64,000 nt of DNA. It comes from Cetorhinus maximus (Eukaryota). Positions 1 to 64,000 of this stretch are shown here, one piece after another (position 1 is the first letter of the stretch; every line of letters begins with the position of its first letter). The notes under the pieces were generated by a model. That model searched no databases. It worked only from the letters and a program-made list of their open reading frames with translations, and was not told the DNA's origin. The DNA lies in NCBI RefSeq assembly GCF_964194155.1, contig NC_135916.1, positions 1,550,001-1,614,000 of the forward strand, written 5' to 3'. The position numbers were made by a program, and so were the translations under genes.

Positions 1-654
1 GAATAGTGACTTTAGCTCTGAACCTCTCCGTCACTGCAATTCATTTATGCATTTTATTCTATAGCTGTCAGGGCCTGGAAGTGACTGTGAGGTGGACTTT
101 GCTTCTGCTGCCATCAGCTTTTGACAAGCTGTAAAAATGCCAGATTCATTCCGTGTGTATCAGTCTCTGGTGCTACACACGAAAGGTGTTACCCTTCAGC
201 ACCTGTCAGTTTGTGGTACTGTGTATGACTGCAGGATTAATACTCTAAATTTCAGTTTTGTCTCCCTTGCGGTGTAGAATTCATTTCATTTCACAATTTC
301 TGTTTAGGATTGAGAAATTGTGTATTTCATTATGTCCTGTCGCTATCCGTGTACTGTGATCGAGTTAATTTTGCACTAAGCAGTAATCTTGTATTATAGG
401 TGGATTTAATTGTACCTCTGTGTATCGCTAAGTATCTCTTATGTACTCAAGAGTGGGATTAATTCTATGCCCTGGTGCAATCAGTGAGAGTGAATTCCAT
501 TTGAATCTGTCAATATCTGGAAATTAATGTGTGGTTCAAAGAGATACTGATTGATTCAACATCTTTGAGTGAGAGTTGTTTTGTGTTCGTCAATCTGTGG
601 CATGTTATGTGACTGTGGGTTTCCTCTGTGTCTTTTTGACTGTTTTTCCTTTTT

Positions 655-770
655 TTGTCGTGTGTGTGTGCGTGTTTGTGTCTGTGTGTGTGTGTGTGTT
701 TGTGTGTTCGTGTTTGTCTGTATCTGTGTTTGTGTGTGTGTGTGTGTTTGTGTGTGCGCGTGTTTGAGTG
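655..770. repeat. Imperfect (TG)n microsatellite
   Basis: Interrupted TG tract. Paralogous tracts at ~8445-8760, 9805-9845, 36430-36510, 49820-49910 and 58690-59000. Confidence 0.95.
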
Positions 771-3400
771 TGTGGCTCTATCTCTGCATTTAATTTTCTG
801 CTATTTTGTTTGTGGTTGGATAAATGCTTTGTTTGTCCTAGGTGCACCTGTGTTTAAGTATTTGTGTGCGTGTGTTTGTGTATGTATGCAAGAGATCTTG
901 TGCGCATGTGTGTTTATGTATGTGTGTGTGAGTTTGCTTTGCATGTGTGTCTGTGTGTGTTAGAGCATGACTCTGCGAGTGTGTGAGTGTTTGTGTGGGA
1001 TTGTGCAGGACTCATTTCCCATTTGTCTTCGTCCGGTACAGGATGTAGTTTTGGAATTAATTTACATGAAATTTAAGTGTCAATCCTGTGAACGTCACCT
1101 ATGGTGGAATTAATTCCCTATATCTCAGTGATTGTACCGATCGTGTATCTCAAATTTGTGCTCTGTGTATATTTTTCCTTTATTGTACATGTGTAGCTTT
1201 CTCCTGTACCAAATATGTATCCCATGCATGTGTGTGAAATCTATTTCTTCAATGCGTTAATCTATTACTGTTTCCCGGCTCTGCTGCAGATTTAGACATG
1301 AAACTTTGTATTTAACAAAGACAGGTTTTATTCATTTGTTTTGTTTGAATTAAGGTATAGCATTCAGGCTGCAACTCGGCAAAAGTCTTTGTGAATGATA
1401 ATGAGACCCTTGAAATTACATGCTGTGTACCTCATATCTGATTGATTCAGTTTGTAACGATTTTACGTTATGAATCATAGTGAGCATATTGACCTGGAAC
1501 GTGTTGTTTATTCATGCTGTACTAATTAAAATTACACTTTCTCCTTATTTCAGATATGGCATGAGATCTTTTGAGGGGAATTTAACGTGCCCCCAGACTC
1601 TTGGTCTTTGGTACGGGCTGTTATGTTTTAATTATCAACTTACATATTTTGATGAATTTTCACGTGTAATTTTACTGTAGTTATCAACATCTGATCTCTC
1701 TGTACCCAATCTCTTCTTATTTTGAAAAGTCGGTTATGGAAAAATTGATTTTATTCTGCACCTCTCTATCTCTGGTATGTGTCTGTGGTTTTATAATGTG
1801 GGTGTCTGCCCCTGTTACGAGAATCCAGCTTTCTTCTGTATCTGTCAGTGCCCCCTATGAGAGTGGTGATATGTTATTGACTGTACTTGTCAATATCGGC
1901 TTTATGAGTGCGGCAGCGCCCCGAAGCCGAATTTCACATTGGGAACACATGAACAATCGTCCTGATTGATCACTTTTTAATCGTTAGCAGTGGCCTCCTT
2001 CTGTGCAGGGACTAGTTCTCTGATTTGCATGGACAGGATGGTCAATAACCATCCAGTGCAACAGGCAGTTATCAAACTATGGTCAACTGCTTGTAAGGCA
2101 GGTATGTTAATCCCTGTCTGACCATCAGACTCTATCCTACGCTACACCATCTGCATATAGGAACACATCACACTATAGAGTTTTGGACTTTTGAATTTGA
2201 TTTTGTCAATTCCCCGTTACATCATCTAATTTAAAGTGCTTCTGCTGCGTACGTATGTTGTTGCACGGCTCATCTTCTGTCAGGAGATGGCAGCAGTTCA
2301 CTATAACTTGGATCTGGCTCTTTCTGATCAAACATCTAGAAAACAATAGGCCTGATGCTGCTCTTGAACATTGCCAAGCTCACCTCCGTTAAAAAGACTA
2401 CGACAGCGGCCAATTACTTCCGCTCCATACAGATCGACACAATGTGTTTTGTTCTGCACTTGATGGTTTTTGCAATGCAATATTCACCCTAACTGGGTAC
2501 TTCTCGGTCACTGGATTCACTGATGTGTTTTATGCCATACCTGTTGTTTTCAAGCAAGGGACAGAGATATTGCTCTGTAATTGACGGTCTTGGAGTTTCA
2601 TTTCACAGCATGTGTTGACTGTTGCTGTGTGAGTGCGCTTTTTATTCAATACTTGTCAGATATTTTGACATAAGAGACTGTGTCTTTTTTGTTACCTGCC
2701 AGTTTTTTGATATTGAGTGTAAGTTCTATACAGCCGTGTGCTTATTCAGGTACGTGAATTAGATTCCCCACCAACAGCTCCGCACCCACCCCCAAACCCC
2801 GCCCCTCCTGTATCTATAGGTCTCCGGGTTGTGTAAAAATGACTTTGCCACGATCTCTGTCAGTTCCTGGTAAATGTGTGCCGGTGTTAGACTGCCCCTG
2901 TGAATTTCTGGTGTGTGAGCATTTATTTTATTATGTAGCAGTTCGTTGCTTGGAAGTGATTGGCGCTTTTCTTTTCTCTCCCCCTCTATTCGTCAGTCTG
3001 TAGCATGAGAATGAGAGTTTTTATTCTGCATCTGCCAATGTCTGACATGTGAGTGTGGGTCTCTCTTGGCATTTGTCAATGTTTGCAATGTGTGTGGTGT
3101 GTGAATGTGAATATTACATTGGGTTATTCAGTGTCAAATCGATCATCGTGTGTTTGAATCAACCTCTCAGTTTCTGACATTTAAATGTGAAAATACCTTA
3201 AAATTATCAGTTCTTTTGTATGTCAACTACATCCTGTACCTATAAATCTATTGTAAGCCAATCTAAGATTTACTCATTCTCTCAGTAATGTTATGTGGTT
3301 ATGTAATCTCTGTTATGACTGAATGGACTTTTCTCGCTATCTGTCAGTTTTCAATGTATGAAAAGCAAATACATGGCAGATGCTTTAAAACATCGATTAT

Positions 3401-3892
3401 GAACATAAGAACAGAAGAAATAGGAACAGGAGGCGGCCATTTGGCCACTCGAGCCTGCCTCATCATTCAATAAGATAATGGCTGATTTCTTTGTGTTTCA
3501 ATCCCCACATTATCATCTACCCCCATAACCTTTGATTCTCTTGCCTATTAAGAATCTATCTGCCTCTGCCTTAAAAGATCTCAATGACCCTGCCTCCACT
3601 ATCTTCTGAGGCAGAGATTTCCAAAGTCACACAGCCCTCTGAGAGAGAAAAATATCCTCACCTATTTCCAAAAAGTGTGATATCTAATTTAGAAACAGTG
3701 CCCCCTATTTCTCGAAACATCCTCTTGGTATCCACAATTTCAAGGCCATTCAGGATCTTGTATACATCAATCAATCACCCCTCACTCTACTGAGACCCAG
3801 TGGAAACAAGCACAGTCTGTCCAACCTTTTCTTATAAGACATCCCACTCATTCTAGGTAACTATCTAGTAAAGTTCCTCTGAACCACCACCA
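3401..3892 (-). mobile_element. CR1-type LINE 3' fragment nested in a plus-strand CR1
   Basis: Starts with the reverse-complement tail GAACATAAGAAC...AATAGGAACAGGAG. Paralog at 54147-54643 translates to IDVYKILNGLEIVD..MFPV. Confidence 0.85.
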
Positions 3893-4692
3893 AGTAGTGT
3901 GAAGTTATCCACATCAGTTGAAAAGACAGCATGGGAGAGTGTTATTTACATGGTGATAGACTGGGAAAGGTTGAAGTAAAAAGGGAGCTGGGTACCCATG
4001 CACACCAATCACTGAGAGCAAGCATGCAGGTGCAGGTAGCACTTAAGAAGGCAAATGATATGTTGGCCTTCATCGTGACATGGTTAATTGCAGGAGCAAG
4101 GATGTCTAACTGCAGCTATACAGGGCATTGGCAAGAACACTCCTGGAGTATTGTGTGCAGTTCTGGTCTCCTTGCCTAAGGGAGGATATATTTATCATAA
4201 GAGGAGTGCGGCGAAGGTTCACCAGAGTGATCCCTGGGATGGCAGGATTGTCCTCTGAGGAGAGTTTGGGTCGAGTAGGCCTGTTTTCACTGGAGTTTAA
4301 AAGGATGAGAGGGGGTCTCAATGAAAGGTGTAACATTCTGACAGGGCTGGACAGATGGCTTGCAGGGATGATGTTTCCTCTGGCTGGGGGTCTAGAACAA
4401 GGGGTCACATTCTCAGGATACAGGGTAGATGGTTTAGAACTGAGATGAGGAGAAAGTTCTTCAATCAGAGGGTGGTAAACCTGTGCAATTCTCTATGATA
4501 GAAGAGTGTGAAAGCCAAGTCACTGAATATATTTAAGAGCGAAATAGATAGATTTCAAGACTCCAAATGGACAAGGGTATGATAACAGTGTGGTTGGATG
4601 GTGTTGAGATATAGGGTCAGCCATGATTAAATTGAATGGCAGAGCAGGCTCAACAGGGCAAATGACCTACTCCTGCTCCTATTTTCTCTCTT
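3893..4692 (+). mobile_element. CR1-type LINE, ORF2 C-terminus and 3' UTR, degenerate
   Basis: LEYCVQFWSPCLREDI...RRFTRVIPGMAGLS.EE.L...LFSLEFKRMRG, tail CCTACTCCTGCTCCTATTT. Confidence 0.92.
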
Positions 4693-4969
4693 TCCATGCC
4701 TGATATGTGATAATGGATTTCAGCTGTACCAGTTAGTTCATGTTTGGGATGTGTGTGTATTTTGTTCTGTATTCATATCTCTGTCTTGCAAGTGGTATAT
4801 TTTGCTCTGTTCCTGATAATTTCTGATGAACTGATCGGTGGTTCTGTTTAGAACCTGTTGATTTCTGCTATGTGAATATGGGATTTCCTTTGTCCTTGTC
4901 AGTTTATGGCATGAAGGTTTAACTCTGCAGCTAATGCAAATTCCAAATACCGTGAATATTGGAAATCTC

Positions 4970-5160
4970 AAGAAGAAAAATCAAAAATGCTGGAAATACT
5001 GAGCAGCTCTGGCAAGATTTGTGGAGACAGAAACAAAACTGCCATTTGTTTGAAGACTCCGAACTGATGAAGCGCCATTGAGCTGAAATGTTTTGTCTTG
5101 TTTTTTTCTCCACAGATGCTCCCAAACTCGCTGATTATTCCTCACATTTTCTTTGTTTGT
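4970..5160. mobile_element. Palindromic repeat resembling a Penelope-like element terminus
   Basis: AAATGCTGGAAATACTGAGCAG..TGTGGAGACAGAAAC is mirrored by TTTCTCCACAGATGCT..GCTGA..ATT..CATTTT. Relatives at ~24950-25180, 29655-29790, 55718-55905 and 63325-63445. Confidence 0.6.
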
Positions 5161-6689
5161 CCCCCATGTATGTTATTTCCAGCAAGTTCATCTGGCAGTT
5201 TCAAATATTTAATTCTGGCTTCCATTCTGACAATTTGCAATAATTGAATGGAGATTTTGCACTGTACCTCTCAGTTGTTTCTTTGTGTGTATCTGTGTTT
5301 TCTGTACCTGTCAGTTTCGAGTATGTGAGGATTTATTTGTACTGCAAATTTTATATTATGCCAAGTCGATGTGCATCCGTTAGCTTCTCTGAACTTACTG
5401 TGCTTTTAATTCTTTACCTGTCTGTGAATGGGGATTCTGCACTGTTCCCTGTTATTTACTCTTGTGTGACTGTATTTTTCCCAACACACTTATAGTTCCT
5501 GCTGGCCTTTACTATGCATATGTCAGTCTCTGTAATGTGAGTGTAGCTATTACTCTGCACTTGCTTGTGCTTGATTTGTGAGTATATTTTTGAGTATTTT
5601 TGCCTGCATCTTAAATGGAATGTGTGTTTTGCTATTAACTCTCATTTGCTAAGATGTGTGTAAGTGGGTGGAACTAATCCTGTACCTGTACCTCTGTGAT
5701 ATATCAGCGTGATTGTATATCCCCACTAACATTTCAGGGTCACATATGTGAGCATGAAAATGATTTTGTGTCCCTTAGTTTACTGTAAATGAGTGAGGAT
5801 TTAATCATTTAATGTCAGTCCTCTGTATGAGAATGTCGGGTTTATTCTGTCCTATTACTGGATAATTGTTATTTTTCTCTGTCTGCCTGTCATATGTCTT
5901 GTCAGTTTTCCTCTGAACCGTCAGGCACCATTATTTGAGCCTGAGTCTGAGGTTGCATTTTCAATTTTATTTGTGATCCTGACCTTTACTTCCCTGTATC
6001 CCTCTGTTTTTGGTATGTGACGAGTAGTTTTATTCAGGACCTTACACATTTGAATTCAGGTTTATGTGTGTTTTTCCTGTAGCTATCAAAGTCTGTTATT
6101 TGAGTAAGAGTGTTCCTCCCTTTTTAACAGTTCAGTTCTGGAAGAATTGGTTTAATTCTGTATCTCTCTGTCTTGAATGTGCTGTTGATGATACATTATC
6201 ACTCTCGGTCTCTGTTATGGGAATCCATATTTTTTGTGTTTCTGGCAGTCTCTGCTAGGGGAGAGGTGTTAATATGTTCCCTGTACTTGGTCAATATTAA
6301 TTTGGTGAGATAAGGTTTAATATATTTATGTTTTTTGAATTGCATTTTCACTAATATTTCTCATTATCCAGTATAATTTATGCATTTTAATTTCATGCCA
6401 GTCATTTTCTAGTATTTGAGTGTGATTTCACTTGATATATTTCTGTCTCTTGCATGCGTGCCTTGGTGAAACTTATTTTCAAGCTGTCAGTGTCTGGTAT
6501 GTTTTATATTTATATGTCAGCCATTTTTCAGTGAATGTGACTTTTATTTTCTGTGTTTTTAGTGCTTTTACTTTTATATATTTTTGCAAATTAGGTAACT
6601 GGAAGAGAATCTTAACCTGCAGTCAATCAGTTGTGTGTCACAATCTTGTTACATTTGACTAAGTGTCTAACGTTTACTGCACCTTCAAC

Positions 6690-8302
6690 AGAGAAAATAA
6701 CTGAGCAAACTATTGGGATTAAAGGGTGACAAGTCCCCAGGACCTGATGGCCTAAGTCCCAGTGTCTTAAAGGAACTGGCAGTGTAGATAGTGAATGCAT
6801 TGGCTATAATATTCCAAAATTCCCTGGATTCTGGAAAGGTTCCAGTGGTTAGGAAAGATGCTCACATAACGCCCTTATTCAAAAAGTGGGGGAGGGAGAA
6901 AGTAGGAATCTATAGACCAGTTAGTATAACATACGTCTTTGGGAAATTGTTGGAATCCATTATTAAGGAAGAAGTAATGGTGCATTTGGAAAGTCAAAAT
7001 GCAATCCATCAGAGTCAGCATGGTTTTATGAAGAGTAAATCATGTTTGACTAATTTGCTAGATTTCTTTGAAGATGTGAGAAGCAAAGTGGGTAATGGGG
7101 ATCCTGTAGATGTTGTATTATCTGGACTTCCAGAAGGCATTTGATAAGGTGCTGCACAAAAGATTAATACGCAAGGTAAGATCACACAAGGTTAGGGGTA
7201 ATGTATTAGTTTGCATAGAGGATTGGCTAACCAACAGAAAGCAGAGATTCGGGAAAAATGTCTATTTTTCTGGATGGCAAGCTGTAACTAGTGGGGTGCC
7301 ACAGGGTTTGGTCAATGGGCCCCATTTATTTACAATCTATATTATTGATTAGGATTCAGGGATAGAAGGTCCGATAGCTAAATTTGCAGATGACACCAAA
7401 ATAGGTGGGAAAGTAAGTTGCAATGAAGAAATAAGAAATTTTCAAATGGATATGGACAGGTTAGCTGATAGGGCAAATGGAGTTTAACGTAGGTAAGTGT
7501 GAGATTATCCATTTTGGTCGGAAGAATAAAAAGGCGGTTTATATTTAATAGAGAGCAACTGCAGAATGCTTCAGTGCAGAGGGTTCTGGGTGATCTCGTG
7601 CATGAATCGCTAAAAGCTAATATGCAGGTACAGCAGGTAATAAGGAAGGCAAATGGAATTTTGGCATTTATTGATAAAGGAAAAGTGTATAAAAATAGGC
7701 AAGTATTGTTGCAACTGTACAAGGCATTGGTGAGACCGCACCTGGAGTACTGCGCACAGTATTGGTCCCCATTCTTGAGGACCGATGTACTTGCACTGGA
7801 GGCGGTTCAGAGGAGGTTCATTAGATTGATTCCAGAGATGTGGGGCTTGTCTTATGAGGAGAGATTGAGCAGTTTAGGCCTATACTCGCTAGAGTTTAAA
7901 AGGATGAGAGGAGATCTAATTGAGGTATATAAGATTCCAAAAGGAATCGACAAAATAGATGAGGAGTGGTAGATTCCCCTTGTGAGACACTCTAGAATGA
8001 GAGGCTATACTTTTAGGCTAAGGGGTGGTAGATTTAAATCAGTGATGTGGAGCAATTACTTTTCTCAAAAGGTCATGAATCTGTGGAATTCACTACCTCA
8101 GAGTGCAATGGATGCCGGGACACTGAATAAATTAAAGGAGGAGATAGACAGATTTTTAATTAGTCATGTGTTGAAAGGTCATGGGGAGAGGGCGGGAAAT
8201 TGGAGTTGAGGTCGAAATGAGATCAGCCATGATTGTATTGAATGGAGGGGCAGGCTCGAGGGGCTGAATTGCCTACTCCTGCTCCTAGTTCTTATGTTCT
8301 TA
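6690..8302 (+). mobile_element. CR1-type LINE, 5'-truncated, broken RT domain
   Basis: YRPVS, QHGFMKSKSCLTNL, LDFQKAFDKV, SGVPQG, KFADDTK, LVRPHLEYCAQ. Ends in (TTCTTATG)2. Confidence 0.95.
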
Positions 8303-11030
8303 TGCATTACCAATGTATATAGTCCTGCTAATTTTCAGCTGCGTATGTTTAAATTACTACCGTAATACCTGCTTCTTAACTACCGGGCCAGCATTTAATT
8401 ACTTAGATGCTGTCAATGTTCCATGTATATACTCACAGATGCTTCTTGTGTGTTTGTCTGTGTGTGTGTGTGTGTGTGTGAGAGAGTATTTGTGTCTGCA
8501 GGTGTGAATTTTTGTGAAAATCTGCATGACTGTGTGTGTCGGAGAGAAAGTGCAAGTTTGTTACTGTGTGCATTCATTTATGCATGTGTGTGTTTGTGCT
8601 TCTGTGTGCGTGAGGGCCTGTGTGTATGTTTGTGTGCATGTGTGTGATTTTTTGTGTGTGTGTGTTTGTGTATGTGTGCAACAGATGGTGTGCACATTTG
8701 TGTATATGTATGTTTGTCTGTGTGTGTTAGTGCAAGAGCCTGCGAGTGTGTGAATGTTTGTGTGGGAGTGTGCAGGGCTAATTTCCCATTTGTCTTTCTC
8801 TGGTACAGGATGCAGCTTTAGAATTAATTTTAATGAAATTTAAGTGTCTACCCTGTGACCATTACCTGTGTTGGAATTAATTCCCTAAATCTCAGTTATT
8901 ATACTGTTTGTGTATCTCAAATTTCTCCTCTGTGTATATAACTCCATTATTATACATGTGAAGGTTTCTTCTGTACATAACATGTATCACATTCATGTTT
9001 CTGAAAACTATTTCTCCAATGCATTAATCTATTACTGTTTCCTAGCTCTGTTGCAGATTTTAAAATGAAACTTTGCATTTATCAAAGACCGGTTTTATTC
9101 TTTTATTTAATGTGAACTAAGGTATAGCATTCAGGCTGCAACTCGGCAAAAGTATTTGTGAATGATAATGAGACGCTTGAACTCACATGCTGTGTATGTC
9201 ATATCTGATTGATTCAGTGTGTAATGATCTTACGTTATGAATCATAGTGAGAATATTAAACCGGCATGTGTTGTGTATCCATGCCATATAAATTAAAATT
9301 ACACTTTCTCTTTATTTTAGATATAGTATGAGATCTTTGGAGGGGGGTTTAATGTGTTCCTCTGTGAGAACCTAGGTACATTCTACAGAATAATTTTGTA
9401 CATTTCAGTCTGTTGCACTATCTGTAGCTAAGACTGCACTCTTCTGAAATGAATGAGGTGCCTTTCAATCTGATAGTATTTGTGGGTTTGGACTGAGATT
9501 GATGGACCTACCTTTCTGCGGTGCTTAGTGAGTGTGAATTGGGGAGAAATATTCTGTCTCCCCTGTTGTATTTGACTGTTGCGTTGAACACGTCTATCTG
9601 AAACTTGAGATCAATGTGAATCTGATTCCTGCTCTCAGTGATGGTGGAACTGCTGTTCTGTCTGTGCTTTGAACAATAATGTACCTATGCCTACTCGAAG
9701 CATAGAGCTGCATGATTATTTAAGATGGGAAATCTATAGCTTGGCATTGGGGCTCAAAGAGAAATGGTGGCCCAATGTTATATAATTTTGAGATTGCAGG
9801 TAAGTGTGTGTCTGCGCATGTGTGTATGTGTGTGTGTGTGTGCGTGTACATTTACCTGCCGGTCTTTAGTATGGGAGAAATTTATTTCTTCTCCACTATT
9901 TATATTCCGCTATGTGAATGTGGGATCACACTGTATCTTTCACTTTTTAACATCTTACTATGGCGTTTATTTCTTTCCTGCCTGTGAATGGGGATTCCAA
10001 AATGCACCTAGTTATTTGTTGCTGTGTGACTGTCTGATTTGTTTTATGAATGTTTGTAATTGATTCTGGGCTTTACTCTGGATCATTGACTCTCTGTAAT
10101 GCATTTGTGGCTATTATTCAGCACCTGTCAGTGCCTGATTTGTGAGTAAGCATCTTACTTTCACTGTTTCTGACATGTAATGCATATTTTTACTCATTGC
10201 CTCTTAGTTACAGGTATGTGGATTTGCATTTTATGTTCTGTATCTGCAATACTGTGAAATGTCAGTGTGATTCATTTTCCTGTTCTTTGTGTCAGGATCA
10301 GAAATGTGAGCATGGAAAAATTTGCTGAAACTCAGGTTATTTCAAATGAGTGAGACTTTACTCATTTGCTGTCAATCCCTGGTATGAGAAGGTATGGTTT
10401 AGTCTATGCCTATCATATTCTTGTGTGTGAGTATTGTCTTTTCCCATGGTCTGCATGTACCTTGTAGGTCATTGTCGATTTTGCTGTGAACTTGTCAGCC
10501 TGTATTACTTAAGTGTGATATTCACATTGCAGCTTTCAATTTAGTGTGTGAGCAAGGACCTCCCCCCACACTAACATCCCCCGCACTACCCCTGACTGTA
10601 TCTCTTGGTCTTTCATACAGGCTGTTATGTTTTAGTCAGCAACTTATGGGTTTTGATGCATTTTCAGGTCTGACATTACTGTAGCTATCAACATCTGATT
10701 TCTCGGTACCCAACCTCTTCATATTTTGAAAAGTCTGTCATTGAAAAATTGATTATATTCAACACCTCTCTATCTCTGGTATGTGTCTGTGGTTTTATTA
10801 TGTAAGTGTCTGCCCCTCTTACAGGAAGGTAACTTTCTTCTGTATCTGTCAGTCCCTCCTATGAGAGTGGTGTTATGTTATTCACTGTACTTGTCAATAT
10901 CTGCTTTGTGAGTTAAGTTTTAAACTTTCTTGTTTGTAGTGATCTGTCGATATAACTATTCTGAAAATATTGCTCTGGCATGTGATGTGTATGCGCGTCT
11001 GTATTAATGAATAAGTACTTTATCATTACC

Positions 11031-11620
11031 AGGAGCAGGTGATGGTGTAGTTGTATTGTCATTGGACTAATAATCTGGACAGCCAGGGTAGTGCTCTGGG
11101 TTCAAACCCTGACACTGCAGATGGTGGAATTTAAAATCAATAAAAATATGAATTGAATTAATGATCACCACGAAACCATTGTCGATTGTGGTAAAAACCC
11201 TTCTGGTTCACTAATATTCTTTAGAGAATGAAATCTGTCGTCCATGTACATGTGACTCTACACCCACAATTAAATGCCCTCTAAAATGGCCTAGCTAGCC
11301 ACGCAATTGTAACAAATGGCAACAAAAAGATCATCGACAAAGGCAATCTCAGCCCTGTTGATCCTGAGGGACAAGGGCAGCAGATCGATGAGAACACCAC
11401 CACCTGGAAATTCCCCTCCAAGTGCCTCACCATTCTGAGATGGAACTATGCTGTCATTGCTGGGTCAAAAACCTGAAACTCCATTCCTAACAGCACTGTG
11501 GGTGTATCAACACCACAGGGACTGTAGCGGCTCAAGAAAGCAGCTTGTAAACCAACTTCTCAAGGGCAACTAAATGCTGTCCCAGCCAGCGAAGCAAACA
11601 ACTCAAGGATGAATAAAATA
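11031..11620 (+). mobile_element. tRNA-derived SINE with a LINE-like tail
   Basis: TGGTGTAGTTG (A box), GGTTCAAACC (B box), tail CCTAACAGCACTGTGGGTGTA...CTTCTCAAGGGCAA...GAATAAAATAAA. Confidence 0.8.
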
Positions 11621-12774
11621 AATGTATGATACTGTGTGGGATCTTTGGTGTTGAGTCTATTGCATTGCTTTATGAATGCTGGGTACATTCAAGGATTCAT
11701 TCATTGAATTTCAATCAGCTTTATTTCCTGATATTTAAATTACAGCCAATGTTCCATTCTTGTGACATGCATGGAGTGAGCTTCAATTTGATATTGGTTG
11801 TGAGTTTGGACTGAAATTGGTGGACCTGCCATTCAGAGGTACTGAGTAGGAGTGTATTGTGATTATTCCAACCATCTCCCCAACCCCCGCCTCCCTTCTG
11901 AGCGTTTGACTATTGGATTGAGCACATGTATCTGGTATGAATTCCATTTGATTCTGACTATTTCTGTCCGTGGTGACGGTGGAAATGATGTTCTGTCTGT
12001 ATCTCTGCACTCTGTGAGTAATATCATACCTGCTGTCAGTAACAATGAGATGGCTGCACTTTTATTTTGGTTGGGAAATCAACAGCTTGAAACCGATCCC
12101 TTCATGTATTTGCCTAGAGGAAGAAACATATCTCTTGAAAGTCAAGATCAGCTGAGGCTTTGAAAGAAAATAGATCAACGTAACCTGGCAACTGATAATC
12201 AATTTTTATAATGCTCTACAAATCGTAAAGGACAATAAGAAGTACAGTCCCTGATTCCACTTCAGCACCCTGCTTCGGTACTTTTCAAACATTTGAGTAA
12301 CATTCAGAAACAGTCCTGTCCTGTCCTCCTCCAAGGATGTCACTACCCGAGGGGACAGGTACATTGGTGCAGGTCAGGTTTCAATTTCCAGCTCCCATTG
12401 TAAGAGCCGTCAACAAAAACCAACAGCCGCTGCGACAATGTTTCTTTAACACTTATCACTTGAAAAGCTGGTGCCTGCGATGGGTGATATTTACATGATT
12501 GTTCCCCATCCTCACTGTCCGCCTGTTTCCACTGTTCACTGTCCAAATGCCGACAAGTTGCATGAATCAGCAGCTATACTTGGAATATGCATTACAGGTT
12601 TGAGGGGAGAAAATCCCAATAGTTTTCAATTGCAGCTTGCTCAGGTTGTGTCTCCCTCAGCAGGGCCACACACAGCCCCAGAAAGGCCTCTCCCCGTCCA
12701 CCCGCTCACTCCAAGTTCCGGAACACGTTCCCGCACCGCTCCGCCTCTTACAAACAGCCCCCGGTTCCCCCTGA

Positions 12775-13032
12775 ACTTACCCCGAGTCAATGATGATTTC
12801 TGTGTCCACACTGACAAACCGGGGCCCTGCTGGAATCAGAACGCTGTTTACTCGCTTACCCGGGCCCTAATATTTCCATTTCTATCTGTTTGAAACAAAG
12901 GTCTCCCGCTCACTGAATGAAAAACTTCAATGGCGGAGTCTGGGAGAAGGGCAGCGCATGCGCTCTTCTAGTCAGGTCTGAGGAGTTGAATGAGGGCAGC
13001 AATGCGCATGCGCTTCTCTGGAATTTTACGTC
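12775..13032 (-). promoter_or_regulatory. Putative TATA-less promoter plus non-coding first exon (copy 1)
   Basis: GCGCATGCGC (NRF1 motif) at 12954-12963 and 13004-13013, ACGTCA half-CRE ~13028, minus-strand donor GG|GTAAGT at 12780 followed by G-rich sequence. Confidence 0.6.
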
Positions 13033-13191
13033 ACAGAATCAACATCATTTGCTCCTCCCCTCAGTCAATGTTCTCCAGCTTGAGCATCACAACTGGGGCT
13101 GTGTGGAACGTTTCATCTAAGGCAGCATCCTGGTTATCTGAATATCCCTGGTCACCCTTGGTTCTCTGGGCTCGTTACTCCTTCCTCCTTC

Positions 13192-13416
13192 CTTTCTATT
13201 AATTTTCCGTAGATTGTAAATTCAGAAAAAAACATCTAACACTCTGAGACATGGGAGCCGCAGACTGTCTGATTCGCAGATTCCGTGGAGGAACCAATCA
13301 CATGTGATTTCAGGCTATTATCTGAATAGCTCACATCAAGATGTTTATTCCAGGTGACAATATCAATTATCTGCTCCCGTTCCCTCCGGATCTCCCTGTT
13401 TATGTTGCTCCTCTTG
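13192..13416 (-). repeat. ~225 bp inverted repeat arm (partner 14995-15220)
   Basis: Near-perfect reverse complement of 14995-15220. Confidence 0.95.
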
Positions 13417-13639
13417 GAGCCATTTACTAGCAAAAATTTGCCATGGTGATTGACTTGATTTGGGGGTATGAGCATTTTTATGGGCAGGGTCAGTTTTCAG
13501 CATGATGTTATTTAAATGAGGGCAAAAGTTTGTGGTAAAACACAATTTACGCTTGAAATTCCTTGGTCATTTGTACTGAATTGGGTGAATTGTGTTGGAA
13601 ATAGCAGTGAAAGTGAGTGAGGAGAATGCTGAGGCAGCT

Positions 13640-14615
13640 TGGAGAGGACATGTTGAGCCTGTACCGGCCCCATTTCAATTTTGAACACCCCCCATAGTCC
13701 CTCTGTATGTTTCACCACAAACAGGTCTTCCAAGTCTAAATTGGCCATTTCCTGCCTTATTTCACTAAAATCCACTCTCAACCAATCCAAAACATTTTTA
13801 TTTGCAACTTGTCGATTTCTTTGTCCATAACAAACTTAATCTGTACCGTGTTGTATTTGCTATCGCTAAAATACTCACCCACCGTCACCTCAGCCACCTG
13901 TCCGGCTTCATTCCCCCGAATTAGGTCCAGCCATGCACCTTCCCTTTTTGGACTCCCGACATATTGACCTAAAAAGTTCTCCTGTACACATTTCAAAAAA
14001 TCCACTACGTCCGAGCCCTTAACACTATTTATATCCCAATTAATGTTGGGAAAGTTGAAATCACCTGATATAATTACCCTATTGCTATTCTTTTTACACA
14101 ACTCCACAAACAGTGCACATAGTTGCCCCTCAATTTACCGCTGACTACCTGGGGGTCTATAATTAAAACCTAATAACGTGGTTGCCCACTTTTTATTTCT
14201 TAGCTCAACCCACAAAGTTTCATTTGATGCATCGTTACTGCAGTAACTGACTCCTTAATTAATAATTCTAAGCCTCCTCCTCTTTTACCCCCTCCGTTGT
14301 CTCACCTGAAATTTCAACATCACGGAATATTGAGCTGCCAATCCTGCCCTTCCCTCAACCACGTCTCAGTGATAGCTACTACACCACAATTCCAAGGGTT
14401 TCAATCCACACCCTCAACTCATCCGTTTTATCTGCAATACTCCTGGCACTTAAGTTGAGGCCATCCAGCCTTGCCTTACTCCCTTGAAGCTTATTGCAGC
14501 TGTACTTCGTCGCTCATGGTTCTTCTACTGGCTTATGATGTGTCCCCATTCTGCTAAAATTCTGTGTCCCCTCCCCCTGCCGAGTTAGCTTAAACTCCTC
14601 CCAACAGCACTAGCC
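13640..14615 (-). mobile_element. CR1-type LINE fragment, AP-endonuclease region
   Basis: VIISGDFNFPNINWD...FLKCVQENFLGQYVGSPKREGAWLDLI...EYFSDS. Confidence 0.9.
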
Positions 14616-15358
14616 TATCGGTGTGTGTGCCTTTCTGTCTCTGCCTCAATCTCCCTCTATCTATCTCTCTCTCACTCACTATTGATTCTTCTCTTTCCTT
14701 GCTCTCTTGCTCCCTTTCGCACCCACATCTCTCTACTTCTGGTGCTGTGAATGTTACTGATGCTGTTACCCATCCTCCATTGATATGCGTGACACCGTTA
14801 GTGTTCATCCTCTCAGAAATTCAGCTCTGAAATTTCATTTGATTATCTCTAATAAAAAATCGAAGTGTGTTTTGAAAATCTCTGTCACTGCCAGGAATGT
14901 GACAATCCGCGAATGCGCGTTAACATATAACTGGCCTGCTCTGGTTGTTGAGGTAGGGGTACATTGCAAACTGTGAAATTGTGACCTGTCAGTTCAAGAG
15001 GAGCAACATAAACAGGGAGATCCGGAGGGACCGGGAGCAGATAATTTATATTGTCACCTGGAATAAACATCTTGATGTGAGCTATTCAGATAATAGCCTG
15101 AAATCACATATGATTGGTTCCTCCACGGAATCTGCGAATCAGACAGTCTGCGGCTCCCATGTCTCAGAGTGTTAGATGATTTTTTTCTGAATTTACAATC
15201 GACGGAAAATTAATAGAAAGACGAGCAAAGTTCGAAAAGAGGGGCAATTCTGTCCTGAGACCCTTACATTTGATACTAGTTTCAGCCTGTGAAGGTGCAG
15301 ATGTGAACATTGTGTAAGGGAGCGTTGGAAATGGGCGGGCGAGTCAGAGGAATGAAAC

Positions 15359-15774
15359 TGTGTTTGTGTGTCCGTGCTGATCATGAGGTTTCCGAGACCC
15401 GCTTGCCTAAAATAAAAATATTTCCCTTCCAAAAATTCCACCTGTTCCCCAGCTTAACCCCGAAGTGAGATTTCAAGAGCATTTCTGAGTTGTTTTCTAG
15501 ATTTCAGTCTAAGAGTAGAGGACATGTCAGAGATCGGGTGAAGGAGCCGCAGTAAATCAGGTTTAAATCGAAACTGGAGCCTTCAATTCGCGTGAAATAT
15601 TTTCGACAGCAAACATTACAATGTCAGAGATAAGAAGGATTTAGTCTGGGACACTGGAGAGCCGGAATTTCCATGGAATTGGGGAGTTTGTGAGGAGAGA
15701 AAAACACAGAGAGGCAGCAGCAGCCTGGAGCTGACAGCAGCCTGTCTCCGCCCCGTCCGCTCGCTGCCTTTAAG
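15359..15774 (+). promoter_or_regulatory. H1 promoter: TG box, H1/AC box, GC box, TATA-like element
   Basis: TGTGTTT 15359-15365 is the exact reverse complement of AAACACA 15702-15708, 343 bp away. CTCCGCCCC at ~15746, TTTAAG at ~15769. No CCAAT between the H1 box and the TATA-like element. Confidence 0.8.
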
Positions 15775-15854
15775 TTGCTCAGTGCCGCCACCAGCGGCTT
15801 CATTTCTCAGCCCGTTCACATTGACAGAGACACTTTTGTGCAGAGTCCCGGAAC

Positions 15855-16508
15855 ATGACCGATACTGCAGCCGCCGAAACGGCTCCTCCAGCCGCTCCCG
15901 CCGCCCAGGTCAAGACTCCCAAGAAGAAGAAGAAGGCGGCTCCCCGGAGCAGTGCAGCCGGTCCCAAGCTGGGCGAGCAGATCCTCAAGGTTGTGGCGGA
16001 TTGCAGCGATCGCAAGGGGATGTCGCTGCCCGCGATCAAGAAGGCGCTGCGCGGCAAAGGGCTGGATGTGGAGAAACTCGGCTCCCAGATCAAGCAAAGC
16101 ATCAAGAGGAATGTGAAGAATGGCTTCCTGGTTCAGGTCAAGGGCACGGGCGCCTCGGGCTCCTTCAAAGTCCCTAAGAACACAACCCCGGGGAAAGTGG
16201 GAAAGAAGGCGAAGGTAGCAGCTGGCAAGAAATCTCCAGTGAAGAAAGCGGCAGCCAAGAAGGTGACAGCAAAGAAAGCAACGGCCAAGAAAACAGTGAA
16301 GAAAGCACCGGCCAAGAAGACTCCAGTCAAGAAAGCAGTGGCCAAGAAATCCCCAGCGAAGAAAGCAGCGGCCAAGAAAACAGCCAAGAAGGCGGCAACT
16401 CCCAAAAAGCCGGTGAAAAAAGCAGCCCCCAAGAAAAAGTCTCCGGCCAAGAAGGTGACGGGCGTCAAAAAAGTGGCGAAAGGGAAGGCCAAGCCCAAAG
16501 GGAGATAA
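15855..16508 (+). CDS. H1: Linker histone H1, replication-dependent type (217 aa)
   Basis: Winged-helix globular domain ending in LVQVKGTGASGSFK, K/A/P-rich tail with (S/T)PxK motifs, intronless, stem-loop downstream. Confidence 0.97.
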   Translation: MTDTAAAETAPPAAPAAQVKTPKKKKKAAPRSSAAGPKLGEQILKVVADCSDRKGMSLPAIKKALRGKGLDVEKLGSQIKQSIKRNVKNGFLVQVKGTGASGSFKVPKNTTPGKVGKKAKVAAGKKSPVKKAAAKKVTAKKATAKKTVKKAPAKKTPVKKAVAKKSPAKKAAAKKTAKKAATPKKPVKKAAPKKKSPAKKVTGVKKVAKGKAKPKGR

Positions 16509-16565
16509 GCAAAGACAGGAAAGAAGGGAAAGATCCCGAGCAAATTGTAAACCTCTGAACCAAAA

Positions 16566-16606
16566 GGCTCTTTTCAGAGCCACCCACATTTCACATGAAA
16601 GAGCTG
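16566..16606 (+). terminator. H1 histone 3' stem-loop and U7-binding downstream element (HDE)
   Basis: GGCTCTTTTCAGAGCC 16566-16581, then ACCCA, then AAAGAGCTG 16598-16606. Confidence 0.97.
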
Positions 16607-17264
16607 ATTCCCTGATCATTTGATCCCTGTCTCCGCGCTGGGAGCAGTTTTCAGATGGAAATGTTTCTTTATCCTTCCACTTAAATCCTATTTTCCCGCT
16701 CACTCACTGACACACTCTCCACCCGTCCCCTCCCGCACTGTGCAATAAGACACAGGGATATCCTTACAGCTCCCTATCCGGAATGTGTCCCAGTGCATTC
16801 AAAGTTTATCTTTCCTTTATTCACATTTTCAAGGTGAGAGTCTGCAATGGAGTGAGCATCGCTCAAATGTCCCGTCTCACAACTAAGGCCCATACCTGTT
16901 GTTTCTCTAATTCTGTTGGAAGAGATGTTAGGGAATTTCTCAATCCCTTTTGGCAGCCTGGAGGGGAGGGTTCGGGGGATAGTCTAGAGTTGTGTTGGTA
17001 TAGAATAGGAGAGGGATTGAAATAGATGCAAACATTTGACTCTTGATTGAAATGCAGTATCGAGGGGGGAATATTACTGAGAGGATTGGATTTAATACAT
17101 TCGATTTTCAAAATAGCTGGTTTATGATGTTGAAGTATTTCAGTTACATTTAAAGTTTTCTGTTCAGCTCTCTTCAGAATTTGATAACTAAATGTACTTC
17201 GGGCTGGCAGGAGGAGGGACTGTCTGACCAGAGACATTGTCCTGACTGTCACTCAGGCTGTCTC

Positions 17265-17355
17265 GCCCCGCCTCTGACACACACACACACACACACACAC
17301 ACTCTCTCTCTCTCTCTCTCCCTTCCTCAGTCAGGTCGGGGCGGGCTGTATAAAA
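17265..17355 (+). promoter_or_regulatory. H4 proximal promoter with an internal (AC)n(TC)n microsatellite
   Basis: GCCCCGCC, (AC)13(TC)9, TCAGTCAGGTC (H4 site II-like), GGGGCGGG, TATAAAA 17349-17355. Same layout before all four H4 genes. Confidence 0.85.
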
Positions 17356-17402
17356 GTGGAACGTGAAGCAGCTCCCCACTCATTCAGCAGCGATTTGACT
17401 GA

Positions 17403-17723
<321 letters not shown>

Positions 17724-17756
17724 ACAAATCGACCCGACTCTATAACAAAACCCAAA

Positions 17757-17772
17757 GGCTCTTCTAAGAGCC
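17757..17772 (+). terminator. H4 histone 3' stem-loop
   Basis: GGCTCTTCTAAGAGCC followed by GCCCA and purine-rich TGAGAGCAG. Confidence 0.95.
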
Positions 17773-18848
17773 GCCCACAACCTCACATTGAGAGCAGTGA
17801 CTTCAGAGCGGGAGAGGGAAAGCGATATGTAGTTTTATAAACACACAGCGTTTCCATCTGCGCATTTTCCATTAACAATATGATCGTGAGTCACACAAGT
17901 TTCATGGTTTAATTTAGTTCGGTTTTCAGGAATTCGTTTCCATGATTCCTGCCGAAACTCGATTCAAAGCTTGACTGAGGAACACGACAGCTCCCAAACT
18001 AACACCGAGTTCACAAGATAAAGGCCATCATTTATTACACTTTAATCAGGAGTAACTATTTTGAGACACATCATTCTCGCTTCTTCGCCCCATTATCACC
18101 CTGTCTTTTTTCTTCGCCATCTGTTCCTGGGTCGTTGAGACATGACAGGGTGTGGGGGGTACCAGTATACCAGCTTTAAATGGATTAGCCTGTACCGATG
18201 CAGCATGTTGTCTGGTTCCAGGGAGCACTGAACAACTTTATTCTGGCCTGTATCAGGGCGATCAATGAAATAACCCGAATTTAAACGGGAATGTAAGGCG
18301 AATATTGAGAGGCTGATAGAAAATTTCTGACTAAACTTAATCACCTCGATTCTGCCTCTCAGGACGGACGGAAGGGTGAAGTGGAAGATCTGCTTTTGGT
18401 GCATGGTTTGGACTGCGAAGATGCATTTACGCACATTGTGGAAGATAGTTCAAATATGTAAACTTAGATATTAACTTGATTTACAGAAAGGGTGCGCAAT
18501 CCGCCCACCCACATCGCCTCCCCCAGCCATAAAACACTAGAAACAAGAGCCAAGCCATTCTCTTTATAACATCTATAGGGCTTTGACATGAATAAACCGA
18601 TAAGGTTGATCAGTTTTATATGTGAGACCCAAAATTCCGCCCATCAATAGGAGTTTTATTCCAGCCTGCTGTAAACCGATCAGGGAATGAATGAGAATTT
18701 AATCCACGTTCAAAAGCCGGAAGTCGGAGCTGGGACCGAAATGGGGCTCGCAAACATTGAGACCTTGTGATATTTGTCCATTCAGATTGATTTTATCTGC
18801 CTTCAAACTAGGTTTATTTTAATGTCAGTTACTCTTCCCTTTGAAATT

Positions 18849-19000
18849 GGCGGGCATTTTGAAATTGATGAACTGTCAGTTTCTGCTCCACCAATCAGGG
18901 CCCAGGAATCCATACAGCCCGCTGCTCTTTTCAAATTTCTGGGCGGGATTGCGCTGCATCCAATCAGGACAGGAGGGAGGTGACGGACATGTCTTAAATA
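18849..19000 (+). promoter_or_regulatory. H3 promoter (type 1): CDE/CHR-like pair, two CCAAT boxes, TATA-like element
   Basis: GGCGG-N4-TTTGAA 18849-18863, CCAATCAGG at ~18891 and ~18960, CTTAAATA at ~18993. Confidence 0.8.
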
Positions 19001-19001
19001 G

Positions 19002-19469
<468 letters not shown>

Positions 19470-19500
19470 AAACCCGACCCCCAGCACCATGTGCAACAAA

Positions 19501-19541
19501 GGCTCTTTTAAGAGCCACCAAGTCGGTCAGAGAAAGAGCTG
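19501..19541 (+). terminator. H3 histone 3' stem-loop and HDE
   Basis: GGCTCTTTTAAGAGCC 19501-19516, AAAGAGCTG 19533-19541. Confidence 0.97.
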
Positions 19542-19790
19542 CGATCTATTGTTAAAAGACGCCACCTCTTCTGCATATAATTTTCATTGTATTTCACCCT
19601 ATACCTTTCCTTTGCTACATTTGTTGGGCTTTGGAGAACAATTGAAAGACGGTTATTTTATTATTCCAGGAACGTTTTCCCAAGTAGTGACAATTGAGGA
19701 AAACACACATCCCATTGGCTTCTGCACGTTATCAGTTACATCTCTGTTTGAGTGACCAAAGTGGAGGATCCACGCATTGACTTATCTTAT

Positions 19791-20180
19791 ACCTTCGGGA
19801 GGAATGGCGGTGCGATCAATGCTTATTGGTCCATTTTATTACAGCTGGTAATGTTCCTTTATATTACCAATCAGATCTCTGCTTGATTCACCAACGTGGA
19901 GACGTCACGTGGTTGACTTCCTAAAGTAATGGCGCGAAATCGTCAGTTACTAACCCATTATATATTTCAAATTTGGAAAGACCGCACTGAAATCGTAATA
20001 GCTAATTCCCTTTTTAAATTATAACAATGCACGATTCACCCAACTCTCTCCATCTTTTGGACATCCTGCAGCTTACCTGTATCTGTTAGTTTCTGACTTT
20101 TGAGTGCGGAGTTTCATGTCTCTGACATGAAGCAGAAATTAAAGCGCCAATTTTGCAGGAACCGAGCCTTTGTTTTATTG
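19791..20180 (-). pseudogene. Orphan H2A promoter/upstream region, H2A coding sequence absent
   Basis: Colinear, diverged match to 31556-31990 and 44320-44755 (TTATACC.TC.GGAGGAATGG.GGTGCG, TTACCAATCAGAT, ATTATATATTTCAAA, GCGCCAATTTT). No H2A ORF next to it. Confidence 0.8.
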
Positions 20181-22148
20181 AACATTGAAAAGCCCGACGA
20201 AACGTATGTAAAACGAATAATTAATTTGATACAGAATATTGCCTTAACATAAAGCTCAGTCAATTCCATAGTTTAAAAGATTGGTCTCCCTTACTGCACT
20301 ATATCATATTTGGTCACAAGCCCCAAATTCGCTTTTAAAATCCGGAATCCATTCGGGTTTAATCTCGGACCTTTTTTCCAGTCCTCTTTCTCTTTGTTCA
20401 ACATATTCTGGCATGTGAATATGGGCTTTTATTAGGACTCTCTGCACCTTGTATATCATTGTCCGTTCTTTGAATATGATGCTCACTTTTCAACTTTTTA
20501 ATGTAGCATGTGAACATGGATTTTAATCAGGACTTATCAGTTGTTGACTGTGTATAAGTGTCATATTCATTCTGTATGTATCAGCCTCTGGTGCTGTGTA
20601 TGAATCTTGCTAACCTTTGTTATGTGCCTGTTGTGGTTCTGTATATGGCTGCAGAATTAATACTCTAAATGTAAATTTTGGACCCTGTGGGCATTGAATT
20701 CGTTTTTTTCTTTCACCATATCTGTTAAGAATTGATGAGTTGTGTGTTTTATTAAGTGTTTTCAGTTACTTGAATACTGTGATAGAGTTGAATTAATCCT
20801 GTACCCACCAGTGTGTTGCATTGTATGTGGAGGAATACATTTTGCCCTCTGTGTAGGACTCTGTACTGCTATGCATGGAAGAGTGCATTCATTCTATCTG
20901 CAATATTTTCTGGTACTATCCGTGAGAGAGGGATTCCATCTGAATCTATCAATATCTGGAACTAAATGTGAGAATGAAGTTGATACGGATCCAGCCAAGC
21001 TGTTTGAGAGCAATATTTTTTTGTGTGTCAGTCAATCTGGGCAATTTTATGTCATTGTGGGTTTTTGGCTCTGCGTCCTTAAGACTTTTCTAAAAAGATT
21101 TGTGTATGTCTGTGGCTCCTGCTCTCCATTTAATTCCCTGCTACTCTATATGTGGTTGAATAATGCATTGCTTCCAAATATATTGTTAGTTTCTTGCTCT
21201 ATATTTATTAGTCCCTTAAATTGATGGAGTGTGTATTCACTCATTTAGCTGACAGTGAGTGTGATTCATTCAAATTATCCCTGCATCTGCTATTGCATGG
21301 GAATGTGCCACTCTCTGCATGTCTTTCAGTGCCTAGTACAATGCATGATTTTGGGATTAAATTGTACATGACAGCGTCGGGTAAGGTATGTGTTTGTGGA
21401 GTTATTTCTATAATGTTATGGCCTCTATGATTCTATATGAATGAGATTATTTTGGTATACTTCAGTTTCAGGTAGGCTAAGTGAATGTGGGGTTCATTAT
21501 TTATCTTTCAGCCTTGGTGCTTTCCAAGAGTAAGTGCTAAGGTTAAACAAGAAGTGTTCTGAGAACTTACATTATGATTCTTAGTGAGAATATTGATATG
21601 GCACGTGTTGTGTATTAAGGTCTGTATTCATTAAAATTATATTTTACCTTAATTTCAGATATTGTATGAGATCTTTGGTGTGGAATTTAATATGTTGTTC
21701 TGTGGGGCGTCTGGGTACATTCTTAGCTTCACATATACAGCTGATTGAAATGCACAGATTTAATGCTAAGACTCCACTCTTGTGAAAGGAATGGATTGTC
21801 TTGCAATCTGAAAAAGTTTTGGGCCAGGATTGATGGGCCTACCATTCTGTGACACTCATTGAGTTTGAATTGGGGATCATATTCTGTCTCCCCTGTCGTG
21901 TTTGAATGTTGCATTGAACATGTCTGCCCATTTTTGGTTTAACCTATAACATGGGTTCTACCAATGTTATAGCCATAAGTTATATTCTGTAGTTGCATAG
22001 GAGTTCAAAAATGGTACTCAATTTGTAGCTCTGTGAAAACAATTGTGAATAGCTACATCCCCTTCAATCAACTATATAGCCTCACATGTAATTGATGCAG
22101 TTTGTAGTCAAGGAATTACCATTGTACCTTTATTCATGCAGAGCTTTT

Positions 22149-22630
22149 CATAGAATCACAGAATCACACAGTGCAGAAGAGGTCCTTCAGCCCATCGAGT
22201 CTGCAACAACACGTGAGAAACACCTGACCTACCTACCTAATCCCATTTATCAGCCCTTGGCCCCTTAGCATTGAATGTGATGATGTGCCAAGTGCTCATC
22301 CAAGTACTTTTTAAAGGATGTGAGGCAACACACCTCCACCACCCTCCCAGGCAGCGCATTCCAAACCGTCACCACCCTCTGGGTAAAAATTTGTTCCTCA
22401 CATCCTTCATAAACCTCTTGCCGCTCACCTTGAACTTACGCCCCCTCGTGACTGACTCTTCAGTCAAGGGGAACAGCTGCTCCCTATCCACCCTGCACAT
22501 GCCTCTCATGATCTTGCACACCTCACTCAGGTCGCCCCTCAGCCTTCTCTGCTCCAACGAAAACAACCCAAGCCTATTCAACCTCTCTTCATAACTTAAA
22601 TGTTTCATCCCAGGCAACATCCTGGTGAAT
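22149..22630 (-). mobile_element. CR1-type LINE 3' fragment
   Basis: MLPGMKHLSYEERLNRLGLFSLEQRRLRGDL, tail repeat (CACAGAAT)n on the plus strand. Confidence 0.92.
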
Positions 22631-24149
22631 ATTTTGTTAGAATGCTATGAAATATATAGCCCTGACTAAATTCTGAGGTACTGCATTGCAATTTATTTAG
22701 TAACGTACAGTGAGCTATCTTTTTTCTGTTCTGGCTAAGAAGAGTTAAGTAATATCTGATGAGAATGAAAGAGAGAGTATGATATTTGTTGTGTTTTCTT
22801 TTAATCCTTTGATTGGTCTGCTGGATTATATGGTAGATGGAAATATAAACCATATTAAGACTCTCCGGAGCAGTTTGTCTTTTGGATTGAACAGTTGTCT
22901 CTTCCCTTTGAAACAGTGTGGGAATGAATAATTATTTACTCGTGACAGTGGACATAATGACCTGGCAGCATCTCTGTTCTCTGTGAACGATGCTGCAAGT
23001 ATCTTGTGTTGGAACAAGCTCACTTTTCATCTTGCTTATGTTATAACTTTTATAGTTGTCACTATTATGTATCCACCTTAGTTACGAGCCTCATCTGTCG
23101 ATGCATAGCATTGTTTGTGAGCTGAGATTTGTTCACTTCTTTTTAAATTGATCATTTCAACCATTTTATGTTTACCATTGTTTCCACTGCATATTAATTT
23201 ATTAATTTGCAGGCCTGTACTATTATTTGAGTAATGTTTCCATTTTTAAAAATGATGCTGAATTTCACTTTCATAACATATGGGTGAAAAGATTATTTTG
23301 TCATCTTATTGGAATTGGGATCCCCCTTCTTTGCTGCAATTAATTCTATGAATTGCATGTAAAGTCACTTGGATCCATTTAGGTATTTTAACCTGTATCA
23401 AATATATTATTTTCGTTGGAATGGAAGTGTGATGTTGGTCTGTAACTCTCAGGATATGTTTGTAATTACACTGCACGTTAATTTTTGCTGTGAGTGACTG
23501 ACTGTTTAGAAAATCCATCCATGTCATTTTTTTTTTAGCATAAGATGTGTTTCATTCTCTATTTTCCAGTTTTGTTTTATAAATGAGTGTAAGTTCTGTA
23601 TAATTGTGTGCATTTTCAGGTATGTGAGTATGATTAGTTTTTCTTCTCCAGTTGTATTTATTAATTTCTAAGATGCCAAAATGTGATTTTGACATGGTGC
23701 CTGTCAGTTACTGGTAAGTGAGTGCTAGTGTTACACTGTCCCTGTGAATATCTGGTGTATGAGCATTACTTTGTAGCACTTCATTACTTGCAAGTGACTT
23801 TTTTTTCTCCCTCTTTGTGGCATGTGAATGTGAATATGTGTGTTGCTCTTACTTGGCATTTGACAGTTTTGTTACGTGTCTGGTAAGTTAATGTGAATTT
23901 ACACTCTTTCTTTTCCAGTTTTTAACATGTAAACATGTATTTGAGACTGATTCCCAATCTCTGGCATGAAAATTAGGAAATACCATAAATGTTTCAGTTT
24001 TTTATTCTGGATGTGTCACAAATATTCTTTAATCATTCTTCTCTTGTAAAGAAATTCTAAGATTTACTCAGATTCTCTTAGTAATGTTATGAAATTGTGT
24101 GATTATTGAACTGTGTGTAAGCCTGTCTGTGTGTGTGCGCCTGTCTGTG

Positions 24150-24373
24150 NNNNNNNNNNNNNNNNNNNNNNNNNNNNNNNNNNNNNNNNNNNNNNNNNNN
24201 NNNNNNNNNNNNNNNNNNNNNNNNNNNNNNNNNNNNNNNNNNNNNNNNNNNNNNNNNNNNNNNNNNNNNNNNNNNNNNNNNNNNNNNNNNNNNNNNNNNN
24301 NNNNNNNNNNNNNNNNNNNNNNNNNNNNNNNNNNNNNNNNNNNNNNNNNNNNNNNNNNNNNNNNNNNNNNNNN
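24150..24373. other. Assembly gap (224 N), probably in a TG-rich tract
   Basis: N run. The paralogous position (36430-36530) is a TG/AG microsatellite. Confidence 0.99.
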
Positions 24374-26704
24374 TGCCAGTTTATGCTCCTTTTGTCTATC
24401 TTATGTGTGAATGGACTTTTCTCTCTATCTGTCATTTTTCAATATGTACATGTGCACATTGACTGGCACTCACAAGTATCTGGCATGCTGGTAAAGGTAC
24501 ATTTTGTACATATCCAGTTTTAGCTTTTCCCTTAGGATAGCCTTGGCTTTAAGTTGTAATATTCAGCTTCTGGTATGGAAGTGTGCATGTTACCCGTACC
24601 TGACCCTTTCAGATATGAGAGTGTGGTATTCAAATTGTCTGCTCGTTTCTAGCCTCTGATGTGAGCATTTTTACTTTTGTTAAAGTTAGCATTTTTAATG
24701 ATACTCTGCATTTACTGTGAATTTCAGTATCTGATCTACGATTGTGGATTTTAATCAGTACTGGTTTGTTTCTGTTTGGGATTGATATCTCTGTTATAGG
24801 AGTGATATATTCCATTCTGTTATTGTCACTTTCTAATGAGCTGAATGATCCTTTTTGATCAGAATCTGTTTAATTTTGGTGCCTGAATATGGGATTTCCT
24901 TTGCAATTGTCAGATTTTGACATGAAGGAATGTTTATACTCTGTAGCAAAAGCAAAAACAAAATATCTACAGGTGGATGCTTGAAATCTCAAGAAAAAGG
25001 AAACACAATTGCTGGAAATACTGAGCAGGCCAGACAACATCTGTGGAGTCAGGAGCTGAATTACCCTCCACCTGAAAATTCTGACATCAGAAAAGGTCAT
25101 TGAACTGTCATGTTCACTCTCAGCCTTTCTGAACAGGTGCTGGCTTCCTTGCTGAGTATTTCCTGCATTGTTGGTGTTTCTTCCTACCCTTGTACGTGTT
25201 AATTTCCAACAAGTGAATATGGCATCACTGTGCACCTGCCAATGTCTGACACTTATGTTTCACTTCAATTCTGACAGGGTTTCAACGTAGAATTTGGTGT
25301 GCGTGTGTGCACATGTGCATGTTTCTAGAATGGTAGAAATTTTTTTTTTCTGCACTTTTCATAGAATGCTATGCGAATGTCAGTTCCCCCTGTATCTGTC
25401 ACTTTTTAACATGTTACTATGAGTCTTATTGTTTACCTGTCTGTGAATGGGGATTTTAAAATGCACCAAGTTATTTGCTGCTGTGTGACTGATTTCTTTT
25501 ATACATGTTTGGAATTAATTATGGGTTTTTAAAAAATATATATACTTTATTTATAAAACATCTGAAAGAAAATTTCTAAATCGCCATCACAAGAAGTGAA
25601 AACAGATTCAACTTTTAGACATGGATCACGAGATGCTTCAATACATTCAATGAATATTACAATCATTTAAATATGGTCATTATAGACAGTCAGACAGCGC
25701 AATGATATTGGAGTTATCAACATACATCATGATGCACACTTGAGGTGTTACAATACTATTACTATTCAATGCAGATATTTTTTGTGAGCAGTACAGCTTT
25801 ACTCTGGGTATTTAACTCTCTGTAATGCACTTGTGGCTATTACTCTGCAGCTGCCAGTGACTGACATGTGAGGATGCATTTTGCATTCACTGTTGCTGAC
25901 ATGTAATGCATATTTTACTACTTAACTCTCAGTTACTGGTATATAGATGTGCAGATTTTATTCTGTATCAGTAATTCTGTGATATGTCAGTTTGATTCAT
26001 TTTCCTGTTGTTTGGGTCAGGGTCAGAAGTATGATCATGGAAAAATAAATATGTTGAAACTCTTAGGCTATTTTAAATGAATGAGAATTTAATTATTTGC
26101 TTTCAATCCCTGGCATGAGAATGTGCCCTATGCTTATCATATTCTTGTAGGTGAGTATTGTCTTTCCTCCAGGTCTGTATGCACCTTGTAGGTCATTGTC
26201 GGTTTTGCCGTGAACATGTCAGCCTGTATTACTTGAGTGTGATGTTCACATTGCAGCTTTCAATTTAGTGTGTGAGCATAGACCATTCGTTCCCTCCTCC
26301 CAACCCCTCAACCCAAACCTACAGATTTTGATGCATGTTCATGTGTGATTTTAGCGTAGCTATCAACTTCTGCTTTCTGGGTACCCATTTTCTTCTTATT
26401 TTGAAAATTCTGATGTGGAAAAAAGGATTTTATTCTGCACCTCTCTATCGCTGGTATGTGTCTGTGGTTTTACAATGTAAGCATCTGCCCCTGTCATGGG
26501 AATTCAGGTTTCTTCTGTATCTGTCAGTCTCTCCTATGAGAGCGGTGAAATGTTATTTGCTGTACTTGTCAGTATCTGCTTTGTCAGTTAAGGTTTACGC
26601 TTTCTTGTTTGTAGAGATCTGTTGATATAACTATTAGTGAGAATATTGCTCTGGCACGTGATGTGTATGTGTGTCTGTCTTAATGAATATGTACTTTATC
26701 ATTA

Positions 26705-27327
26705 TCAGGGGAGGCAATGGTGTGGTGATGTTGTCATTGGGCTATTAATCCAAAGACCTAGGGTAATACTCTGGGGACACGGTTTCGAATCCTGCCGAGG
26801 TTTGGCGGATTGTGAATTCAATAAAAATCTGGAATTAAAAGAATAATGGTGACCATTGTCGATTGTTGTAAGAATCCATCTGGTGCACTAATGCAGGAAA
26901 CCTGTTGTCCTTACCTGGTCTGGCCGACATGCGGTGTTGTGTTAGACCCACTTGGCCACACAGTTGTAATAAACTGCTAAAATGTCACAAAAATGGAATG
27001 GAATCAGATGGACCACCCGACATTGAGTGAGGCACCGGAAACAAAAACGACTAAACTCAGCCCCGTTGACCCTGAGGGTAGATGGGAACACCTCCAGCTA
27101 GAATTTCCACTCCAAGTCACTCCACCATCCTGACTTGGAAATATATCCTGTTCCTTCACTGTTGCTGGGGAAAAAATTTGGAATTGACTCCCTAACAGCA
27201 CTGTGGGTGTACCTACACCACGTGGACAGCAGGGGTTCAAGAAAGCAGCTCACCACCACCTTCTCAAGGGCAACTAAATGGTGGCACAGCCAGCAAAGCC
27301 ACATCCCGTGAATGAATTTAAAAAAAG
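26705..27327 (+). mobile_element. tRNA-derived SINE at the paralogous position
   Basis: GGTTTCGAATCC B box, same tail ending GAATGAATTTAAAAAAA. Confidence 0.8.
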
Positions 27328-28413
27328 ATATTATATGGGATCTTTGGTGTTGAATTTATGGTGTTGCTTTATGAATGCTGGGTGCACTCAAGGATTAATT
27401 CTGTAAATTTCAATCAGCTTTAATAGCTGGGATTTAAATTACAGGCGATGTTGTACTCTTGTGACATGAAAGGGCTGCCCTTCAATCTGATAATGGCTGT
27501 GAGTGTTGACTTCAATTGGTGGACCTGCAATTAAGCAGTACTGAGTAGGAGTGTACTGTGGTAAAATTATTCCACCTCCCCTGAGTGTCTGACCATTGGA
27601 TGGAGCATTTGTACCTAGTTTAGAGATCAATTTGAGCCTGACTATTTCTGTTCTCGGTGATGGTGGAGCTGATGTTCTGTCTGTATCTCTGCACTCTCGG
27701 AGTAACATCGTACCTGCTGTCAGTTAGAAAGAGGTGGCTAGACTTTTATTTTTCCTGGGATATCATCAGCTTGAAACTGATTCATTGATTTGCCTGGGGG
27801 AAGAAACAAAAGTCTTATAACTCAAAATCAGCAGAGGACATTGAAAGACAATAGGTCAACGTAATCTTTCAACTGACAATAAATAAAAAAATATATATCT
27901 AGATGCAAAACATAACGAAACAATAAAAACTACAGTGTCTGATTCCACGTCAGCAACCTGCTTTGGTAGTTATCAAGCAATTGAGTGACACTCAGAAACA
28001 ATCCACATCTGTATGGCTCCAAGGGTGACACTCCCCGAGGAAACAAAGACAGTTCAGATTTCAATATCCTGCTCCTAGCCGGTGCTAAAATGTTTATATC
28101 TTAATAGCTGGTGCCTCCAATACGTGTCCCCTACATGGTTTCTCTCCTCCTTACTCTCTGCCTGTTTCGACTGTTCACTGTCCAAATGCCGACAAGTTGC
28201 ATGAATCAGCAGCTATACTTGGAATATGCATTACAGGTTTGAGGAGAGAAAATCCCAATAGTTTTCAATTGCAGCTTCCTCAAGTTCTGTCTCCCTCAGC
28301 AGCGCCACAGACAGTCCCATAAAGGACTCTCCCCGTTCAACCGCTCACTCCAAGTTCCGGAACACGTTTCCGCTCCGCTCCGCCTCATACAAACAGCCCC
28401 CGGTCCTCCCTGA

Positions 28414-28636
28414 ACTTACCCCGAGTCAATGATGATTTCTGTGTCCACACTGACAAACCGGGGCCCTGCTGGAATCAGAACGCTGTTTACTCGCTTACCC
28501 GGGCCCTAAGATTTCCATTTCTATCTGTTTGAAACAAAGATCTCCCGCTCACTGGGCGCATGCGCTCTTCTAGTCATGTCTGGGGAAACTGAAGGAGGGA
28601 AGCAATGCGCACGCGCTTCCGTGAAACTGACGTCAC
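28414..28636 (-). promoter_or_regulatory. Putative promoter plus non-coding first exon (copy 2)
   Basis: GCGCATGCGC 28556-28565, TGCGCACGCGC ~28606, full CRE TGACGTCA ~28628, donor at 28419, ~40 bp deletion relative to copy 1. Confidence 0.55.
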
Positions 28637-30067
28637 TGAAAAACGTCATTTACTCCTCCCCTCAGTCAATGTTCTCCAGCTTGAGCATCACAATGGGTCT
28701 GTGTGGAACGGGCAGAGTTTCAGGCAGGTGGACGATTCCTGTATGAAGCTCAAACTGATATCGCTCCCTGCAGCATCTTTGCTGTTCATTCACAGGTTTA
28801 GCAAATCAATCCGCCCAGTGAATCTATGTGTTTGCTGTGACCAGGCAGAAGTTAATGTCTGGTCTTAAAATCACTGTTTAATAAAATCAGTTTGAACCTC
28901 TCAGTCACTGAGTGTCAATTCGAACATTTTTTATCCAAAGTTTACAGAGAGCTCCAGAGGTTATGGATCATTACATTTCGGATACTATTCACCTCACCCA
29001 CTGGCATTACTTCTGCGTGTGTGATAGAAATGTGTCTGCCTCTGGCCCAGTATTAGCTGGAGCTGAATCACGTCATCTCTCACCTCTGTGGGTCTGTCAG
29101 TTTTAAATTAGTTTTCCCGATCAGGTTCAGCATCTTCGGTCTTTCAAAAAGGAAAACTCTCAATCTTCTAATTTCCAATGATTAAAAGTTCAACTTGTTT
29201 ATGATTCCCTCATCAGTCAACAGCATCATTTCTGGAATCTAGTCAGGAAAATTCACTGAATAATTTCAAGAGAATTATATCCCTCTCTGGTTCTAAAGGA
29301 TGTTTGGGACAAAATTATTAATTCTCATATTTTTATATTCTATTGAAATACTGATGATCTGTATGCCTCTATCCGATGATAGATATGAGGGCCACTCATT
29401 GCTATATTGACACGTGGTAGCAATAGAGAGAGCGATTTCTCTGCCTCTCCCTCCCTTGCTCCTTCTATCTCCTTCAATCTTGCTCCCTCTCAACCCTATC
29501 TCGCGACTTCTGGTGCTGTGCAAGTTACTAATGTTAATGATAGGTCAATATACACTGGCAATGTGAACACTCCCCCCGTGTTATGAGTCAGAATGTCACT
29601 GTTCCTTCTCCTCTCGGAAATTCAGGCCTGACATTTGATCTGATTTCAAAATTGATTTCACCCGAAGGAGAGTCACACTGACCCGAAAAGTTGACTCTGT
29701 CTTCCTCTCCACAGAGGCTCTCAGAGCTGCTGAGTTTTTCCAGCTATTTTTGTTTTTCAGATTTCCAACACCTGCACTATTTTGCTTTTATTTCATCGGT
29801 TCATCTCCAATCAAAAATCGAAGCGAGCTCTGAAAAGCCCTTTCATTGTCAGGAACTTGACTATGCGCGAATTTGTGTTCATATATAACTGGCCCGCTCT
29901 GGTTGTTGAGATTGGGGTACATTGCAAACTGTGAAATTTTGACCCGTCAGTTCAGTAGGATCAACATAAACAGGGAAGTTTGGAGGGACCGGGAGCAGTT
30001 AATTTGTATTGTCATCAGAAATAAACATCTTGATGTGAGCTTTTCAGACAATAGCGTGAAATCATAT

Positions 30068-30338
30068 ATCACAGAATCACACACAGTGCAGAAGAGGCCC
30101 TTCGGCCCATCGAGTCTGCACTGACACGTGAGAAACACCTGACCTACCTACTTAATCACCTTTACCAGCACTTAGCCCATAGGCTTGAATGTTATGACGT
30201 GCCAAGTGCTCATCCAGGTACTTTTAAAAGGATGTGAGGAAACCTGGCTCCACCACCCTCCAAGGTAGCGCATTCCAGACTGTCACCACCCTCTGGGTTA
30301 AAAAAGTTATTCCTCACAGTCGCCATGAACCACCTGCC
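30068..30338 (-). mobile_element. CR1-type LINE 3' fragment, same subfamily as 22149
   Basis: ATCACAGAATCACACAGTGCAGAAGAGG...GTGAGAAACACCTGACCTACCTAC is shared with 22155-22410. Confidence 0.9.
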
Positions 30339-30692
30339 TACAATTTATTTTCCTCACTTTGTCACCGGGTAACTGTCCTTTGCTTCCTTTACTGGCTGTT
30401 TCGGATGATTTGAGATCATTTAAAAGGCAATTATTTTAATAAAATGGGAACTTTTTCGCGAATTCTGGAGACTGGATATAAATAGTTGCAGCACGTACTA
30501 CTGATGTCCGCAACATGTAACAGTGCTAGCAGGATGCGTCTCACTCTAACCCACCCTTTCACAGATATCAGAAATGTTGTCATTACGAAGCGATAGGGAT
30601 GTTCACACAAGCACAAAAACCCGGATTCAGCTCCAAATGCACCAAAGAGCCACCGAGTCGGTCAGAGAAAGAGCTGCGATCTCTTGTTAAAC
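30338..30692 (+). pseudogene. Orphan H3 downstream region with a collapsed histone 3' end
   Basis: Matches 43100-43460. Contains AAAGAGCCACCGAGTCGGTCAGAGAAAGAGCTGCG (3' arm of the stem-loop plus HDE, 5' arm missing). No H3 ORF upstream. Confidence 0.85.
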
Positions 30693-31057
30693 AATCTAGC
30701 TCCTAAAACACTCGGGCCTACAATTTGTTTAAGTCCTTTTGTTCATCCGGTCTCTCCCTCTGCTGCATTTGGGGATATGGGGTGATTCCATTTATAGTTC
30801 TTTAGCTATTTGACGTCATTGAATTAGAAATGAAATGAATTAATTATTCAATGAATGTTTCCCTGAACATTGGCAATTGGTCATTTATAGATGCAGCACA
30901 GACTCCTCATGTCTGGAAAAGGCAACAGCACCAGCATCTCGTTGTAACCAGCGCTTTCACAGATCGCATTAGAAATATAATGTCATTCCGAATCGATAGG
31001 GATGTTATCGCGCATCCGGATAGACAACAGGTCGCCCCTTTCACTGATTAAGTGAGT

Positions 31058-31073
31058 GGCTCTGAAAAGAGCC
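31058..31073 (-). terminator. H2A histone 3' stem-loop
   Basis: Reverse complement GGCTCTTTTCAGAGCC, then ACTCA and purine-rich GAAAGGGGCG. Confidence 0.95.
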
Positions 31074-31103
31074 TTTGGGTTCTCAGTTTAAAGAATGGTC
31101 GCT

Positions 31104-31547
<444 letters not shown>

Positions 31548-31555
31548 TCAGTTCC

Positions 31556-31740
31556 CTTATACCCTCAGGAGGAATGGTGGTGCGCTCAGAGCTGATTGGG
31601 CAATTATATTATAGCTCATAATATTCTTCATGTTACCAATCAGATTTCTGCCTGACTCACCAATGCGGGCAAGCAACGTATGAAGTCGGAAGTTAAGGGC
31701 GCCAAATCATCAGTTAAACAAACGATTATATATTTCAAAC
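31556..31740. promoter_or_regulatory. H2A promoter with a divergent-looking arm
   Basis: Minus-strand TATAAG ~31556-31561, ATTGG ~31595, plus-strand CCAAT ~31636 and ~31660, GGCGCCAAA ~31698, TTATATA ~31726. Confidence 0.7.
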
Positions 31741-32634
31741 TGGAAAAGACAGACAAAATTAATCAAAGGAAATATCGCACAGAAATAGTCTTAGCTAAAC
31801 AAAGGATAATTCCTTTACAAATCGTTCTAATGCTTAACATTAAAGCAGTTCTGTTACAGAATGTTAGAAGGTTTCTCGCTCTCTTTTCCTCGATAACAGT
31901 TTACCCGAAACTGTCAGTTTCTGGTTTTGCCTGTGGACAAGAGGACAATAAAGGCGCCAATTTTCCAGAATCAAAACTTTTGTTTTATACAAGTTCGTGA
32001 GTGTCAAAAGCGGAGTGCACATTTTTTGGCTTAAATCTGCCAGTATTGAAACTGAGGCATCCTACACCGCCAGGGCTGATACGGAATGAATTGATCAAAT
32101 CAACTTTTATAATGCTGGGGAGGGATAGCATCTTTGAGGGATCAAAGATAGACTCTGCTTGATTACATTTATGCAACAAGGCAGGGTCTATTCTGAAGCA
32201 GCAAACATACGTTGTATTCCAAACCAACAATAAAAACGAAAATCCTCTGCAGGCTCCGTGATTCTGGGATTAAGCCTAATCTTCATTATCCGTTACTTAA
32301 ATGTAGTTTTCACTCACGGACAATCTATGGTCAATAATATTAAGCTTTTCTTTTGAAATTGAAATCACCGATATATGTTTCTGTTTTTGTTTTTGTCTCT
32401 GTAACATTCAGATTTAAGTCAGTTTGGATTTTATCTGGTGCATGTCAATCCCTGGAGAAAATTTTATATTTCATTCGACATCTAATGCTACCAACATAAG
32501 ATTATGCTTCTATTCTCCTTTTAATCCCCACATTATCTGTTAAACCCTGCTATGGGTGCATGGAATATCTGTCTGTTCATGATAGATAAAATGTGAACTT
32601 TAATCTGAAATGTATATTTTTCCAAAAAAAATAA

Positions 32635-33617
32635 AGCAGGGTAAAAAACAGGGAATTACAGACTGATTAGTCTACCCTCAGTGGTAGACTTAATACTAGA
32701 GTCAACTATGTGATAATAAGAGACTTAGAAAATGTCAAATATATTGGACAAAGATTGCATGCATTTATGAAAGGAAAATCATGTTTGACAAACCTATTGT
32801 AGCTTTTTTTGGGAATTAAATTGCAAAGTAGATAGGGGAAAACCAGATGATGTGGTCTATTTAGATTTTCAGAAAGCTTTTGTTAAATGGCCACTTAACT
32901 GGTTTGTGTACCAAACTGAAGTGCATGGGATGGCGGTTTGGATTGGCATGTACAGTGAAAGGATTAGTAACAGGATAAAGAGAGCAGGAATAAATCAGTC
33001 TTTTTGAGAATGGCAGAAGTTGACAAGTGGTGTGCCACAGGGATCAGTGCTTGGGTCCCAGTATTCAGAATAGACAAGAATGATTGTGATGAAGTAAGCA
33101 AAGGTAATATTTCCAAGGTTGCTGATGACACAAAGCTTTGAGGGAATGTGAGAGATGAGGAGGAAGTTAAGAGTGCCCAAGGAGATTTAGATAATTTGAG
33201 TGAGTGGGAAAAAACATGGCAGATGGAATATAATGTGGGTAGGTGTGAATTCATCCACTTGGGTACGAAAAACAGAATGGCAGAGTATTATCTACATAGA
33301 GATACGTTGGGAAATGTTGATATATGAAGAGACCAGTGTGCAGCACATGATCACCAGGCTGATTCATGGGCTGGCAGGGTTGTCACATGAGGGGGGAATG
33401 GGCCGATTCGGACTGTATACACTCAATGATTGTAGAATGAGAGGGGATGTATTTGAAATATATGAAATAGTGACAGCGCTGGTCAGGCTGGGTGCAGGGA
33501 TGATGTTTCCTCTGGCTGAAAGGCCTAGCACATGTATTCACAATCTCAGGATCCATTGTCGTCCATTTTGGGCTGTGTTGAGCAGAACGTTCTTCACTCA
33601 GAGGGTGGTGAACATGT
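32635..33617 (+). mobile_element. Old CR1-type LINE fragment
   Basis: Degenerate GKSCLTNL, YLDFQKAF, GVPQGSVLGP, ADDTK, FFTQRVVN. Paralog at 46070-47008. Confidence 0.85.
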
Positions 33618-33619
33618 GA

Positions 33620-36600
33620 TTGATTTGCATTCATTTTGTAACCTCCAGTATCTTGTATTATATGTGAATGTATATATTTTTCCCTCCGTGTATCAGTCAG
33701 TATCTAAGACGTTTGCAAGAGTGGAATTAACTCTATCTTTAATATTTTAACGTGCTATCTCCAAAAGTGAGATTTCAGTTAAATCTCTCCATATCTGGAA
33801 CTAGATGTGAAGTTCAAATTGATATTCATATAGTCAACTGCTACAAGTATGTTTTCCTTGTGTGTCAATCGGTGATATATTGCCTGACTGTGGATTTGGC
33901 CCTGTAGCATTCGGATTTTTCTCATTTTTATGTTCTCAGTGTATGTTTGTGGTTTTATCCCTGTATTTCATTCACTGGTACTTTGCATCAGATGGGGATA
34001 GTTCATTGCTTCTCAGCATCTAGTATAATCTGTGAGTTTGGCCATGGTTCTATAATTGTCAGTCTCTCAAACTGAATGTGAGTGTGTAATAAATCAGTCT
34101 TTAATACCAACTAGCTGACAATGAGTGTGTGATTCATTCAGCTGAACTGTGCACCTGGTTTGTATGGGAATGTGTCACTCTCTGCATATCTCTCAGTGCC
34201 CTTTACAGTGCATGATTTGGGGATTAATTTGAACACAACAGTTTCCAATAGGCGATGTGATTGTGCGGTTATTTCTGTATTTTTATGGTTTCAGCTATTC
34301 TATTTGAATGAGATCTTTTCTGCCTCATTCAGATTCAGGTAGTGTAGTGAGTGTGGGATTTATTATAAAGCTTTCAGACTTGGAAATTTGGGTGATTAAC
34401 ATCTGCATCATGGATTTTTCCTCCCCTGGCGCAATGTGTGTGGAGATAATTATGTAGTTGCCGTTCTCTGGTGTGCTTTGAATTTATTTTTGTTCATATA
34501 GCTGTATTTGGTCTGTGTTTGAACGTGTGAGTAATTTTGCACCTGAGAATTCTGCCCATCTAAGTAGGTATATTGTTCAATCTGTTTCTGTTTTTCAACA
34601 CTGTTGCAGGTAAGTGTGAGATAAGACTATATCTGGACTTTTATTGTAACGTGTTGGAATATATTTTTATGAAACCCTCAACATAGCAGTATTTGTTAAC
34701 CTTTGGTTTAACCTATAACATTGGCTTCATGTGTTTTGTAGTCACAGGTTATATTCAATAGTTGCCTGGGATTGCCATTTGATTTTTAGCTCTGTGAAAA
34801 CAATTGTGAATATTACAGCTCCTTTAATCAGATACACAGCCTCATATGTAATTTGTGCATTTTGTATAAAGCGATTGCTGTTGAATCTATACTGATGCCA
34901 GCATTTTTGGTGTGAAATATATAGATATGTCTAAATTCTAAGGGGCTGTGCTGCAATTTATTCAGTCCCTTCCAATCAGTTATTTCTTGCCTAATGATGC
35001 TCAGAATAATTAATTAATTTCTGACCAACGCAACACAATATAATTAAATCTGATATTTGGTGTGTTTTCTGTGAACATTTTGATTGATGTATGCTCCTCT
35101 CATCTAGGTTACATGGAAATAAAAACAAGCAACAGCAAAAAAATCAGACTGCTCAGTTTGTATCTTGCATTGAAAAGTTGTCTCTTCCCTTTGAAACAGT
35201 ATGGGAATGAACAATTAATTGGTTGTGACTGTGGACATAATGACCTGGAAGTTTCTCTGCTCTCAGTGAAAGATGCTGTACCTACCTTGTGTTGCAGTTG
35301 GCTCACTTTTTAACCTTGGTCATTTTGTGACTTTTGAAGTTGTCACTATTATCGACCTTTGTCACTAACATCATCATGCACCAGGAATAACCATAGCACA
35401 GCTTGTGAGCTAAGATTTGTTTGTCTCTTTTCATGTTGTACCTTTCAACCATTATTCATTCCTGATATTTCGACTGCAGATTGATTTATTAATTTGGAGG
35501 CCTGTACTATTATTTCATTAATTTTTCCATGTAGAAATATGAAGGTGAGTTTCACTTTTGGAACACATGGATGAAAATAGTATTTTGCCATTTTTATTTG
35601 AACAGTGATATCCTTCTTTGCTGGACCACTCCTCTGATTGCATTGACAATCACTGGGATGCATTTAAGTAGTTTATTCTGTATCTATTGTTTTCTGAGAT
35701 GCAAAGGTGAAAGCTTTGTAACTGTTAATTTTTAAGTCTCATTACAATGTAAATGTCGAATTTAGTTTTGTCTGATTTTTCTCATAAATATTTAAATGCC
35801 AGGTTTGTTGTCCTCTAAGGCTGTGTTTCCGTCTCCATCTGCCAGTTTTTTTTATGAGTGTGAGTTTTAAACTGTCGGGTGTGCTTTCACATATGTGAGT
35901 ATGAATTCCGTTTCTTAATCTGCTGCTGTATTTATCAGTTTCTGGGATTCTTAATGCGACTGCGACTCAGTACCTGTCAGGTTCTGGTAAGTGATTGCTG
36001 GTGTTAGAATGTCCATGTGAATGTCCAGTTGTTTTACTTTCTAGCACTTCCTTACTTGCTATTGAGCATTTTTTCCTCACTCTCTCCATTAGTTTGTGGC
36101 ATGTGAATGTGAGTACTGTTTTGTATCTGTCAATAACTGCATTGTGAGCATGGGTCATAATTGCAATTGACAGTTTTAGGTACGTGTCTGGAATGCAAAT
36201 GTGAATTTTACACTGCAGTTCACACTTTTGAATGTCTGAACTTGTGTTTGAGATTACTTCACTGAGCCTGACAATGTAACTATGATTATCTCGTAATATT
36301 CTCAGTACATTTCCTATGAGTATAGCCTACATTCTTTATCTATTAGTGTCTTAGAAGCAAATGTAAGACTTATTCAAAATCTCTGAGTATTACAGAATTG
36401 TCATTGTGCGATTGATGATGTGTCTGTGCATGCCTGCTTTTATCTGTGTTTGTGTGTGTGTGAGAGACAGAGAGAGAGCACGTCTGAAGATGTGTGTGTG
36501 TGTGTGTGTTCACGGTGTGTTTTTGTGTTTACGCTCATTCTGTCTCTCTAATGTGTTTATGGACTTATCTTTTTATTTGTCATTGTTCAGTATAGAAATA

Positions 36601-37000
36601 TGCATGTTGATTGGTACTCATAATTATCTGGCATGATGGCATGGATTCATTCTGTACATGTCCAATTCTTACCTTATCATTTATGACAGACTTGGCGTGT
36701 AAGCAGTAACTGTGAGGTTTGGTGTATGTAAGTTTGCATTTTATCAGTAGCTGACCTTTTCAGATATGAGAGTGTGGTATTCAATCTACCCACTCATTTT
36801 CAGTTTTTGTTGTGAGCATGTCTTTTACTTTGTTAAAGTGAACATGTAGTTTCTGAGACTCTGCATTTACAGTGAATGTGTTGTATGAATGAGGATTTTA
36901 ATCTGTACCTATTTGATTCGGTTCCTTGCTTTATTTTCGTTGCTCAAAATCTCTGGTTTACAAGTGATATGTTCCAAGACGATGTTTAATCGATTCGAGT
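33620..37000 (+). repeat. Paralogous spacer block
   Basis: Colinear with 20800-24750 (GCTCTGTGAAAACAATTGTGAAT; GTTGTCTCTTCCCTTTGAAACAGT; CAGATATGAGAGTGTGGTATTCAA). Confidence 0.8.
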
Positions 37001-37270
37001 TGCTAATTAGCTGCTTCATGATATTCAAGTGTGTAAGTTCTGTTCAAAAGACTCTGTTCACTTCCCTTTAGAATTTGACAAATACAATTCTGTTTCTGGC
37101 AGGCAGGAGGAGGAGCTGGTTTACCAAAGAGGTTGTTCTGTCTGTCACTCAGTCTCTCCCGCCCCGCCTCTCTCTCTCTCTCTCTCTCCCTTCCTCAGTC
37201 AGGTCGGGGCGGGCTGTATAAAAGCGGAACGTGAAGCAGCTCCCCACTCATTCAGCAGCGATTTGACTGA

Positions 37271-37591
<321 letters not shown>

Positions 37592-38689
37592 ACAAATCGA
37601 CCCGACTCTATAACAAAACCCAAAGGCTCTTCTAAGAGCCGCCCACAACCTCACATTGAGAGCAGTGACTTCTGAAGGGGGAGAGGGGAAAATAAATCTT
37701 TGTATTTTTTTATTAAGAGGCACTGCTTTGCCACCAATGCATCCTCTTTTCACAATACCATCGTGAGTCCCAAAAATGCCTTGGTTTTATTTAGATCAGT
37801 TTTCACGAATTACCGATCTTCCTACCCGAGGACCACGGCTGTACCCAATGTAATGTCGAATTTCATCAGGAGAAACTACTCTCAAACCTTGTATTCCCCC
37901 TTCGTCGCTCTAACTTTATTTTTTTTTCCATCGGTTTCTATTTCTGGGTCTTTGACGCATGACAGGACCTGGGAGGTACCAGCTTTATACGGATCAGCCT
38001 GTATCGATGCAGCATGTTGTCTGAACAGAGCTTTATTCTGGCCTCCCTCTGAACAATCAGAAAAATAATCCGAATTCAAGACGGGTTATAAGGTAGACAT
38101 TGACTGGCTCTTGCTGCCGATTCTATTCAGATCAGATTTTACAGCCGGCATGAATCAGACCAATATCGATTTACAGACATGAAAAATAAAACTACCCTTA
38201 ATCACCTCTATTCTGCAACACGGGCCGAACAGAAGGTTTGAACAGATAGCTGTTTGATGGCCGCCCAGGACACGATGGACTGTTTCTATGTTGTACAACT
38301 TTATGACTGTATCAGAAGGGAAAACTCTGCTTTTGGCGCTCGGTTTGGACTATACTAAACATGCATTTCGGAATAATTGTGGAAGAGAGTTTGAATGAAA
38401 GTGGGGTATTGGATAAATCCATTAAATTGTGGTCCGACGGGCAACGGCACATGGTTGTGATGTACAGTCAAAGGCCAAATGTTATTCACACCCAACACAT
38501 AATGAAGCCGGAATGAGAGAGGGATGCAGTTTCCGCCAGTTCATTTTACCTAATACAATAATAAGAACATAATCGTTCATCAATGTAAATTTCGACAGAT
38601 ACACGGTTTAAATAAACGGTCTGCAAGCCCCCCTCCCCCATAAAGACCCCACGGCGCATCCATTCACCAGCAGAAACAGGAATCACACC

Positions 38690-39080
38690 ATTTTCTCTTT
38701 AACATCTATAGCGCGTTGACATGAATAAACCCAGTCAGTTGATGAGGTTGATGTGTGAGGGCCAAAATTTCCCCCATCAATAGGAGTTTTATTCCAGCCT
38801 GTTGCAAACCGATCAGGGAATGAATGAGAATTTAATCCGAGTTCCAAACCAGGAAGTCGGAGCTGGGACCGAATTGGGGCTATCAAACATCGAGATTTTA
38901 TGATATTTCTACTTTGAGATTGATTTTATCTGCCTTCAAACTAGGTTTATTTTAATGTCAGTTACTCGTCCCTCTGAAATTGGCGGGCATTTTGAAATTG
39001 ATGAACTGTCAGTTTCTGCTCCACCAATCAGGGCCCAGAAATCCATGCAACCCCGCTGCTCTTTTCAAATTTCTCGGCGG
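38690..39080 (+). pseudogene. Truncated orphan H3 promoter
   Basis: Matches 18550-18946 including CDE/CHR-like pair 38982-38996 and the first CCAAT. Breaks off before the second CCAAT and TATA. Confidence 0.85.
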
Positions 39081-39092
39081 AATTCCTTCTTA

Positions 39093-39548
39093 TAAATCCT
39101 TCTTATCTGTAACACTGTAATGTTCGCTGTCGAAAATATTTCACGCGAATTGAAGACTCCCACTTCGATTTAAACTTGATTTACAGCGGCTCCTTCACCC
39201 GATCGCTGACATGACCTCTACTTTTAGACCGAAATCTTGAAAACAACAAAGAAATTGTCTTGAAATCTCACTTTGGGGTTAAGCTGGGGAGCAGGGGGTG
39301 TATTTCTTTGGAAAATATTTTAACCTTACCCAAGCGGGGCTCGGAAATTTCCTGATCAGAGCGGACACACAAACACAGTTTCATTCCTCTGACTCGCCCG
39401 CCCACTTCAAACACTCTCTTACACAAAGTTCACATTTAGAGGTTCATTGGCAACAAGATGAACAATTGTGAATGTCTCGGTAGAGATTTCGTTCTCTTTT
39501 CGATCTTTGCTCCGATTTCTATTTATTTGCTGTCGATTGAGAATTCAG
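39093..39548 (-). repeat. Inverted copy of the H1 upstream region
   Basis: Reverse complement of ~15187-15643 (e.g. GCTGTCGAAAATATTTCACGCGAATTGAAG, ACACAAACACAGTTTCATTCCTCTGACTCGCCCGCCCA). Confidence 0.9.
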
Positions 39549-39575
39549 CTAACTTTAAATACTCTGAGGCATTGG

Positions 39576-39665
39576 AAGAAGGGAAAGATCCCGAGCAAAT
39601 TGTAAACCTCTGAACCCAAAGGCTCTTTTCAGAGCCACCCACATTTCAAATGAAAGAACTGATCC
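39576..39665 (+). pseudogene. H1 remnant: 3' end only, intact stem-loop 39621-39636
   Basis: Near-identical to 16521-16610, and similarity continues through the H1-H4 spacer. No H1 coding sequence upstream. Confidence 0.93.
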
Positions 39666-40445
39666 CCTGATCATTTGATCCCTGTCTCGGAGCTGGGAGC
39701 TGATTTCAGATGGAAATGTTTCTTTATCCTTCCACGTAAATCCTATTTTCCCGCTCACTCACTGACACACTCTCCACCCGTCCCCTCCCGCACTGTGCAA
39801 TAAGACACAGGGATATCCTTACAGCTCCCTAACCGGGATGTGTCCCAGTGCATTCAATGTTTATCTTTTCTTTATTCACATTTGCAGGGTGAGAGTCTGC
39901 AATGGAGTGAGCATCGCTCAAAATTCCGCCTCACAACTAAGGCCCATACCTGTTGTTGCTCTCATTCTGTTGGAAGAGATGTTAGGGAATTTCTCAATCC
40001 CTTTATTTCATTGTGGAGAGGACGGGTCGGGGGCGAGTCTAGAGTTGTGTTGGTATAGAATAGGAGAGGGTTTGAAATAGACGTAAACATTTAACGCTTA
40101 ATAGAATTGCAGTATCGAGGGGGGGATATTACTGAGAGGATTGGATTTAATAAATTCGATTTTCGAGCTAGCTGGTTAATGATGTTGAAGTATTTCAGTT
40201 ACGTTTAAAGCTCTTTGTTCAATTCTCTTCAGAATTTGATAAATAAATGTATTTCGGTCAGGCAGGAGGAAGAGCTGGTTTAACAAAGAGGTTGTTCTGT
40301 CTGTCACTCAGTCTCTCCCGCCCCGCCTTTCACACACACACTCTCTCTCTCTCTCTCACTCTCCCTTCCTCAGTCAGGTCGGGGCGGGCTGTATAAAAGC
40401 GGAACCTGAAGCCGCTCCCCACTCATTCAGCAGCGATTTGACTGA

Positions 40446-40766
<321 letters not shown>

Positions 40767-41559
40767 ACAAATCGACCCGACTCTATAACAAAACCCAAAG
40801 GCTCTTCTAAGAGCCGCCCACAACCTCACATTGAGAGCAGTGACCTTCCAGAGGGAAAGCGAGATGTAGTTTTATATAAACACAGCGTTTCCATCTGCTC
40901 ATTTTCTATTCACAAAACTATCGTGAGTCACACAAGGTTTCATGGTTTAATTTAGTTCTGTTTTCAGAAATTCACTTCCTTTCTAACTCTCGAAGCTCGA
41001 CTCCAAGCTAAGCTGACAGCTCCCAAACTAACTCCGAGTCCACAAGATAAAGGCCATCATTTATTACACTTTGATCAGGAGTAACTATTTTGAGACCCAT
41101 CATTCTCGCTTCATCGCCCCATTATCACCCTGTCTTTTTTCTTCGCCATCTGTTCCTGGGTCGTTGAGACATGACAGGGTCTGGGAGGTACCAGTATACC
41201 AGCTTTAAATGGATCAGCCTGTATCCATGCTGCATGTTGTCTGGTTCCTGGGAGCACTGAACAACTTTATTCAGGCGATCAATGAAATAACCCGAATTTA
41301 AACGGGAATGTAAGGCGAATATTGAGAGGCTGATTGAATAATGTGACTACACTTAATCACCTCGATTTCGCATCCCAGGACGGTCGGAAGGGTGAAGTGG
41401 AAGCTCTGATTTTGCTGCATGGTTTGCAGTGCGAAGATGCATTTACGCACATTGTGGAAGATAGTTCAAATATAAAAACTTAGAGGTAAACATTGTTTAC
41501 ATAAAGGGTGCGCAATCCGCCCACCCACCCACATCGCCTCCCCCACCCATAAAACACTA

Positions 41560-41986
41560 GATACAAGAGCCAAGCCATTCTCTCTATAACATTAATAGAG
41601 CTTTAAACCGATACGGCTGATCAGGTTTATATGTGAGACACAAAATTTCGCCCATCATTAGGTGCATCATACCAGCCTGCTGTAAACCGATCAGGGAATG
41701 AATGATATTTGAATTCGTGTTCGAAAGCAGGAATTCGGACCGAAATCGACTCGCAAACATTGAGACCTTGTGATATTTGTCCATTCAGATTGATTTTATC
41801 TGCCTTCAAACTAGGTTTATTTTAATTTCAGTTACTTGTCCCTCTGAAATTGGCGGGCATTTTGAAATTGATGAACTTTCAGTTTCTGCTCCACCAATCA
41901 GGGCCCAGAAATCCAGTCAGCCCGCTGCTCTTTTCAAATTTCTCGGCGGGATTGCGCTGCATCCAATCAGGACAGGAGTGGGAGTG
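41560..41986 (+). pseudogene. Type-1 H3 promoter truncated just before the TATA element
   Basis: Matches 18540-18982 through ATCCAATCAGGACAGGAG.GGGAGTG, then switches to another copy of the upstream module. Confidence 0.85.
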
Positions 41987-42360
41987 CCAAAATTTCCCCC
42001 TTCAATAGTTTTATTCCGCCCTGTTGTAAAACGATCAGGGAATGAATGAGAATTTAATCCACGTTTTAATCCAAAACAGGATCTCGGAGCCTGCTTAATT
42101 GAAACCGTTATTGTTCATGAGGTTTATATGTGTCCGAAAAATGTTCGCCCATCAATAGGAGGCTTATTCCAGCCCGTTATAAACCGAGCAGGGAATGAAT
42201 GAGAATTTAATCCGAGTTCCAAAGACAGGAAGTTGTATCCGGGTGAAAAATGGGGCGCACAGACATCGAGTTTTTATGATATTTTTATATTTTGAGATTG
42301 AATTTATCTGCCTTCAAACTCGGCTTAATTAATTTCATTTTTACTTGTTCCTATGAAATT

Positions 42361-42512
42361 GGCGGGCTTTTTGAAATTGATTAACTGTCAGTTGCTTCTC
42401 CACCAATCAGGCAACAGAGATTCTTGGCGCCCATCGCTCTATTCGAACGTTGCCAGGGGGATGTGGCGGTAGCCAATCAGGGCAAGTGGGCGTCCGGCAT
42501 AAGGTCTTAAAT
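42361..42512 (+). promoter_or_regulatory. H3 promoter (type 2, diverged)
   Basis: GGCGG-N4-TTTGAA 42361-42375, CCAATCAGG at ~42403 and ~42473, CTTAAATA at ~42506. Confidence 0.8.
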
Positions 42513-42514
42513 AG

Positions 42515-42982
<468 letters not shown>

Positions 42983-43381
42983 ACTCACCCTACCCGACTC
43001 TAGACTTACCCCGAGAACCACAAAGGCTCTTTTAAGAGCCACCAAGTCGGTCAGAGAAAGAGCTGCGATCTCTTAACCACCAGCACTTTAGCCTCTTTGG
43101 CCTACAATTTATTTTCCTCACTTTGTCACCGGGTAACTGTCCTTTGCTTCCTTTACTCGGTGTTTGGGATGAATTGAGATCATTTAAAAGGCAAATATTT
43201 TAATAATAAGGGAAGTTTTTCGCGAATTCTTGAGACTGGATTTAAATAGTTGCAGCACATACTACTGATGTCTGTAACATGTAACAGTGCTAGCAGGATG
43301 CGTCTCACTCTAACCCACCCTTTCACAGATATCATCAGGAATGTTGTCATTACGAAGCGATAGGGATGTTCACACATGCAC

Positions 43382-43458
43382 TAAAACCCGGATTCAGCTC
43401 CAAATGCACCAAAGAGCCACTAAGTCGGTCAGAGAAAGAGCTGCGATCTCTTGTTAAA
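43382..43458 (+). pseudogene. Orphan type-1 H3 3' end lacking the 5' arm of the stem-loop
   Basis: CTAAAACCCG..CAGC..TGCA.CAAA[gap]GAGCCAC.AAGTCGGTCAGAGAAAGAGCTGCGATCT aligns to 19466-19556. Confidence 0.8.
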
Positions 43459-43867
43459 CAATCTAGCTCCTAAAACCCTCGGGCCTACAATTTATTTAAG
43501 TCCTTTAGTTAATCCGGTCTCTCCCTCTGCTGCATTTGGGGATATGGGGTGATTCCATTTATAGTTGTTTAGCAATTCACGTCATTGAATTAGAGATGGG
43601 ATGAGTTAATTATTCAATGAACGTTTCCCTGAACATTGTCAATTGGTCATATATAGATGCAGCACAGACTCCTGATTTCTGGAAAAAGGCAACAGCACCA
43701 GCGTCTCGTTGTAACCAGCACTTTCACAGATCGCATTAGAAATATGTCATTCCGAATCGATAGGGATGTTATCGCGCATACGGATAGACAACAGGTCGCC
43801 CCTTTCACTGATCAAGTGAGTGGCTCTGAAAAGAGCCTTTGGGTTCTCAGTTTAAAGAATGGTCGCT

Positions 43868-44311
<444 letters not shown>

Positions 44312-44982
44312 TCAGTTCTCTTATACCCTCAGGAGGAATGGTGGTGCGCTCAGAGCTGATTGGGCAATTATATTATAGCTCATAATATTCTTCATATTAC
44401 CAATCAGATTTCTGCCTGATTCACCGATGAGGGCAAGCAACGTATGAAGTCGGAAGTTAAGGGCGCCAAATCATCAGTTAAACAAACGATTATATATTTC
44501 AAATTTGAAATGACCGCCAAAAAATTAATCCAAGGAAATATCGCACAGAAATCGTCTTAGCTAAACAAAGGAAAATTCCTTTACAAATCGTCCTAATGCT
44601 TAGCATTAAAGCAGTTCTGTTACAGAATGTTAGAAGCTTTCTTGCTCTCTTTTCCTCGATAACAGTTTACCCGAAACTGTAGGTTTCTGGTTTTGCCTGT
44701 GGACAAGAGGACAATAAAGGCGCCAATATTCCAGAATCAAAACTTTTGTTTTATACAATTTCGTGAGTGTGAAGAGCGGATTGCACATTTTTTGGTGCAA
44801 ATTTGCCGGTATTGAAACTGAGGCTTCCTACACCGCCAGGACTTATACGGAATGAATTGATCAAATCAACTCTTATAATGCTGGGGAGGGATAGCATCAT
44901 TGAGGGGTCAAAGATAGACTCTGTTTGATTACATTTATGCAACAAGGCAGGGTCTATTCTGAAGCAGCAAGCATACGTTGTA

Positions 44983-45655
44983 TTCACAGTTTTGGTCCCG
45001 TCGCTTGAGGAAGGATGTAACTCTTTCGAGTACAATCACAGTTCTTGGTTTCCGGGAGTGGGACATGAACCCACAACCCTCTGATTCAAAGGCGAGGGTG
45101 CTATTAACTGAGCCACAGCTGACACCTTGAGGAAGGCTGTAGTTGCACTGGAGGCGGTTCGGAGGAGGTTCACTAGATTGATTCCAGAGATGCGAGGCTA
45201 GTCTAATGATGAGAGATTGAGCAGTTTAGGCCTATAGTCGCCCGAGTTTGGAAGGATGATAGGAGATCTAATTGAGGTATATAAGATGCTAAATGGGATA
45301 GACAAAGTCGACATGGAGCGAATGTTTTCCCTCGTGGGGCATTCTAGAACGAAAGGCCATAGTTTTTGGCTAAGGGGTGGTAGATTACAATCAGAGATTA
45401 GGAGGAATTCCTGTTTTCAAAGGGCCATGAACCTGTGGAATTCACTACCTCAGAGTGCAATGGATGCCGGGGCGCTGAATAAATTTAAGGGTGAGGTGGA
45501 CAGATTTTTTAATTAGTAACGGGTTGAAAGGTTATGGGGAGAGGGCTGGAAATTGTCGTTGAGGCCAAAATGAGATCAGCCATGATCGTAATGAATGGCA
45601 GAGCAGGATCGAGGGGTTTAATTGCCTACTCCTGTTCCTTGTTCTTATGTTTTTT
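44983..45655 (+). mobile_element. CR1-type LINE 3' fragment interrupted by a short SINE
   Basis: MIGDLIEVYKMLNGIDKVD...QRAMNLWNSLPQSA, tail CCTACTCCTGTTCCTTGTTCTTATG. Confidence 0.9.
45020..45126 (-). mobile_element. Short tRNA-derived SINE head flanked by a target-site duplication
   Basis: Minus strand GGTGTCAGCTGTGGCTCAGTTAATAGCAC (A box)...GGGTTCATGTCCCAC (B box). CTTGAGGAAGG(A/C)TGTA at 45004-45019 and 45126-45141. Confidence 0.85.
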
Positions 45656-46069
45656 ATGTATTCCAGACAAAAAATAACAATTCTCTGCAGGCTATGTGAT
45701 TCTGGGGTTAAGCCTACCCATCATTATCTGGTATTTAAATGTAGCTTTCATTCACTGACACTCTTTGGTCAATAATATTGTGTTTTTCTCACTAAATTGA
45801 AAACACCGAAATATGTTTCTGTTTTTGTTTTTATCTCTGCAACATTCAGTTTTAAGTCAGTGTGGATTTTACCTGGTGCATGAAAATCCCTGGACATTAT
45901 TTTATATTTCAGTCGACATATGTTGCTGCTAATATCAGAGTATGTTTCTATTGTCATTTTATTCCCCACGTTATCTGTTAAATCATTCTATGGGTGCATG
46001 GAATACTTGTTTCTTCATGATATATAAATGTGAACTTTAATCTGTAATGGCTATTATTCCAAACAAAAT

Positions 46070-47008
46070 TAGGGAAAAACAATGAATGACAGACCGATTG
46101 TCTATTATGTCATAACAGGACACTTAGACAATATCAACGAAATTGGACAAAGACTGCATGCAGTTGTGAAAGGAAATCATCTTGGACAAACCTATTGGAA
46201 CTTTTTTGGAGAGGTAACTAGCAAAATAGACAAGGGAGAATCAAATGATATGGTGTATTTGGATTTTCAGAAAGCTGTTGATAAAGGCCCACAAAAGAGG
46301 TTTGTGTACTACATTGAAGTGCATTGGATGGGGGTAATATATGGGCATGGATTGAGAAAAGATTAGCAAACAGGAAACAGAGAGCAGGAATAAATCAGTC
46401 TTTTTGAGAATGGCAGGAGGTGACAAGTGATGTAGAAAAGATATCAGTGCCTGGGCCCCAGTATTCAAAATATTCCACAATTATTTTGATGAAGGAACCA
46501 AAGGTAATATTTCGAAGATTGCTGATGACACAAAGCTAGGAGGGAATGTGAGAGATGAGGAGGAAATTAAGAGTGTTCATGGAGATTGAGAGAAGATGAG
46601 AGAGTGGACAGAAACAGGGCAGACGCTGTATAACGTGGATAGATGTGAATTTACCCACGTTGGCAGGTAAAAAACAATGGCAGAGTTTATTTAAGTAGTG
46701 ATAGGTTGGGTAATTTTGATATATGAGGGTACCTCCGTGCAGCAAATGATGACCAGGCTGATTCTTGGGCTGGCAGGGTTGTTGCATGAGGAGAGATTGA
46801 AAAGTTTTGGTCTGTATTCACTCAAATTTTGTAGAATGAAAGGGAGATGTAGTTGAAATACTGACAGGGCTGTACAGACCTGGTGCAGGGATGATGTTTC
46901 CTCTGAGTGGGAAGTCTAGAACAAGTGTTCATAATCTCTGGATAGGGGGTAGGCCATTTAGGACTGTGATGAGCAGAAACATCTTCACTCGGAGGGTGGT
47001 GAACATGT
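46070..47008 (+). mobile_element. Old CR1-type LINE fragment
   Basis: EVTSKIDKGESNDMVYLDFQKAVDK. Paralog of 32635-33617. Confidence 0.85.
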
Positions 47009-47805
47009 GATCAAGCTGCATTCATTTTGTTACCTCGAGTATCTTGTATTATATGTGAATGAATATATTTTCCCCTCTGTGTATCAATGAGTATCTGTGA
47101 TATTTGCATGAGTTGGATTAACTCTATATCTAATATATTACGCTATCCACAAAAGTGGGATTTCATTTGAATGTCTCAACATCTGGAATTAGATGTGAAG
47201 TTCAAGTTGTTATTCATATAGTCAATCAGTTTCTGTGATTCTGAATGTGACTGTGACTCAGTACTTGTCAGGTTCTGGTAAGTGATTGCTAGTGTTAGCC
47301 TGCCGACTTGATTAATGCATTGAAGAAATAGTTTTCACAAACATGCAAGGGATAAAAGTTAGGTAAAGACAAAACCTACACATGTACAATAATGGATTCA
47401 TATACACAGAGCACAAATTTGAGATACACAATCAGTACAATAATTGAGATTTATGGAATTAATTCCAACACAGCTGACGGTCAGGAGGTAGACAATTAAA
47501 TTTGATGTAAATAAATTCCAAAACTACATTCTGTATCAGAGAAAGACAAATGGGAAATTAGCCCTGCACACTCCCACACAAACACTCAAACACCCGGATA
47601 ATCATGCACTAACACACACAGACACACACGCAAAGCATGTGTGGCTGTTTTCTCAGAGACATTGCCCTGACTGTCACTCAGGCTGTTTCGCCCCGCCTCT
47701 CACTCTCTCTCTATCTCTCTCTCCCTTTCTCAGTCAGGTCGGGGCGGGCTGTATAAAAGCGGAACCTGAAACAGCTCCCAACTCATTCAGCAGCGATTTG
47801 ACTGA

Positions 47806-48126
<321 letters not shown>

Positions 48127-49850
48127 ACAAATCGACCCGACTCTATAACAAAACCCAAAGGCTCTTCTAAGAGCCGCCCACAACCTCACATTGAGAGCAT
48201 TGACCTCAGAGCGGGAGAGGGAAAGCGAGATGTAGTTTTATATAAACACAGCGTTTCCATCTGCTCATTCTCCATTCACAAAACTATCGTGAGTCACACA
48301 AGGTTTCATGGTTTAATTTTGTTCGGTTTTCGGGAATTCACTTCCTTTCTACCTCTCGAAGCTCAACTCCAAGCTTAGCTGACAGCTCCCAAACTAACAC
48401 CCAGTCCACAAGATAAAGGCCATCATTTATTATACTTTGAACAGGAGGAGCTATTTTGAGACACAACATTCTCGCTTCTTCGCACTATTTTCACCCTGTC
48501 TTTTTTTCATTACAAACTGAATCAAACAGATATGACATAAATAACATGAGTTCCTGAGTCTCATTCACAAAGACTTTGGCGGAGTTGCAGTCTGAAGGCT
48601 ACACCTTAGTTCACACAAAACCAATGAATGAAACCTGTCTTTGATAAATGCAAAGTTTCATGTTTAAATGTGCATCAGAGCCGGGAAACAGTAATGGTTT
48701 AATTTCTTGCAGAAAATCGCCGTTAAAGTGAACACAGTTCCGAACGATTAAAAGATAGGCCTCCCTTATTGTACTATATCATATTTAATTGCAAGTCCCA
48801 CACTCGCTTTTAAAGTCAGGAATCCATTCGTGTTTAAACTCAGACCTTTTTGCAGTCCTAACAGCCGGCGGAAATTCACGTTTACCGAGTGCTGCGGTTA
48901 AGCAATATCGGCCTGGATGTACAAGTGTGATATTATTTTAAAATAATAAAATTATATTATAATATTGTATCCAGATTGCAGGTTATTAATTCACTCCAGT
49001 TTGAAGTGGTTCCGAATGAGTATTTATCTTGTTGCACGACTCGTGTTCGGTCTGCAGATGGAGCCAGGTCACAATAACTTGCACCTTATCGATTATGAAC
49101 TCATCGCCCTCCATACTGATCGGAACAAGCTGTTATATTCTGCACTTGCTGTTTTCTGCAATGGAATAGTGACTTTAGCTCTGAACCTCTCCGTCACTGC
49201 AATTCATTTATGCATTTTATTCTATAGCTGTCAGGGCCTGGAAGTGACTGTGAGGTGGACTTTGCTTCTGCTGCCATCAGTTTTTGACAAGCTGCAAAAA
49301 TGTCAGCTTCATTCCATGTGTATCAGTCTCTGGTGCTACACACGAAAGGTGTTACCCTTCAGCATCTGTCAGTTTGTGGTACTGTGTATGACTGCAGGAT
49401 TAATACTCTAAATGTCATTTTTGTCAACCTTTCGTTGAAGAATTCATTTCGATTCACAATTTTCCTTTTAGGATTGTGAAATTGTGTATTTCATTATGTC
49501 CTGTCGCTATCCGTGTACTGGGATCGAGTTAATTTTGCACTAAGCAGTACTCTTGTATTATAGGTGGATTTAATTGTAGCTCTGTGTATCGCCAAGTATC
49601 TCTTATGGATTAAGAGATTAATTCTATGCCCTGGTGCAATCAGTGAGAGTGAATTCCATCTGAATCTGTCAATATCTGGAAATAAATGTGTGGTTCAAAG
49701 AGATACTGATTGATTCAACAACTTTGAGTGAGAGTTGTTTTGTGTTCGTCAATCTGTGGCATGTTATGTGACTGTGGGTTTCCTCTGTGTCTTTTTGACT
49801 GTTTTTCCTTTTTTTGTCGTGTGTCTGTGTGCTTGTTTGTGTTTGTGCGT

Positions 49851-49882
<32 letters not shown>

Positions 49883-52800
49883 TTGTGTGTGCGCGTGTTT
49901 GTGTGTGTGTGCCTCGACCTCTGCATTTAATTTTCTGCTACTCTGTTTGTGATTGGATTAATGCTTTGTTGGTCCTGGGTGTGCCTGTGTTTAAGTTTTT
50001 GTTTGCGTGTGTTTGTGTATGTATGCACAAAATCTTGTGCGCATGAGTGTTTATGTATGTGTGTGAGTTTGCTTTGCATGTGTGTCTGTGTGTGTTAGTG
50101 CATGAGTCTGCGAATGTGTGAGTGTTTTTGTGGGAGTGTGCAGGGCTCATTTCCCATTTGTCTTCGTCCGGTACAGGATGTAGTTTTGGAATTAATTTAC
50201 ATGAAATTTCAGTGTCAACCCTGTGACCGTCAGCTGTGGTGGAATTAATTCCCTCTATCTCAGTTATTGTACTGATTGTGTATCTCAAATTTGTGCTCTG
50301 TGTAGATGACTCCATTATTGTATATCTGTAGGTTTCTTCTGTACTTAATATGTATCCCATGCATGTGTGTGAAAACTATTTCTTCAATGCGTTAATCTAT
50401 TACTGTTTCCCGGCTCTGTTGCAGATTTAGACATGAAACTTTGCATTTATCAAAGACAGGTTTTATTCATTTGTTTTGTTTGAACTAAGGTATAGCATTC
50501 AGGCTGCAACTTGGCAAAAGTCTTTGTGAATGATAATGAGACGCTTGAACTCACATGCTGTGTACCTCATATCTGATTGGTTCAGTTTGTAACGAACTTA
50601 CGTTATGAATCATAGTGAACATATTGACCTGCAACGTGTTGTTTATCCTTGCTGTATTAATTAAAATTACTCTTTCTTCTTATTTCAGATATAGCATGAG
50701 ATCGTTAGAGGGGAATTTAACGTCTTCCACTGTGGGAACCCAGGGTACATTCTTAGTTTTAATTTTGTACATTTCATTTAGTTGCTCTACCTGTAGCTAA
50801 AACTGCACTCTCCTGAAATAAATGAGCTGCCTTTTAACCTGATAATGTTTGTGATTTTGGACTGGGATTGATGGACCTACCATTCTGCCGTGCTCAGTGG
50901 ATGTGAATTGGGGAGAAATATTCTGTCTCCCCTGTTGTATTTGACTGTTGCATTGAACACGTCTATCTGAAACTTGAGATCAATGTGAATCTGATTCCTG
51001 CTCTCAGTGATGGTGGAACTGCTGTTCTGTCTGTGCTCTTTGAACAATAATGTGCCTATGGCCATTCGAAGCAGAGGGCTGCATGATTATTTTAGCTGGG
51101 GAATCAGTAACTTGGCGCTGGTGCACAAGGGGAGATGGTGGCCCAATGTTATATCATTATCAGATTGCAGGCGAGTGTGTGTCTGTGTGTATATATTTAC
51201 CTGCCGGTCTTTACTATGGGAGAAATTTATTTATTCTGCACTGGTTATATTACGCTATGTGAATGTGGGAACACACTGGATCTTTCACTTTTTAACTATG
51301 GGATTTATTCATTTCCTGCCTGTGAATTGGGGTTTTAAAATGCACCTAGTTATTCGCTGCTGTGTGAATGTGTGTTTTAATTTATAAATGTTTGTAATTG
51401 ATTCTGGGCTTTACTCTGTATCTTTTACTGTCTGTAATGCACATGTGGCTATTTCTCAGCACCTGCCTGTGACTGAATTGTGAGTATGTTTCTTACTTTC
51501 ACTGTTTCTGACATGTAATGCATATTTTACTCATTGCCTTTCCGTCACTGGTATGTGGATTTGCAGATTTTATTCTGTATCTGTAATTCTGTGATATGTC
51601 AGTGTGATTTATTATCCTGTTGTTTGTGTCAGGGTCAGAAATGTGAGCATGGAGAAGTTATGCAGAAACTCTTAGGTTATATTAAATGAATGAGAATTTA
51701 ATCATTTGCTGTCAATCCCTGGTATGAGAAGTTGCGGTTCCCTCTATGCCCATCATATTCTTGTGTGTGAGTATTGACTTTTCTCTAGGTCTGTATGCAC
51801 CTTGTAGGTCATTGTTGATTTTGCTGTGAACATGTCAGTCTGTATTACATGAGTGTAATGTTCACATTGCAGCTTTCAATATAGTTTGTGGGCATGGACC
51901 TCCCCCCACCCTAACAGCCCCCACACCACCCCCGACTGTATCTCTTAGTCTTTGGTACGGGCTGTTATGTTTTAATTAGCAACTTACACATTTTGATGCA
52001 TTTTCACGTGTAATTTTACTGTAGTTATCAACATCTGATCTCTCTGTTCCCAATCTCTTCTTATTTTCAAAAGTCGGTTATGGAAAAATTGATTTTATTC
52101 TGCACCTCTCCATCTCTGGTATGTGTCTGTGGTTTTATAATGTGGGTGTCTGCCCCTGTTACGAGGATCCAGCTTTCTTCTGTATCTGTCAGTCCCCCCT
52201 ATGAGAGTGGTGTTATGTTATTGACTGTACTTGTCAATATCGGCTTTATGAGTGCGGCAGCGCCCCGAAGCCGAATTTCACATTGGGAACACATCAATGA
52301 TCCTCCGGATTTATCTCTTTTAATCGTTAGCAGCGGCCTCCTTCTGTGCAGGGATTAGTTCCCTGATTTGCATGGACAGGATGGTCAATAAACATCCAGT
52401 GCAACAGGCAGTTATCAAACTATGGTCAACTGCTTGTAAGGCAGGTATGTTAATCCCTGTCAGACCATCAGACTCTATCCTACGCTACACCATCTGCATG
52501 TAGGAACACATCACACTGCAAAGTTTTGAATTTGATATTGTCATTTCCCCGTTACATCATCCAATTTCAAGTGCTTCTGCTGCGTACGTATGTTGTTGCA
52601 GGGCTCATCTTCTGTCAGGAGGTGGCAGCAGTGCACTATAACTTGGATCTGGCCCTTTCTGATCAAACATCTAGAAAACAATAGCCCTGATGCTGCTCCT
52701 GAACCTGGCCAAGCTCACCTGGTTAAAAAGACTACGACAGCGGCCAAATACTTCCGCTCCATACAGATCGACACAAGGTGTTTTGTTCTGCACTTGATGG

Positions 52801-53904
52801 TTTTTGCAATGCAATATTCACCCTAACTACATCTCGGTCACTGGGATTCACTGATGTGTTTTATGCCATACCTGTTGTTTTCAAGCAAGGGACAGAGATA
52901 TTGCTCTGTAATTGACGGTCTTTGAGTCTCATTTCACTGCAGGTGTTGACTGTTGCTGTGTGAGTGCACTTTTTGTTCAATACTTGTCAGGTTTTTTCAC
53001 ATTAGAGACAGTGTCTTTTTCGTTACCTACCAGTTTTTTGATATTGAGTGTTAGTTCTATACAGCTGTGTGCTTATTCAGGTACGTGAATTAGATTCCCC
53101 ACCAACAGCTCCCCACCCACCCCCAAACCCCGCCCCACCTGTATCTATAGGTCTCCGGCGTGTGTAAAAATGACTTTGCCACGATCTCTGTCAGTTCCTG
53201 GTAAATGTGTGCCCGTGTTAGACTGCCCCTGTGAATTTCTGGTGTGTGAGCATTGATTTTATTACGTAGCAGTTCGTTGCTTGGAAGTGATTGGCGCTTT
53301 TCTTTTCTCTCCCCCTCTATTCGTCAGTGTGTAGCATGAGAATGTGAGTTTTTATTCTGCATCTGTCAATAACTGACATGTGAGTGTGGGTCTCTCTTGA
53401 CATTTGTCAATGTTTGGAATGTGTGTGGTGTGTGAATGTGAATATTACATTGGGTTTTTCAGTGTCAAATCGGTCATCGTGTGTTTGAGTCTAACTCTCA
53501 GTTTCTGACATTTAAATGTGAACATACCTTAAAATTATCAGTTCTTTAGTATGTCAACTACATTCTGTACCTAATAATATATTTTAAGCCAATCTAAGAT
53601 TTACTCATTCTCTCAGTAATGTTATGTGGTTATGTAATCTCTGTTATGACTGAATGGACTTTTCTCTCTATCTGTCAATTTTCAATGTATGAAAGTGCCA
53701 GTTGATCAGTCCACATCAGTTTCGGTCATCGATGTATTGCTTCATTCTGTACCTATCCAATTTTGCATGAAAGTTTTTTTATTAACCACTTCTCACATGA
53801 TTGTCTTCGATTTAACCTGTATCTGTGAGTCTCTGGTATGTAATTGTGGGTTTAATTTGTACCTGATGCTTTCAAGTTTGTGTGTGCGGTATTCATTCCA
53901 ACAG

Positions 53905-55440
53905 CAGAATAGATATGGAAGTAATTCCATGGGATACCACAGGGATCAGTGTTTAGGCCTCAACTATCCACAATCTATAACAATAATTTGCATGAGGAAA
54001 CCAGAAGTATTGTTTCCAAGTTTGCTGACGACATGAAACTTGGTGGGAATGTGAGTGGTGGGGAGGGTGTCAAGTGGATTCAAGGCCATTTAGACAAGTT
54101 GATTGAGTGGGCAAATATATGGCAGATGCTTTAAAACATCGATTATGAACATAAGAACTGAAGAAATAGGAACAGGAGTGGGCCAATTGGCCCCTGGAGC
54201 CTGCCACATCATTCAATAAGATCATGGCTGATTTCTTTGTGTTTCAATCCCCACATTATCATCTACCCCCATAACCTTTGATTCCCTTGCCTATTAAAAA
54301 TCTATCTAACTCTGCCTTAAAAGTTCTCAATGACCCTGCCTCCACTACCTTCTGAGGCAGAGATTTCCAAAGTCACACAGCCCTCTGAGAGAGAAAAAAA
54401 TATCCTCACCCATGTCCAAAAAAGGGCGATATCTAATTTAGAAACAGTGCCCCCTATTACTGGAAACATCCTCTTGGTATCCACAATTTCAAGGCCATTC
54501 AGGATCTTGTATACATCAATCAATCACCCCTCACTCTTCTAAGACCCAGTGGAAACAAGCACAGTCTGTCCAACCTTTTCTTATAAGACATCCCACTCAT
54601 TCTAGGTAACTATCTAGTAAAGCTTCTCTGAACCACCTCCAATTAGTGTGAAGTTATCCACATCAGTTGAAAAGACAGCATGGGAGAGTATTATTTACAT
54701 GGTGATAGACTGGGAAAGGTTGAAGTAAAAAGGGAGCTGGGTACCCATGCACACCAATCACTGAGAGCAAGCATGCAGGTGCAGGTAGCACTTAAGAAGG
54801 CAAATTAAATGTTGGCCTTCATCTTGACATGGTTGATTGCAGGAGCAATGATGTCTAACTGCAGCTATACAGGGCCTTAGCAAGACCACTCCTGGAGTAT
54901 TGTGTGCAGCTTTGGTCTCCTTGCCTAAGGAAGGATATATTTATCATAAGAGGAGTGCGGCGAAGATTCACCAGAGTGATTCCGGAGATGGCAGGATTGT
55001 CCTCTGAGGAGAGTTTGGGTCGAGTAGGCCTGTTTTCACTGGAGTTTAAAAGGATGAGAGGGGGTCTCAATGAAAGGTGTAACATTCTGACAGGGCTGGA
55101 CAGATTGGGTGCAGGGATGATGATTCCTCTGGCTGGGGCTCTAGAACAAGGGGTCACAATCTCAGGATACGGGGTAGATGGTTTAGAACTGAGATGAGGA
55201 GAAACTTCTTCAATCAGAGGGTGGTAAACCTGTGCAATTCTCTATGATAGAAGAGTGTGAAAGCCAAGTCACTGAATATATTTAAGAGCAAAATAGATAG
55301 ATTTCAAGACTCCAAAGGCGCAAGGCTATGATAACAGTGTGGTTGGATGTTGTTGAGATATAGGGCAGCCATGATTAAATTGAATGGCAGAGCTGGCTCA
55401 ACAGGGCAAATGACCTACTCCTGCCCCTATTTTCTCTCTT
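53905..55440 (+). mobile_element. CR1-type LINE with a nested antisense CR1 3' fragment (54147-54643)
   Basis: SKFADDMKLGG...WANIWQM, then the antisense insert, then LWSPCLRKDI...RRFTRVIP. Confidence 0.9.
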
Positions 55441-56931
55441 TCCATGCCTGATATGTGATAATGGATTTCAGCTGTACCAGTTAGTTCATGTTTGGGTTGT
55501 GTGTAATTTGTTCTGTATTCATATCTCTGACTTGCAAGTGGTATATTTTGCTCTGTTCCTGATCATTTCTGATGAGCTGAACGGTGGTTCTGTTTAGAAC
55601 CTGTTGATTTCTCCTATGTGAATGTGGGATTTCCTTTGTCCTTGTCAGTTTATGGCATGAAGGTTTAAATCTGCAGCTAATGCAAATTCCAAATACTGTG
55701 GATATTGGAAATCTCAAGAAGAAAAATTAAAAATGCTGGAAATACTGAGCAGCTCTGGCAAGATTTGTGGAGACAGAAACAAAATTGCCATTTGTTTAAA
55801 AACTCCGACCTGATGAAGCGACATTGATCTGAAATGTTCAGTCTTGTTTTTTTCTCCACAGATGCTCCCAAACTCGTTGATTATTCCCCACATTTTCTTT
55901 GTTTGTCCCCGAATATGTTATTTCCAGCAAGTGCATCTGGCAGTTTCTAATGGTTAATTTTGTCTTTCATATTGACAGGTTGCAATAATTAAATGGAGAT
56001 TTTGCTCTGTAACTTTCACTTGTTTCTTTTTGTGTATCTGTGTTTTCTGCACCTGCCAGTTTCGAGTATGTGAGGATTTATTTGTACTGCAAATTTTATA
56101 TTGTGCCAAGTGGATGTGTATCTGTTAGGTTCTCTGAACTTACTGTGCTTTTAATGCTTTACCTGTCTGTGAATTAGGATTCTGCACTGTTCCCTGTTAT
56201 TTGCTCGTGCGACTGTATTGTTCCCAACATACGTGTAATTGCTGCTGGCCTTTACTATGCATATGTCAGTCTCTGTAATGTGAGTGTAGCTATTACTCTG
56301 CACTTGTTTGTGCCTGATTTGTGAGTATATGTTTGAGTATTTTTGCCTGCAACTTAAATGGAATGTGTGTTTTACTATTAACTCTCATTTGCTGAGATGT
56401 GTGTATGTGGGTGGATCTAATCCTGTACCTGTACCTCTGTGATATATCAGCGTGACTGTATATCCCCCCCTATCATTTCAGGGTCACATATGTGAAAATG
56501 ATTCTGTGTCCCTTAGTTTATTGTAAATGAGTGAGGATTTAATCATTTAATGTGTGTCCTCTGTATGAGAATGTTTTTTGAATTGCATTTTCACTAATAT
56601 CTCTCATTATCCAGTATAATTTATGCAATTTAGTTTCATGCCAGTCAGTTTCTAGTATTTGAGTGTGATTTCACTCGATATCTTTCTGTCTCTTGCATGC
56701 ATGCCTTGGTGAAACTTATTTTCAACCTGTCACTGTCTGGTATGTTTTATACTTATATGTCAGCCATTTTTCAGTGAATGTGACTTTTATTTTGTGTGTT
56801 TTTAGTGCTTTTACTTTTATATATGTTTGTAAATTAGGTAACTGGAACAGAATCTTAACCTGCAGTCAATCAGTTGTGTGTCACTATCTTGTTACATTTG
56901 ACTAAGTGTCTAAAGTTTACTGCACCTTCAG

Positions 56932-58545
56932 TAGAGAAAATAACTGAGCAAACTATTGGGATTAAAGGGTGACAAGTCCCCAGGACCTGATGGGCTAAAT
57001 CCCAGGGTCTTAACGGAAGTGGCAGCATAGATAGTGAATGCATTGGCTATAATATTCAAAAATTCCCTGGATTCTGGAAAGGTTCCAGTGGTTTGGAAAG
57101 ATGCTTATATAACGCCCTTATTCAAAAAGGGGGGGAGGGAGAAAGTAGTAAACTATAGACCAGTTAGTATAACGTCTGACATTGGGAAATTGTTGGAACA
57201 CATTATTGAGGAAGAAGTAATGGGGCATCTGGAAAGTCAAAATGCATCCATCAGAGTCAGCATGGTTTTATGAAGAGTAAATCGTGTTTGTCTAATTTGA
57301 TAGATTTCTTTCAAGATGTGAGAAGCAAAGTGGGTAATGGGGATCCTGTAGATGTTGGATATCTGGACTTCCAGAAGGCCTTTGATAAGGTGCTGCACAA
57401 AAGATTAATACGCAAGGTAAGATTACACAAGGTTAGGGGTAATGTATTAGTTTGGATAGAGGATTGGCTAACCAACAGAAAGCAGAGATTCGGGAAAAAT
57501 GTGTATTTTTCTGGATGGCAATCTGTAACTAGTGGGGTTCCACAGGGTTTGGTCAATGATCCCCATTTATTTACAATCTATATTAATGATTTGGATTCAG
57601 GGATAGAAGGTCCGATAGCTAAATTTGCAGATGACACCAAAATAGGTGGGGAAGTAAGTTGCAATGAAGAAATAAGAAATTTTCAAATGGATATGGACAG
57701 GTTAGCTGAATGGGCAGATGGAGTTTAACGTGGATAAGTGTGAGTTTATCCATTTCGGTTGGAAGAATAAAAAGGTGACTTATTATTTAAATTGAGAGAA
57801 ACTGCAGAATGCTTCAGTACAGAGGGATCTGGATGACCTCACGCATGAATCGCTAAAAGCTAATATGCAGGTACAGCAAGTAATTAGGAAGGCAAATGGA
57901 TTTTTGGCATTTATTGCTAAAGGAAACGAGTATAAAAATAGACAAGTATTGTTGCAACTGTCCAAGGCATTGGTGAGACCGCACCTGGAGTACTGTGCAC
58001 AGTTTTGGTCCCCATACTTGAGGAAGGATGTAGTTGCATTGGAGGCAGTTCAGAGGAGGTTCATTAGATTGATTCCAGAGATGTGGGGCTTGTCTTATGA
58101 GGAGAGATTGAGTAGTTTAGGCCTATACTTGCTCGAGTTTAGAAGGATGAGAGGAGATCTAATTGAGGTATATAAGATTCTAAAGGGAATCGACAAAATA
58201 AACGAGGAGTGGATGATTCCCCTTGAGGGGCATTCTAGAACGAGAGGCCATAGTTTTAGGCTAATGGGTGGTAGGTTTAAATCAATGATGTGGAGGAATT
58301 ACTTTTCTCAAAGGGTCATGAATCTGTGGAATTCACTACCTCAGAGTGCAATAGATGCCGGGACGCTGATAAAATTAAAGGAGGAGATAGACAGATTTTT
58401 ATTTAGTAACGGGTTGAAAGGTTCTGGGGAAAGGGCAGCAAATTGGCGTTGAGGCCAAAATGAGATCAGCCATGATGGTAATGAATGGTGGGGTAGGCTC
58501 CAGGGGCTGAATTGCCAACTCCTGCTCCTAGTTCTTATGTTCTTG
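56932..58545 (+). mobile_element. CR1-type LINE, 5'-truncated (paralog of 6690-8302)
   Basis: NYRPVSITS, YLDFQKAFDKV, SGVPQG, FTIYINDL, KFADDTK, with frameshifts. Confidence 0.95.
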
Positions 58546-61138
58546 TGTGCTACCAATGTATATGATCCTGCTAATTTTCAGCTGTGTATGTTTAAAGTAC
58601 TACCGCAATATCTGCTTCTTAACTATCAGGACAGCATTGAATTACTTAGATGCTGTCAAAGTTCCATGTATATACTCATAGATGCTTCTTGTGTGTTTGT
58701 GTGTATGTGTGTTTGTGTCTGTAGGTGTAAATGTTTGTGAATATCTGCGTGACTGTGTGTGTCGGAGAGAACGTGCATATTTGTTACTGTGTGCATGTAT
58801 TTATGCATGTATGTGTTTGTGCTTCTGTGTGTGTGAGGGCCTGTGTGTAAGTTTGTGCGCATGTGTGTGATTTTTTTTGTGTGTGTGTGTTTGTGTATGT
58901 GTGCAACAGATGGTGTGCGCATTTGTGTTTATGTATGTTTGTCTGTGTGTGTTAGTGCATGAGCCTGCAAGTGTGTGAGTGTTTGTGTGGGAGTGTGCAG
59001 GGCTCATTTCCCATTTGTCTTTCTCCGGGACAGAATGCAGTTTTGGAATTAAATTTAATGAAATTTAAGTGTACAAGCTGTGACCGTCAGTAATGGTGTA
59101 ATTAATTCCCTATATCTCAGTTATTGTACAGTTTGTGTATCTCAAGTTCATGCTCTGTGTATATGACTCACTTATTGTACATGTGATGGTTTCTTCTGTG
59201 CATAATATGTATCCCATGCATGTGTGTGAAAACTATTTCTTCAATGCGTTAATCTATTACTGTTTCCTGGCCCTGTTGCAGATTAAAACATGAAAATTTG
59301 CATTTACCAAAGAGAGGTTTTCTTCTTTTATTTACTGTGAACTAAGGTATAGCATTCAGGCTGCAACTCAGCAAAGTCTTTGTGAATGATAATGAGATGC
59401 TTGTACTTACATGTTGTGTATGTCATATCTGATTCATTCCATGTGTAGTGATCTTAAGTTATGAATCATAGTGAGGATATTAAACCGGCATGTGTTGTGT
59501 ATCCATGCCATATTAATTAAAATTACACTTTCTCTTCATTTTAGATATAGTATGAGATCTTTGGACGGGGATTCAATGTGTTCCTCTGTGAAACCCAGGT
59601 ACATTCTTCAGATTAATTTTGTACATTTCAGTCAGTTGCACTATCTGTAGCTAAGACTGCACTCTTCTGAAATGAATGAGCTGCCTTTCAATCTGATAGT
59701 GTTTGTGATTTTGGACTGAGATTGATGGACCTGCCATTCTGCGGTGCTCAGTGAGTGTGAATTGGGGAGAAATGTTGTTCTGTTGTGCTCTTTGAACAAT
59801 AACGTGCCTATATCCATTCGAAGCACGGGGCTGCATGATTATTTTAGATGGGGAATCAGTACCTTGGGGCTGGTGCACTACGGGAGATGTTGGCGCAATG
59901 TTATATCATTATGAGATTGCAGGTGAGTGTGTGTCTGTGCATGTGTGTGTGTGAGTACATTTACCTTCTGGTCTTTACTGTGAGAGAGATTTATTTCTCC
60001 TGCACTATTTATATTACATTATGTGAATGTGGGATCGCACTGTATCTTTCACTTTTTAACATCTTAATTTGGGGTTTATTCATTCCCTGTCTGTGCATGG
60101 GGATTTCAAAATGCACCTAGTTATTTGCTGCTTTGTCATTGTGTGTTTTATAGTATAAATGTTAGTAATTGATTCTGGGCTTTACTCTGGATCATTGACT
60201 CTCTGTAATGCATTTGTGGCTATTACTCAGCACCTGCCTGTGCCTGATTTGTGAGTATGCATCTTACTTTCACTGTTTCTGACATGTAATGCATATTTTT
60301 ACTCATTGCCTCTCAGTTACAGGTGTGTGGATTTGCAGATTTTATTCTATATCTGTAATTCTGTGATATGGCAGTGTGATTTATTTTCCTGTTGTTTGTG
60401 TCAGGATTAGAATTGTGAGCGTGGAAACATTTTGCTGAAACTCAGGTGATTTTAAATGAGTGAGAATTTAATCATTTGCTGTCAATCCCTGGTATGAGAA
60501 GGTATGGTTTAATCTATGCATATTGTATTATTGTATGTGAGTATTGTCTTTTCCCAGGGTCTGCATGCACCTTGTGGATCATTGTCGATTTTGCTGTGAA
60601 CATGTCAGCCTGTATTACTTGAGTGTGATGTTCACATTGCACCTTTCAATTTAGTGTGTGACCAACAACCTCCCCCAACACTAACATCCGCTGCACCACA
60701 CCCAGCTGTATCTCTTGGTCTTTGGTGCGGGCTTTTAAGTTTTACTCGGCAGCTTACGGATTTTGATGCATTTTCAGGAGTGATTTTACTGTAGCTATCA
60801 ACATTTGATTTCTCGGTACCTATTCTCTACCTATTTTGAAAAGTCTGTCATGGAAAAATTGACTATATTCAACACCTCTCTTTCTCTGGTATCTGTCTGT
60901 GGTTTTACAATGCAAGTGTCTGCCCCTGTTATGGAAATCTAGCTTTATTCTGTATCTGTCAGTCCCTCCTATGAGAGTGGTGTTATGTTATTCACTGTAA
61001 TTGTCAATATCTGTTTTGTGAGTTAAGGTTTAAACTTTCTTGTTTGTAGAGATCTGTCAATATAACTATTCTGAAAACACTGTTCTGGCATGTGATGTGT
61101 ATGCGTGTCTGTATTAATGAATAAGTACTTTATCATTA

Positions 61139-61720
61139 CCAGGAGGAGGTGATGGCGTAGTTGTATTGTCATTGGACTAGTAATCTGGAGACCCAGGGTA
61201 ATGCTCTGGGTTCGAACCCTGACACTGCAGATGGTGGAACTTAAAATCAATAAAAATATGAATTGAATTAATGATCACCATGAAACCATTGTTGATTGAG
61301 GTAAAAACCCTTCTGGTTAACTAATATCCTTTAGAGAATGAAGTTTGTCGTCCATGTACATGTGACTCTACACCCACACGTAAATGACCTAGCTAGCCAC
61401 TCAGTTGAAACAAGCAGCTACAAAGAGATCATTGACAATGGCAATCTCAGCCCTGTCAACCCTGAGGGACAAGGGCAGCAGATCGATGAAAACACCAAAA
61501 CCTGGAAGTTCTCCTCCAGGTGCCTCACCATTCTGACATGGAAATATGTTGTCATTGCTGGGTCAAAAACTAGGAACTCCCTTGCTCTCAGCACTGTGGG
61601 TGTATCACACCACAGGGACTGCAGTGGCTCAAGAAAGCAGCTCACAAACCACCTTCTCAAGGGCAACTAAATGATGGCACAGCCAGCGAAGCAAACAACT
61701 CAAGAATGAATAAAATAAAA
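61139..61720 (+). mobile_element. tRNA-derived SINE (paralog of 11031-11620)
   Basis: TGGCGTAGTTG, GGTTCGAACC, same tail. Confidence 0.8.
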
Positions 61721-62871
61721 GTATGATTCTGTGTGAGATATTTGGTGTTGAATCTATTGTGCTGCTTCATGAATGCTGGGTACATTCAAGGATTAATTCA
61801 GTGAATTTCAATCAGCTTTATTACCTGATATTAAAATTGTAGCCAATGTTCCACTCTTGTGACATGCATGCAGTGAGCTTCAATCTGATATTGGTTGTGA
61901 GTTTGGACTGAAATTGGTGGACCTGCCATTCAGAGGTTCTAAGTAGGAGTGTATTGAGATTATTCCAACCATCTCGCCACCTCCGCCCCCCCTCTGAGTG
62001 TTTGACTATTGGATTGAGCATATGTATCTGGTATGACTTCAACTTGACTCTGACTATTTCTGTTCGTGGTGATGGTGGAAATGATGTTCTGTCTGTATCT
62101 GTGCACTCTGTGAATAATATCATACCTGCTGTCAGTAAGAATGAGATGGCTGCACTTTTATTTTGGTTGGGAAATCAACAGCTTGAAAACGATCCCTTCA
62201 TATATTTGCCTAGAGGAAGAAACATATCTCTTGTAAGTCAAGATCAGCTGAGGTTTTGAAAGAAAATAGATCAACGTAACCTGTCAACTGATAATCAATT
62301 TTTATAATGCTCGACAAATCATCAAGAACAATTATAAAGTACAGTCCCTGATTCCACTTCAGCAATCTGCTTCGTTACTTTTCAAACAATTGAGAAACAT
62401 TCAGAAACAATCCTGGCCTGTCCTCCTCCAAGGATGTCACTACCCGCGGGGACAGAGACATTGATGCAGGTCAGGTTTCAATCTCCAGCTCCCACTGTAA
62501 GAGCCGTCAACTGAAACTAACAGCCGCTGCGACAATGTTTCTTTAACATTTATCACTTGAAAAGCTGGTGCCTGCGATGGGTGATATTTAATTGATTGTT
62601 CCCCATCCTCACGGTGCGCCTGTTTCCACTGTTCACTGTCCAAATCCCGACAAGTTGCATGAATCAGCAGCTATACTTGGAATATGCATTACAGGATTGA
62701 GGGGAGGATATCCCAATAGTTTTCAATTGCAGCTTGCTCAGGTTCTGTCTCCCTCAGCAGGGCCACACACAGCCCCAGAAAGGCCTCTCCCCGACCACCC
62801 GCTCACTCCAAGTTCCGGAACACGTTCCCGCTCCGCTCCGCCTCTTACAAACAGCCCCCGGTTCCCCCTGA

Positions 62872-63130
62872 ACTTACCCCGAGTCAATGATGATTTCTGT
62901 GTCCACACTGACAAACCGGGGCCCTGCTGGAATCAGAACGCTGTTTACTCGCTTATCCGGGCCCTAATATTTCCTTTTCTATCTGTTTGAAACAAAGGTC
63001 TCCCGCTCACTGAGTGAAAAGCTTCAAGGGCGGAGTCTGGGATCAGGGTCGCGCATGCGCTCTTCTAGCCATGTCTGAGGAGCTGAATGAAAACAGGAAT
63101 GCGCATGCGTTTTTCTGAATTAAACGTCAC
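62872..63130 (-). promoter_or_regulatory. Putative promoter plus non-coding first exon (copy 3)
   Basis: GCGCATGCGC 63051-63060, GCGCATGCGT 63101-63110, ACGTCA ~63124, donor at 62877. Confidence 0.6.
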
Positions 63131-63444
63131 CGAACAAACGTCATTTGCTCCTCCCCTCAGAAAATGCTCTCCAGCTTGAGCATCACAATGGGTCTGTGTG
63201 GAACGGGCAGAGTTTCAGGCAGGTGGACGATTCCTGTATGAAGCTCAAACTGATATCGCTCCCTGCAGCATCTTTGCTGTTCATTCACCGGTTTAGGAAA
63301 TCAATCCGCCCAGTGAATCTATGTCACAAAAAAAACATAAAATGCTGGAAAAACTCAGCAGATCTGACTACATCTGTGCAGAGGAAGAATGTCTCTCCCC
63401 GCTCCACCCCCTTGAGGTTTTCCTGCATTTTTTGGTTTTGTTTC

Positions 63445-63780
63445 CTCCTCCTCTTTTACCCCGTCCGCTGTTTAGCCTGAAGATTCTATAGACCGGAATG
63501 TTGTGCTGCCAATCCTGCCTTTCCCTCAACCAATGATGGCTTCTATATCACAATTCCTCGTGGCAATCCTCACCCTTAACTTATCCGTTTTACCTTCAAT
63601 ACGCCTGGCACTAAAGTTGAGGCCATCCAACCTTGCCTTACTTCATTGAAGATTATTGCAGCTGTACTTCCTCTGTCTTGATTGTTTTACTGGATTATGA
63701 TGTGTCCCTATTCTTCTAACATTCTGTGTCCCCACCACCTCCCGAATTATATAAACCCCTCCCAGTAGCACTAGCCTATC
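63445..63780 (-). mobile_element. CR1-type LINE fragment related to 14270-14615
   Basis: Colinear with 14270-14615 (GCTGCCAATCCTGCC.TTCCCTCAACCA; AGCACTAGCCTATC). Confidence 0.75.
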
Positions 63781-64000
63781 TGTGTGTGTGCCTCTCTCTC
63801 TCTCTGCCTCTCTATCCCAATCTCTATCTCTCTTTCACTCACTATTGCTCCCTCTCGTCCTTTCTCTCTTGCTCCCTTTCGCCCCCCATCTCTCTACTTC
63901 TGGTGCTGTGAATGTTACTGATGCTGTGATCCATCCTCCATTGATATGCGTGACACCGTTAGTGTTCATCCTCTCTCAGAAATTCAGTTCTGACATTTCA

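Follow-up and report, generated by a model that had tools for sequence, protein, structure and literature searches.

A promoter with paired NRF1-type motifs, copied with the histone genes of Cetorhinus maximus and facing away from them, very probably drives a spliced non-coding transcript

What is a promoter-like element doing beside the histone genes of Cetorhinus maximus if it points away from them? The window analyzed here is a stretch of 64,000 nucleotides (C39:1550001-1614000, C39 being contig NC_135916.1) from a genome of 4.0 Gb. An earlier note had placed three copies of such an element in it, at 12520-13110, 28160-28710, and 62620-63205, and had read them as a repeated, spliced, non-coding unit facing from the histone cassette into the spacer. 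All three copies are confirmed by the sequence, and the reading has stood up in part: splice joints occur in likely-RNA contigs of two related species, and the element is linked to histone genes in two clusters. The unit is real, ancient, and histone-linked. Why is it there? The explanation we prefer, with a probability only slightly better than even (about 0.52), is that of an old promoter, CpG-rich and lacking a TATA box, that carries two NRF1-type motifs and was copied together with the histone genes. It faces away from them, its transcript is spliced at several donors to a non-coding second exon in likely-RNA contigs of relatives, and it is probably kept for a local role, the RNA being a likely by-product.

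By the convention used here, the head, exon 1, intron, and exon 2 of the window copies lie on the minus strand. The neighbors of copy 1 and the other two copies are laid out as follows.

15855..19466, plus strand: histone cassette head-to-head with copy 1 (H1 15855-16505, H4 17412-17720, H3 19059-19466)
28160..28710, minus strand: head of copy 2, type B (NRF1 motifs 28556 and 28607; donors 28499 and 28420)
20500..27793, minus strand: exon 2 and spacer of copy 2 (5' end 27793, CAG acceptor; ends near H3 in antisense)
62620..63205, minus strand: head of copy 3, type A (NRF1 motifs 63051 and 63101; donor 62878 intact; upstream donor and ATG mutated)
48700..62209, minus strand: exon 2 and spacer of copy 3 (5' end 62209)

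The array around the window was mapped over 1.064 Mb (C39:910001-1974000), which holds 42 H1, 56 H4, 40 H3, 32 H2A, and 3 H2B genes along with 45 copies of the head and 46 of the second exon. The usual unit consists of spacer, exon 2, and head (all minus), then H1, H4, and H3 (plus), and often H2A (minus); right of 1.70 Mb, ten copies are inverted as whole units. Upstream of the heads lies a divergent H1 in 41 of 45 cases, another head in three, and an H2A in one. The last is window copy 2, which has no adjoining H1 and whose nearest upstream gene is an H2A 2.4 kb off, which corrects the earlier placing of each window copy upstream of H1 or H1-upstream sequence. The head-to-H1 distance is 1.8-6.3 kb in 40 copies and 12.6 kb in an outlier. 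Downstream, the next neighbor is a same-strand H2A (24/45), an antisense H3 or H4 (18/45), or another head (3/45). The heads fall into types A (n=15), B (n=16), and C (n=13) plus the single outlier, with window copies 1 and 3 belonging to type A and copy 2 to type B. The element is larger than the roughly 590 bp first assigned to it, given that homology extends over 1.8 kb at 77% between copies 1 and 2 and over 3.5 kb at 90% between copies 1 and 3.

The array has other peculiarities. The only three H2B genes in C39:968669-1935030 all lie at edges or at the inversion point, and H2B would need to be supplied from elsewhere, for instance the C32 cluster described below; an H2B core pattern has 448 matches in the genome, spread over many chromosomes. 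At 39576-39661 of the window, the 3' end of an H1 stands orphaned; its stem-loop is perfect, and it has been duplicated together with the adjoining H4-H3 stretch. Immediately before the H4 at 47815, on its upstream side, 320 bp of spacer sequence occur in inverted orientation (47310-47637, compared with 935-1262, 8711-9029, and 50070-50397).

Could the element simply be a dispersed transposable element? For the C39-type element this was rejected. A 27-mer taken from it matches the 4-Gb genome at 44 places, every one on C39, and the reversed pattern matches nowhere. Four patterns drawn from separate parts of it give 44, 41, 26, and 45 matches, all within C39 0.98-1.92 Mb and with reversed controls of 0, and it is therefore not a dispersed repeat. 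The exon-2 pattern, with 26 matches, hits cluster positions only, and exon 1 yields 44 candidates. The genome search for histone linkage that had been proposed thus returns the C39 array alone for C39-type patterns, bar one 165-bp intron piece at C3:118099344; this was discarded as a further cluster, there being no histone or NRF1 site in 60 kb.

More diverged relatives of the head do exist, and they too accompany histone genes. An H3 pattern has 169 matches in the genome, at least 29 of them on contig C32 among the 100 listed. Most C32 units stand more than 100 kb apart. A sample of 18 contains 15 full head homologues that are about 60% identical to the window head and face away from H4 (14) or H1 (1). 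The remaining units comprise two with more diverged, partial heads and one whose stretch ended just upstream of H4. In two C32 spacers, the head leads into a CA-rich repeat with a period of 45-46 bp (40-41 on C39). Two C32 heads were followed downstream, over 36 kb and 11 kb, and met no histone gene. LINE-like copies with long ORFs sit beside H2B or between H4 and H1 at C32:14012000-14016400, 11208900-11211400, and 11221400-11223500.

On C39 itself there are diverged heads at 959979 and 1939913 and a weak one near 1678100. The copy at 1939913 (plus strand; L105:5913-6900) is a sibling double-NRF1 promoter with the same start motif. It points outward from the cluster, and the DNA ahead of it has the opposite strand bias and an acceptor-like site. 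An ordinary gene could begin here; a search of sense-strand ORFs downstream (117, then 61 of 140), which short exons would escape, found RVT_1 and no cellular Pfam family. At C39:1678268-1678400, about 10 kb from H2B, three NRF1-type motifs stand 35-36 bp apart in a short inverted repeat. Six unplaced histone contigs show no head in the 8-40 kb covered, which lie on one side of the genes (one side of H3). A third, tandem-like H3 unit occurs on many small unplaced contigs (C408, C1639, C1897, C2039, and C2411), four of these five carrying H2B and a short H2A fragment; no head lies in the stretches fetched.

What has been conserved in the head over this time? Its features in copy 1 are these.

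13028..13033, unstranded: CRE-like ACGTCA (also in the other two window copies; absent at that place in 15/15 C32 copies)
13004..13013, unstranded: distal NRF1-type motif, 0.90 identical to its C32 homologues as against 0.38-0.43 on either side
12954..12963, unstranded: proximal NRF1-type motif, perfect in 15/15 C32 copies and 0.95 identical between clusters
12906..12917, minus strand: putative start-site motif, 0.89 identical between clusters
12520..12915, minus strand: homogenized CpG-rich core (GC 0.53, CpG observed/expected 0.62) with a G-rich tract and an ETS-like block at 12724-12685

The NRF1 motif is a feature of TATA-less promoters, and the 10-mers of the GCGCA(T/C)GCG type are of that kind. 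As had been noticed, each window copy carries two, 50-51 bp apart (12954 and 13004, 28556 and 28607, 63051 and 63101). These GCGCATGCGC motifs are under constraint, standing at 0.90 and 0.95 between clusters in surroundings of 0.38-0.43. Alignment can draw motif matches together; their spacing, which comes from an independent regex, is 47-51 bp in 44 of 45 C39 copies and 49-51 bp in 14 of 15 C32 copies. In the 1.064 Mb, 119 of 129 matches to an NRF1-like regex lie no more than 300 bp from the head's donor. The start motif (0.89) and the ETS-like block (0.84) are likewise conserved between C39 and C32, with other stretches at 0.38-0.62. The ACGTCA motif reported earlier is present in all three window copies and is not universal, TGACGT being found in 31 of 45 C39 copies. 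Downstream of the motifs, 12915-12520 exceeds the CpG-island thresholds of GC >0.5 and observed/expected >0.6 over >200 bp, the spacer having 0.38 and 0.26. Transcription starts are probably spread over about 12915-12970.

Might the head and a histone gene share one bidirectional promoter? That would call for divergent starts no more than about 1 kb apart, and on C39 the 1.8-6.3 kb between head and H1 is too great a distance. On C32, the distal motif is about 650 bp from the H4 ATG, yet H4 has its own TATA box.

The putative transcribed part of copy 1 comprises the following.

12860..12915, minus strand: exon 1, short form, ending at the upstream donor GG|GTAAGC; joined to exon 2 in contigs of runs X1 (two variants, depth 26 and 21) and X3
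12781..12915, minus strand: exon 1, long form, ending at donor GG|GTAAGT; loose ends matching the start of exon 2 in X1 and X4 (on the paralogue L030, mapped by hand)
12114..12780, minus strand: intron 1, 667 nt from the 12781 donor and 746 nt from the 12860 donor, ending in a pyrimidine tract and then TAG
11600..12113, minus strand: exon 2 (5' end 12113, left end provisional), with contig pieces 11947-12104 and 11665-11861 on one 599-nt contig
1..11600, minus strand: spacer, a decayed 40-41-bp minisatellite, rich in CA when read in the direction of the transcript and interrupted by LINE/SINE-like inserts; contigs of X1 and X2 cover 10090-11075 unspliced

The minus-strand segment of about 135 nt described earlier, ending in GG|GTAAGT ahead of G-rich sequence, is borne out: exon 1 ends at 12781, 28420, and 62878, in each case 135 nt from the putative start motif, and the DNA past the donor is G-rich with a G-skew of 0.40. 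Its donor at 12781 was correctly seen, and a second donor at 12860 and the acceptor at 12113 had been overlooked. How well are these sites kept? On C39, the GT of donor 12781|12780 is kept in 45/45 copies and donor 12860|12859 is intact in 43/45, being mutated in window copy 3. The acceptor 12114|12113 is kept in 32 copies; the 13 of type C have lost it and carry instead a new CAG within a few bases on its downstream side, so that some acceptor is present in all 45. Going by these sites, splicing looks maintained within C39. All 15 C32 copies lack both donors, and 5 of them have the acceptor AG. Some 80 nt into exon 2, 14/15 C32 copies keep a donor-like site; its C39 equivalent (12030|12029) is read through in the contigs shown. 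Maintained splicing on C39 and the retention of this site on C32 could mean that the RNA or its splicing matters.

Is the unit transcribed at all? Among 12 sequencing runs, none of them recorded as RNA, seven judged by guess to be RNA and drawn from two other organisms contain 5-8% of the query words. Seven distinct runs, including X12, which bears the label of this species, were compared with window 8850-13400 and with the type-C paralogue L030:3070-5560. Splice joints appear in four of the seven, from three samples, two studies, and two related species, none of them C. maximus. On the window, the upstream donor is linked to exon 2 in X1 (depth 26) and in X3 (depth 11), the exon 2 of X3 being type-C-like. 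Another joint, from a site near 12619 to 12113, occurs in X1 (depth 34) and in X2 (depth 2.3), where it is the sole joint. The donor near 12619 is inferred, since only the outlier copy in the C. maximus genome has a GT there. On L030, the upstream-donor joint recurs in X1 in two sequence variants. The junctions leaving 12781 that had been predicted are represented there by loose ends onto exon 2 in the related species, in X1 and X4 (depth 30; 15 of 17 letters in X4, matched by hand). X5 and X6 cover the head and have no joint among the matches listed. Intron 1 and the spacer are also covered unspliced, with a 1026-nt contig at 10090-11075, and cover reaches 3.5 kb from the start. No joint into a histone message occurs among the loose ends listed; a same-strand H2A comes next in 24 of 45 copies. 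Joints 9339-11709 and 9666-12086 were set aside as spacer paralogy, those stretches being copies.

Contigs convey no strand, start, or expression level. Contig cover in X1 is 718 at 12802-12953 and 2.6 at 12954-13105, where it is 0 in X2, X3, and X5, and this drop above about 12970 is a weak hint of the start site. Run X12, labeled as this species (10.6 million letters), gives one contig on an insert and none on the head. The insert, L030:3900-4390 in type-C units, which by its look we take to be LTR-like, draws deep contigs from all four runs compared, including X12.

At C39:1930724-1932369 (plus strand; L104:6724-8370) stands an old copy of exon 2 by itself, promoterless and 83% similar to the outlier unit. 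It starts at the acceptor after 13 letters, of which 9 fit the end of exon 1 and 3-6 the end of the intron. Perhaps it is a processed copy truncated at its 5' end, in which case it would record spliced RNA in the germline; it is also a warning that joined exon-1/exon-2 forms can exist as DNA. A single retrocopy is an unlikely source of the joints, because these involve several donors and variants and one has 73 letters on its short side. All told, the unit is very probably transcribed and spliced.

What does the transcript encode? In 45 spliced models (exon 1 plus 3 kb) the longest ATG ORFs are 52-100 aa and differ by type, in keeping with the absence of a coding exon downstream already remarked from the letters. 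Exon 1 has an ATG ORF of 23 aa in type A and of 15 aa in window copy 2, the frame is shifted in type C, and copy 3 has no ATG; a micropeptide was rejected on the ground that the frame is not kept. The unit, having no conserved protein frame, is non-coding. A structured RNA in the core was also rejected (fold z = -0.22 against shuffles). Rfam has no family for the head, three weak matches on a TG repeat being far below the cut-off, and in the window it finds six histone stem-loops only. A plus-strand C/D snoRNA, suggested by box-like words near 12790-12815, has no Rfam match. The idea, prompted by shark genomes, that the head is the 5' UTR of a zinc-finger gene was dropped as well: five C2H2-like regex matches occur in the 1.064 Mb, none of them a real finger array.

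If the product is so poorly kept, why is the core so uniform? Copies 1 and 2 are identical over 102 bp, at 12769-12870 (one base off the 12768-12869 first given), and 73.7% alike over 12519-12114, in line with the rough 70-75% estimated for the left flank. Over the core (12915-12520), similarity between the C39 types is 92-97%, compared with 73-74% for their introns. The relatives' best contigs differ from the C. maximus core by about 7% (20 changes in 286, 17 in 255) and from its spacer by 14-18%. In the core, therefore, paralogues older than the species split resemble one another as closely as the species do. Within the C32 cluster this stretch is 0.987-1.0 identical and its flanks 0.93-0.94, and its identity to C39 is mostly 0.51-0.62. 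The pattern fits a core homogenized separately in each cluster by gene conversion just past a start site that would be open. Selection on one RNA sequence does not fit, because homogenization recurs in two clusters with different sequences. Open, G-skewed DNA with G-runs past the start is a likely place for breaks. A conversion tract had been offered as an alternative to a transcription unit; the identical core is conversion-like, and conversion can hold alongside an active promoter.

How, then, would the preferred reading work? NRF1- and ETS-type factors would bind the head and keep a small CpG island open. Pol II would initiate near 12915-12970 and head away from the histone cassette, its RNA being spliced at whatever donor-like sites exist and continuing into the repeat. 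Selection would retain the binding sites, probably since an open or bounded head aids the adjacent unit. The local role is likely that of holding each unit open and unmethylated, or of bounding it. Factor binding, initiation, and any effect on the histone genes are inferences, as is gene conversion as the cause of the identical core.

The chief question for this reading is whether the RNA itself does the work. A multi-copy lncRNA could use its CA-rich body to bind proteins, as hnRNP L-type proteins bind CA repeats, and could serve as a scaffold for the histone locus body or as a source of small RNAs. In keeping with this are the splicing in two related species, the acceptor kept or replaced in every C39 copy, the CA-rich periodic body behind the head in both clusters, and the contigs reaching well into the spacer. 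We nevertheless consider it unlikely: C32 has lost both donors, transcribed sequence is 51-62% alike between the clusters outside the motifs, there is no fold signal, and the spacer differs from the relatives' contigs by 14-18% and carries many inserts. A functional histone-locus lncRNA, as had been suggested, is unsupported so far, because the donors and the RNA sequence are not kept between clusters and the promoter motifs are. The bolder form of the idea, in which cartilaginous fishes have a dedicated Pol II lncRNA gene for each histone unit, predating the cluster split, with a CA-rich transcript that seeds or scaffolds the histone locus body, is doubtful indeed. Equally doubtful is the view that the head is a neutral passenger with no present role, a 5' end remaining from a gene that was lost or lies far away, amplified with the histone units and homogenized by conversion. 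Conversion would account for its core, and the sibling at C39:1939913 faces outward toward an acceptor-like site as the 5' end of a gene would. Yet the motifs and their spacing have outlasted about 40% divergence while their neighbors decayed, which needs selection at some time, and, as mentioned, the sense-strand ORFs searched downstream of the sibling yield RVT_1 only.

Two further proposals look to the genes downstream. An upstream alternative promoter for spliced, replication-independent H2A or H2B messages would make sense of the 24 heads that have a same-strand H2A next and of the diverged head at C39:959979, which is co-oriented with an H2B and 7.5 kb upstream of it. We regard it as very improbable, seeing that an antisense H3 or H4 comes next in 18 copies, that two C32 heads have no histone gene over the distances followed, and that H2A carries its own CCAAT, TATA-like box, and stem-loop. 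A convergent terminator, in which transcription from the head meets H3/H4 read-through of the previous unit and so shields the next H1, is the least credible of all. The C39 head does point at the 3' end of the previous cassette, and AATAAA is abundant on the spacer's sense strand (27 against 13.6 +/- 3.2 in shuffles). However, C32 units, so widely spaced, keep the head, and the AATAAA excess stems from the repeat monomer, which also explains the richness of the opposite strand in donor-like words.

Does the unit resemble anything known? NRF1-bound CpG-island promoters give divergent or host-less non-coding transcripts, and the head is like them in being TATA-less and GC-rich, with a G-skew and several donor-like sites past the start. 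rDNA spacer promoters precede short repeats, are transcribed by Pol I, and face the gene's way; the likeness here is a promoter with a repeat array in the spacer of a tandem family. Unlike both, the head stands alone, 0.65-6 kb from a histone gene, and faces away from it. From the Gall laboratory, newt histone clusters are reportedly accompanied by satellite tracts that are transcribed on lampbrush loops. Two papers treat newt satellite 2 and read-through transcription of newt satellite (PMC2114352, PMC12046345). Newt and shark would share transcribed tandem repeats between histone units; in the newt, transcription reads through from gene promoters, whereas in the shark a dedicated, conserved promoter faces a minisatellite that is short and decayed. 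In the sea urchin, the alpha-histone repeat has the sns5 insulator, a tested enhancer blocker (PMC2794192), which like the head is a non-coding cis element found once per tandem histone unit and sets H1 apart from its neighbors. The difference is that sns5 is a proven enhancer blocker whose abstract describes no spliced transcription unit; for the head, insulation would be a candidate role.

Other histone arrays also carry non-histone genes. According to the part of a review consulted, rRNA genes are interspersed in them: 5S in Artemia and Mytilus, an rRNA cistron in the boll weevil, and both in Potamopyrgus (PMC13525598). These arrays, too, have a non-histone transcription unit once per histone unit. 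Theirs, however, are Pol I/III structural RNAs with Rfam families, whereas the head has a Pol II-type promoter, GT-AG splicing, no Rfam family, and a poorly conserved product. Within the same part, the review does not mention shark, lncRNA, noncoding, or satellite. A stingray histone cluster adjoins tRNA genes, with nothing on a head unit in the portion of the report available (10.1101/2025.06.08.657570). No description of the head unit was found in the literature covered, mostly non-subscription papers without their supplements.

What does the finding mean for histone loci? Near-identity among paralogues, it cautions, is no proof of RNA function. The passengers in the part of the histone-array review consulted (PMC13525598) are rRNA genes, and a spliced, non-coding Pol II unit in two vertebrate clusters would be a new kind of passenger. 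The unit also provides what is probably a clean natural case of gene conversion focused just past a start site, arising independently in two clusters. Finally, the head makes it possible to test directly whether tandem histone genes and histone locus bodies are licensed by the firing of a promoter or by its RNA.
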